Part shown: positions 1 to 64,000 of the stretch, in pieces
Position numbering within the stretch: the first letter of the stretch is position 1
Layout: the number at the start of each line of letters is the position of its first letter
NCBI RefSeq assembly: GCF_006345805.1
Contig: NC_043017.1
Location: 15,810,001 to 15,874,000 of the forward strand
Source of the DNA: Octopus sinensis
Lineage: Eukaryota
Length of the DNA: 64,000 nucleotides
Direction: 5' to 3'
Notes under the pieces: generated by a model
The model's input: the letters and a program-made list of their open reading frames with translations, nothing else
The model's database searches: none
Told to the model about the DNA's origin: nothing
Position numbers and translations under genes: made by a program

Positions 1-205
1 CAGCAGCCATCCACTTGACCCAGGGCAGCACTACCTCCTCCAGGCACTTGATCTAGGCCTCCGTGTTGAGTCTGAGGCCATGTGGGAAGATGAATGGAGG
101 CATAATGTTGCCATCACTATTGATCACTTCAAACACCATGATGTTGACTGGATGTTTGATTTTTATCACTCTCAGTACATGTCCTCAGACTGGCACCCAA
201 ACACT
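1..205 (-). mobile_element. Degenerate Tc1/mariner-superfamily transposase fragment (catalytic region, runs off the window edge)
   Basis: Manual minus-strand translation gives WVPV*GHVLRVIKIKHPVNIMVFEVINSDGNIMPPFIFPHGLRLNTEA*IKCLEEVVLPWVKWMAA. This matches the recalled K-HP..MVFGV.SDG..MPP.IF...L....Y...LE.VV.PW pattern of maT/DD37D-type transposases. It contains two in-frame stops. Confidence 0.8.
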
Positions 206-390
206 CTCAAATGTTTGTATTGAAGCTTCTGGCACAAATGCCAAGCAATACAGCATGTTGCTTACAAGTTTCTGGCAGAGTGAATTGTGTTATGATGCTG
301 TTTTTTCACTGACGGTGCCCTACTGACCCTACTATACTGTGTAGTCAACAAAATGAAAAACAAACAATACACATGCACAATATATATATA

Positions 391-1152
391 TGGATATGTA
401 ATGTCAGTGTTCATACTCGACAGAGTGTAAGTACCTTGAGAGAAAAGTTGGACATAAGCATCAGTTGTGGTGTGCAAGAGAGACGTTTGCGCTGGTATGG
501 TCATGTGGCGAGAATGGATGAAGATAGTTGTGTGAAAAAGTGCCACACCCTAATGGTTGAGGGAACCTGTGGAAGAGGTAGACCCAGGAAAACCTGGGAC
601 GAGGTGGTGAAGCACGACCTTCGAACTTTAGGTCTTACTGAGGAAATGACTAGAGACCGAGACCTTTGGAAGTATGCTGTGTGTGAGAAGACCCAGCAGA
701 ACAAGTGAGACCATAACCCGTGGCCTCTATCTGGGATGTAGCCAGTCCACTTATGCATACCTTTCCTTCTTGGGACATAAAACTCCACTAGTGAAGACCT
801 GTTGAGGCAAGTGAAAATCGAAATCCTAATCGATCAACATCAATGGAATTTGTAGCTGTGATACCAGTGCCGGTGGCACGTAAGAGAACCATCCGAACGT
901 GGCTGTAGCCAGCGTCGCCCTGACTGGCCTCCGTGCAGGTGGCACGTAAAAAGCACCATCCGATTGTGGCTGTTTGCCAGCCTCATAAAAAGCACCCACT
1001 ACACTCACAGAGTGGTTAGCGTTAGGAAGGGCATCCAGCTGTAGAAACCCTGCCAGATCAGACTGGGCCTGGTGCAGCCTTCTGGCTTCCCAGACCCCAG
1101 TTGAACCATCCAACCCATGCTAGCATGGAAAACGGACGTTAAACGATGATGA
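391..1152 (+). mobile_element. 5'-truncated RTE-clade LINE (ORF C-terminus, 3' UTR and (GAT)n tail) in the last Rab14 intron
   Basis: ORF 373-708 carries RRLRWYGHVARM...GRGRPRKTW..VVKHDL...DRDLW, the typical RTE C-terminal motif. It ends in ccatgctagcatggaaaacggacgttaaacgatgatgatg and is flanked by (TA)n on both sides. A closely similar copy lies at 10113-10640. Confidence 0.9.
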
Positions 1153-1420
1153 TGATATATATATATTTAATTTCAAGACCACAATTCTCAGAAAATATTA
1201 ATACATTATTGAATCTAGAGTAGATATATTATGAATGTAAGCAACATTTCGAGTTTCCTGCCTTTCTTCAAGGGCAAGTACTGTGTGTGTGTGTGTGTAG
1301 CATCTTATGTTCCCGAGTCTTATTAAATGTTTCCCCTGTGATATGAGATGTGAAACTTTACCGTAAATACTTTTTGTTTCTCTGTTGCTTCTTAATGCCA
1401 TTTTCTGTGTCTCTTTGCAG

Positions 1421-1526
1421 TCTTGACCTGAATGCTGCCGAGTCCGGAGTACAGCACAAACCGTCAGCTCCCCGTAATGCTCTTAATACAGACCAAGCCC
1501 CAAGCAAAGAGGGCTGTGGTTGCTAG
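1421..1526 (+). CDS. RAB14: Rab14 small GTPase, terminal coding exon (hypervariable tail with CXC prenylation motif)
   Basis: Polypyrimidine acceptor tgtgtctctttgcag| at 1420, phase 2. Translation (S)[34 protein letters not shown] closely matches the recalled vertebrate Rab14 C-terminus [17 protein letters not shown]...REGCGC. Upstream exons lie outside the window. Confidence 0.93.
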
Positions 1527-2241
1527 CCTTAACAACTAGTGTGCTATCAACGTGGTGTGTAATTACATCAACATAGAAACACTCTTCTACAACTGGACGA
1601 TGAATGAGGACACTTATTGAGTGTGAGTGAGGGAGAGTGTGTGTTTGAGTGAGAGAGTGAGTGGGAGTGAGAAAGGATGACAAATTGAACAACCATTCCA
1701 TGTTCTGCCAATGTTGTGTGCAGAAGTTCCCAAATATTGTGGATAGTAGGTGCTAGATGGCGGGGGAAACCAGCAAAACCTGCACTGACCAGCAACACTG
1801 ACCACTTCAATGTTGACCTCCTGCAAAATCTTGCTGCTGTCTACGTGTAACTGGGCATCTAGGGACAGCTCTTCAATTTTTGATTTTGTTTTTTTTTTAA
1901 TCCTTTTATGTGGCTTTTTTGTTTTTGTTTGTTTTTCTTTTGTGTATGTGTGTGTGTGTGTTGTTTATCTTCTTCCCTCTGTGCGTGCATGTGTGTGTGT
2001 GTTCTGTCTAAGCTGGTCAATAGCACCTGCTGGTAATTTGCATATCAAGTCTTTCCAAAAAATAAAAAGGAAAAAAAGAGAAAAAATGTTAAATTAATTT
2101 AGCCCAAACCTGCTGCCATTTTTGTAGAGTCCTGCCTAGTTGTTGTATTAATGCTAACATCCCAGTTAGGAAGCTGAGAGAGAGAGAGAGAGAGAGAGAG
2201 ATGTGTTGGTCGATGATCCACAATATGTATGTATGTATGTG

Positions 2242-2272
<31 letters not shown>

Positions 2273-4428
2273 TTATTGCCACCCACCCCAGTCCTCTTCC
2301 TCCTCCTCCTCCTCACAATTAGACGACAACAACTGTAAGCATTTTATCTTTGTTGACTCTCCTCCCCCTCCTAAACAGATTAATATGTTGTAAGTCGTTA
2401 AATATAATTAACTGTGATGTCATCTCTAATACTATATCTGTCTGTCTGTCACATCTCTCCTCTGCCCTTTCCCCCTCCCCCCCGTCTCAACAACACAACC
2501 AATCACATCCTCCGCCTCAAAACCGTTCCTTCAATTATATGGAGAAACCGTTCTAATGAGAGGTTTTAATTAATTGTCATTTATTGTTATTTTGTTTTTA
2601 ATTAGTAAAGACAAGAAGAGAACCAGTTGTATTATGTTATGTTTCTTTTTTTTTTTTTTTTCAATTTTATTCATATTTATTCTGTCTGGGGTTTATAACT
2701 GTGACCTTTCACCTTTTGTTTGGCTGACATCAAGGTTAGTGAACTTTCTGTGTAAGCTTTGACATTCGTTTCTGATGGAGTTTGTTACACACACACACAC
2801 ACACCCACATCTTACTGCTGAACTTCTTAACAACTTTCCCTGCCGTAAATTCCTTCAGTAATCTCCTTAACACCTCTCCTTGCTCTCCCTAACTCCTCTC
2901 CTATATCACACTACAGTTTATATAAACCCACAACTTACTGACAAAGAATCCAGTTATTTCTAGATACATTTAAAACGATGGAGGTCTGGTGGGGTGTCAA
3001 GAATTTCAAGTTTTGTCTTTTGTTAGTTTTGGAAACTAAAACAATTCTATTTATTAAAAAAAACTTGTTGAAAATGTTTTATCCTTAGAGTTTCTCTTTC
3101 TTGGGGCTAACTTAACAATTTTTCCTATTTCCCATCTTGAAGAACCCTTATCCCTAATTTACCCCAGTTTTACTTTTCTGTCATTTGGTTGGCTACAGTA
3201 TCTTTGGAATCTAAACTACTTTGCTCTCTTCTGCCTTACACCATTGCAGGCTTCTTTTTCTAATGAAACCTTAATTTTTCTCACACCCCTACTAATTCAC
3301 CCTACTCCTTGAACCTTAACATATGTTTAAGGGTCAGTTTGAAAGTCAACAAATTTTTTTTTAAATGCCCACAAATGTTGTTTATCAGTTGTTTCTGAAA
3401 CCGTATCTCAACTGGTATTTTACAATATGTCGATATTGTTTGTGATCTTGGGATCAGTTATTCTAGAAATATTCTCTAGATCACGTTTTCTTTTCTCTGT
3501 AATTCCCTGTGGACAATTCACACCATCCAATCATTTTCCACAAAAGAACCAATACTAATTGTATGTTGAAGGTGTGTGTGTGTGTGTGTGGAGGGGAGGA
3601 CTGACCAGTCATGGCAGCCACAAAACCCATTCTCACCATTTCACACCATGAAACTAAATAACCTGTAAAATTAGATTTCAACAAAAGTAGTTCTTTTCTT
3701 CCTTCTTTCTTTTACAAAGGAGTTGGGGGGGGGTCTCTACTCCTTTTCCCCTGACTACTACTACTACTACTGTTGTTGCTATACTGTGATGATGAAATGA
3801 TGTTTGTGTGTCTTGAGAAAGGTCTGTCACTCACACTCCAATATTCAATCTATAACACTCAATCATACGACACTTCTCACTCCAAAAATTACGAAATACA
3901 TTTTAAAAGGTAACCAAAGCTACTCAGTTCTTTTATATTTGTCTGAGGTTTAGGTCTCTCCATTCCCGACTGTTTGGAGTCTCCACTCCAAAATGTTAGA
4001 TTCAGAGCTTCACTCAATATTGTCAAGTTGAGCTTTCCATTCACTCAGGTTAAATGTAGGCCTCTAACTCAGATCCCCCCCCCCTCCATTAGTCATTCTT
4101 GAGAAACATCTGATGATGAAATTCAAACGTTTAAGAAATATTGGAGTCAGACTCTCAGCAATAGGCTTCTCTCTCTCTCTCTCTCTCTCTCTCCAATATT
4201 GATATTATTTAATATTGTGTATTTCATAAACTCTGTCCTGCTTGTAAATATTTGTTTGTCCTTGGCAATCTACTTTTTGTTGCCTAGCAACAAAACTAAC
4301 CCCAATGTCAGCCATTTTATCTCCACAGATACAGAAAAAAAAAGGGTTTCTCTTTGAACCTTCAACATGGACGCAAAGAAGTTTCTCTATCTATTCCCCG
4401 GCTACTTTCTCTCTCTATCTATATCCAT

Positions 4429-4459
<31 letters not shown>

Positions 4460-4605
4460 AATATATAAATCTTATATATTGAACACCGAACAAGGGGTTT
4501 TTTTTCCCACTTCTGTTTGTTTAAATAATTTTTCTTTTGTTTTTCTTTCACTGTAAATTTCTTCTCTTTTTCATTCCAATCTGCCTAGATAGGAAATTCT
4601 TCTTC

Positions 4606-4611
4606 AATAAA
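4606..4611 (+). terminator. Candidate distal polyadenylation signal (AATAAA) for Rab14
   Basis: AATAAA at the end of about 3 kb of U-rich, largely TE-poor sequence following the Rab14 stop. A proximal AATAAA is at 2061-2066. No transcript data. Confidence 0.3.
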
Positions 4612-7600
4612 GCATGTCTGACCACAAGGTCAGCTTGATTTAGGCCAGAAACCTTGTTGTCTTTCATCCGTTTGTCTACAGCCACTCTGATGGGGCGGGG
4701 GGGGGGATGTTGCATCCACGCCACACCAGTAGGTGGCAGTGCTGCTTGCACCATTGCACACCACCCACATTACAACTGTTGGCAGCCCACACAAACACCG
4801 TGTCCTCCCTCTGCTTCTCTGACCTCCACGACCTCCATCCTCACCGCATGCATCTCACGCAACACAATCGTCCAGTCCTTCTTCATTTACATCATTTAGT
4901 GGTGATCACCTACAAGGATGCCGGGCACTTTCCCTCCATCTGTGACCACCTCTCCTTTCTTACAAATGAGAACACGTTTCACACTGGATTTTGACTTCCT
5001 TCAAATTTTGGGAGGTCAAAGGCAAAATATTTGACACTAATAGGGTGGAGTCAATAACATGGTTAGATGTACAGAGGTCATTGAGTGACCTTTTGTGTGT
5101 AGAGGTCATTGAATAATCTCTGTATAATGTATTTACTGGAGGTGAGATTTGAACCTGTCACTTTGATGTTTGTGTGATGTCATTTCTGGTCCCTTGTCAC
5201 CAGTTTTCTCAATGGGGAAGGAATCTGTTTGAGAATGAGGCAGAGCAACATCTGCTTCACAATGTAGGTGGATGCGTGTGTGTGTGTGTGTGTATATAAA
5301 GGAGTAAGAAAAGGTTGAAGTTGTCACCACTGCTGGCAGTAAAGAGCTTCTCCCTTCAGATTGAAGGGGGCAGAATTGTTTAATGTGGAATGGGGGACAG
5401 GGGATTTATAAAGTGTGACAATAGATAAAGCAAGGATGTGTAATGTCATTATGGATGAACTGAGAGAATCGGGTGTTGTAAGGAAGTAGAGAGAGAGAGA
5501 GATGGGATGAGAAAGGGAATAATTCTTGGAGAGAATGGAACTTATGGAGGAGGAGGAAGACTAAGCCAGACTTAGAATTGGATTTGTGCCAAGATAGTTG
5601 TCACTTTGCCCTAAGATTCAACTTCTGTTATAAGTTGGTTCCTCAATTTCATATCTCTAGTTTCTTTTTTCCTACACACATTGTTTGCCCTTGTAGCAGT
5701 TGGTAATGAAGCCCCTATGCCACTCATTAGCTAATTAATGACTTGCTTTATTATCAGATATTTTCAGCATCTCAGCAACTAAACCCAATGGCCATTCTGA
5801 CCCTATAAACAGTCCACTTCAATGGCTGCTCCCCCTCTTCTTCTCAGTTCATTTTACACATTTTTCACACTCAGCCTCCTCTCTTGAATATTTCCAAGTT
5901 TGCCCTCATTTCAAACTTCTTTCCTGAAGGCTGCTTTGCAAGCCAGAACACACCACTTCTCTCTCATCACAAAACCCTTTTTCCCCTTCTAGCTCTCTCA
6001 CTGACATATTCTCTGCTACTTCCTTTCCTCCACTCCTCGCTTTTATCAATCCCTACTGTCCCACTGCCAGATTACTTTGGAACCAGTCTTGGTCTCATAG
6101 ACCTTCCCATGTCCCTATCTCACCACCATCACCATCATCATCATCATCATCATCATCATTTAGAACTGCTTGAAACCTATCTTTAGCAGACCTTCCCTAG
6201 GATGTGCCTCTGTCTTTTCATAAGTCACTAATCAATAACCAATAATCAGTTGTGTATTAGGATTTACAACCAAACCATTTCCAATTCCTCTTCTTCAGTT
6301 GAGAATGAAATTTATCTGGTTTCCAAGAGGTTGATTGGTTTCCTGAAATTTGTCTTAGCAAATGGTTAGTTCCTTTTGTAGTATCACAGAACTCCAGAAG
6401 CCTCTCTCCCTCCTCATCCCTAGAATCCTAGCAAAATCCACCGTCCAAGTGCAGCCAATAGAACTAGGATAATGCTGTCTCTTATTTGTTACCAAGGGGT
6501 TTGCAACGGGGCCTCATAAAAACCATCTTTTCACTCCTCAATTAATCTTGTCTGTACAACAAACACTTGTGTCCAAGTTTAATTTTTCTGTCACATATTC
6601 TCGATTGTTTAATTAGATTATTCGTTCACTAACGAGTCTTTATGTAAACTAATCCAGACGACTTTGTCCCCTAGTTCTTTACTTTTGAAGAGTCTTGCCA
6701 AGACCCCTTTCTATCGTAGCCCTGGGACATCCACTGTTGGTCGTGCATATTGGAGAAGCTGTGTACTTTGGTCATTGTTTTATTGCTGGGTTGCCCTTCC
6801 TGCCACGACCCATTTCACAGCAGAAGAATTTGAGGAGGGAGGAGGGGTGGAAGGGATAAGAAAGGAGTCTGGACTAATGGCGGGGGGGGGGGGTGTTAAA
6901 AGAGAAAGAAAGAAGTGTATTAGATAAATGTAGACTAAGAAGAATGATGAGAGAGGGGGGAATGTAGGACAAGTGTCTGTTTGGGTGTGTAAGGTTCGAC
7001 TCATTTGCTGCCTCATCTGTTCTGTCGTCCTCTCTCCTACTCACCATACCACCCACCAATTCTACAATTAACAAATGTACCTACCATTAGTCTCCCCACT
7101 TCGATTGCATGGAGAGAGACACACACACACGTAAGTGATGGCTGCATGTTGCTTGCGTCAGATCTTTTTTCTCTCTGATGCCCCTCATTTTCCTGCTTGT
7201 CACTCCCTCTTGACACCTCACCCACCCATCTATACTTACTGGCCCTGCTCACCCATTTTGTGGCAGTGGTAACACACATCCATCAGATTCTCCAGAAGCT
7301 TCTATCTCCTCCCTCTTCTTGTTACATGTCATACTAATCCATTTCACCTTTGACCTTTCTCACCACCAAAACAACAGTTCAACCCATCAACAACAACTTA
7401 TTTCAAGTCAAACAATTTCAACACCATCAGCTGACACTGGATCCCTCTTTGACCAGGGGACAGTTTCCTCTATGTGAGATAAATGAAGATGAATGTTTAA
7501 TAGTTCAATACATGCTACAAATGTTTCAGAAGCATAGCAGTTTATTTGCACTTGGCATATAACAATCATCATTATATATTTGCTAAGTACCTAAATAGCC

Positions 7601-9032
7601 AGCCACCTCATCAGGGAAGGCAAAAAACATTCGGTATATCTAGTGATTGCCACTTCTTTATGGAAGAAGGCTATTTCTTCAGTTAGTAGATGCTGTCATG
7701 AGATCTCATGTAACCAGCAGCTCTAACTCAAGACAAACAGACTCAACTGCTGATGTTGTTACTAACATGCCCAAGCTGAAAAGCGTCAGATTACAATCAA
7801 ATCCTGTTTATAATTTCTTTTCTGTATACATATATATATAATGTGAAGGTGCATGGCTTAGCAGTTAAGGCATTTGGCTTATGATTGTAAGGTTGTGAGT
7901 TCAATTCCCAGTGACGTGTTGTGTCCTTGAGCAAGACACTTTATTTCATGTTGCTCCAGTCCACTCACCTGGCAAAAATGAGTTACACCTGTATTTCAAA
8001 GGGCTGGCCATGTCACGCTAAATCTCATTAAGGGTCCATGTGTCTAGAGTGCTCAGCCAGTTGTGTGTTAATTTCATAAGCAAGCTGTTCTGTTGATCAT
8101 TGGGACCCTAGTACTATAGTTCTTTAGATTTTATTTTAGTCTGGAGGGAAGGGCTAGAGCCCTTGACCCTTTGCAAGGCCTCTGAGATTAGAGGAGAGAG
8201 AGAGAGTAAGGTCCTTTCAGACCAGGAATGTGATCCAAATGCTTATTATAGAGTGAGCTGCACTAAAGTCACTCCATGGTAGCAAATGGTGGATGAAATG
8301 TTCTGCTTAAGATGATAGCAGGATGTAAAGAGGCAGAACTAATACCACAAAGGACCCAGTCCACCATTGTTGCAGTTTCACCAACCCTAACCCCTTCTCT
8401 TGCGGCTTGATACTGTCCACTGAAAGGATGAATGGTAAAGTTGAGACCAAGGTGGGATTTCAACTCAGAACCAATACTACAAGGTATTTTATTTAAAACC
8501 CTTTCGACAATATCACCCCAACGTGGGTCAGTTTACCCAACTGTGCCACAGGGTTGAAAGCTATTCCATTGTTATAAAAATAGGGAGCACTAATGAAATA
8601 GTTGTGTGAGTGAGTGTAGCTACATCTAGGAGAGGAAGATGTTCCCTCTCTCAGCTGACTTCTCTCTACACACACAGTTGACTTAAGACCCCAGGTTCAG
8701 TTCTCCCCTTAGGTTATTGCCCTTGGTGTTGATTTTCTACAACACTGAGAGGAAAACCCTTATGGGGGTCCATCAACTGGCTAGAAATAGCAGCAAAATC
8801 TCCCTTGTATCACACGCTATACATGAATTGCTAGAAATAACAACCAAATCCTGCTCAAACCATAGAAGCAACATAATTCAATGTAGTCTTAGGTATATAA
8901 ATATATGCAATGGCCATGGCTGGAAAGCATCAAGCAAAAATAATCAAACCTGATTCAACAACAGTAACCAAAGTAAAAAAAAAAGAACCTGGATTTCCTC
9001 AGAACTCTGGGAGAGATTTAATTGTTTTGGTG

Positions 9033-9218
9033 CTAATACTTGTTTTTGATGGGCCATCTGTGGTCCGCATTGCGTCGCCTCAATCTCAGCACGTCACCAT
9101 CGACGTGAATAGCTTGGGCCTTGCTACGGAGGTCGTTGTGGATGTTCATTTTAGCCAGGTTCAGTAAATCGATGTTCCTGCTGTTGTCAACAAGGGCATC
9201 CAGGAGGATGTTGCTGGC
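9033..9218 (-). CDS. CCDC105: CCDC105 exon 6 (terminal)
   Basis: Acceptor ttgttttctttgccag| gives [62 protein letters not shown] possible ATTAAA signal is at 9017-9022 (minus strand). Confidence 0.9.
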   Translation of the reverse strand, partial: ASNILLDALVDNSRNIDLLNLAKMNIHNDLRSKAQAIHVDGDVLRLRRRNADHRWPIKNKY

Positions 9219-12200
9219 CTGGCAAAGAAAACAAAACACAGGTTCAGGGATCAATCCTTCAGTTTGTTCACTGAATTCTGTGGCCATGGGGCTTTGGGTG
9301 GGGCGGGGGAGAATACACCCTTTTCCATGTCCTAGTAACAGCAGTTTTCTATGAAATAAATAGAAATAACAGTTAAACCTTCCTTGTCTTTGAAGAGAAG
9401 GACACATTGTAGAATGCAGTCCTAGATGTATTGTGCCAAAGAAAATGACAGGAACCAACTTGTAGCCCTATTTGAAACTAATGCACTGGAGAATATAGTC
9501 CTAGATACACTATGCCAATGAAGAAGTCAGGAACCAACAATGGGTGTCTCTATATGGTAGCTAAATCTGTTAGAAATATCAGCTAAGTTTCCCTCCAATC
9601 ACACTTTGCTGCTTTTCAAGAGAACACATTGGAAATTATAGTCCTTGGTACACTTGTACTAATTGAAAAAAATAGGATGGTCATGGGTGGAATAACTTGT
9701 TCAGCTCTAACCTGGGGTCAACCATTCTCATTGTGATTAAGGGACAGCCCTTCAGCTATGAGTTGCTATGGTTACCTTATAAGGGAAAATACTGGTTAAA
9801 GCCAGTATTGACATGGCTCAGATGTTAACAAATTCACTTCACAATCACACACTGCTGGGTTCAATCCTGCTGCAGAGCATCTTAAATGTTTTCTGCTGAG
9901 TCCTTATATTATATTGGTTTGTGGCATAATTCAACAAAGAAAGCACTCCATCTGGTGAGAGCCAAATGTTTCTGTTCAAGGGTCACAATTCATGTCTTTG
10001 GGTGCCACTAATAGTTTCAAACTCTTCCTGCTGAACTAAGAACCTCTCAGCACAAAGAGTGGTCTGCGCCTGAAGAACGTGTATTGTGATCCTTAAACAG
10101 AAATACGTATATCATGACCTTCGAACTTTGGGTCTCACTGAGGAAATGACTAGAGACCGAGACCTCTGGAAGTATGCTGTGCGCGAGAAGACTCGGCAGG
10201 ACAAGTGAGACCATAACCCGTGGCCTTCTACATGGGATGTAGCCAGCCCACATGCATACCTTCCCTTCTTGGGACACAAAACTCTACTTGTGAAGACCTG
10301 TTGAGTCAAGTGAGGATGAGAATCGAAATCGATCAATGGAAATTGCAGCTGAGTTACTAGTGCCAGTGGCATGTAAGAGAACCATCCGAATGTGGCCGTT
10401 GCCAGCCTCGCCTGGCACGTAAAAAGCACCATCTGTCCGTGGCCGTTTGCCAGCTCCGTCTGGCACGTAAAAAGCACCCACTACACTCACGGAGTGGTTG
10501 GCATTAGGAAAGGCATCCAGCCATAGAAACACTGCCAGATCAGACTGGGCCTGATGCAGCCTTCTGGCTTCACAGACCCCAGTTGAACCGTCCAACCCAT
10601 GCTAGCATGGAAAGCGGACGCTAAATGATATGATGATGATATATATATATAATACAGACACACACACACGGGTGGGCAAAAGTCATGCACCAAGATTAAA
10701 ACTTGTAATTATATTTGCACATTTCAAAAACTTTTCAAGACTCTAACTTGAGTAAAGTGTTACCAAATAAATACACAATATGGAAAGTCAATGAAACAGT
10801 TGCATGTGTGAGGCATTGAGAAAATAGACCAGAAGGCCATGTTAGAACAAAACATAATTAATTTGGGCTGCAATGAGATTAGACAATTGTGTTATGGAGA
10901 AGTCTAGGGAGGCCATTGGACTTACTCTTACACGCATAGAAGCATACCATGATAAAGGCAGCAAGAAGTTTGAACGGGGCCAGTTCTGTCAACAGAGAAT
11001 AAAGGGATTCACCTTGCGAGCTGAATGTGATCCCATGGTTTATGGTGTTAAGTCAGTGAAATAACACAACTATTCATGTTGAAATAATGCCACTGAAAAT
11101 AGCTGCAAAGTCTTCTGCTAATTGTTGGCTGACCGACTGGAACAGAGATTTGTTTGCTGATGGTCGCAACATTGGGGTTGCCTGCTGACTCACTGCAAAA
11201 AGGTGCACTTTTTTTTTCTTCTTTTGTAGAGATGACAAGGCAATACGATTGGCCACATCATGCATAGATGGAAGACCACTACACCAGCAGAAAGCTCCAC
11301 TGCAGTGCTGTTTTTTCTCAAAGACGGTGCCCAACTGACCCTACTATACTGTGTAGTCAACAAAATCAAAAACAATGCACGCATGTAAAATTAAGAATAT
11401 AAAATGGCAACAATTTACCCATTGCACCGATACACACACACACATACCTACTCTCAATCTCAGGAATGCAGTAAACCAGTAGTTGTTCCATTGGAACCTG
11501 TGACCAGCAAATTTAACAAGTCAACTTATGACCCCTGAAGTGATCCCTAAATTTCCCGTTTTACACCAAATACTCTTATAAACAATGTCCATGGCAACAT
11601 TGGTGATGTTTAGCAACCATTTCTAACGAGCAGTAACTTAGTAACCGTTTCTACAGATTCGTAACTAAACAACCGTCTCTAAGGATTGGTTCTGTAGCAT
11701 TTGTTTCCAAAGCCTTCTGACTTAGCATCCGTTTCCAAGGTCTGTGGGTTGGTAGCAACTGGATTGGTTACTTAGCAACTGTTTTATAAGGTTCAGAGCA
11801 TTAGCAAGCACTTCTAAGCCAAGTGAACATACGAGAGTTCTGTTTACTCTGGGATATGAGGCTACACTTTCACATATTAACTTCTCTAGGAAATGTTTGT
11901 TTCTCAGCAGTTTGGCAGAGAGCAAGGCTGAGAGAAGTTAGTAGTTGATCAACTGGTCAAGGGTTCAAATCAACAGCCAGGTGTTTGTTGCTTTTCTTTT
12001 TTTTTTTCTTATGAACTGTGAAGTGTTTCTGGAAAAACGGAACTGGAACATCTGGGATGTGTTAACAGCCCCCTGGCAGTGAATGCCTAACATATCTTCC
12101 CTCTTCACCTTGCCCTACCCAGGACAACAAGGAACAACTTGCTAGAAATAGCAGTCTTTTCCCAAATTATGTACAAGTACAAATTAGACAATGTAATGGT

Positions 12201-13902
12201 TGCTATAAAAAAAAGACAGGATGGTCACAACTGGAACATTACATCTACTGGACCATTGAGTGATGCAGTGCTGAGATAGAAAGAGGTGGGTTGGTCCCGT
12301 CTACTTACATCTCGAATGTCTTTGGCTCCGGACAAGTCTTGTCCACCATGGCGTTTGTACACCTCCACCATTGGTCTGTTGATGCGTTCTCGACAGGTGA
12401 GATAGGCCGTACGCTGCAAGAGAGGAGGAGTTACAGTAGAGTATAGAGAGAGAGGAGGAGGTACAGTTGCTGAACGTGACTGGAGAACATCTCCAGAGGA
12501 TGCAGAGAGGTTGGTATGGGGCTGCCAGCAATGGAAAGCACTGGTGGCCCTGGTTGGCTCTACACAAGACAACACTTATGGGACCCGGGATGAGCTCGAA
12601 GCAAGAAGAGGCAGAACGGTTGATTATAGAGAAAGAAATCTAGTAGGAACAGAGAGTGGAGAGATGTACATCGAATGTGCTTTGTGATACAACCACACCA
12701 CTACCATGCTACCACCAATACTATAGTAGAGAGAAATACCATTAAATTAGCAAATAGCTAACTATAGATTACCCCACTAAGCACCCTAACAATAGACTCC
12801 CTGTACTTGATACTGAACTTTGGTTAGAGACTGTGAACAATAGAGTGCATCTCCTCCACTCTTATTACATGAAACCTGTAACTTCAAAATATGTTGTTCA
12901 CAAGAACTCAGCTTTGTCACACAACATGAAAATTAACATACTAATAGCAGACCTAGTTAGAATAATGTGTCCCCACTATGCGAACCCTGTGAAATGAAGA
13001 AACATATACAGAACTTCATACACCGCATGCAGTTCTCTGGATATGATCAGAAAGATAGGGTTTTGTGCATACAGGGAGGTTAGAAAGAAATTAGATAACA
13101 TAATACGTAATGATACCAGTGGTACCTGCCCTAGATATAGAAACAAAGAATGGAATAGAATACAAAGAGCTTGTGACAAAGCGAACACATGGTATAAAAC
13201 CAACCAATATCAAGGAGTGATGTTTGTAGAGGCCACAGCCCATGGAGAACTAGCCCGTAGATTTAGAAAAGCTCTGAAGGAGACCAAACTCTACATTAAA
13301 ATTGTTGAAAAGCCAGGGAACTCCGTCAGATCACAACTATGTAGGACATACCCGTTTAAGAATACCATATGCACCAATGATAACTGCATGGTGTGTAGAA
13401 TTAGCCCTGGTATTAACTGTAGAACTCGAAATGTAGTTTACAGTATAAGATGCATAGAAGGTGCTTGTAAGGACATGAACATGATGTACATAGGAGAGAC
13501 GTGTAGGAGCATTGCGGAATGAATAAATGAACGTCTGAGACATTATGACGACAGAAAACAGTCCTCCATACTCTGCCAACATACCAAAGACCACCATGGA
13601 GGTAACTTGGGTCAACCTGACATCCGCATCTTATCCAAACACCCAACACTCAGACAAATACGGGAGTACGTCCTTATAAATGAAACTTACCCAATATTAA
13701 GTAGGAAATATACACAGTAAATACCATACCTCCATACCCACAGTTTACACAGGTAGAGTAGAATAGTTAGTGGACTTTTTTATGTAGATAAATGTATGTA
13801 TGTATGTGGGGGGTGAGTGTGTGTGTATGCCTTTTTTATCATTATTATTTCTTGTTTTTTTTTGTTAAATATTTTATATTTTTTATTTTATTATATATAT
13901 AT

Positions 13903-13934
<32 letters not shown>

Positions 13935-16900
13935 ATAGTTATCGCCATACTAATATGGCAGTCTATAAATATATTTTCTGTATGTAAGCATTTCTAAATG
14001 CTTACATACATATGTAAATAAACAGATCAACATACAGACGGATAGGTGCATAGGTTACAAGAACAGACACATATGGAGACACGGATCCACACACATAAAG
14101 ATGCACATCCATCCATACAAACATGGTACATCGTTACATAACACACACAGATATGCACACACAAGGAGACAGAGGTGCATACATATACAAACACATGCTC
14201 ACACACACATACATAGAAAATACACAAACATGGACAGGCAAGCACATAAATATGCAGGATACATACATACACATGCACACACACACACATAATCACATAT
14301 ATACATACACATGCAAACACACACACATACATACGTACATGTATGCATGTATAAGCACACACACACACACACACTGACCCACACACATGCGCACAAACAA
14401 ACAAAATGGAACGCAGTGTAAATAACGGACAGAGTCAAAACTATTGAAAAAGTTGCAAGATGCAACGAAAATTTTAGGAAAATAAAAATAAGAAATAAGT
14501 GGAAATTTTACCGGTGAGTGTGTTAAATAAGAAGGCAGAAAAAGAAAATGACTCTCCCCAGACACAACAGAATATGCTTCAACACACCAACTCATATAAA
14601 GAATCTTGCAAACCAAATCTAAAAACGAAATACCATTAAATTATTCTTTGACAATTCGGTTTTGTCTGACAAAATGTTGGCCATTTGTAGTGACTTCCTG
14701 TTTTCACCATTATGTATGGACAGTTGTTGCTGAAAGAGAGAGTCAGAGAGGGCAACAGTTAATGCAAGTGGGGTAACAAAACTGGGTGAATATATTGGCA
14801 GTCGTTGGTGAAATACAGATGTGGGTTAACATTAATAATGGGCTAACAGAAAAGCAAGTGAAATGTTAGGGTAAACAGTTAATACCAGGGTATACATAAA
14901 ATAATAGGATGGTAGATTAAAATTTAATACTGGATTAGATATACGGACAGTCGTGCATGAGACGGGCTAACATTTAAGACCAGGTGGGATGCTTAGGGAC
15001 ATGAATATTATTTTGAATGATATCATTAACCACCAGGGCCCCACTTTTTTTTTTTTCAAGGTCTCTAAAAGTGTTGTTAAATGGAAGAAGATTAGAGACC
15101 TGTTGATGTCAATGATGATGATGATGATGATGATGATGACACAAAAACTCTGCCAACTCACCAATAAATTATTTGTTTCGTTCAGTTTTTTACTCAACCC
15201 TTTATTCACTGACAGATGAGCAGCATCTTTCAGGCTCCTCATCTTCTTAATTGCGTTCTCAGCTTCCTCACGGTTCTTACAAGACATCTTCATTGCATCC
15301 CTTGCCTCTCGCAATGAAATCTCAACTTCAGGAGTCTTTACCTCAGCCAATTCAATTGGATTCGGCTGGATTGCCCCCAGTTTAGCATTTGCTGTCTGAG
15401 GCCGCGGCTTCTCCTGCCACAATTTCTGAAAATGGATGCTGGCCACAGATTCATTGGTCAACTCCATGACACGACCTCGCTCCTTTAGGGTAGCTTTTAG
15501 ATTTTTTCGAGCATTTTGAAGAACCTGAAATATAAGGATAGATGGAGAAATATGAGGGGTAGATGGAAGAATATAAGGAAAAGTACAAGAGGGAGAAATA
15601 TGAGGCTGAACAGAGATTGGCAAAATGAAGTTCTTGACTTTGCATTGTCACGTTTCTATTTATTTCAATTAATTTTAATAATAATAAAGAATTTAGTAAA
15701 ATAATTTTGTTTTTATTAAACAGGTGTTTGGAACATAAATTAACATAAAATTTTGATGGAAGGTTTTTAATTCAAATCACTTTAAAACATGAAGTTTGTA
15801 TCATAGATTCAAGGGTGATGGTCTCGGGTGGATTAGAAAGAAAAGGATTTAGAGACAAAGGTGGGTAGAATATCACCATAATACACGAGAAAAAGAAAAT
15901 GACACTGTTGGTTACGGCGATGATCAATGCTATTGATCCGATCAAAAGAACAACCTGCTCACGAAATTAACAAGTGGCTGAGTACTCCACAGACATATGT
16001 ACTCCTTAACGTAGTTCTCAGGAAGATTCAGTGTGACTTTGAAATACAGGTGTAACTCCTTTTCGCCAGCTGGAGCAATGTGGAATAGAGTGTCTTGCCC
16101 AAGGACACCACATGCCTCTTGGAACTGAACCCACGACCTTACAATTGTGAGCCAGATATTCTGATGACTAAGCCACATATCGGCACTAAAAAAAAAAAAA
16201 GGATGAGACACTAGAATACCACTGCAACACAATCACTACGCTACCACTGAACTATGACACAACCACTGCAACCACTTGAATTAAATTAACACAAAAAGGG
16301 GGAATAAAATTGCAAATTACTTGGAGACCATCTTGGACAATGTGTAGTTGGACTTCCAGAACTTTCTTGGAATTTACCAAATGTTTCATCTCAGCACAAA
16401 GTAAATCATCAGCTCCATCTCTGTCCTGCAATAGAGAATGGCATGGATGGATTGACACATTATTGATTACACACCACACTCTACACATACACACTCAAAT
16501 GTGTGTGTATACTACGGGTTTTTTTTCTTTTTTGCATATCATACATGTACAAGGCATTTAGAGTTTATTGATGGAAAGAGAAAACTGCCCAGAGGAGATT
16601 CTGCGTTTGAGTGGAACTTACCTTCCACTGGACTCCACATTTGGAAAACATTGCCGAATATATAGAAAAGGAAAAATTATTTTTAAAAACTGAACAATTT
16701 ATGAACCAACTTTTCCCATTTTGGGTACTACTTGAAAAGAGTGGTCCCGGTGCGTGCATCCGCGCTAGCTAGTCATGACTAGTCGATCCTACAACGGCTA
16801 CCTAGCAAAGTAAATAAAACACAAAATAAATAATTTGGATCTTTTCCTTTTGAACGGCAGTTTGCAACACAATTTCTAGTTAACTAAACACTTTTAAACT

Positions 16901-19900
16901 TTGTATATTGGTAGAATGTGTTTATAAAACATCATTTTTTCTTGGCTTTATTGAGAAAATTCTATAGTTTGTAAGATATTTCCACTTTAATTTCAAGCAT
17001 TTCGGCAATTTTAACCAATCGTGCCGTATGAATATGTCCCTCCTTTAAGAAACAGATTAGGTTTATTTACATTTGTGAAGAAAAAAAGATATCCTTCCCC
17101 CACCCCTAAAACAGATTGAAATGCAATAGATCGATACTAGGGTTATAATTATGGGTGACAATTTCATACGACACCGTTACGGAAAATGGGATTTTTTCTA
17201 GCGGTGTCAAATGAAAATATCACCCATAATTATAACCCTAGTATCGATCTATTGCATTTCAATCTATTTTAAATTTAGGGTTAGATTTAGGGGTGGGGGA
17301 AGGGTATCTTTTTTTCTTCACAAATGTAAATAAACCCAATCTGTTTCTTAAAGGAGGGACATATTCATTATGCACAGAATGTTGTTTACCTCAATGGACT
17401 CCAGCGATTGGTTAAAATTGCTGAAATGCTTGAAATTAAAGTGGAAATATCTTACAAACTATAGAATTTTCTCAATAAAACCAAGAAAAAATGATGTTTT
17501 CTTTTGACACATTCTACCAGTATACGAAGTTTAAAAGCGTTTAGTTAACTAGAAATTGTGTTGAAAACTGCCGTTCAAAAGGAAAAGATCCAATAATTTT
17601 TTTACACAAAATAAATATTTTTTTAAAACAAAGTAAATAAAACACAAAGTAAGGATCGACTAGTCACGACTAGCTAGCGGGGATGCGCGAGTGCGCGCAC
17701 CGGGACCACTCTTCTTAAGTAGTGCCCAATTTTGTTTGTACGTATAAATATTGCCATGGAATAAGTGTTTTCTTGGTTTCAGTGAGAGGCTGTGGTCATG
17801 CTTCAGCATAGCCAGAGACACAAGGAGAAAGCTCCCTCCCAGCCTCCACATCATTTCTTTAACCGACATTTGCCAAATTCTTTCTGACGGAAGAGAAAAT
17901 TTCGAAGACACTCACAGAGTCAGGGGAGATAACCGCAATAAATGAAGTTATGTCCCCTTACATAACTCCACTCTTCGTCAAACGTACACACACGCACGCG
18001 CGCGCGCTTTTTGGTGACGTCTTACAAGACACAGGACGAAGGTTCGAATCTAAGTAAAGATAAGAAACAGCTAACTTTGAGTGACACCTAGTGGTTGTTT
18101 TATTAAATGTCAGGCAAACCGGCAGAGGTAAAGATCATGGACCTTAGCGATTTTGGGGGGTTTTTTTGTCTTTTTTATAGGAACCCATTATATCGAGGGA
18201 GGAGATTCCGATTCTGCAAAAATATCTACAATTCAAAATTTAGATACCCAACAACCCACCTCCCTAAATTTCTTTAATTTTCACTTTTATAAAATTTGTG
18301 GGGCAAAATACAGAGAAAAATACGGAGATTATGATTCTGGAAAAAAAATTCTGTAAAATTTCAATTTTTCAAAAACAAAACGAAAAAATAAAATAAACAA
18401 CCCTCGTCCCCTCCGCCCGAGGACAAGAAGTGAAATGCTTCATGAAGAACATAACCCAACATGTTGTAGTTGAGGGTCTTTGGGAAATTTTTTGCACACA
18501 CACACACACACACACACACACAACAAAATGACAATTTTTTTTCTCTTTGGTAATTCGTATTTAGAAAGTTGATCATCGGTTTGGCTGTTGTTTCTAGCTT
18601 GTCAGATTTCCGGTTGGGGCGGATTTAAATTTTGAAATTTTTTCTTCTTTGGTAATTCGTATTAAAATTTTAAAAACGTGTCTCTGACATGTCCGGTTTC
18701 CCGTTCAGATACTTTTTCCCTCTCCTATTTTATAATTCCATGAATGTGTGAAACATTAGAAGAGAAAAGAATTTAATTCCACTTCGTGTCATTGGACGGA
18801 GGGGAGAGTGGGGGGATGTGTGAAAAATTGAAATTTTACCTTTTTTTTCTTTAGTATTTCTTTTGTATTTTTCTACATATTTTTCTATGCATTTTGCCCC
18901 CCCAAAATTTTTTAAAAATTGAAAATTTAAGAAATTAATGTGGTGGAGGTGAAGGGGAGGCGTTTAAATTTTGAAATGCAGATTTTTTTTCAGATCCGGA
19001 ATCTCCACCCTTAATATAGTGTATTCATGTAAAAATAAAACACCCCAAAAATCCCAAAGTTGGTGCGGTCCATGATCTTTACCACCACCAGAAAACCTAG
19101 AGGACATGGAGTCCCTACAAGGTAAGTCACCTTGTTAGAAATAACAGCAAAATCAACCACAAATCATCGTCTTTAAAAATGTAAAATCTGGTCAGGGGAA
19201 GAGAAACAGGGCCCTCAACACCAATTCACGAGAGGAGGAAAGGATAAGGCAGAGTTAATTAAAGTTAAATGCAAACAAGAAGGGGCGGTCATGGCTGGAA
19301 CATCTTTCCTCAAGGCTGATTTAAAGCAACGCAACAAGTGGTTTGTTTACAAATGAAACTAATTCTGCTAGTTACGGAGTGGTGGTCATGGTTGGTAACA
19401 ACTTCAACTTCTGCTAAAGCGTTTATGTGTTTTTGGTGTTTTGTGAGAGAGAGCAAACATCTGGTGCACCCGAGTGGTGCACCCGAAGTGCTTTTGTTGA
19501 AACAGGATTCACGGGTGAATGGAGATTTGTTTGGCTTTAAACACTTTACTCAGATTACAATCAAATAATCCAATAATCCACGCCCGGAATAACAAACGTT
19601 CTGAGAGATTGGCCTTCAATGATAGACTGTAGGTAGTGGAACAGGGGTGAAATGAGGGTAGATAGACAAGTGGTCCACTCTGTTGTCACCCAATTTGACC
19701 CCAACACCTGGTCCTTGGGCATCTTTAGCTGGGTCCACTCAGCTGCAGACATTCGAGTTAAATTTCTGCTGTGAGAAACCCTTCTTCCCACCCTCACCTC
19801 ACCAACAGTCTTCCAACCCCCAACCCCACCCCCACCCCACACCCCACCTGCTGTTCCTCGTCTGATTAATATGCAAGAAATGAAAAAAATCTCTCCACTA

Positions 19901-20450
19901 CATTAAGCGCCACCCCCTCCCCCGCCTTCTGCATCCTGCATTGTGTCTACGTCAACCAAGTCAGCTATAAAATATTCTCCAGTCAAATCACCTGAAATAC
20001 CAGGATTAAGTTGACCTTCTTCTTCTTTTTTTTTTCCTTTGTGACTAAACAATTCTTGGTATTTGAGAAATATTTCCTTTTCTATGTTTTTTTTCTTTGC
20101 ATTTATTTCAAGTTTATAAGAAAAAAATGTCTAAAATGATTTCAAAATTAATCGAGCATGAATTTTGCAACAACCATGACAACCTAACATGTTCAGATAC
20201 TCGTTTGTGTAATAACAAACAACAATAATAATAATAATAATACCAAGTGTGGCTAATGCCAGTGCCACCTGACTGGCGCCCGTGCCAGTGGCACGTAAAA
20301 AGCACCCATTACACGCTCAGAGTGGTTGGCGTTAGGAAGGGCATCCGGCTGTAGAAACCTTGCCAGATCAGATTGGAGCCTCCTGGTTTGCCAGCCCTTC
20401 GTCAAACTGTCCAACCCATGCCAGCATGGAAAGCAGACGTTAAATGACAA

Positions 20451-20483
<33 letters not shown>

Positions 20484-20829
20484 GTTTCAAATTTTACCAC
20501 AAAGGCAGCAGCTTTTGGGGAGGGGAAGAGTTGATTACACGATTCAGAAATGCACACCTGCCAAAGACACAGGATATGCAAACACACACAGATATACATA
20601 TGCCCATACATGTACACATCATTATTGAAAAACTTTTCTGTGTAAAACCTGAAGACACAAATAAACAGAGAATCCATATTCAAAATCTGGTTATGTTGGG
20701 ATTTTTATGACAGTTACAAAAATACACACACACAGACAATGATTTTCATGATGCTAAGCATATACAGTCATGTATACACACACACACACACATATAAAGA
20801 GAGAGAGAGAGGAGAGAGAAATGGCCAGG

Positions 20830-20877
<48 letters not shown>

Positions 20878-20892
20878 CATATATACATATAT

Positions 20893-20947
<55 letters not shown>

Positions 20948-21301
20948 GAGAGAAGAGGTGGAGAGGGCAGATGTAGCAGTGTGCCTTTTTGGTTAAGTAT
21001 TGCTATCCAGCCACATACATTTGGGTTCAATCCCAGTGTGTGGCACTTCAAATATATGTGTCTTCTACTATAGCCATAGGCTAACCAAAACCCTCATGTA
21101 GCTTTGGCATTTGCCATAATTGATCACTAACCACTAAACCTTTTCTATTTTCTCTCCCTGTTTATTTCCTCATATTCCTTTCTGCTGAAGAGCATAGGCT
21201 CAAAATGTAAAACACTTTCTCACTTCCCGAGCATTAAACATCTTTTGTTGTTTACACACCCATCTTTGTCTTTTGTTTTTTTGTAAATTCTCACTATATA
21301 C

Positions 21302-21347
<46 letters not shown>

Positions 21348-24300
21348 ACGATGGACTTTTTTCAGTTTCTATCTATGAAATCCACTCATTAGGCTTTGGT
21401 CAGCCCAGGGTTATAGTAGAAGACACTTGCCCAAAGTGCCATGGAGTGGAACTGAACCAGGAACCATGTGGTTGAGAGGCAAACTTCCTACCACACAGCC
21501 ACGCCTGGTTTATATGTTTTTCTTTTCTTTTTCGTTTTTTGTTGTTGTTTCCAGTCTGTCAAAAGATGAACAATGAGAACTTTTCTAATTTTAAAATGAA
21601 ATAAAAATAAAAAGAAAGAAGAAAAATTGAGAAAAAACAAAACAAAAAGATTTGACATCCTGACTTAGCATCAGCAGCCTTACCGTCCTAATTAGTCAGT
21701 GTGGATTGTCATGTATGGACTGTCCTGTGTGAATGAGGGAACAAACAGGATATACTAGTCTACTTCGCTGGTGGGTGACCTTTTGGAGTTTGTCAGGTAC
21801 TGGAGGGGGGAGGGATTGGTGCAATCGCTATGGCGACAGAAAACTGCAACAATAATGCTGCTGCCAAGAATGGAAATTATGCATCATCATTATTTGATGG
21901 CAAATAAATGAAATTATTATTATTATTATTTATTACTTTCCTCTTTGGCCCAGGCCTCATCAACTTTTTCAAGTTTCACTTGAAAAGGAAGGTGAGAGTA
22001 GAGAGGGAAGTGATGTCTGGTAGCAAGTTTATTGAGTGGTGGGCGAATGTCGCAAGATTGGCCAGTGTGAAAGGACCAATTCTGAGGATACACCTGTGAA
22101 AAATTAAAAGAAAATATAAAAGGAGAAAGGGGCTCTCTACCCCCCTTTTGACCAGGCTCCCGTGGCTTTTATGGGTTTTTCCACGAGTAACCTTTTGAAG
22201 CGCCTCCCCCTATTGGGAGTTTTAGTTGTTACTTACTTTTCGTTGTCATCCTGTTTTTGTTCACGGACCTTTTTCAAACGGACAAAACCCTTTGCAACTT
22301 TCGTCCTGTGTTTTGTCCCTTTATGTTTTAAATGATTTTTGTTAGCCCTTGTGGCCAATAAACGAACGAATTATTATTATTATTATTATAAGGTGGCGAG
22401 CTGTCAGAACCGTTAGCACACCAGGCAAAATGCTTAGCGGCATTTCTCCTGTCAGAATGTTCTGAGTTCAAATTCTGCTGAGGTCAACTTTGCCTTTCAT
22501 CCTTTCAGGGTCAATAAATTGACCCTGAAATACTGGTGTCGATGTAATCAAATAGTCCCCTCCCTCAAAATTTCAGGCCTTGTGCCTATGGTAGAAAGGA
22601 TTATTATTATTATTATTGAGAAAGCAGCACATGCCATCAAAGTGACACTGGGGTACAAATATACGAAGCCCAGTATACCCATCATGACTACCCGTCTGAT
22701 AAGGGTACACCAGGCACATGCATCACAACCATATGTGCGCGACATGGTGATCTCATATCAAAATAAACAGCACATGACTTTGCAGGTGGGGCCCAGTTAG
22801 AATTTTCTTCTGGTCGAGTAGCCCATCCTGCTCAAAAGGTCCCTGAATAAGGGTTGTCTAAGGATGTTGAACGAACCACCCATGTTTCCAAAGGTAAATT
22901 ATCCAAACCGCTAAGAATTCCTTTCAACACACAGCTATGATGCTCCCCCACTACTTCTGCTCGTGATCAGAGATGCACATATCATCAGCCACTAAGGGAC
23001 ATAATCAACTGGTTAAGGTCAAACAACTGACAAGCAAATCTGTGGTATTGAGCAGAATATTTGCTGTAGCCCATCCTTTATACCAAGACAAAACAATGTA
23101 CATGATAACACTTCCAATCAGTTAAGATCAGAAGCCATGAGAGCCACTGCCTGGTACTGCGCCAGAGCATTTATTATTATTCGTAGTAGTAGTAGTAGTA
23201 GTAATAGTAGTAGTAGTAGTAGTAGTAGTAGTAGAAGGTGTAGGAGGGGAGGCGGGCTGTGAATTGGCAGAATCCGGTGGAGCATCCTGTCGTGTTTGTT
23301 CCAGTTCTTTATATTCTGAGTTTAAATGTGACCCAAGTCAACATTATTGCCCATCGGTGGGCAATAAAACAAAGTACCAGTTAAATGCTGGGGGTGAATG
23401 CAATCGACTTACCCCCCTCCCCACACAAAATTGCTGGTCTTGTGCCTTAAATAAAAAAGCAAAATTTATTTCTCAGCTTTTGATGCTGTTTAACCCCAGG
23501 TCACCCTCCATCCAGTGACCACTTTTGATAAAAGACATTCCAATGATGAGCAGCTTGTGTTTTTTTTTCCTTTTAATTTGATTTTTTATTATTATTATTA
23601 TTATATCTGGGAGTACAACTTTGATTAATGTGTCCTTCCTTTTTGAAAGACGGTAAAGTACAACTGATGGGAATTTAGCTGTGAAAAAGGAAATGGATAA
23701 TTCAAATCTATGTAGGAGGAGGGAGGGAGGAAGTCATCAGAGGACAGTGGTGGTGGCGGTGGAGTTGATTGTTGTTGTTGTTGTCGTCATTATTGCAGTG
23801 GTTGGTGGTGGTGGTGGTGGTATCATTGTGTTGATTGCAGTGGAGGTGCTGCTGCTGCTAGTGCTGCTGTTGCTGTTGAGTGAAGCAGTCTTCGTCCCAG
23901 AGCTCGCAAGATGGGAGAAGTCTGAAACGTGGTCCTTTGCTATTTGTAAGACCCTCAGAAGAGAAAGCAGGTCAACCCCCGACACCGAGAGCATCCACGG
24001 ATGGATGAATGTGCATCCAGGCTCAGCGGTTGCGTAGGAAGTCAGGGACAAAAAACAGGAAGAAAGAGTGAGAGAAAGTTGGGGCGAAAGAGTACAACAG
24101 GGGTCACCACCACCCCCTGCCGGAGCCTCATGGAGCTTTAGGTGTTTTCGCTCAATAAACACACACAACGCCCAGTCTGGGAATTGAAACCGCGATCCTC
24201 CAACCGCGAGTCCGCTGCCCTAACCACTGGGCCATTGCACCTCCTGCTGCTGCTCAGGGTGGTGTTAATAATAATCCCTGCCCTCGGAGATATATTTCCA

Positions 24301-26122
24301 CACAACTACTGTGTTTATCCATTGATTAGTTTCGAGAAGTGGGGGACAGAGCCCCACAAATTCCTGCATCTTCCCTACACCTTGTTTGATAAAGTAGGGC
24401 AAATGTATGGATTATAATTGATAATGTCAACTAATCATGGGAGTAATTAATCATCTGTGAGGAAGGGTGGGCATGGATGGAATCAGGAAGACTGTGTACT
24501 TAAAAAGTCACATCACAGCTACCTTGCCCTGAGTTTGATCCCACTATCTGGCACTTTACACAAGTGTCTTCTACCTTAACCTTGGGCTGACTAATAAAAT
24601 TTAATAGACAGAAATTCTTTGGAAACCTGTTATTCTGTGTGCTTGTCCTCCTTCCAGCACTTGACAGCCAGTGTTGGTGTGTTTATATCCATGTAACTTA
24701 GCAGTTCAGCTATAGAGTCCAAGAAAATAATTACCAGGCTTTAAAAAAAAATGTACTGGGTTGATTTGTTTGACTAAAGACTCTTGAAGGCAGTGCTCCA
24801 GCATGGCCACAGCCTAATGACTGAAACAAGTAGCAAGATAGAATATCAAAGAGATATTGATTATCCCAACTGACCTAATTGGGATGTGTCATTAAAAGCA
24901 CCACAGCACGGTGGTCAGTGTCTCGAGAGATTCTCTTGGGAGATGAAATTCCATCAACACCAGCAGATGTCACTGTTGTATCACACGGTACCACCCTGAA
25001 CTGCAGATCATCACCAACAGATCGTCAACCACCAAATGCCAGATAGAAAATTCAGTCAAACCACAAATAAATATTTTATTTATCCACAGACAACCAGCTT
25101 TACGGGTCATCACTGTCTGTTTAGCCAGTGTTAAAGTAGACAACTGTGCTGGCCATGTGATGTGTATGGATGAGGGCAGCTGTGTAAAGAAGTGCTGATC
25201 TCTGTGGAGGGAACCCTGTAGTAGAGGTAGACCCAAGAAGAGGTGGTGAAACATGATCTTTGGATTTTGAGTCTCATAGAGGCAAATGATGAGTGACCGA
25301 GACCTTTGGCAATAGGCTTGAGAAGACCAATCAAGCCAAGTGAAATTGTAGTCACGGCTGATGCTGGGGTCACCTAACTGGCACTTGTGCCAGTGGAATG
25401 TGAAAGGCACCTTCTGAGCATTGGATCTCACGGAGGCAAAGTGGACAATGTCAGTGGGACATGACTGTTAGGCCTCATGGAGGCAATGACAAATGACAAA
25501 GGCTTGACATATATATATGCATGTGTGTGTGTGTGATGTATATAAATCTATGTATGCAGGGGGCTCTCTAATTGATTCACTGAGTTCTGTGACATCTGCA
25601 ATTACCAGACCAAAATCTTTCAGAGAGGCTGAGAATCAACAACAACAACAGCAACAACAACAACACCTGATGTTTGTGACATGATGTATAATGTTGCTGT
25701 TGTTGTTTAATGCAGGATCACGTCTGATCCAGCACCTATGATCAAGATCAATCCACCCATGACCATCCCATCTCTTTAGAGTTTTATCTAAGACAACATC
25801 ATTTAACATGTCCATCCCAGTTTGTGATATGTAGGAGGTATAGCTGCTATTTCTAACAAGTGGATCATCGACCTCTTTTCTACCTTGTGTACTTTTGTGC
25901 CGTTCAAGGCCTTATCTCTTGTCTTTCTACTTTTTTTTATCTTCTACACCAGTTACTGTGTGTATATGTGCAGTCATGGGTATATATGCATGTACAAACA
26001 GGTCTGTACATAAGGGCAAGTATGAGCAAGCATGCACACACACACACACACACACACACAAAGCAAACACATGCACAGTAAACTACACACAAACATACAC
26101 ACACACACGTGTGTGTGTGTGT

Positions 26123-26176
<54 letters not shown>

Positions 26177-28899
26177 TATATATATATACGTTTAAATATT
26201 TGTTGTGCAAGATTTTTTTGGCTAAACTGGCAATATGACCATTCCGAAATATAACAATATATATATATATATGTATGTATAAATATATATATTATATATA
26301 GTTCACAGTAAGCACACACATATTATACAGTACATACACATACACATACATGCATAGTACACACACATGTATAAAACACATACACAGTACATAATACAAA
26401 CACATACGTGTATAGTACATACACTCGCACACACACACAACAGACACACACTCACACATATATACACAACACACAAACAGTGCCCCTCCCACACACACAC
26501 TGTCTTATAAGAAACAGTGATGTTGTGGCAGTAATCCATTTCCTGAGAGAAATACTGATATTAAAGTTAATGTCCCTGTAGTTTAAAGGGGAGAGAGAGA
26601 AGACAGTCCAGTGTGGTCCCAGTATATAGCTGGTATTGTATTAACTGGGATTTGAATTCAGTTGTGTGGGGGCAGAATATACCACACTAGCTATTGTTAA
26701 TAAGGGGGACCCCTGGCCAGGAGGTAGAGGGCTGAGGTATGGGCATGGATCTGGTGTGTGGTATTGGGGTATGGATTTCGATTATGGCCCTGGGGTATGT
26801 CCCTGGGGTATGGCCCTGGGGTATGGCCCTGGGGTATGGCCTTGGTACATGACCCTGGCGTTTGGCCATCAGCTAATTGAGTTGTGTGGACATTAACTGG
26901 CTTTTTACCTCATCCAACACCAACAACAACAATAGCCATTGACAACAGAACCTCACCACCACAAACACCATCATCACCTCCACCTTCACCACCACCATCT
27001 CCACCACCATCACCATATACTCACCACTAACAACAATCCAATTAGGTGACCTACATGTGGTCTTCAGTCTCCTAGAAACAGCAGCCAAAATTTTTCCAAA
27101 TTACACTCTGCAACTTTAAAATAATAAATGAAGGCCACATTAGGCAGTTTAATTATAGATACAGAAAAACACCTAACAGACAATGGTGGTCATAAGTGGA
27201 TCATCTCTGATCATATGCCTGTCCAATCAGTCTCAAACCTAGGGTTAAACAACACCACACATGGTAGTGTTTTCTCGCCCCAGCCTCCGTTAATGCTACA
27301 CAGAAATGGCTTAATTAATCATAATGCTAGAGAGGGATGCAGGGGTGGGAGAGGAGAAGCAGTAGTAACCCCTTCCACCCGTCTTCCACTTCCTTTCTAC
27401 ATCAGCAGACAAAAGCAACTGTAATCCGATCCGTTTATGCTGCAGTAGGGACCAATGTGAACCAATAACTCCCAGTTAGCATCAAAGACTCACTGGAATG
27501 GTAAATCTGCTTCTTCACTTCACTGCTTCATCGTTTTTGTCTTGAAATTGCTAATCCACCAACAAGAATGCTTTCTAATTTAGGTGGAAGACCAACAATT
27601 TTGAGGGGAGGGGGCAAGGCGATACCATCCACCTCAGTCTTTCACTGCAACTGTATTTTAGTAACCCAAAACAATGGAAAGCAAAACTGACGCTCACAGG
27701 ATTTGAACTCAGGATATAATAATAATAAAAATAAACACAGAACAAATACTGCTAGGAATTTTTTTCCATCTTCTAACAATTCTGCCAGCTTACCATTTTA
27801 ATAATAAATGCTTGAAATTTTGGCCCAGATCCACAGCAGTTTCTGAGGGGAAAAGGAAGTTGATTACATCAACCCCCAGTGTCTGACTGGTAATTTATTT
27901 TATTGACCCTGAAGGGGATGAAAGACAAAGTCAACTTCAGTGGAATTTGAACTCAGAATGTAAAGACAGACAAAATCCTGGTAAGCATTTTGTGCCAATA
28001 ATTCTGCCAGCTCTCCACCTTAATAATAATAATCCTTTCTACTAATGGTATTCGAGGAAGGGATTAAGTATATTAGATCAACCCCAGTGTTCAACTGGTA
28101 CTTATTTAATCGACTCTGAAAGGATAAAAGGCAAAGTCAACCTTGGCAGAATTTGAACTCAGAATGTAAAGACAGACAAAAGCATTTCACCCAGCGTGCA
28201 ACCAATTCTGCCAGCTTGCCTGCTTGGCAGGTCCAGAATAGCCAGGAAAGTAATGGATGGTAGGAAAGAATGAATAGCATGGCACTGGAGGCTGCTGGCA
28301 GTAAGACAGCTATGAATGCAAGACTCCAAGAGTTACAACAATCCCTGAGATAATAGTAATGATGATGATGATGATGATACCCTCTGCCAAAGGCACAAAG
28401 CCTGAAATCTTGTGAGGAGAGGAAAAGTCAATTACATCAATCCCAGTGAGTGGATTTGATAGATGGAAACTGAAAGAAGCCCATCGTATGTGTGTGTGTC
28501 TGTTTTTGTCTCCCACCATTTCTTGACAATTGTAATTGGTTTGTTTATGTCCCTGTAACTTAGAAGTTCAGCAAAAAGAGGCCAATAGAATAGTTTTGGA
28601 GGGCAAAACTGTAATCTCTATTGTTGAAAAGATAGGAATCTTAGGAAATTTTTGAAGAAAATGAAACAAACAGAAAAGGGTGGGGTGGGGTGCATACGTG
28701 ACACGTCCACTCTTTTACTTGTTTCAGTCATTTGACTGTGGCCATGCTGGAGCACCGCCTTTAATCGAGCAACTTGACCCCAGTACTTATTCTATCGGTC
28801 TCTTTTGCTGAACCGCTAAGTGACGGGGACATAAACACACAAGCATCGGTTGTCAAGCAATGCTAGGGGGACAAACACAGACACACAAACACATACACG

Positions 28900-28943
<44 letters not shown>

Positions 28944-30505
28944 TATGACGGGCTTCTTTCAGTTTCCGTCTACCAAATCCACTCACAAGGCTTTGGTCAG
29001 CCCGAGGCTATAGCAGAAGACACTTGCCCAAGGTGCCACACAGTGGGACTGAACCCGGAACCATGTGGTTGGTTAGCAAGCTACTTACCACACAGCCACT
29101 CCTGCGCCAGTGTGTTAATAATTTTTTTAGCTTCAATGTTCTGAGTTCAAATTCTGCTGAAGTTGACTTTGTCTTTCATCCCTTTTGGGGCCAGTAAAAT
29201 AAGTACCAGCCATGCACTGGGGTTGATGTATTTGACTAACCCATCTCCCCTGAAATTGCTGGCCTTGTGCCAGAATTTGAAACCAACATTTTTACTTTCA
29301 ATTCGTCATCATAAACTGAAAGGATGTTACAAATATAATCACAACAGCAGCCGACAGTCTATGTGGTCATTCAACCTGTTAGAAATGGCAGCTAAGTCTC
29401 CCTCAAATCATACTGTACCATCTTACAAAATAGAGGGACACACTGATGTGATCCTACAAATACTGTGAAATTAAGATGAGATGATCATAGTTAGAACGTC
29501 TGCTGAATCATGGTCAGCCTGAGCTGCTAGAAATAACAGCTAAATCTTTTTTCAAATAATCCCCATTATCAACAGGATAGCCACAGTGTGTGCCATCTGA
29601 GGCAGCCTGTGACTTTTCTGCATCCTCCACCCGCCCCCCCCCACCTCTTATACAGTCTTATATCGCAGACTCCAAAGGTGCCACCCTCATAAAAACCGAA
29701 AGTGCCCCACCCCCACCCCCGCTTTGGCTGTGCTACTTCTTGGACATTGTAGTCTTGAGTTTGCTGGGTATTGGAAAAAGATGGGGTAGCCACAGCTGGA
29801 ATGTCTTTGATCGCAGGTGTGATTAATCTAAAGGCTGACCTGGGGTTAAATAACAACAGCAAATATGAAGCAGCAAAGAGCACATTAGATAATGTAGTCT
29901 AAGATACACTATACCTGAATAAAAGATGGAATGGTCCGTCAGAGCAGAGCAAACACCAGGAAAGAACACATTACATAACGTATCCCTAGATACACTATGT
30001 GTGACTAAACGACGGGATGGTCATGGTTGTATTAAGTCCACTAGATTGGGCCTGACCCAGGGCTAAACATAGCACGCCTTCCTTTAAAAATTTTAAAAAA
30101 GCGATGTCTCACCAATTCCCGTTCCGGTCGGAATCTCCTGGTCGCCTGGCTCTCCCTGTTCGTCACGATGTCCTTCCTGATGTAGTCCAGTTCTTTCTCC
30201 AGCCTCTCCTTACACCTGGTGCCCGACACAATTTCATAATTCACCTTCACCAACGCCCGTCTTAATTTCACCGTCACCTCCCTCATTAATCGACAATATT
30301 TCAATATAGCATCATTAGCGTGTCGGACGAGGACATCTCTGAGGAAAGGCGACGGGTCTGTCGACTTTCTGGCAGCCACATATTTCTCAGTTCTCTGCAT
30401 TATTCCCTGCGACACCTTCATTCCTCGCAAGGTCCTGCTACGCCATTCTTCTGTCCCAATCGTTAGTTCTGGCATTTTAGCCGAAACCCTTTCTGTTTTA
30501 TCCAT
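9033..30505 (-). CDS. CCDC105: CCDC105/TEKTL1 (tektin-like coiled-coil protein), complete gene: join(30113-30505,16321-16425,15162-15524,14634-14729,12309-12413,9033-9218), 415 aa
   Basis: Six exons (131+35+121+32+35+61 aa) join in frame with canonical GT/AG ends. Blocks resembling recalled CCDC105: [22 protein letters not shown] ~ [23 protein letters not shown]; [14 protein letters not shown] ~ EKLDRPLVRMYQRH; [13 protein letters not shown] ~ HEVDGNVVRLRLR. Confidence 0.88.
9762..9775. promoter_or_regulatory. RFX X-box GTTGCTATGGTTAC in CCDC105 intron 5
   Basis: 14-mer match to the GTYNCYATGGNWAC X-box pattern. Confidence 0.5.
10113..10640 (+). mobile_element. 5'-truncated RTE-clade LINE copy (same family as 391-1152)
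   Basis: Colinear with about 612-1152, ending gcatggaaagcggacgctaaatgatatgatgatg. It has an internal duplication of the tggcacgtaaaaagcacc block. Confidence 0.85.
11585..11823. promoter_or_regulatory. Degenerate 28-bp tandem array built from alternating 14-bp X-box-like units; candidate RFX enhancer
   Basis: Units start at 11605, 11619, 11633, 11647, 11661, 11675, 11689, 11703, 11717 and 11731 (exact 14-bp phase), then at 11767, 11781, 11796 and 11810. Best sites: GTTACTTAGCAAC (11767), GTAACTTAGTAAC (11633), ATGTCCATGGCAAC (11585). Confidence 0.6.
12309..12413 (-). CDS. CCDC105: CCDC105 exon 5
   Basis: cctcctctcttgcag| [35 protein letters not shown] |gtaagt; 105 nt, phase 0/0. Confidence 0.88.
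12700..13722 (+). mobile_element. Penelope-like retroelement remnant (RT thumb plus GIY-YIG endonuclease), pseudogenised
   Basis: [17 protein letters not shown]...YYMKPVTS...SAL (PLE RT C-terminal region) is followed after frameshifts by C..C...[14 protein letters not shown]...[16 protein letters not shown] (GIY-YIG). It is antisense to CCDC105, in intron 4. Confidence 0.85.
14634..14729 (-). CDS. CCDC105: CCDC105 exon 4
   Basis: ctgactctctctttcag| [32 protein letters not shown] |gtattt; 96 nt, phase 0/0. It fills the expected gap between exons 3 and 5 and is not in the ORF track. Confidence 0.8.
15162..15524 (-). CDS. CCDC105: CCDC105 exon 3
   Basis: atttcag| [22 protein letters not shown]...[17 protein letters not shown] |gtgagt; 363 nt, heptad-rich. 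Confidence 0.9.
16321..16425 (-). CDS. CCDC105: CCDC105 exon 2
   Basis: cattctctattgcag| [35 protein letters not shown] |gtaatt; 105 nt. Confidence 0.88.
16721..17729. mobile_element. Composite foldback/MITE: outer inverted repeats (16721-16790 / 17652-17729) enclosing an inner foldback (16835-17593)
   Basis: The inner arms are reverse complements over about 340 bp (ttggatcttttccttttgaacggcag... / ...ctgccgttcaaaaggaaaagatccaa) around an approximately 18-nt loop near 17189. The outer arms are gtggtcccggtgcg..ctagctagtcatgactagtcgatcct / aggatcgactagtcacgactagctag..gcaccgggaccac. Confidence 0.85.
18119..19091. mobile_element. Non-autonomous DNA transposon (MITE) with long imperfect terminal inverted repeats
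   Basis: Perfect 17-bp inverted repeat GGTAAAGATCATGGACC (18127-18143) / GGTCCATGATCTTTACC (19067-19083), with about 100 bp of further imperfect inverted similarity. No clear TSD. Confidence 0.75.
20242..20450 (+). mobile_element. Short 3' fragment of the RTE family, embedded in (AAT)n
   Basis: Contains the tggcacgtaaaaagcaccc...ccatgccagcatggaaagcagacgttaaatga terminus shared with 391-1152. Confidence 0.75.
21350..21505 (-). mobile_element. tRNA-derived SINE (related copies at about 20970-21110 +, 28945-29105 -, 53808-53965 -, 58465-58565 -, 61010-61170 +)
   Basis: Minus-strand head gtggctgtgtggtaggaag...ggttcctggttcagttcca with A/B-box-like motifs; tail gaaactgaaaaaagtccatcg followed by (TA/TATG)n. 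The same sequence recurs through the window. Confidence 0.8.
21940..22390 (+). mobile_element. 3' end of an L1/Tx1-like LINE (ORF2 C-terminus, 3' UTR, AATAAA and (TTA)n tail)
   Basis: [50 protein letters not shown] has the Tx1-type ..R...E......F...W ending. AATAAA at 22357-22362 is followed by (TTA)n. Confidence 0.7.
22391..22618 (+). mobile_element. tRNA-derived SINE of the ggcgagctggcagaa...gttcaaattc family, inserted at the LINE's (TTA)n tail
   Basis: A-box-like tgtcagaaccg, B-box-like gagttcaaattc, and tail gtagaaaggattattatt. Same family as the 46.3-47.8 kb cluster. Confidence 0.8.
23885..24245 (-). mobile_element. tRNA-derived SINE (related copies at 33286-33560 + and 54590-54800 +)
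   Basis: Minus-strand head gcaatggcccagtggttagggcagcggactcgcggttggaggatcgcggtttcaattccc is tRNA-like but has no acceptor stem and continues into a repeat body shared with 33286-33560. Confidence 0.75.
25140..25430 (+). mobile_element. Older degenerate RTE LINE 3' fragment
   Basis: Broken frames give ..[30 protein letters not shown], homologous to 480-700. Confidence 0.7.
26783..26860. repeat. 13-bp GC-rich minisatellite (tatggccctgggg), about 6 copies
   Basis: Units at 26783, 26796, 26809, 26822, 26835 and 26848. Confidence 0.85.
30113..30505 (-). CDS. CCDC105: CCDC105 exon 1
   Basis: ATG in a taataATGg context; [25 protein letters not shown]...[10 protein letters not shown] |gtgaga; 393 nt. 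Confidence 0.9.
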
Positions 30506-30720
30506 TATTATTATTTATTTTAATTCCTCTTTCGTCTTCTTCCTCTTTCAACTGTTTCACGTCTTTTTATATTTGAAAATTTTAATTATTTGTTTTGCTT
30601 CTTTTTTAATAAATTAAAACTAGTTTAAATAATATTTATAAAGATATAAATTAATAAATATAGGAATTTTTTCCGGTATAAAAACGAGTTATATATTTAT
30701 ATTTTGAGTCGGACTAAGAT

Positions 30721-30820
30721 GTTTGACAGTCGACATGTTTAGTTTATTTTTTAGGGAGTCGCGTCGGTATCTTAGCAACAGCTTCAAATAACAGTTCCGC
30801 AGAAAGGCTCTTACGTCAAC
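30721..30820 (-). promoter_or_regulatory. Putative CCDC105 proximal promoter with an X-box (GTATCTTAGCAAC, 30767-30779), a forkhead-like TGTTTA and a CRE-like TTACGTCA (30811-30818)
   Basis: Locally CpG-retaining segment 220-310 bp upstream of the ATG. The motif set is typical of motile-cilium/sperm genes. TSS unknown. Confidence 0.55.
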
Positions 30821-32036
30821 CGTTCGCACTAACAGAGTAAGAAGAATTAATCAGCCAGAAAACATTGAAATAAAATTTTTAAGAAAATATATTTCATTGA
30901 AAGATATAGCAAAATTGCTCTTTTTCATAATATCCGGTTAATGGTAATTTTTTAAAATTTTTTTCTGAGAAAAAAAATTATGTTATAAGCAAGAAATGCC
31001 AGCTATTCGAGATGGCGATGTGATTTATGATTAATGACAATGGTGTTAGATTACGGAGGAAATAAATAAATGGTTTTATATATATTTATTATTTTCTATT
31101 TATTATATATTTTTATAAATACCAACAAGGTTTAATCCATGAAGTGGATTGTCACGCCATTTCCCATTTCGTATTTAAACGCTCAGTTACTAAACATAGA
31201 CAATTTCTAAGAATCACATGCATGACTGAACACACACACACACACGTACATGCATGGACACACATACAAAGACACATGCACGCACACACACGCACGCACG
31301 CACGCACACACAGAAGCTATGTACTGTTAGTAAGAATGGTAAAACCAGCAAAACTGAGTCATAATTTCTCGCCAAACATGGCAAGTCATTATAAATGTGT
31401 GTGTGTGTGTGCATGATTTTTATGAATATATATAAACAAACACACACACACGCACCATCATCGTCATCATTTAACTTCCGTCTTCCTTACTGGCATCAGT
31501 TGGACCAAGAGTGTACCTACATGTGTGTGTGTGTGTATATACACATATATATATATGTGTGTGTGTGTCTGTGTCTGTTTCTCCTTCTACCATTACTTGA
31601 CAACTGATGTTGGTGTGTTTATGTCCCTGAAATTAGCAGTTTGGCAAAAAGAGACCGATAGAATAAGTACTAGGCTTACAAAGAATAAGTCCTGGGGCTG
31701 ATTTGTTCGACTGAAGATGGTGCTCCAGCATGGCCACAGTCAAAATGACTGAAACAAGTAAAAGAATAAAAAAAAATACATACATATATATATATATATA
31801 TTCCATTTTATATATATATATTTAAATCATAATTTTAATTTTAATTTCATGCAACCAGTTATTGAAAAGACCATTAGTTGAAAGGACCAATGAAACAAAA
31901 CTGATTTCAAATGTGTCTCTATCAGTAATTGCATATCTATTCATATAACCTTATTTTTGTTCCATTCTCCGGGAACATGAAACTCTGAGTAACAGTTTTC
32001 ATGATGTCTTTGCAGCTTTATTAATAAAGTGTGTGT

Positions 32037-32075
32037 GTGTAGATAGATAGATACATAGATAGACAGACTGACAGG

Positions 32076-32147
<72 letters not shown>

Positions 32148-32160
32148 CAGACAGACTGAC
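32037..32160. repeat. (AGAT)n/(AGAC)n tetranucleotide microsatellite (similar tracts at 36852-36915 and 38940-39070)
   Basis: Direct reading of the sequence. Confidence 0.95.
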
Positions 32161-32501
32161 AGGTAGATTCAATAACAGTGCTTTTGCTGTAATCATTGAC
32201 AACCACTCATGCTCAACGTATGTGTTTTTCTTGTACGCTGGTTCACTGCTGTAAACGACCTGAAGGACGTCCCCCCCATTAAAACACCTGAAAGTCATAG
32301 ACAAGTGAGATCTGGTGCAAGTTGTCTCACCTGCCTGTGACTTTCATCCAGCTCATTTTGAGGCTCAGAGTCTCTGGCTGGATGCCCTTCCTGGTGCCAA
32401 CCCTCACCTGTTTCCAAGGAACATAATATTTCCCTCAAGGACAGACAGGTTTTTCACAGAAGATTGAAAATGAAAGATGCCACCTGTATGATGGTGATGC
32501 T

Positions 32502-32816
32502 CAGTGGCGGACTGGCCAGGTTGCCAGCTTGCCCAAAGCAAGTGGGCCCCTGCACCATTAGAATCCATATATAGGGGCCCATGTTAGTATCTAAGGGGCC
32601 CATCCCCTTAAGTTTGAGAATTTTTTATTCACTCCTGGAAGAATGCATTAATTATTTCAGCCTGGCTGTGTTTGTAGACAGGTGAAAAGAATACTTTTAA
32701 CAAAAAAAAAAAAATGATAGCATTGTAGTTGTGGGTGGGCCCCTCCCTTAGTCTCCTGGGTGGGCCCCTCCCTTAGTCTCCTGGCAACCAATATTTTTAG
32801 ACCCAGTCTGCCACTG
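32502..32816. mobile_element. hAT-type MITE, 315 bp
   Basis: TIRs CAGTGGCGGACTGG / CCAGTCTGCCACTG (1 mismatch) and an exact 8-bp TSD GTGATGCT at 32494-32501 and 32817-32824. Confidence 0.9.
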
Positions 32817-35800
32817 GTGATGCTTACTTGCAACTAACATAGCTAGGCAAAAAGACAGCAACACTCATGCACACACACACATCTTCATCTTCATCATCAT
32901 TATCATCATCATCATTTAATGTCCATTTTCCATGCTGTCATGGGTTGGACAGTTTGACAGGAGTTGAGCAACAGAAGGGCTGTTCAGGTTCCCCGTCTGT
33001 TTTGGAATGGTTACTATGGCTGCATGCCCTTCCTAATGCCAACCACTTTACAGAGTGTACTGGATGCTTCTACACAGCACCAGTATGGGTGCTTTTTACG
33101 AGGCACCAGCATTTACAAGCCTGCAAGTTTAGGGATGTTCAGCTGGAGGGGTTGCAAGGGATGGGCCAGTATGCAAGGGTAACCATGCCATGTGTATACA
33201 CATGATGGGATTCTTTCAGTTTCCGTCCACCAAATCCACTCATAAGGTTTTTGTTGGCTCATGGCTATAGCAAAGGACACTTGAGTGGAGGCACATGGCC
33301 TAGTGATTAGAGCAGTAGACTCATGGTCGAGGGATCGTGGGTTCGAATCTCAGACCAGCCGATGTGTGTGTTTATGAGCGAAACACCTAAGCTCCGTGCG
33401 GCTCTGGCAGAAAATAATGGCAAACTCCTGCTGACTCTTTCACCACAACTTTCTCTCACTCGTTCCTCCTGCATCTTGCAGCTCACCTGCGATGGACCGG
33501 CATCCCATCCAGGTGGGGAACCTATACGTCAAGGAAACCAGAGAAACCGTCCCTCACAAGCCAGGTATGGTGCTGGTGCCACGTTAAAAGCACGCAGCAT
33601 GCACTATAAAGTGGTTGGCATTAGGAAGGGCATCTAGCTGTAGGGACCAAAGTAAATCAGGCTGGAACCGGGTACAGCTTTCTAGCTTGTCAGCTCTGGT
33701 GAAACTGTCCTATCCATGCCAGCTTGGAAAATGAATGTTAAATGATGATGGTGATGATGAAATCATTTTGTATCAATTGAAAAGTCAAATCACGGAAAAA
33801 TTCCATTTGTGTGTGTGGGTGTGCATGTATGCATATGTCTTCTAATTTTACTTAGTAAGTCAAGAAGAAGACTTAAAAAAAAAATAATTTGGATCCTATT
33901 TTTGAAAAATAATTCTCCCGCACACTGTATGTGACATATAAAGGTTAATGTGATTAAAATATTACAAATATTTCTTGCTAATTTATTCGTCACTGAAAGC
34001 CTTGTTTGAATGTCAACTCAAAATGAGATTTTCTTGAATTTTCAGAAGAACTGTTCTCTTCTAACAATCATTAATCACTCTGAATAATGTCTAAGTAAAC
34101 TTTGAATCCAATCAATCATTCAAAATTTATCATATTTGGCCAGTCATTTGCTTGTTACGAAACACGTTGGAGGAGATTTATTCAATTCAAAAGTTAGAAA
34201 TACAATCCTACAACCTGTGTTAATTATGGAAGGGTTGATAGATTTGAGGTTATATTTTAATGATTGTTGTGACATTATGATTGATGTAACTCTGTAATGG
34301 AATCACCATTTTAATAACTTCACAACTCAGTCTATATAGTTATATTCCTGCTTAATAGTTCCTCCAAATTTGCTGCACATTCAGTCTACAAGCGCAACAA
34401 TTTCATTTCATTTAAGCTGCTATAGAAAGGACAGGCAGGAGAATGCAGTCATTTATAAACCAAGGCAGGATTGTCAAAACTGGAACAAACTTTATCAAAG
34501 TGTTGTGTGATTAGGACTAATCTTAATGTGTAAAAGAGATTCAGGAATGTTGCGCCTCACCATTTATAATTCCTTCATTTATATATTCATTTCTTTATAC
34601 ACATATACATAGATAGGCCTTTTGTTCCTTCTTATCAGAAGAGTGCCAACACTTCATTGCACCTTGCGTGACCATATATATACATGCAAGATGTTCATCC
34701 CATCTTCATTCTGTAATCACATTCACAGATACAACGCTTGGAACTATCTGTTTCCTGGCATCATCAACTGGGTTGTGGTCTCACGGATTTTACCATGCCT
34801 TGTCAGCTGACTTGCTTATTGAATTACACTCATAACAAATGTGCCATGTAGGACATGCCAGAAGAATAATCTCACAAGTTGCTTGATTGCTCCCAGGTTA
34901 ACGAGAGTACAGGTGGTTGACCACTCCAGCTCTTGACAGAAGAAATCATCCACACTCATTTCAGCTGAATTTCTGCTGGCACTGCACTGAAGTATTCACT
35001 GCTTATGGAGTGAATACTTCAGAGCAGTTATCCTCCACTCACTCTTGCTCATAGACATTACATCTGTTCCTGACAAAACCTCCATAATGCACAGTTTTTA
35101 ACCAATACCTTCCACTCATCCACATCCATCTCCAAAGCTTTCAGATTGACTTTCATTACATCCTTAAATCATCATCATCATCATCACTGTCATCATCGTC
35201 ATCATCATCATCCTCGCCATCATTATTATTATCATCATCATCATCATCATCATCATCATTATCATTATTGTGATCATTTAACGGCCATTTCTCAAGCCGG
35301 CATCAATCAGATGGTTTCACAGAATCTGGCAAGCCACAGGGGCTGCATTGTGCTTCAGTGTGGTTCTTTGACAGGGTCTCTGTGGTTGGAAGCCCTTCCT
35401 AATACCAACCACTTTACAGAGTGTGGACTGGGTGCCTATTTTTCTTGTGCCACCGGCACTAGTGAGGTTGCCGAGTAACTTTGAAGACTGGATGTGGACC
35501 AGAAAAGAGAGAAAAGCCCTTGACTAAATGGTGGGAGGGAATATTTGAGAGAAGTGAGGGAGTGGCTTTATGCCAGCAGTTGGGAGGATAAAATACGATT
35601 GAGGGTGACACACTGGTGTCTAGTCAGAGAGAAGGTACCTGGTCACCCACCATACAGGACATAAAGAGTGGATAGGGGTAGCTGGGAGGAAAATGAAAAG
35701 TTAGTGATGGGGTGTCAGAGTGAACCTTGAAGGGGCAACAGAGAATATGGTGTGGAGGGGGGGGCAGTGGATCAGGAGAGGGAAGGAGTAGTAGGGTGGG

Positions 35801-35986
35801 TGGGTATAAGAGTGTGAATGGAGAGTAACAGGTGGTTAGGGGTGGGTGGGGTTGAGATGAATGTAGGGAGTGGTGAACAGGAGTGGGGGTGTAACTTGAG
35901 AAATATAAGTATGTTGTTGCGCACGTGTGTGACAGAGAAGTTATGCCCCTTTGTTTTTTTCCCAAGTCAATGCTGCTGTCTCTCTA

Positions 35987-36262
35987 CAGTTGTGAGGCCC
36001 TGGAGAGACAGAGTACACAACGGAAGACCATATGTCTTCCAACCAGACTCAAGACTAGGACAACCCAAGCGTGGATGTGCACCAACCTCCATGATCATGT
36101 TCTCCCAGACACATGGCCTCCTGGCTCACCACACCTCAATCCACTGGACTATTTACTTAGGAGTCTTAGTCAAGGTCAATCACCCCCATCACAACACACA
36201 ATCTGTCTAATTACATCCAAACTTGAAAAAGATCATCAGATTCAGGCTTGTCAATACTTTTG
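35987..36262 (+). mobile_element. Degenerate Tc1/mariner transposase fragment (second and third catalytic-residue region)
   Basis: TVVRPWRDRVHNGRPYVFQPDS, then after a frameshift TTQAWMCTNLHDHVLPDTWPPGSPHLNPLDY (WPPxSPDLNPLDY motif). It continues the same family as 1-205. Confidence 0.85.
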
Positions 36263-36440
36263 ACCCCCTACTTAAACAGCCACTCATGCTAACGGGAGAT
36301 CCATTGAATAGGTGTAACAAAAGGGGTCCTCAAGGCTATTTGGCTCAATTTGTTTCCAAATGCAGTTTTTCTTTGATGAGATACAAACTTTTTTTCTAAA
36401 TTCATTAGAAATAACCTCAAAAATCTGACACATCCTATAC

Positions 36441-36494
<54 letters not shown>

Positions 36495-36809
36495 TAAGCT
36501 CACCCAAATACACATAAATAATATACATGAAGAGGTAAGTGGAAAAGAGAGAAGAAAACATGAGATGTAGATTGAGGGAGGTGAGGGAGAAAAGGATGGT
36601 GGGGTGTATATGTACAGAAATAGAAGAAGGAGAAGATAGAGGGTGAGAAAGGAGATGGGGAGAGCAGAAAGAAAGAGAAAGGGAACACAGATATAAAGAA
36701 GAGATAAAAACTACATAACATGATATATATATGTGTGTGTGTGTGCGTATATATATATATATAAATATAAATATATATATATATATGTGTATGAGTGTAT
36801 ATATATATA

Positions 36810-36911
<102 letters not shown>

Positions 36912-37751
36912 CAGACATGTATATGAGGAGGATATGATGTGGGGAGAGTGGGAGAAACAGCAGCACCAATGCCAACGACCCCAACAGCAGCACTACAGCT
37001 GGAGATGACAAACCACTCCAACACCAACAGCACCAGTGGTGCTGCTGGTCTCATATCCAGTATTAGCAACATCAGCAGCTACATCACCATCGGCAACAGC
37101 AGCAATGTGACCAGGGATGACTACAGCAACAACAACAACAACAACACCCACAGCACTGATAAATGTTAAATGGCCCTCCGTCAGCTATGATGATGGGAGT
37201 TCTAGTTGATGTGAGGAATGGAACAGCCTGCTTGTGAAATTAATCCACAAACATGCATGCCCTTAACATATCAGGGAGATTCAGAGTGACACAGAATGTG
37301 ACAAGGCTGGCCCCTCGCGAATTACAGGTACACCTCATTTTTGCCAGCTGAGTGGATTGGAGCAGCGGGAAATAAAGTGTCTTGCTCAAGGACACAATTC
37401 ACAGTCAGGAATCGAACTCACGACCTTCTGATCATGAACTGAACGCCCAAACCACTGAGCCATGTTGGACACGTTTGTAATGAGTCCAGCTGCACAAGAT
37501 GGTGTCATACCTGACAACTTGAGCAGCAAATATCATTGTCTACAAAAGTAAAGGAGATGCAACAGAGAGAAGAAAGATGAAAGTTGCTTCACACTTGATG
37601 AAGAGTAGAGTTAGTGCTGAAGCGATGCAGTTAAGATTTGTTCTTTTCTTCCTAAAATAACTGCAAGAGAATTACTTAGGAATGAAACACTGTAAGGAGG
37701 ATTTGTTGATAGGGAGGTGTTTGACATGGTTCCATGCTCTGCAATGTGGTG

Positions 37752-37765
37752 GTTGCTAGGGAAAC
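37752..37765. promoter_or_regulatory. RFX X-box GTTGCTAGGGAAAC between the two divergent genes
   Basis: 14-mer match to GTTGCYNNGGNAAC. Confidence 0.5.
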
Positions 37766-38663
37766 TAAGGGGTTGATCAACCCTTTAGCATTTAAACTGG
37801 CCAAGATATCCTGCCTGTCTTATTACTAAACTGGCCAGCTCTGGCCTCTCACATTAACCCTACAATGTCATTCTAAAAAGCAACAGTTACCTCTTGAAAA
37901 TCTCATAGCTACAAGATTAATGCCTGATTAATACAAGACAACGAGAATAAATAAGCATTCCTTATGAAAGAATAATCTGAATTCTTAAGGGTTTAATGGC
38001 TTGTGGGGTCTGTGCAAGCTATGTACAGTAATGTAGTCAGCTGAGTGAGGGTCAGTAATGAGAAAAGCAATGAATTTAACATGCGGGTATGGGTTCATGA
38101 GGGCTCACTCCTCATGATACGACTCCCTTTTTACCTTCTGTTGCTGCTAGTCACCACTCCAGCCTCTGACATCCACCCCTCTCTCTCTCTCTCTCTCTTC
38201 CTTATCACCAGTCATGTAGTCTCTTCCATTACCCTCTGCCCCTACTGCCTCTCCCATTAAACTCTACCATCACTCTCTCTTTTCCATTACTCCTCCTGGC
38301 TCTGTCTCTTCCACTTTTCCTTTCTCATTCATCTATGACATCCACTCTCCCTTCTACCCACTTTAGGGGTCATCTTGTCTCAAACAAACTGCAATAACAC
38401 AGTGACCAGTGGTAAGGATCCCTTTTTCTAGTTGCGAAATTCACAGCAACCCCTCTAGTACCAGTGTTTTGATAAACTGCACCCAGTACACTCTGTAAAA
38501 TGGTTGGTGTTTAGAAGGGAATCCAGCTGTAGAAGCTAAAGGAGAAAGGAGCCCCGTGGGTGACACATGGCTCATGTAGTCAAAGAGGGCCAGAAGACCC
38601 GAATAAAACTGGGCTGACCCCTTCAGTCTTTGTTGATGCAGTTCGATGGAAAGTGGATGATGG

Positions 38664-38707
<44 letters not shown>

Positions 38708-38938
38708 ATATATAAACAGAAGAAAGAGACAGAAAAACCAAGACTCAGAGGAAATATATCTCAAGGTAGGTATCTATGTGTGCATGTTGGAGGGATAACA
38801 CACACACACACACACACACGCACACACACACACACGTATATATAAACTCATATAAACATATGTACATATATGTATGTATGTATGTATACAGATGAGGTAT
38901 ACATACACATATATATATATATATACATATACACATGT

Positions 38939-38981
<43 letters not shown>

Positions 38982-39251
38982 CAGATAGACAGACAGACAG
39001 ATAGACAGGCAGACAGGTAGACAGATAGACAGGCAGACAGACAGACAGACAGACAGATAGATAGATAGAGGTAAAAAAGAAAATGATATAAAAAGTGAGA
39101 GATAAAGAAAAAATGTTGAGAAAAAGAGAGATGAGATATAAGATAGAGAAACAGAAAGAAAGAAAGAGTGAAAGAGATAAATATAAAGAGAGAGAGACAG
39201 AGACGTAGAAAGAGAGAGGCGGGGGGGAGAAGTAGAAAGACAACAAAGACT

Positions 39252-39356
39252 GGGCGGAAGAATAGAAAAAAAGCGAGCGACCTTGACCTTTGAGTTGAAT
39301 CGAGATCGAGGCTGAGTGAGTGATGACGTCAGAGAGGGGTGTTAATTGATCAGTTG
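39252..39356 (+). promoter_or_regulatory. Putative core promoter of the taperin-like gene
   Basis: GGGCGGAAG (39252), a TGACCT-T-TGAGTT nuclear-receptor-like repeat (39284-39296), a palindromic CRE TGACGTCA (39324-39331) and an Inr-like TCAGTT (39350-39355). It lies about 460 nt upstream of the ATG. Confidence 0.5.
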
Positions 39357-39812
39357 GAGACAGAGCCTGGTGGAAGCAGCAGCAGTAGCGTAGCAGTAGT
39401 AGTCAGATATATACACACATATATACACCTCCTCTCTCTTTTTATTTAACTGAACCACCACCACATTGTCGGACTATATATATATATACACTCACTCTCT
39501 CTCAGCCACGGAGACCCTATTTACTCGGACTTTTATTTATTTCCTCGTTCTTATGAAATTTCCTTCCCTCCTTATCTCGTTTTTCTTCACATCCGACAGT
39601 CGAGTGGACGTGTGTGTTTAATTCATTCTTGCTGTATGTATGTGTGTGTGTGTGATAGTGTGTGAGTGAGTGTGTGAATGTGTGTGCGAGTATGGATGTA
39701 TGTGTGTGTGAGTGAGTAATTGGTTCCGGAAAGGAAGAACTGGAATTTTGTGTGTTTTGTTCTGTCTTGAGAAAGAAAAAAAAAATTAATAATAAAGGGG
39801 GAGGGGAAAAAG

Positions 39813-41870
39813 ATGGATGCTATACCCGAATTTCCGAAACTCGTTGTGGAGAAGAAACGTGCGTACGAGGCGGAGGAAAGGGAGCAACAATCTCCCTCCT
39901 GTGGTAGAGACATTAGTATTGGTGATGGTGTCGTTGGTGGTGATATGAAGTCATCTTCTTCCTCCACTTGTCAGTATTCAACATGGAAACAGAAGCGAAA
40001 GCTAAACCACAATGATACAAACAGTGACGGGGCTCAGGTGAAATCCCCAAACTCAAAGTATAGCCCTCATAGCAACGACGGTTCTCTACCATCTCCGGGG
40101 ATGACTAGTCCGATTTCGTTTGCGACCACCACAACGAATTCTGATGGCAGCCGTGATGCGGGAGAGAAGCTGGTCGATGATGATCGCATCATACCAGTCC
40201 ATGATAATCCGTTTTTTGTCAAAGACGGCAGGAGAAGTCTGGACAGAAGAGATATGAACGGCTCCTTGGATTACCACAATGACGAAACCATCAACAACCG
40301 CCAGGACATATCAAATTTCCGAGACGACACGGATATGGAGTACCATCCTGGATCCGGATTTGTTAGCCGTTTAAAGGATAAATTTTCATCATTAGGTGCC
40401 AGAGAAGATGTAACTGTGTTGCGCCCGAAAAGATCTTCCAGTTTTGAAAATCTGTTGGATGGTAGACCGAAATCACATAATGGTGGGGACTTAGGTCTGA
40501 CGGACACAAGGCGGAAATTCCGAGACGGCCGCGCTGTGAGCGTTGAAAATTTGAACCACACCATGGATAAAAGCTCTACTTCTCCAAACCTGGTGCTCGA
40601 TTTGAAATTAGCGAAACAAGGAAGTAGCGACAGTGGCAGTGACATTAGGAACACAAACAAAGACCGGGAAACTGTGGTGCCAGAGAAAAGCCCGACCATT
40701 CATCCGCTTTCTCCGTCTCCAAGTTTTGATGCTAAACCCCACATTAGTGTCATATCCGCTGCAGCCAATGATGAAAACAAAAACGTAGATGAATTGCCGA
40801 AACCCAATACAGTTTCGTCGTTTCGAAGTTTATTTGAGAATTCTGCTAACAATGATACGGTGATAATGAAACCCAAGGGTAAGACCACACCGGCCCCTGT
40901 GAAACCTGTAAATTCTACTACACCTGAAACATTAATATCACCAAATAAAAAAGAAAGTAAAGCTGCCCTTGTTGCAACTAAACCTGCACCACCACCACCT
41001 CCGAAAGAAAGGAACCACGAAGCATCTGTTAAAAAACCTGAAGTTGCAAAACGTACGGTGTTGGAACAGAAGAATTCCGGAATTGCTGAAAATAACTCAA
41101 GTTCTTTAGAAAAGGACAGTTCCAGTGTTAAGACAACTGCTAAGCAGGCAACACCAAGTTTACCCCTAACATCACACATTTCATCTTCACCCACTTTAGA
41201 GACATCCTCTTCGTCGCAGATTAATCAAGTATCGGACTCCAAGAGAGTGGCACCAGTTGTTCCTGCTGAAAATGACCACCACTCGGTGTCTGAAAGTAAA
41301 GAAAACACAAGACCGTCTAGTGATACAAATGCTGAATTTCATAACCGCGGGCTCCCTTCGATTCTTATGAGAAAAAACACCGATGATTCCGGAGAACTTG
41401 GCCAGGTGGTCCTGCGGAAGGTGAAACCTAGGATCTTGGAAGATGATGACGAACTTAAAGGTAGAATTACTTATTATCCAGCTGGTCTTAACAAAACGAC
41501 AAATTCTTCGTCTTCCGAAGAACCGACACCAAAGATGAGGCATCCACCTCTTGTGACAGGCATCAGCGGTATTGGTAACACTGATCTGTGGGGTGAAGAG
41601 GACGATGAAGATATTTTCTATGCAGACGGTGAGGTGATTGAGAAAGATGTGGAAGATAACCGACACATCATTATCACAGACTCTATGTTGAAGAAAAATC
41701 CCAATGCGGGTACTTTGACACACTTGGATTTATCACATCTTACCAATGACGGCGGCCAGGAACACCAGGAAGGCTATATTCCTTCCAAAATTGGGCCTTG
41801 TAAGATACAATTCATTGGAGCAAATGTCAAACTTGACAGAAGCTGTATAATAAAGAATAAAACATCAAAG
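39813..41870 (+). CDS. Taperin/phostensin (TPRN/PPP1R18)-like protein, first coding exon (686 aa, mostly low-complexity/disordered); gene continues beyond a long intron
   Basis: aagATGg start, a 2058-nt open frame and a strong donor AAG|gtgagt (phase 0). The N-terminus IPEFPKLVVEKKRAYE resembles recalled phostensin/taperin N-termini (IPDWKLQLLARRR / VPAWKREILERKR). The exon end FIGANVKLDRSCIIKNKTSK resembles the taperin segment just before the KISF PP1-docking motif. Confidence 0.75.
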
Positions 41871-43532
41871 GTGAGTGAGTGATTTCAGGGGCCTTGCCCT
41901 TTCTTCTTCTATGTACACTTCTGTGAGTATGTGTATAATATATATTTGGGGAAATATATGCATATGTATGTATTTATAAATATATCTGTATATATGTGTG
42001 TATGTTGATGTATGTATATGTATTATGTTCTAGTTTTCATTCTGAAGATCAATTTGATATTTATCTTATAGAGTCACTGTATATCTGTATATATTTTATT
42101 GACAATTTTATCTGTGAATGTAAGACACTGAACATAGTAAATTGCCGGATTAAGCATATTTTCCTATTGACTTACGCCCCCTTTCTTCCAGATTAACCCT
42201 CCTCCTTCAATATTTCCAATAACTATTGTTTAAATACCAGTGATTAAGGCGGCCCCTTGTCATTTATTCCTACCAGTGTTCGGTTTAACTGTTCAATCTT
42301 ACGTCAGCTCAGCCCTGGTCCGGTCGGCTATCTATGAAGAAAAACGATTATATTAACCAGACTTCTTTATTTAAGACAGTCCGGTGTAATATTGTCTGTT
42401 ATTATTAGCAGGTGGAATGACCACGTCGTAGCTCTGTCTCTCTCTGGTGCGGGATGTGACTGATGTGTGGACGGCGGTATCAAAGTTTCAATTAAGTTGT
42501 TAAGGATGTCTGGAATGGCATGAAGGTCACCGACCCATCCCATTAGACAAAAAGGATAGTGTTGGGACAAACAGAAAATAGTCTCACTTCCTGTTCGCTC
42601 CTCTCATGGCCCTCCCTTCCTAAATCGCTGACCGATCAGCTATTTTGCTGACATTAACTGTGATAATAATCCTCATAATTAGGACCCAACTGATTATAAT
42701 TGCCTATAATTAAATCTTATTCCGTCAATCACACACACTGCACCTCTGTTGAACCAACCAGTGTAGACGTACAACCTGCTAAAAATAACAGTCAAGATTC
42801 CCTCTCAAGTCACGCCACACTATTGAAAAAAGGATGGACATAAGAGTCCAAGACATCCCCCTCTCCTCGTTCCGGAAAAGTCGGGATAGAATTCTTTTAA
42901 TTATAATTCTGCTCGGTCCAGGGACAATTAATAATTGTGTTAATTCTAAAGCAGAAACTCTCTTCCAAGTTAACAGATATCGAGTTCAAATTTAACTTTA
43001 GGTTGTATTCTACCCTTGGACAGCTACATTTTATAACTGCGGGTATGTAACCATTGTGTCTAGAACCAAGTCTACCTCACGGGTTTTAAGGGATCAGCAA
43101 GGACTACTTTATTTATTATGGTTTTTCCTTAAATGTTTTTGAAAGGGTTGGTCGTGATTTTGAGAAAGGTTTGGATATTATTTCTAGCGGATCGACCGAC
43201 CGCGTGGAGGCTCCCCATACATGTATGTGTGTGTGTATATATAGTGTGTGTATGCATACATATGTATATATATATATATGTTGTGTGTATGGGTTATGTA
43301 CTTTCTATACATTGTGTAAACACAATCACAAACGGCTATATTTGTGTGGAGTTGTGTTAATATGTGCTTTTCCTTCCTTGAGTCTTTATATATGTATATA
43401 TATAAGCAGTCAAATGTGTGTTTCGTTTATTGTATGTGATACAGCATTCACACCCTTCCCTCCTTTTTACAGAAAACACATGACGCATCACTGCTCTCCC
43501 CCACTACACACACACACACACACACTATATAT

Positions 43533-43566
<34 letters not shown>

Positions 43567-43746
43567 GTGATATTACGAGGCGATTCCTGGTAGTTATCAC
43601 CACAAGCATGCAATAGTATTAAAAATCAAAATAGGGGTACATCCAGCATATAACGTACCCTCTTCGCAGTTGTCTCTCAGTGATATTGCAGATCTATAGT
43701 GAAATTTAGTTTCATTTCTATCTATCTGTCTATCTATCTATCTATC

Positions 43747-43797
<51 letters not shown>

Positions 43798-43890
43798 TAT
43801 ATCGGAGGTAAAGTATACGTACACCACCAGTTTTCGGCGTAACAAAAACCTTAACCCTGACACCGGGTGTAAGTATTTTTTACCTTCGCC

Positions 43891-43921
<31 letters not shown>

Positions 43922-44213
43922 TATATATATATGCTTGTGTGTGTGTATATATATACATACACACAAGTATACATACAAACACACAAGCATATATATGTGT
44001 GTACAGCGAAATATTCATTGTGCTATAAATTAGAGCTTATATATTTATTTGTATGCACAGACACACTCTATATTCTTTAAATTGTGAAATATTTCTCACA
44101 CACACGTTTAATAAAATTATACGAGCAGTCCTCTCTCTAGGACGAACTCTCGACACCAGCTTTCCCCCTGGTTATTAACGGCCTTCTAAAGTCTCCCCGG
44201 GTTCGTTCTGGGC

Positions 44214-44277
<64 letters not shown>

Positions 44278-44304
44278 CGTTTTTAACTCTCCCCAGACAC
44301 AACA

Positions 44305-44342
<38 letters not shown>

Positions 44343-44370
44343 CGTTTTTAACTCTCCCCAGACACAACAG

Positions 44371-44405
<35 letters not shown>

Positions 44406-44432
44406 GTTTTTAACTCTCCCCAGACACAACAG
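44278..44432. repeat. Three identical 28-bp units (cgtttttaactctccccagacacaacag) separated by (TA)n tracts
   Basis: Copies at 44278-44305, 44343-44370 and 44405-44432. Confidence 0.9.
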
Positions 44433-44440
44433 TATATATA

Positions 44441-44486
<46 letters not shown>

Positions 44487-44593
44487 CAGAGAGAGGTACC
44501 TTAATAGAGGTTTAACCACTAGGTTTAATTATCAAAAGCTTATTAAACATAGCTGAATTTATTCACAATTTCTTTCACACACGTCGTGTTTAG

Positions 44594-44624
<31 letters not shown>

Positions 44625-44910
44625 GGCTTGTATATGTTTAGGTTTAACACAGACTAGAGGAAAAAAGAAAAATATATATATAATATCGCTATAGCAGGAC
44701 GTATTTAATTTAGGTGTGTGCATTTAATATATAGTAGTATATATTAAATGTAGCAGTGTGTATTAATTTGTAATGGTGTCTATTTAATATGTAGTCATAT
44801 TTATTTAATATTCGGTGGTGTGTTTGAAGTTAATCCTTCATGTTGTTGCTTCTGCTCTGGTTTTCCTCGTTCCGCATTCTTGGTTCAGTGTTTAAGAAAC
44901 ATAAAGCTGT

Positions 44911-45467
44911 TGCACACACACACACACACACGCGCACTTTCCTTTCTCTCATACACACACGCGCACTTTCCTTTCTCTCTCTCTCTCTCACACTGACACA
45001 CTCCTCTTTCTTTCTCTCTCAATCATACTCATATACCCACATACGTTTTCCGTTTTACAAACGAGAAAGAGGGAGCACTCAATACATGTTATAGAGTATA
45101 TATATTTATATGAACGAAGCTGGTGAGTCAACCAACCAATCGTACTCAGAGTTTCTCGCGCAATGCGATTCTTCAGGCGACAACAAAACACACACACACA
45201 CACACACACGCGCACTTTCCTTTCTCTCATACACACACGCGCACTTTCCTTTCTCTCTCTCTCTCTCACACTGACACACTCCTCTTTCTTTCTCTCTCAA
45301 TCATACTCATATACCCACATACGTTTTCCGTTTTACAAACGAGAAAGAGGGAGCACTCAATACATGTTATAGAGTATATATATTTATATGAACGAAGCTG
45401 GTGAGTCAACCAACCAATCGTTACTCAGAGTTTCTCGCGCAATGCGATTCTTCAGGCGACAACAAAA
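44911..45467. repeat. Near-identical tandem duplication of about 278 bp, bounded by (CA)n
   Basis: 44932 aligns to 45210 (period 278). The only non-microsatellite difference seen is aatcgtactc vs aatcgttactc. Confidence 0.9.
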
Positions 45468-46280
45468 CACACACACACACACACACACACCTATATGTAT
45501 GTGTATTTATCTCTTTCATTCAACTTTCTATCCTTGTTCCTGACCTGTGATTCTAAATACACTCAAAGAGAACGAGAACTTGAGAGAACATTAATGGTTG
45601 AAGTGAGTTAAAACAGGTTCTGTTTCAAAAAAGGGTCAGGTCTGTAGAATGAGAAGCAGAGAGAGAGATTACCACCACAATCTACATACAACCAGCTACT
45701 ACTGCTATATACTATGTGGTGAGTCTCCCCCTCCCCCCTCGACAGTCAATGCAGCATTAAACCCCCCCTTATTCTCTCTCTCCTCCTCCTCTTTTACTCT
45801 CATTCTCTATCTCATAACATTTGTTAACAGTACACATGTGTCAAAGAACATCCCTGCCCCACCCCCTCCCTCCAGTTCTCCTCCCCGCCCTCTCTGCCAC
45901 CGCAATGCCCCCTATCTCTCTCTCCTCCCCACACACCGCTCGCCCCTGCTGCTTGTCGGGTTGGTTATATAAGACAGTCGCTCACCCGCCCCTACCACAA
46001 CCATATATCTACCCCAACTCGTTTGGCTGTCTTCTGGGTTTTTTTAAATCTTACCCATTCAACGTCTACCCGGTTCTATTCTCTGACGCCACCCTTTACA
46101 TAAAGCCTACACACAGTTTTTAAATAAAAATATTTTTCTTTTTCTTTTTTTCAAATCGTTGTTTGACTTTCTGTCTTTCATCTTGAATCGATCAAACGAT
46201 TTACTGTTAGTAATACTGAGGTTTATTTTTATCGATCATATCCCTCCCCCTTCCAGAGTTTGTGGTTTTGTGAGTTCAGT

Positions 46281-47750
46281 TACGGTTCTTCATGTTCTAA
46301 GTTCGAATCTCGCCGAGGTCAAATTTGCCCTTTATTCTTTTGAGTCAATAAAATAAAATACCAGTTGCGCACTGGACTAGCCCCTCCCCTCAAAATTCCA
46401 GGCCTTGTGCCTTCTGTAGAATGAATTATTATTGTTATTACTGTGTTGTTTATTGTCCTTAATGCCTTAGGCCCTTGTGGCCAATAAAAAAAATCTCTTA
46501 ATATTATTATTGGCAGAATCGTTAGCATGCTGGGCAAAGTGATGCAAAGCATTTTGTCCATCCTTACGTTCTGAGTTCAAATTCCACTGAAGTCAACTTT
46601 GCTTTTCATCCTTTTGGGGGTCAATGAAATAAGGACTAGTAGAACACTGGGGTCGATTACATCGACCCCAGTGCTCCACTGGTACTTATTATCAGGCCCT
46701 TAGTAGAAAGGATTATTATTAAGGCAGCGAGCTGGCAGAAACGTTAGCAGGCCAGGCAAAATGCGTAGCCGTATTTCGTCTGCCGTTACATTCTGAGTTC
46801 AAATTCCGCCAAGGTCGACTTTGCCTTTCATCCTTTCGGGGTCAATAAATTAAGTACCAGTTATGCACTGGGGTCGATGTAATCGACTTTATCCGTTTGT
46901 CTGTCCTTGTTTGTCCCCTCTGTGTTTAGCCCCTTGTGGGTAGTAAAGAAATAGGTATTTCGTCTGCCACTACGTTCTGAATTCAAATTCCGCCAGGGTT
47001 GACTTTGCTTTTCATCCGTTCAGGGTTGATTAAATAAGTACCAGTTACGCACTGGGATCGTTGTAATTGACTTAATCCTGTCTCCCAAATTTGAGGCCTT
47101 GTGTTTCCAGTAGAAAGGATTATTATTATTATTATTGAGGCTTCGAGCTGGCTGAATCCAGATGCCGGATGAAATGCTTAAGCAGGGTTTCATCTGCTGC
47201 TACATTCTGAGTTCAAATTCCGCTGAGGTCGACTTTGCCTTTCATCCTTTTGCGGTTGATAAAATTAGTACCAGTTGAACACTGGGGTCGATGTAATCAT
47301 CTCATCCCCATCTTCCCCAAACTGTCCTTGTGGCAAAAATTTGAGATAATTATTATTAAGGCCCCAAACTAGCAGAATTGTTGTTTCGTTGGCCAAAATG
47401 CTTAGCAGCATTTTTGTAGTCTAAGTTGAAATTCTGTCATGGTCAACTTTGTCTTTCATTCTTTTGAGGTCGATAAAATAAGTACCAGTCATGTGCTGGG
47501 GTCGATTGCGTCAACTTAACCCCACTCACCCTGAATTGCTGGCAGAATCGTTAGCACACTGGGCGAAATGCTTAGTAGTATTTCACCCATCACTTTGTTC
47601 AGAGTTCAAATTCCACTGAGCTTGACTTTGCCTTTCATCCTTTTGGGGGTCGATAAATTAAGTACCAGTGAAACACGGGGGGATCAATATAATCGATTGT
47701 TCCCCTCTCCCAAATTTCAGGCCTTGTGCCTTTCGTAGAAAGGATTATTA
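46281..47750 (+). mobile_element. Head-to-tail cluster of about 7 co-oriented tRNA-derived SINE copies
   Basis: Recurring gttc(t/a)gagttcaaattcc...gactttgcctttcatcc...aagtaccag...ctggggtcgat modules near 46290, 46560, 46790, 46970, 47200, 47420 and 47595, mostly separated by gaaaggattattatt tails. Confidence 0.85.
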
Positions 47751-49064
47751 AAAGCTAGCTATACAAGTAGAAGGTTCACTTTCTCAGTCAGGTTAAGGTC
47801 ACTACTAGCGACTTGGATGACTTTAGTTATGTCCCTTTTATGGGTTCAAATCCCACTAGGTCGATAATAATATATTCCAGGAGAGTACTGTGGGTCAATT
47901 GAATTGACAAAGCCTTACTTCAAAATTCTTGCCCTTTGTCGCCTAAGAGTGCCATTTTCGTGTGTGTGTTTATGTAAGCTCTGTGGTATTCTGTGATATA
48001 TAGTACCTCATGTGTATATATATGAGGTACTGTATATAAGGTGTACAATAGCTGTGTATATAGTTTTGGGGGTTTGGTTATCTACTCATTGATCTCTTTT
48101 AATCATTCCCAAGAGACTTTTAATTATGGAGGTTTTACAATGTACCACAGGGCCATACCATTGTATTACCTAACACCATACCACTGGAACTCTACCATTT
48201 GTTGTATCCCTCTCTGTCACCTACCACTGGGCCATACTACTGTGATAAATCTCCTTAGCACCATCTCTTACCCTCCATCATGTGGGCTACAGAACTAGGT
48301 TGCCACCCACCATCTGCAAACCAAGGGGGGACCCCACACCAGCAGTTTCCAAACTTTTACCTTAAGGACTTCTTCTGACAAACCAACAATATTTTGTGAC
48401 CCTTAAAAAAATATTTCATTGGGGACACCCTTGACATTTTATGGATTTTCTTGGAGAAATGGTCCCTGGTTTTTGTTTATAGTAAATGCTGTGTTTTGGC
48501 CCATATGCCTGTCTATCATATGTTGTGTAACATAAACATTTTGTATTTTATCTTTGTGATCCTTTCAGTGACCAAGTGTAGGTGTTGACCCTTAGTATCA
48601 AGAACTGCTGCTCTATGTGGACTGTTGGCCTCTTAGAAACAACAGTCACATTTGTCACAAATCACACACAGTTATCTTAAAAAAGGAAGGACATACTAAA
48701 CAAAGTCTTAGACATAAACTTGATGGGACAGTCAAGGTTGGAACATCAATGGAAAATGACCTGTAGTTAAACAAAATGAACAGTTTTAGTCACTAACTGC
48801 TGTAATAATATCACATTGTGTAATGTAGTCTTTGATACACTATGTCTGAAGAAAGATGGGATGGTCATAACAAGAACGTCTTTGATCTTGTCTGTTGGGT
48901 CAGCTTAGACATGGAGTTAAGATTCAACAGTTTGCAGTTCTTAACCATTTTGTTACAATATTTCTGGTTTTAATTAATTTCGAAAATAATGAAGAATTTC
49001 GTAAAAGAATTTTGTCATTTTTAAGATGGTGTTTGAAATTTTGAAGGAAGGTTTTAATTTAAAT

Positions 49065-49364
49065 CAGTGGTTCTCAGCTGGGGTCCATATAAGATTTTTG
49101 GGGGTCCAAGCTAGCAAACTAGTAAATTTGGGATCCACAGTCGTATATGAAGGGTCCACACAATAAGTTTCAATTTTGATGTGTTTTCTGCAAGAAACAG
49201 CTAAATTTCTGGTTCAAACGTTTTACATAATCCAATTTAGAAAGAAGTTTCTATAAAACTGGTTTCTAAACATTGAATGGCTATGGGGTTCCACCAGAAT
49301 GAAATAGTAATCAAAGGGGGTCCATAGGTAAAAAAATAATAATAATAATGGTTGAGAATTATTG
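49065..49364. mobile_element. Older hAT-type MITE, 300 bp
   Basis: Ends cagtggttctca / tgagaattattg; 8-bp TSD atttaaat / atgtaaat (1 mismatch). Confidence 0.7.
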
Positions 49365-52271
49365 ATGTAAATCATGACATTTGTCTCTGAGAACCAGGAG
49401 CTTTCTCAGGTGGGTTGGTTATCAAAAAGAGTTGACCTGATGCAAAATTTTTTTTCTTGATGAAAAAATTTGGGGATTGTGGGAGGAAATTTAAGGAATT
49501 CAGATGGGAAATTGTTTCTGTGTTAAAAAATTCTTTGCTGTTATTCACAAAAGGAAGAAGTTTAATGCTTTGAATAAAGATTTCCATCTCAACCTTGCAA
49601 GGGTCTGTTTAAGATGCTAATTTATTCTTCTTGACATAAAAGAATTGGTTTTACTTGAGAAAATTCTCACAGGTTGCAGTCTTTTGACTATTTGATACTT
49701 AGTGCCAACAGCTGGGTGATCTAAGATTCTAACTTTCTAGTTTTTTTGCACAAGGCCAGCAATTTTGAGAGGCGTGGGGAAAGTCACTTACATTGACCTC
49801 AGTGTTCAACTGGTACTTCATTTTGTTGACCCTGAAAGGATGACAGTCAAAATTTACCTTTGGTGGTATTTGAACTCAGAATGTCAAGAACCAGAAGAAA
49901 TGCTGCCAAGCATGTTAATGGTTCTGCCAACTTGCTGCCTTTGGGTGACTTAGGATTAACCTTTAGCATGCTGTAAGCACACCATGTCACCAAATGAGTT
50001 TTCTTCCCTGTAGCTGCAGGACAGTGGCATGGGAAACAATTTTAGAGAAAATGCATTGTGCTACAGGTGAAGCAGAATAAAGTCCTGTCCAGTGGCCGCA
50101 GGGCTTGCTCTCCGATCCTCTTTCTTCTCTAGTTTCTTTATGTTGAATCTAATAACGGACTTACAACACATTTCATTAATTATTCTTCCACCATTATGGT
50201 TTTTAAAACTAATATCTAGGTGGGGCCTTAAACATTTTCAGTGAGGTTATTCTGGTAATTATACAAACCCACCTTTTTATTAATTAAACATGGAGTTGGA
50301 GCCCCTTTATAATAATACCAAGGGCTGATTGCTGTTCCTCATAGAAATACTGAGGCTGTTGTTGTTGTTAAAGTCCCTTTATAATACTATCGCTCAAGGT
50401 CATTGCTGCTCCTTACCAAAATATAAGGGCCATACTGGGTTGAAACCCTTTTATAATACTACTGAAGTCTACCACTGTTTCTCCTCATAGGAATACAAGG
50501 GATGTTGTGGTGATCATCGTCTTCATTTGGTTTACATCCATTTTTTAATACTTGCTTTTCCTGTTGTTAACCCCTACCTGTTCTTTTAAGTAAGGGAGCT
50601 CATGTTTCACATGTTTATGAAAGTGCAAAGCAAGGGGACAAGTTGTTGAAGAGACGTGACTGCACCGACAACACTGCTTGTAGTGTGTAAAAATGTAAAC
50701 ACAAATCTAGAGAGCAAGTTTCTTTCAGTTTCCTCCTATGAACGTTGGTCAGCTTAGAACCATAGCAAAAGACACTTGGTTCAGTGTGTTGCACAATGAG
50801 ACTGACCAGAAAGCCATTTGCCTGAGAAGCAGCCTTCCCAAAAAGTTAAATGCTTTGGCTTACTCGGTGACTGTGGGTTGTTTTGGTTTACCCTCTCATC
50901 CACTCTTAAAACGCAAGCAACATTCAGTAGATTTATTTAAAATGCCCAGCTGGAGCTTCTTTGAAGAAAACTGACATCAGTATCCATCAATGAAATCAGT
51001 ATCACACGGGAAGCAAAGCCCAGATTCCAAACCTCTGCTGCTTTGTGGCCATCCCCAGCCAATGGAAACACTTCAGCAATGGTCATTGAGGAGACAATTG
51101 CGAATTGGAACCCTGGACACCGTTTGATGTTATGTACCAATTTGTTGTGGTAACTGCTGAGATGATGCTGGTGGTCAAATAGCTTTAACTGTGCTGTCGT
51201 TTTGGATCCATCAGTGATGCAGAGAAAGGAGACATACTGCATAGCCAGTGGTCTGTCGTCCATACCATGCTGCCAACGGTTGGGTCACTTCGAACTCCCT
51301 ATACTTCCAGTAGACAAATTGAACCTTCATCAGCCATGGTCATTAATGACGAAGTGAAGAAGAATGAAATTATAGTTGGCCTCAGCAGGGTTTACACTCC
51401 CAACTTAAAGGGCCGAGACACACATTTCAGGTCATTTCATTTGATGCTCTACCGGTTCTGCCAATCTGACGCCAATGGTATTTAACTTCTATTGTGCATT
51501 CTATGTCAGTGGTTTTTAAACCTGTTTCAGTCTGTGGCGCAATGTAGCGGTGCAAAATATGGTTATGGCACACCCATCAGGTTTTAATATATTTTGTTGT
51601 AAGCAGGTGTTCCGGCTGTGACCATCCCATCTTTAATTCAGACACGGTGTATCTAGACTGCTTTATCTAATGTGTCCTTCCTTCATGTTTATCTCTCATC
51701 TCTGATCAAAGGTATTCATCCATTCTCTCAGCAATCATCCCATTCTTGCACTACATTATCTAATGAGGAGTTAGTTCATTAGTTAAGAAGGTCAGGTGTG
51801 TGATACGAAGAAGAATCAGCTGCTATTTCTAGCATGCCCCTAGTGGTTCCCTTGTTGACCAGAGCAATTTGTTGGTTTATTTGTTGACCGACTGACACTG
51901 TCTCTCGTTCAAAAGGCCACAAACACATTCACTCAGACACACATGCTCTCACTCTCTCTCTCTCTCTCTCTCTCTCTCACTATAGTGTTGGTATACTATG
52001 AAGTGACTATACTACACCATACTATTGTATATTATACTGCTACTACACTATCGTTATACTATGGTATCTTGGTACAATACGATGCTGCTACTATACACAC
52101 ACACACACACACACACAAACACATGTAGATGTGTGTATGTGCATGTGTGTGTATATATACACACACATGCACACTTCTCTTTCTTTCTCTCTTTATATAT
52201 TTCTGTATATACACAGACCTCTATCTCTCTATCAATATATATACTTACATAAACACATTTATGTATACCCT

Positions 52272-52316
<45 letters not shown>

Positions 52317-53113
52317 ACATATTGGCACACATATGTAATATACACAGACACACAACCATATGTGTGTTTGTGTATACACACTGTTGTGAGTGTAGAAAGA
52401 GTTGTAGACCAATTGAGACATTGTTTCATGACTGGCCAATTCTTCTCCATTCTGACATTTGATTGACTGGAGTAAAGATTGTGTGTATACCATATATGGT
52501 CATGTGTATACACACACACACACACACACACACACTCTTATATACCTATATATGCATTTATCCAAACACATGTAAATATGTATATACATTTGGACATGCA
52601 CATATTCAACACACACACACATCACTGTGTGTGTACACATGCACACAAGTATATGCCAGTTGCTGTGTGTGTGTGTGTTTGTGTATAAAATGTGTATAGA
52701 TATAAACACATATACATGTGTACAAATACATGTTAGTTACTGTGTCTATGTGTGGATATTATTGTTACCCACATGTTGGCACACACACACAAACACACAC
52801 TAGTTATACCATAGGGACTTCACATTTGCTAATATCTCAGTACCATATTATTATTATTATTTATTTTTCCTGTTATTTTTTTGCTTCTTCTTTGAGTTCA
52901 GTCCCCAGGAGAGGGTTACTTAGTGTTTATTGATGCTATGAGCTATGGAACACTAAATACCAATAATATAATACGCTGCCGCCAAGCTGCAGTCTTTGGA
53001 CTAAAATTCTACAAGCACCTCCTCTACTTTTTCCCTTCTTCATGGTCATAAAAGAGAGATTACCAATATTTTCTGCTGCTACTGCCATGTTGCAATGAAT
53101 GTTGAATATCTGG

Positions 53114-53155
<42 letters not shown>

Positions 53156-53565
53156 CTTACTGCATCCATTCTTTACTCTCTCTCTCTCTCTCTCTCTCAC
53201 AGTGAAACACAGAGAGAGGGGTGGAGTGGGCTGTGTCTTCTGCTTCATCCAGTCTTTAGTCTTTCTTTCTCTCTGATTCACTCACACACACACACACGAA
53301 TATATATTTATATTTATATAATGTACACGTGTGTGTGTGTACATGTGTATATGTGAATGTATCATCATCATTGTAGCATCTGTATTCCATGCTGGCATCA
53401 ATTGGACATTATATATATATATATGTATATATATGCGTGTGTGTGTGTGTGTTTAGTGATGCAAACAAGGAAAACAGAAGTGAAAGCACAAACGTATGTT
53501 TTTTTTTATTAAAAGCAAGTTTTATGTGTTGGCATTTACCAGTTACACACACACACACACACACA

Positions 53566-53605
<40 letters not shown>

Positions 53606-55183
53606 TATTTTTTTATTCTTTTATTTGTTACAGCCATTTGGCTGTGGCCATGCTGGAGCACCGCCTTTAGTCAAACAAATCGGCCCCAGGACTTACTCTT
53701 TGTAAGCCCAGTACTTATTCTAGTTAAGTAGACGTAAACATTGCCATAATCGGTTGTCAAGTGATGGTGGTGGGGGGCAGGGGACAAACACACACACACA
53801 TATATATGATGGGCTTCTTTCAGTTTCCGTCAACCAAATCCACTCACAAGGCTTTGGTCGGCCCGAGGCTATAGTAGAAGACACTTGCCCAAGGTGCCAC
53901 GCAGTGGGACTGAACCTGGAACCATGTGGTTGGTAAGCAAGCTACTTACCACACAGCCACTCTTGCACCTATATATATATATAATAATCTTAAATGTGGC
54001 CATCCAGCTGGTCGTGTGCTGTTGAAAGCATGTTCACCGTCTTCAGTGGATAGAAGTGTGCCAGGGTTGTACGTCAAAGGGGGTGGGGGAAAAGAGGGGT
54101 GGATCTGAATCACGAAGATGGGATTTGATGTCTCTGAAGACAATATTTTCTCATATTCAGCTATTTTTGTTGTTTAACCCCAGGTCAGTTGGCATCCACC
54201 AAGTTTATGATCCCCATTCCATCCATGACCATCCTGTCTTTTTCTCTTTATGCACGGAAGCCCGGCACTCCATTATTCACCTTGTCCTTTTCAAAGACAT
54301 TAAGGTGTCATCCGAGGGAGAGATGGGTGCTACTTTTAACTGGTTGAACAACCCTGTTGATGCTTGCTTGTCAACTCTTCCCTCTTCTGTTGTTGCTATG
54401 ACAACTCCAATTACCCTGCATCTACCCACAGCTACTCTGATGTTAACCCACCCACAGCCGTGTGCCCCCTCTGCCCACCCGGCAGTGTACAAAATAAACA
54501 CTGTGTTGGTAGCATGAAAAGAAGCACCCCTTCCATACTGGGAAGTGGTTGGTGTTAGGAGGGGCCGCTGAAGGAACCCTGCCAAAGTGGAGGCGCGTGG
54601 TTAAGGGGTGTTGCACTCATGATCATAAGATTCTGGTTTTGATTCCTGGACCCGGCGACGCATCGTGTTCTTGAGCAAAACACTTCATTTCACATTGCTC
54701 CAGTCTGCTCAGCTGGCAAAAATGAGTTAATCCTGCGAAGGACTGATGTCCTATCCAGGTGGGGGTGTATACACACCACATAAACCGGGAAACCAGCCCC
54801 ATGAGTCCATACAACAAAATATTTTGTTTGATGCTCTACTGATTTTATCAATTCAGTGTTGCATATTTATAGTTATATTGACCCCAGTAAATGACTGGTA
54901 CTCTGTTCTACTGACCTGGGCCATATTGGATGAAGGTCAACTGCAAACTCAATTCAAGCTAAGAGGAGGACATTTTCTCTGGTGCAATACTTATAATGAA
55001 TTTATTATTATTACATTGTTAGTATCAATAATTAACAACAACAACAACAACAATCATAATAATACATAGTCATCTCACGAGATACAAACACCGAATGTTT
55101 TGTTTTTTCAGAAATGTAAATTGTGGTCCAATGAGAGTGTGACCGGATTATACAAACAGACACACAGACAGACTTGGAACAAC

Positions 55184-55214
<31 letters not shown>

Positions 55215-56905
55215 GGTTGTGGTTGTGATGATGGCAGGAAAGACTGCGAAAATAATGTTGATGGTGGTGGTGTCGGTGGGGCAGTGGTGAAATTGGCAGT
55301 TGTCGTAGTGCTAATAATTGTGATGATGATGATGATGATGACTGATGATGATGCCAACCACAAGACTCAGATGAGGAGAAATCAAACTAGGTTTCTGTGG
55401 TGGTGGTGGTGGTGGTGGGGTGGTGATGAAGTGGGGTAGCTAGGTTGTGGAGTGGTGTTAGTGGTGGTGGTCGTGGCTGGTTGGGAGATTGTGGAGGAGT
55501 CACGATGAGTTATGAGGCATTTAATAACTCATTATGATGTCATTACTGCTGCAACAACAACAACAACATTCATAATTCCATGTATCATTTATGTTAATTT
55601 ATGTTAATTTAACAGTTTTAATTATTCTACCACCACCATCATCACTACCCCCCCCCCACACACACTACTAATTATGATGTAGTACTAATAAGTCATTTCT
55701 AAAGATAGTTTCTAAGTTTGTCACCAGGTGGCAGTGTGGGGAGATGGGGGTGGGGAGGGCAAGTGTCTTAGCGAACATTTAACTTAAATTGCTGGCCCCC
55801 AGTATACCACTGGTACTAAATTCATTGCCTCTTACCCCTGCTAGGGAGTGACTGAAAGGCTCTTGAAAACATGCCTCTTCCCTCTCTTCAACTCTCAAAA
55901 GGGTTTCCACAGATTTTTGAAGGGGGGTAAGGGGCAGTGTTGCTGATCTTATTTTCAGGATCTCAGGGATTGATGGATGGTAAGGAAGAACTTCCACAGA
56001 GAACACAATGGACCCTTAAAAAGTACCCAACAATAGGAAAGAAGTCAAGGCGCATGGGGTAGTGAGTTCGATTCCCAGACTGTGCAGTGTGTTGTACTCT
56101 TGAGCAAGACACTTTATTTCACGCTGTTTCAGTTCACTCAGCTGTAGAAATGAGCTGTGACATCAGTGGTACCCTTTGCCTTTCCCCTGGATAACATCCG
56201 TGGCATGGGAGAAGGGACGCTGGTATGCATGGGCAACTGCTGGTCTTCCATAAAACAACTTTGCCCGGACTTGTGCTTTGGAGGGGAACTTTCTAGGTGC
56301 AAATCCCACGTTTGTTCATGACCGGAAAGGAGTCTTTACCCTTTAATAGGAAAGAGAACTGGCTGAAGAAAATCTGTCTCAACAAATTCTGTTGGAACTG
56401 TAAAAGCATAGAAAAGTGGACACTGTTTAGCATTCAGATTACTCTGTCTAATCTAATCCTTATTTATCTTCATTGTTTTGGATTAGTCGTGGATTATCTC
56501 ATAGGTTTGGCATTTTGGTGATGTGATTGTTTGTTTTTATAACGATATTGCAGGGTAGGTGTGAGAGGTTGGATCTGGCCAGTTTGAACACAAAACAGGG
56601 CAAATATTTTGGCTGGTTTAAATGCTAAAGTGTTAAGCGATAAGGATGGCCCTTTTGGCAGGCTTCCATACAGTTTCTGTCGACCCGGTTTCACAAGGCT
56701 TGGAATGACCTGAGGTTATGACAGTAGGGAGCTAGGACAACAACATTGTATTACATGATACAGACTATGTAAGAGGGAGCTGTGGTAGATCCCTGTTACC
56801 AGGGACAGGCACAGTTGTGGGAACAAGCTGTAGAGGCAAAAACAGTAGAAATATCTTTCTCTGTTGAAGATGACCCATTTTGTCTCTCATCATATGAAAT
56901 ATTAA

Positions 56906-56956
<51 letters not shown>

Positions 56957-58185
56957 GTGAATGTATAAACAAGTAAATTATATATATACAAGTATATATG
57001 TGTGCATGAATGTGTGTGTATAGACCCAAGGAAGGAAGGAACACGCATTTAAAAAGAGCAGATTGTTGTGGGTGAAGCCAAACTGATGCTAAGTGGTTGA
57101 GGAAGGAAACAGGTTTACTATCAGTTGAATACACATTACATTCTCTCTCTCTCTCTCTCTCTCTCTCACCCCTATCTTTCTCCTCTCTTTCCCCCTCTCT
57201 CCTTTTCTCTCTTCTTTCCCCCCTCTCTCCTTTTCTCTCCTCTCACTCTGTATATATAAATATATATGTATGTATGTATATCTGTTTGTGTGTTTTGTCT
57301 TTGGATGAGCTTTAGCTAGGGTTGGAACTTGAGATCCTGTTATTCATTCAAATATCCCCTCACATCTTCTTATAAAGAAAAGGGCCATGTTACATCGTGT
57401 CATCTGGGATGTGCTTGCCTAACAAAGAGAGAGAGACAAGTCGTTCATTGCTGGAGTGGCTTTATTTAATCTGAGGAGCTTAGTGGGGATTAGTGATGAT
57501 AGCAAGAATAATTGGTCCATGGAAGAATTTGTAGAAGTTTGGTTGTTGAGACAGAGGAAGCGAATTCTGGCATTATGTTTGTTTCATTTGTTGACCCGTA
57601 ATCATAATGACCCTATTTACTCAGTCCTTTTCTGATGAAGGACAGGGGTCTGGGCTGTTGAATTCTTCAGTCTTCATGCCAATTGTAGTTGTTAGACTCT
57701 TTTGAGGACTCTCCATCGATCGTAGAACTCTCCTATCCTGTTAGACATTGGTCTAAACAACATCAAATTCTTCACTTAGACAGAGCTTTTCTTGGTTTTG
57801 TCACATTCAGTTCCTCAATAACCAGAACAACAGCTAAATAACCGTAACCCACCTTCTGTATCCATTCCTCTATGCCAATATCATTATGTTATGAAACTGA
57901 TTCAGAATAAATCTTTAATCAGAAAACATTGGTTTCTGTCATTAAATTGTGGTAAGGGATAACGATCCCAAAGTGTTCATCCTGGGTCTGTTACTGAGGG
58001 TTACTTAACCACCAAAGACTGTAAATTTTTCTCATAATTCTGTTCTTGCAGTGGTTATTATTTATTTTCAAATCTGATAAAAGACTCTCTAAATCCCAGA
58101 TTAAGCCAGGTTCTAGATGTATTATAATAGCCTTAAAATTTGAATGTTTATTTCTGAGTAATATTTATAGTAGTGATAGGTTTAA

Positions 58186-58394
58186 CCCTTTTGATACCAA
58201 CCCACCTGAAACTGCTTCTGGCTCTGTTGTATAAATATCTTGCTTTGAAAATCTTCCACCAAACCTTAGTCACAATTTATGTTCCTAACACTAGCTTAAT
58301 GGTAACAAAGTTATTTTCCTAAATTCTTTTGTTAAATTTAAAACTAATTGAACGAAACACAAAGCATCTCAACAGAAATATGATAACGAAAGGG
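58186..58394. mobile_element. piggyBac-like MITE
   Basis: TTAA|CCCTTTTGATA ... TGATAACGAAAGGG|TCAA: CCC/GGG termini with a TTAA-like TSD. The internal sequence resembles the repeat at about 15690-15820 and 48960-49060 in the opposite orientation. Confidence 0.6.
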
Positions 58395-60586
58395 TCAAAA
58401 CAGTGACTCACCCTGTGAGAACAGCTACTATATGTCTCTGGTGTACACACACACGGGCACAGCTTTGGTCAGCCTAGGGCTACAATAGAAGACACTCGCC
58501 CAAGGTACCACACAGTGAGATTGAACCCGGAACCATGTGGTTGCGAAGCAAGCTTCTTACCACACTTATATAAATGTGTGTGTGTGTGTGTATTGATCAT
58601 CATGTTATGTCTGTCTTTCCTTGCTGGGTCCCACAGCACACAAGGGTCCAATGTAGTGATATGCATTTGGTTAAACAAATGGGAGAAGTAGTACTCAATA
58701 CATCTGCTAATTGATTTATTCAAAGCTGTTGGTCCTCTTTATAGAAAGCGTAGAAAAAAAAGATAAAGAAAATAAATAGAACAGTGAATGACTGTCGGAA
58801 ATTGAACCTGTGACTTTTGGATGTGTCCGGTTTGTATTTATCTACCAGAACTGTGGGGGTGGGGTAGGTGGGGGGGGGAATCTGCTCCATTTCACTGTCT
58901 AAAATAATCTGTTTCCTTAATGCCATATTTGTCAAAGTTATATATAATTGTTTCCTACCACCACCACCTTCACCACCATCCCCTATGCTGCCACCACCAG
59001 TACTACTACCACCACCACTACCCATACCACCACCAACTCTTATAATTATTCCTCTGTTAACTTCAAAATGGTTTTATTTGTTTATTTGTTGTATGAGGTA
59101 TATTTAATTACTCGTGCCGTTTTCTTCGTTAAGGTGTCTGGGAACTACTTCCACCTGGAAGGAAGTTGAAGACATTCTTGTTTACCTACATACCCTCTCC
59201 CCACCTCCTCCTCTCCTGTGCTGTCTCTCCTCCTCCTCCTCTTCTGTTATTCACTGTAGCTTTATCGTCCCATAACGACCAATTCCATTCACAAGAATGT
59301 TTGGTCTTCAAATAATCTTTATTTACTGTATTAAACACAACAGTTCTTTCAATAGCTAATCAAATAATCAGCTTAATTGGCATGATTAATTAGTAAATTT
59401 GTACATTCTTATAAAAGGTGTTAAATTGACAGAATTGTTAGAGCGCCTAACCTTAAATACCTAGTGGTGTTTAAGTCTGAGTTCAAATCTGGTCCTGATC
59501 CTCTGTGCCTTTTATTCTTGAATTGGTAAAATAAACTGCCAATGTCGGATGAGGTGATTTTAAGGAGACAAACTTAAAATCCTTGAGCCCAATGTTCTGA
59601 GTTCAAACCTTGCTGATGTCATCTTTACTTTTTCAGGACGGTGGTTTAGTAGAATTATTCTGTGTTGGAACAAAATACTCTGTGACATTTGTTTCCAGCT
59701 CTTTAAGTGCTTGGTTCAAGTCCAGACAAAGTTGACTTTTGCTTTTCACCTTTCCAGATCAGTGGATTGGTGAAGGTGTAAGAACATGGAATCTAATACC
59801 CTGTAGTGTTTTTCTGGTTCTTAGCATTCAGAGATCCCAGACAGGTGTAGGGAACTTAATAAGTATCGCACCAAGATGGCTGTATTTTGTGAAGAAGAAT
59901 GACAGCAGGTGACCCTCTTTCAGTTGTCTCCCCATGAAAATTGTCTGATGAGGATAAAATGTTTTGAAGTCAATGAGGTCACCAGAGGTTACCAGGGGTC
60001 GTTTGTTGACCTGAGGGTGTTAGGGATAGCTGGAAGGACATGTTTGTAAGTTTTGTTTCCGTAAACGACAAACCAGGAACCAAATTTTTTGACAGAAAAG
60101 ACGAGGCCATCTGTTGAGATTTGTGGAGTGGATTTTGTGTTGTCACCGAATAATTTCTGGCCAGGTCGGGGTGGTGGTGGTGGTGGTGGTGGTGGTGGTA
60201 TAAGGGTGGGTGGAAGTGGGGCAGGGGCAGGGATTTAAAAGTCAAAATCAGGTTCTGATTGAGCCTGGCAACCATGCGATTGTGGATGGACTTTGTAACT
60301 AAACACACACACACACACACACGTATTTATATTTGTAGATTTTGTTGATTTTGATACTCACCTTATTCTTTTGATGTGTGTATTCTATATACATAAAACT
60401 ATTTCAACACTCCCACAAGCATACACATGCATCTATTCTGACACACACACACACACACATCAATGTACACACCTGCATACATATATATATATACTTCCCT
60501 GTACACACACATCTATTTCAGCATGCAGACTTACTTACACATATATATATATATCAATGCTTACACCTACACACGTGTATCTTCTT

Positions 60587-60626
<40 letters not shown>

Positions 60627-62200
60627 TACTAGTTTCCCTGAGGAAGGAATGTCTATATTTCCATTGAATGTGAAATTTTTATGAAGTAACAATTGCAAAC
60701 TTCACTTCATTTCAATGAATTGTCATAAAATATCTCGACAATGGCTTCTCTCTTCCTTCTCTCTCTAAATATAATGAAAAGTATGTGTGAAAGCCTCCAC
60801 ACCAGGAGTAATAGTAGCCGAGGGGTAGTAGTCCACTTGATCTTCTCTCTGTCTGTTCGTCCCTGGTCTCTCATTTATTGTCACAACAGGGAGTTCAGCT
60901 TACACTTATCTAACCTTTAATGACCACTATCTTCTATCATGCTCACACACACACACACATGCATATGTATATGTGTGTGAGTGTGTGTATGTGTGTGTGA
61001 ATAGGTGTAGGCATGGCTGTGTGGTTAAGAAGTTTGCTTTGCAACCCCATGGTCTTGAGTTCAGTCTCAGTATGTGGTTCCTTTGACAAGTACTTCTAAT
61101 ATAACCTTGGGCTGACCAATGAAATTTGAATAAATTTGGTAGATGGAAACTATGTGGAAGCCTATTATGTGTATGTGTGTGTGCATGTGTGTGTATGTGT
61201 GTGTGTGTGTGTATGTATATATATATATACATACATACATACAGAGTGATTGAAAAGTGACTCCCTGTTTTAAAATACTTATAAATTATTAATTGTAATT
61301 TTTTCTCTAGTTTTTTGTTTGTTTTTTTGAAGTATAAATAAAATCTCGTACTAAAAGCCTTCCTCTCATCTATTTTTTTGTAAAAATTGCAATTAATAAA
61401 TAATTTTGTAAGTATTTTAAAATACAGAGTTACTTTTCAATCACCCTGCGTATATATATTCCACTGATACCCTTTTTTTTTTCTCTTAATCGCACTGTAT
61501 ATTACACCCCAGTATTTAAAGAATGGTCATCTGGTCATCTGGGAAATGTCCAGTGTCTTGTACAGCCTTACTTTCAGCCCCTTTTCAGATCAGCTCCTTG
61601 GTCCCAATCATTGGTTGTGTGGGAAGCCTGGTCTCTCTAGCTGACCATCCCACACTGCAGAATAGTTTCTAGCTGAGCCAGTATTCACCACCACCACCAC
61701 CACCAAGTAGAGTGTTGAATCCCCCCCCCCCGACATCACCACCACCACCACTTGGGTTATGTGGTATTCCCACATTCCAGCCATAACGCATAATCAAACT
61801 CTCTTTCTCCCTTTTTATACACACGCACAAACAAACACACACAGATATAGCCTCTCACGTATACACCAGACATCCATACACGTGTACAAACTCACTCACA
61901 CAAAGTTATACGCTCATACAGACCTACACATACACACTCACATGTACAATCTTACACTCCCATTCACGCGCACACACACACACAGTCATATCTCCATATT
62001 CACACACTCAGACCTATCCCTTAACTCTCATTCATAACCCATTCGACACACTTAGTAATGTCTATGATCACAGATAAACTGCTTTGCTATTCTGTGAAAA
62101 TGCCACATGTTACACCAGTTGTAATTATTATTATCATTATTATTAAAAACGTTCTTTATCTGATACACTGATGACCTCTTGTCTTTCTCACAAGATGGTG

Positions 62201-62370
62201 TGTTCCATTGTCACAGAAAGGGGACTCCACATGAAATCCCCATTCTCGGAAAAAAGTTGGACTGTTCCACTATCATGAAAAGAGGACTCCACATGAAGTT
62301 TCCATTCCCAGAGATTGGATTGTTTTACTGTCACAAAAAGGGGACACCACATCAGATCCCCATTTCTATT
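62201..62370. repeat. Three degenerate tandem copies of about 60 bp
   Basis: Units begin at 62201, 62263 and 62321; shared core tgtt.ca.t.tca..aaag.ggac.ccacat.a...cccatt. Confidence 0.8.
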
Positions 62371-63156
62371 TAGCACCCTGATTTAGGCTACCCCGCATCC
62401 AACGTAATCAAGACACACAGTGCCTTTTGCCCCAACAGGGACCCTTGAGTTCTTTGACAAAGTCCCAGCTGGTCTCATCTTCATATCTTACAGTCACAGC
62501 AACAATCTCATTGTGGTTCCTGTCACAGATTTATTCTTCAATCCTGCTAAAATGCCATTTTTCCTCATTTATCCTTCCATCGTTATTTAGGATTATTTAC
62601 TGAAAGTAGGTTGTAATCTGGTCTTGGGTGTGTCCATGCATATACCACATGTGGAGGTGTGTTTTACTTGTGTTAACATATGTAGAGTGTGCCACATGTA
62701 TTATGTCACATTTGTGCTGTGTGCCACATAAGATGTCGGTCACTCTGTGTCCTGTCATTGTCTGTTGGCTAAAAAAAAAATGATGAGATGAAGGTGCTGA
62801 TGATGACGATGACGATGATGATGATGTTGGTTGAAGAAGCCAATAGGTGAAAGTCAAATTTTACAGTACACATACACACACATGCTCGTACACACACACA
62901 CACACACACATATGCACATACACATGCACACAAAACTAATTTAATGGTAAGCTGTTTTGTTTAAAAAGAAAAAAAAGGAAGACGAGTCAACATCTTCTGC
63001 AGGAGACAACTCCTGATATGTTATCATTTTATGCTGACCTCATTAGCCAAGTATAGAGAAGCAGTGATGTGTAAATCAATAAATGAATGGATATATTCAT
63101 ATATGCATTCATGGATATATATATATAAAGTTCATTCATACCTATAATTGTGTGTG

Positions 63157-63198
<42 letters not shown>

Positions 63199-64000
63199 GA
63201 GAAAAACGGAGACGATTCGGGTGGTTATTGACAAGAAAACCGTAGACACATATATGTCTTCTGTCTTCTTGTTGCTAAGCATCGAATTGTCTGTTTTCTC
63301 TTAATTTACTGTATTTTTTTGTTGTTTTGATCCAGTTTTTGTCTTTTATTGCTGACTGCAAGGACACAAGTTCAAAAGGAACCCATTCTTTAGGGAATCA
63401 TTGCTTTCCCATTGTCCACGGATATCATCCCTTCTTCACCCCCACATCCAGTTGTAACAAAGCTAGTTTGGTGTGAACTCTCTTCAGGTTTGTATGGGAA
63501 CCATCTCAAAGTTCATGTGAACTTTTTTTTCTTCGACCATTGTTTGATGCTGAACTTGTCCAGAAATATGTTGTCGTTGATGTTGTTGTTGATGTTGTTG
63601 TTAGAGACTAAGCGTGACTAATGACCTTGGGACACCATCTGCTAGAAAAGCAACAGTCAAGTCAATGCTTTTTTTTTTTTTACTTTTCTTTTGTTTCAAG
63701 TGGAGGCATGTGACTTATTGGTTTGGGTATAGTGCTCAGGATTGCAGTTTCAATCCCTGAACTAGAATGGTTTTGTTGTGTTCTTGAGCAAAACACTTCA
63801 TTTGCCATTGTTTAAGTCCACTTAACTGCGAATGAGTAATTTTGCAATGGACTGGCATCGCATTCAGGGGGAATGATGCGGTGTCGGTCATTTGCATGCC
63901 CTGGAAACTGGGGAACCAGCTCTTATGAGTCCTACAACTTGAGACACTGATGCCCAGGGGACTTATTTTTTTACTACTAGGTTTTGAGGAAGGTGCAGTG

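What the first reader, a model, noticed from the sequence alone, without database searches (positions are those of the whole stretch)
11585..11823. Phased 14/28-bp array of tandem X-box-like motifs inside an intron of a ciliary gene
Seen directly, ten consecutive 14-mers in exact register: GATGTTTAGCAACC, ATTTCTAACGAGCA, GTAACTTAGTAACC, GTTTCTACAGATTC, GTAACTAAACAACC, GTCTCTAAGGATTG, GTTCTGTAGCATTT, GTTTCCAAAGCCTT, CTGACTTAGCATCC, GTTTCCAAGGTCTG. Two more pairs follow from 11767 (GTTACTTAGCAACT...). Type A (about GTTACTTAGCAACC) alternates with type B (about GTTTCTAAGGATTG), and both resemble the RFX X-box. The units have diverged heavily but kept the spacing, which suggests an old minisatellite whose unit is a transcription-factor site. 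That would be a tandem-repeat-born homotypic RFX enhancer in an RFX-type target gene. The 28-bp period is not a multiple of 3, so a coding repeat is unlikely.
Basis: partly seen in the sequence, partly recalled or inferred. Interest (0 to 1): 0.8.

Follow-up and report, generated by a model that had tools for sequence, protein, structure and literature searches.

The report
Decayed 28-bp repeat in sperm-gene intron
This is a real but heavily decayed 28-bp tandem repeat in the last intron of a sperm-flagellum tektin-like gene; it looks only loosely like RFX binding sites, needs no function to explain it, and is probably ordinary intronic repeat DNA.

Summary
From 11605, ten 14-mers (five 28-mers) sit in exact register. 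A 22-nt unit with a 6-nt deletion follows, then two more 28-mers, the last shifted by +1. Self-similarity at lag 28 is 46% (z = 6.6 against shuffles), although Tandem Repeats Finder reports nothing.

The array lies in the last intron (9219-12308, minus strand) of a five-exon gene. The spliced product is a Tektin-family protein closest to CCDC105/TEKTL1, a sperm doublet-microtubule inner protein. So "intron of a ciliary gene" is correct.

The RFX reading is weak:
- Only two 13-mers (11633, 11767) come within one mismatch of GTNRCC-N-RGYAAC.
- Type B units are not X-box-like.
- Six of the seven half-sites point the same way.
- The X-box-like half of the unit is no better conserved than the other half.
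- The kept register is compatible with neutral decay, P(no indel) about 0.4-0.7.

Similar cryptic arrays are common in this window. No other copy, inverted partner, reading frame or RNA structure was found.

Two things keep the enhancer idea alive at about 12%. The array is the densest half-site cluster in the 64 kb. A similar 13-mer also lies 262 nt upstream of the gene's start codon. Conservation and genome-wide copy number could not be tested.

The parts
11585..11604 (+). Lead-in partial unit, ATGTCCATGGCAAC + ATTGGT. It has a perfect right half-site GGCAAC with an AT spacer and a degenerate left half (2 mismatches to the X-box consensus).
11605..11744 (+). Five 28-bp units in exact register (ten 14-mers, A/B alternating), starting at 11605, 11633, 11661, 11689 and 11717.
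   Evidence: identity to consensus 0.64-0.86; nhmmer E 0.006-0.098 per unit
11745..11766 (+). Irregular 22-nt unit, TGGGTTGGTAGCAAC TGGATTG. It is a 28-mer with a 6-nt deletion and contains GTTGGTAGCAAC (0-nt spacer, 2 mismatches).
   Evidence: (D4, spacing 78)
11767..11794 (+). Unit 6, GTTACTTAGCAACT GTTTTATAAGGTTC. It holds the best X-box-like site of the array, GTTACT-T-AGCAAC, the only one with both half-sites intact.
11795..11823 (+). Last, most degenerate unit, register shifted by +1 (TTAGCAAG ... CTTCTAAGCC).
   Evidence: (D1, spacing 79)
9219..12308 (-). Host intron: the last intron of the CCDC105/TEKTL1-like gene. The array lies 485-723 nt downstream of its 5' splice site. The intron also holds dispersed-repeat copies ('TE-X' at 9347-9451, 9519-9755 and 12104-12273), a LINE-tail copy (10113-10650) and another repeat fragment (11306-11375).
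12309..12413 (-). Exon 4 of the gene model ([35 protein letters not shown]). Acceptor cag, donor gtaagt.
9033..9218 (-). Last exon ([19 protein letters not shown]...HRWPIKNKY*). Its junction with exon 4 aligns without a gap to sea-urchin CCDC105 residues 357-444.
30767..30779 (-). Promoter-proximal 13-mer GTTGCTAAGATAC (gene sense strand), 262 nt upstream of the ATG. It is 11/13 identical to the reverse complement of type A (GTTGCTAAGTAAC) and lies in a block identical in the related species. It is only possibly related to the array.

Best explanation
The array is a decayed intronic minisatellite. A 28-bp founder unit, itself an older duplication of a near-palindromic 14-mer of the form GTTRCT-W-AGYAAC, was amplified head-to-tail by replication slippage or unequal exchange to about eight copies. 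These copies have since drifted by point substitution to about 50% mutual identity, with two small indels near the 3' end. It sits in the 3.1-kb last intron of a sperm-flagellum tektin-like gene, among other repeat debris. It most likely has no function. Its resemblance to RFX X-boxes is inherited from the near-palindrome of the single founder unit, so it is not independent evidence from many sites. Shown: the periodicity, the unit structure, the intronic position, the non-coding and unstructured nature, and the absence of other copies in the window. Inferred: the mode of origin and the neutrality.
For: The period-28 signal has z = 6.6 while units are only 51% identical, and TRF is silent. Adjacent units are not markedly more alike than distant ones (13-21 of 28 matches), as expected for an old array that is no longer homogenised. 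Cryptic periodic arrays of the same strength are common here: 31 clusters with z >= 5.5 in 64 kb, about eight of them not microsatellite-based. TRF lists 133 rows. The X-box-like half (positions 1-14, mean majority frequency 0.70) is no better conserved than the other half (0.67), and the B core GTTTC.AA.G is as conserved as AGCAAC. Only 2 sites are within 1 mismatch of GTNRCC-N-RGYAAC, against a chance expectation of 5.1 such matches per window. Six of seven half-sites are in one orientation, so most units lack the inverted partner. The kept register is compatible with neutrality: 4 non-simple-sequence indels per 236 substitutions between species gives 0.4-1.0 expected indels in 140 bp, P(0) = 0.39-0.70. 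There is no open frame, no Rfam match and no unusual RNA fold (z +1.5 and -0.65). No inverted partner or second copy was found.
Against: The array is the single densest cluster of X-box half-sites in the window: 7 in 239 bp against 0.39 expected, and only 0.09% of windows reach this count. This is weakened because the copies share one ancestor. The host gene belongs to the class of axonemal or sperm genes that RFX factors regulate in other animals (my own knowledge, not tested here). Among the best non-array matches to the unit profile is a 13-mer 262 nt upstream of this gene's own start codon, next to a conserved TGACGTAA. Neutrality is inferred, not measured: the orthologous intron could not be obtained.
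Confidence: 0.7

Rival explanations
1. RFX-bound homotypic enhancer. Here the repeat supplies several single-spacer X-box variants (GTTACT-T-AGCAAC type) that recruit an RFX factor in spermatids or ciliated cells. They would boost transcription of the tektin-like gene together with a similar promoter-proximal site.
For: The host gene is a CCDC105/TEKTL1 orthologue. The array is the densest half-site cluster in 64 kb. Sites 11767 and 11633 are within one mismatch of the consensus. Single-nucleotide (T) spacer X-box variants are functional in C. elegans, and a synthetic 3x tandem of such a variant drives often weak expression (bioRxiv 10.1101/2021.02.03.429678). The promoter carries GTTGCTAAGATAC at -262 from the ATG, sharing the 9-mer GTTGCTAAG with the array, 31 nt downstream of a TGACGTAA at -306. 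Both are identical in the related species. About 1.4 sites of that score are expected per window, so the chance of one falling in a 500-bp promoter zone is about 0.01, a calculation made after seeing the site.
Against: Only 2 of about 16 14-mers are good matches and type B is not X-box-like. Most half-sites lack an inverted partner. The X-box half shows no extra conservation. The position is atypical: an intron 18.7 kb downstream of the ATG, whereas known X-boxes are mostly promoter-proximal. The 28-bp spacing equals 2.7 helical turns, so sites would not share a DNA face (inference). The two species are too close (about 87% identity everywhere) for the promoter block to stand out. No paper in the searchable library links CCDC105/TEKTL1 to RFX.
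Confidence: 0.12
2. Part of, or seeded from, a transposable element. Either the array is the internal or subterminal repeat region of a dispersed element not otherwise sampled in this window, or it grew from the 17-nt core (TTAGCTGYYATTTCTAR) of the abundant about 230-bp dispersed repeat here called TE-X.
For: The best non-array match to the unit profile (15.7 bits, 29373 minus strand) is the TE-X core. Unit 1 shares TTAGC....ATTTCTAAC with it. TE-X copies themselves carry two direct copies of this core (29379 and 29527; 8781 and 8831). TE-X is abundant (at least 14 significant copies in 64 kb), with copies in the same intron, one only 280 nt from the array.
Against: A 15.7-bit match is expected 0.12 times per window by chance. 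The TE-X profile does not hit the array or its upstream flank at all. The middle of the unit differs consistently, CAACC in the array against CTGCT in TE-X. There are no terminal inverted repeats and no inverted array nearby. There is no second copy of the array or its flanks in the window.
Confidence: 0.13
3. A functional array for something other than RFX, for example another transcription factor that recognises TTAGCAAC or GTTTCYAAGG, or an intronic splicing or antisense-RNA element.
For: The B core GTTTC.AA.G is as well kept as the A core. The array lies 485-723 nt from the 5' splice site.
Against: There is no structural signal in RNA on either strand and no Rfam family. No specific factor is indicated, and the conservation level equals what neutral decay of a repeat predicts.
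Confidence: 0.04
4. A chance pattern with no true repeat.
For: TRF reports nothing.
Against: Lag-28 z = 6.6, with harmonics at 56 and 84. Six units each match the unit profile while the rest of the window does not.
Confidence: 0.01

Closest known systems
Degenerate intronic minisatellites (old VNTR-type arrays of 10-100-bp units)
   Same: Head-to-tail copies of a 28-bp unit, non-coding, intronic and surrounded by transposon debris. Other cryptic arrays of similar strength occur about every 8 kb in this window.
   Different: It is much more decayed than the arrays usually catalogued: 51% pairwise identity, below TRF's detection limit. Copy-number polymorphism, the hallmark of active VNTRs, could not be examined.
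RFX X-box promoter motif (GTNRCC N1-3 RGYAAC), including the single-spacer variant of C. elegans klp-6/cwp-4 regulated by DAF-19M
   Same: Type A (GTTACT-T-AGCAAC) is an imperfect inverted repeat of two 6-nt half-sites with a 1-nt T spacer, the same layout as the klp-6 variant. The host gene is axonemal.
   Different: Known X-boxes are single, promoter-proximal and conserved between species. Here the sites are intronic and tandem, mostly degenerate, and most keep only one half-site. No binding or conservation evidence exists.
Regulatory VNTRs that present a variable number of transcription-factor sites, e.g. MNS16A at TERT with GATA-1 sites (PMC5438627); the HRAS1 28-bp and INS VNTRs are cited from memory only
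   Same: The concept is the same: a tandem repeat whose unit contains a transcription-factor site gives a homotypic site cluster.
   Different: Those arrays have near-identical units, are polymorphic, and have reporter or association evidence. This one is decayed and has no functional evidence.
Transposon-internal short repeats that seed minisatellites
   Same: A dispersed repeat in the same intron (TE-X) carries duplicated copies of a 17-nt core that resembles the array unit at both ends, TTAGC....RTTTCTAR.
   Different: The similarity is not significant (0.12 expected per window), and the TE-X profile does not align to the array or its flanks.

Membership tests
Minisatellite / tandem repeat | Head-to-tail copies of one unit with a fixed period | tested here: met
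   Lag-28 identity 0.463, z = 6.6; five units in exact register plus three with small indels
Minisatellite / tandem repeat | Unit similarity high enough for standard detection (TRF, about 70% or more) | tested here: not met
   TRF returns 0 rows at minimum score 30; mean pairwise identity is 51%
Minisatellite / tandem repeat | Copy-number variation between individuals or species | not testable with these tools
   No second assembly of this locus could be obtained
RFX X-box | Two inverted half-sites, GTNRCC and RGYAAC | tested here: inconclusive
   Two sites have 1 mismatch or fewer (11633, 11767) and about five more have 2 mismatches. Six of seven exact half-sites are in one orientation. Type B fails.
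RFX X-box | Spacer of 1-3 nt, usually 2 (AT) | tested here: met
   The good sites have a 1-nt T spacer, which is allowed but is the minority class
RFX X-box | Promoter-proximal position | tested here: not met
   The array is in the last intron, about 18.7 kb downstream of the ATG at 30505
RFX X-box | Bound by an RFX DNA-binding domain | not testable with these tools
   Needs EMSA, DAP-seq or ChIP
RFX X-box | Conserved in orthologous genes | not testable with these tools
   Contigs of the related species cover only the promoter and exon 1. Attempts to reach the intron failed.
Homotypic transcription-factor-site cluster / enhancer | Local excess of sites for one factor | tested here: met
   7 half-sites in 239 bp against 0.39 expected, the window maximum. 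The sites are not independent because they are repeat copies.
Homotypic transcription-factor-site cluster / enhancer | Open chromatin or regulatory activity | not testable with these tools
   No chromatin or reporter data
Dispersed repeat / transposable-element part | Further copies elsewhere | tested here: not met
   No other copy in the 64 kb by blastn or nhmmer. Genome-wide copy number is not testable. The metagenome scan gave only unrelated repeats.
Dispersed repeat / transposable-element part | Homology to a recognisable element (TE-X) | tested here: inconclusive
   Core resemblance of 15.7 bits, expected 0.12 per window. The TE-X profile does not hit the array.
Coding repeat | An open reading frame through the units | tested here: not met
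   3-6 stops in every frame; the longest open stretch is 38 codons
Structured RNA / miRNA cluster | Stable fold or a family match | tested here: not met
   z = +1.5 (gene sense strand) and -0.65; no Rfam hit in 8000-17000 overlaps the array
Host gene: Tektin family, CCDC105/TEKTL1 subfamily | Pfam Tektin above the gathering score; closest solved relatives are CCDC105 | tested here: met
   The spliced 383-aa model scores 73.6 bits (cut-off 34.3). PDB matches: 8snb CCDC105 E 3e-57, 8i7o TEKTL1 1.5e-19, 8otz 2.8e-15.

The most novel reading that the evidence does not exclude
A minisatellite whose founder unit happened to be a single-spacer X-box variant has been co-opted as an intronic homotypic RFX enhancer of a sperm-axoneme microtubule-inner-protein gene. 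It would work together with a nearly identical promoter-proximal site (GTTGCTAAGATAC at -262), and would be an example of a cilia/sperm cis-regulatory module born by tandem duplication.
Probability: 0.1. Interest if true: 0.55.

Novelty: new member of a known kind. Interest (0 to 1): 0.2.

Why it matters
As it stands, it matters little. It is one more decayed intronic minisatellite in a repeat-rich animal genome, and the evidence fits neutral decay. If RFX did bind and use it, it would be a clean natural case of an enhancer created by tandem amplification of one binding site, in a gene class (sperm and ciliary axoneme) whose RFX regulation is otherwise promoter-proximal. Useful by-products are a gene model for the CCDC105/TEKTL1 orthologue and a candidate promoter module (CRE plus an X-box-like 13-mer) that can be tested directly.

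Tried and rejected
1. TRF at minimum score 30 found nothing in 10500-13000. The array is too diverged, so autocorrelation was used instead.
2. Self-blastn and a unit-profile nhmmer search of the window found no second copy.
3. A search for an inverted partner, terminal inverted repeats or MITE structure found only short 70-83% pairs that are not concentric, so they were judged chance.
4. Three routes to the orthologous intron of the related species all failed: exact look-up of window ORFs, a homology search with the exon-4 ORF, and a concatenated six-frame query of 11395-12310.
5. A metagenome scan for TTAGYAAC at 28-bp spacing returned 97 loci. All were unrelated 7-, 14- or 28-bp repeats, with at most 19 of 28 positions matching the consensus when 8 are fixed by design. 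This was uninformative.
6. Origin from the dispersed repeat TE-X: the by-eye colinear blocks upstream of the array were not confirmed by the TE-X profile. The core resemblance has p about 0.1.
7. 'Spacing kept by constraint' was rejected. BLAST gave 0.24 gap openings per mismatch. A global alignment gave 0.072, and only 0.017 outside homopolymers and microsatellites, so no indel in 140 bp is unremarkable.
8. Phylogenetic footprinting of the promoter failed because the two species are too similar for any block to stand out.
9. Structured RNA, tRNA/SINE head and miRNA readings gave nothing.
10. Literature searches for a CCDC105/TEKTL1-RFX link, and for the Logan run accessions to name the related species, found nothing.

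Full report
**Observation.**
- The ten in-register 14-mers start at 11605 and end at 11744.
- 11745-11766 is a 22-nt unit, a 28-mer lacking 6 nt (D4: spacing 78).
- 11767-11794 is a further good unit.
- 11795-11823 is a last, poor unit shifted by +1 (D1: spacing 79).
- 11585-11604 is a partial lead-in (ATGTCCATGGCAAC).

Autocorrelation of 11606-11823 against 500 dinucleotide-preserving shuffles gives identity 0.463 at lag 28 (z = 6.6). The z-scores are 3.3 at lag 14 and 3.4-3.7 at lags 42, 56 and 84. Units are 51% identical on average: A-A 0.50, B-B 0.51 and A-B 0.36. The consensus is GTTACTTAGCAACC GTTTCTAAAGATTA. Tandem Repeats Finder finds nothing at its most permissive setting.

**Context.** The minus strand carries a gene. 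Single exons gave colinear sub-threshold Pfam Tektin hits. I assembled five exons with canonical splice sites: 30113-30505, 16321-16425, 15162-15524, 12309-12413 and 9033-9218.
- The 383-aa product scores 73.6 bits on Pfam Tektin, against a cut-off of 34.3.
- Its closest solved relatives are CCDC105/TEKTL1 chains from sperm doublet microtubules: sea urchin 8snb (E 3e-57), mouse 8i7o and bovine 8otz.
- The alignment runs without a gap across the exon 4/exon 5 junction. The array therefore lies in the last intron (9219-12308), 485-723 nt downstream of its 5' splice site.
- About 30 residues are missing between exons 3 and 4, so one small exon is probably still to be found in 12414-15161, outside this intron.

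'Intron of a ciliary gene' is thus correct, and more precisely a sperm-flagellar microtubule inner protein. The only close relative found is a set of anonymous Logan whole-genome contigs (SRR11869384-94), about 84-87% identical in non-coding DNA.

**What the array is not.**
- It is not coding: every frame has 3-6 stops.
- It is not a known or evidently structured RNA.
- It has no inverted partner or terminal inverted repeats.
- It has no second copy in the window by blastn or a unit profile.
- It is not exceptional as a repeat. A scan for cryptic periodicity finds 31 clusters with z >= 5.5 in the 64 kb, about eight of them not microsatellite-based. TRF lists 133 rows.
- The intron is largely repeat debris. 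It contains several copies of an abundant dispersed repeat of about 230 bp that I call TE-X (at least 14 significant copies in the window; in this intron at 9347-9451, 9519-9755 and 12104-12273). It also holds a LINE-tail copy (10113-10650) and another repeat fragment (11306-11375).

**X-box resemblance.** I compared the array with GTNRCC(N0-3)RGYAAC. This consensus, and the existence of functional single-T-spacer variants, are confirmed in bioRxiv 10.1101/2021.02.03.429678.
- Only 11633 (GTAACT-T-AGTAAC) and 11767 (GTTACT-T-AGCAAC) are within one mismatch, both with a 1-nt spacer. About five more sites have two mismatches.
- One-mismatch matches are expected 5.1 times per window for this spacer class.
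- Type B (GTTTCTAAGGATTG) shares only the left GTTTC.
- Of seven exact half-sites in the array, six are RGYAAC in the same orientation. Only 11767 has both halves.
- The X-box-like half of the unit is no better conserved across units than the other half, 0.70 against 0.67 mean majority frequency.

The array is nevertheless the window's maximum for half-site density: 7 against 0.39 expected, top 0.09% of windows. That is what tandem copies of one half-site-bearing unit must produce, so it is not independent evidence.

**Spacing.** Between this genome and the related species, a global alignment of 1,760 non-coding and exon-1 columns shows 236 substitutions and 17 indel events. Of these, 13 lie in or next to homopolymers or microsatellites. 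The array has no such runs. At 0.017 indels per substitution and 0.15-0.40 substitutions per site since amplification, 0.4-1.0 indels are expected in the 140-bp in-register stretch, giving P(0) of 0.39-0.70. No constraint is needed. Jukes-Cantor distances are 0.79 for the average unit pair and 0.30 for the closest pair, against 0.12 between the species. These imply that the array predates the species split, a prediction that can be tested.

**Possible origins and links.** A profile of the six in-register units has its best non-array hit (15.7 bits) on the TE-X core TTAGCTGCCATTTCTAAC. Its second-best hit (11.3 bits) is at 30767, which is 262 nt upstream of this gene's ATG. Simulations give 0.12 and 1.4 expected hits per window at those scores.

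The TE-X link is not supported further. The TE-X profile does not align to the array or its upstream flank, and the unit's middle differs consistently.

The promoter site is more intriguing. It reads GTTGCTAAGATAC on the gene strand and is 11/13 identical to the reverse complement of type A. It lies 31 nt downstream of a TGACGTAA, one of two in the window, and both are identical in the related species. However, that whole promoter is about 87% conserved, so nothing stands out, and the coincidence was noticed after the fact. No paper in the searchable library links CCDC105/TEKTL1 to RFX.

**Verdict.**
- Most likely (about 0.70): a neutral, decayed intronic minisatellite whose founder unit was a near-palindrome that happens to resemble a single-spacer X-box.
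- RFX-enhancer reading: about 0.12.
- TE-part or TE-seeded origin: about 0.13.
- Other function: about 0.04.
- Chance pattern: about 0.01.

The decisive tests are orthologous intron alignment, genome-wide copy search, RFX binding and chromatin state. None could be run with the collections available here. Attempts to reach the orthologous intron through protein look-ups failed, and a metagenome scan returned only unrelated repeats.

Noticed in passing
window 9033-30505 (minus strand): A five-exon model of a Tektin-family CCDC105/TEKTL1 orthologue (383 aa): exons 30113-30505, 16321-16425, 15162-15524, 12309-12413 and 9033-9218. About 30 residues (sea-urchin 325-356) are unaccounted for, so a small exon probably lies in 12414-15161. 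Intron 1 is about 13.7 kb.
   Followed up: partly
window 30767-30818 (gene sense = minus strand): Candidate promoter module: TGACGTAA (CRE-like, 30811-30818, one of only two in the window) and the X-box-like GTTGCTAAGATAC (30767-30779). They lie 306 and 262 nt upstream of the ATG, and both are identical in the related species' contigs L001-L005. In that species the preceding 13 nt read GTTACTTAACGCT, so the pair resembles one A/B unit of the intronic array.
   Followed up: partly
window 9762-9775 (minus strand): A perfect canonical X-box with an AT spacer, GTAACCATAGCAAC, lies in the same last intron, about 545 nt upstream of the last exon. It directly abuts the 5' end of a TE-X copy (9519-9755). 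Three other perfect consensus matches occur at 4279, 35467 and 57990.
   Followed up: partly
window, e.g. 9519-9755, 29334-29524, 25674-25896, 54140-54386, 27026-27274, 19084-19345, 8740-8965, 48587-48789, 23462-23685, 12104-12273: An abundant dispersed repeat of about 230 bp ('TE-X'), with at least 14 significant copies or fragments in 64 kb. It has conserved blocks CCATGACCATCC and GAGGGAGA-TTAGCTGCTATTTCTAACAGGTTGA. Some copies carry a second direct copy of the 17-nt core. Its class (SINE or MITE) was not determined.
   Followed up: partly
window 296-1166 and 10113-10650; also 20289-20474, 32901-33069, 33577-33758, 35260-35440: Copies of a LINE-like 3' region. ORF 373-708 reads ...RRLRWYGHVARMDE...GRGRPRKTWDEVV..., and the tail ends in ATG/TA/AC microsatellites. 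The copy at 10113-10650 is 84% identical to 613-1166.
   Followed up: partly
window 13043-13522 (+): A 159-aa ORF ending ...[29 protein letters not shown] looks, from memory, like a GIY-YIG nuclease motif of a Penelope-like element. Pfam gave no hit at E <= 0.1.
   Followed up: partly
window 39813-41882 (+): A 689-aa open reading frame, serine- and proline-rich and probably disordered, with no Pfam domain and no exact match on record. It is probably a large exon of a neighbouring gene on the opposite strand to the tektin-like gene.
   Followed up: partly
window 44913-45488 and 44241-44468: Young tandem duplications: a 278-bp unit x2.1 at 99% identity and a 65-bp unit x3.5 at 94%. These are far fresher than the array under study.
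   Followed up: no
window 35925-36263 (+): An ORF with ...WPPGSPHLNPLDYLL..., which from memory resembles the C-terminal motif of a Tc1/mariner transposase. It is probably a transposon remnant.
   Followed up: no
L006-L102 (JGI/ENA metagenome contigs): Tandem repeats with units of 7, 14 or 28 bp containing TTAGYAAC are surprisingly frequent in metagenome contigs (97 loci), for example TTAGTAACCGTTAT (L048) and TTAGTAACCCTTTC (L047). None is demonstrably related to the array.
   Followed up: partly
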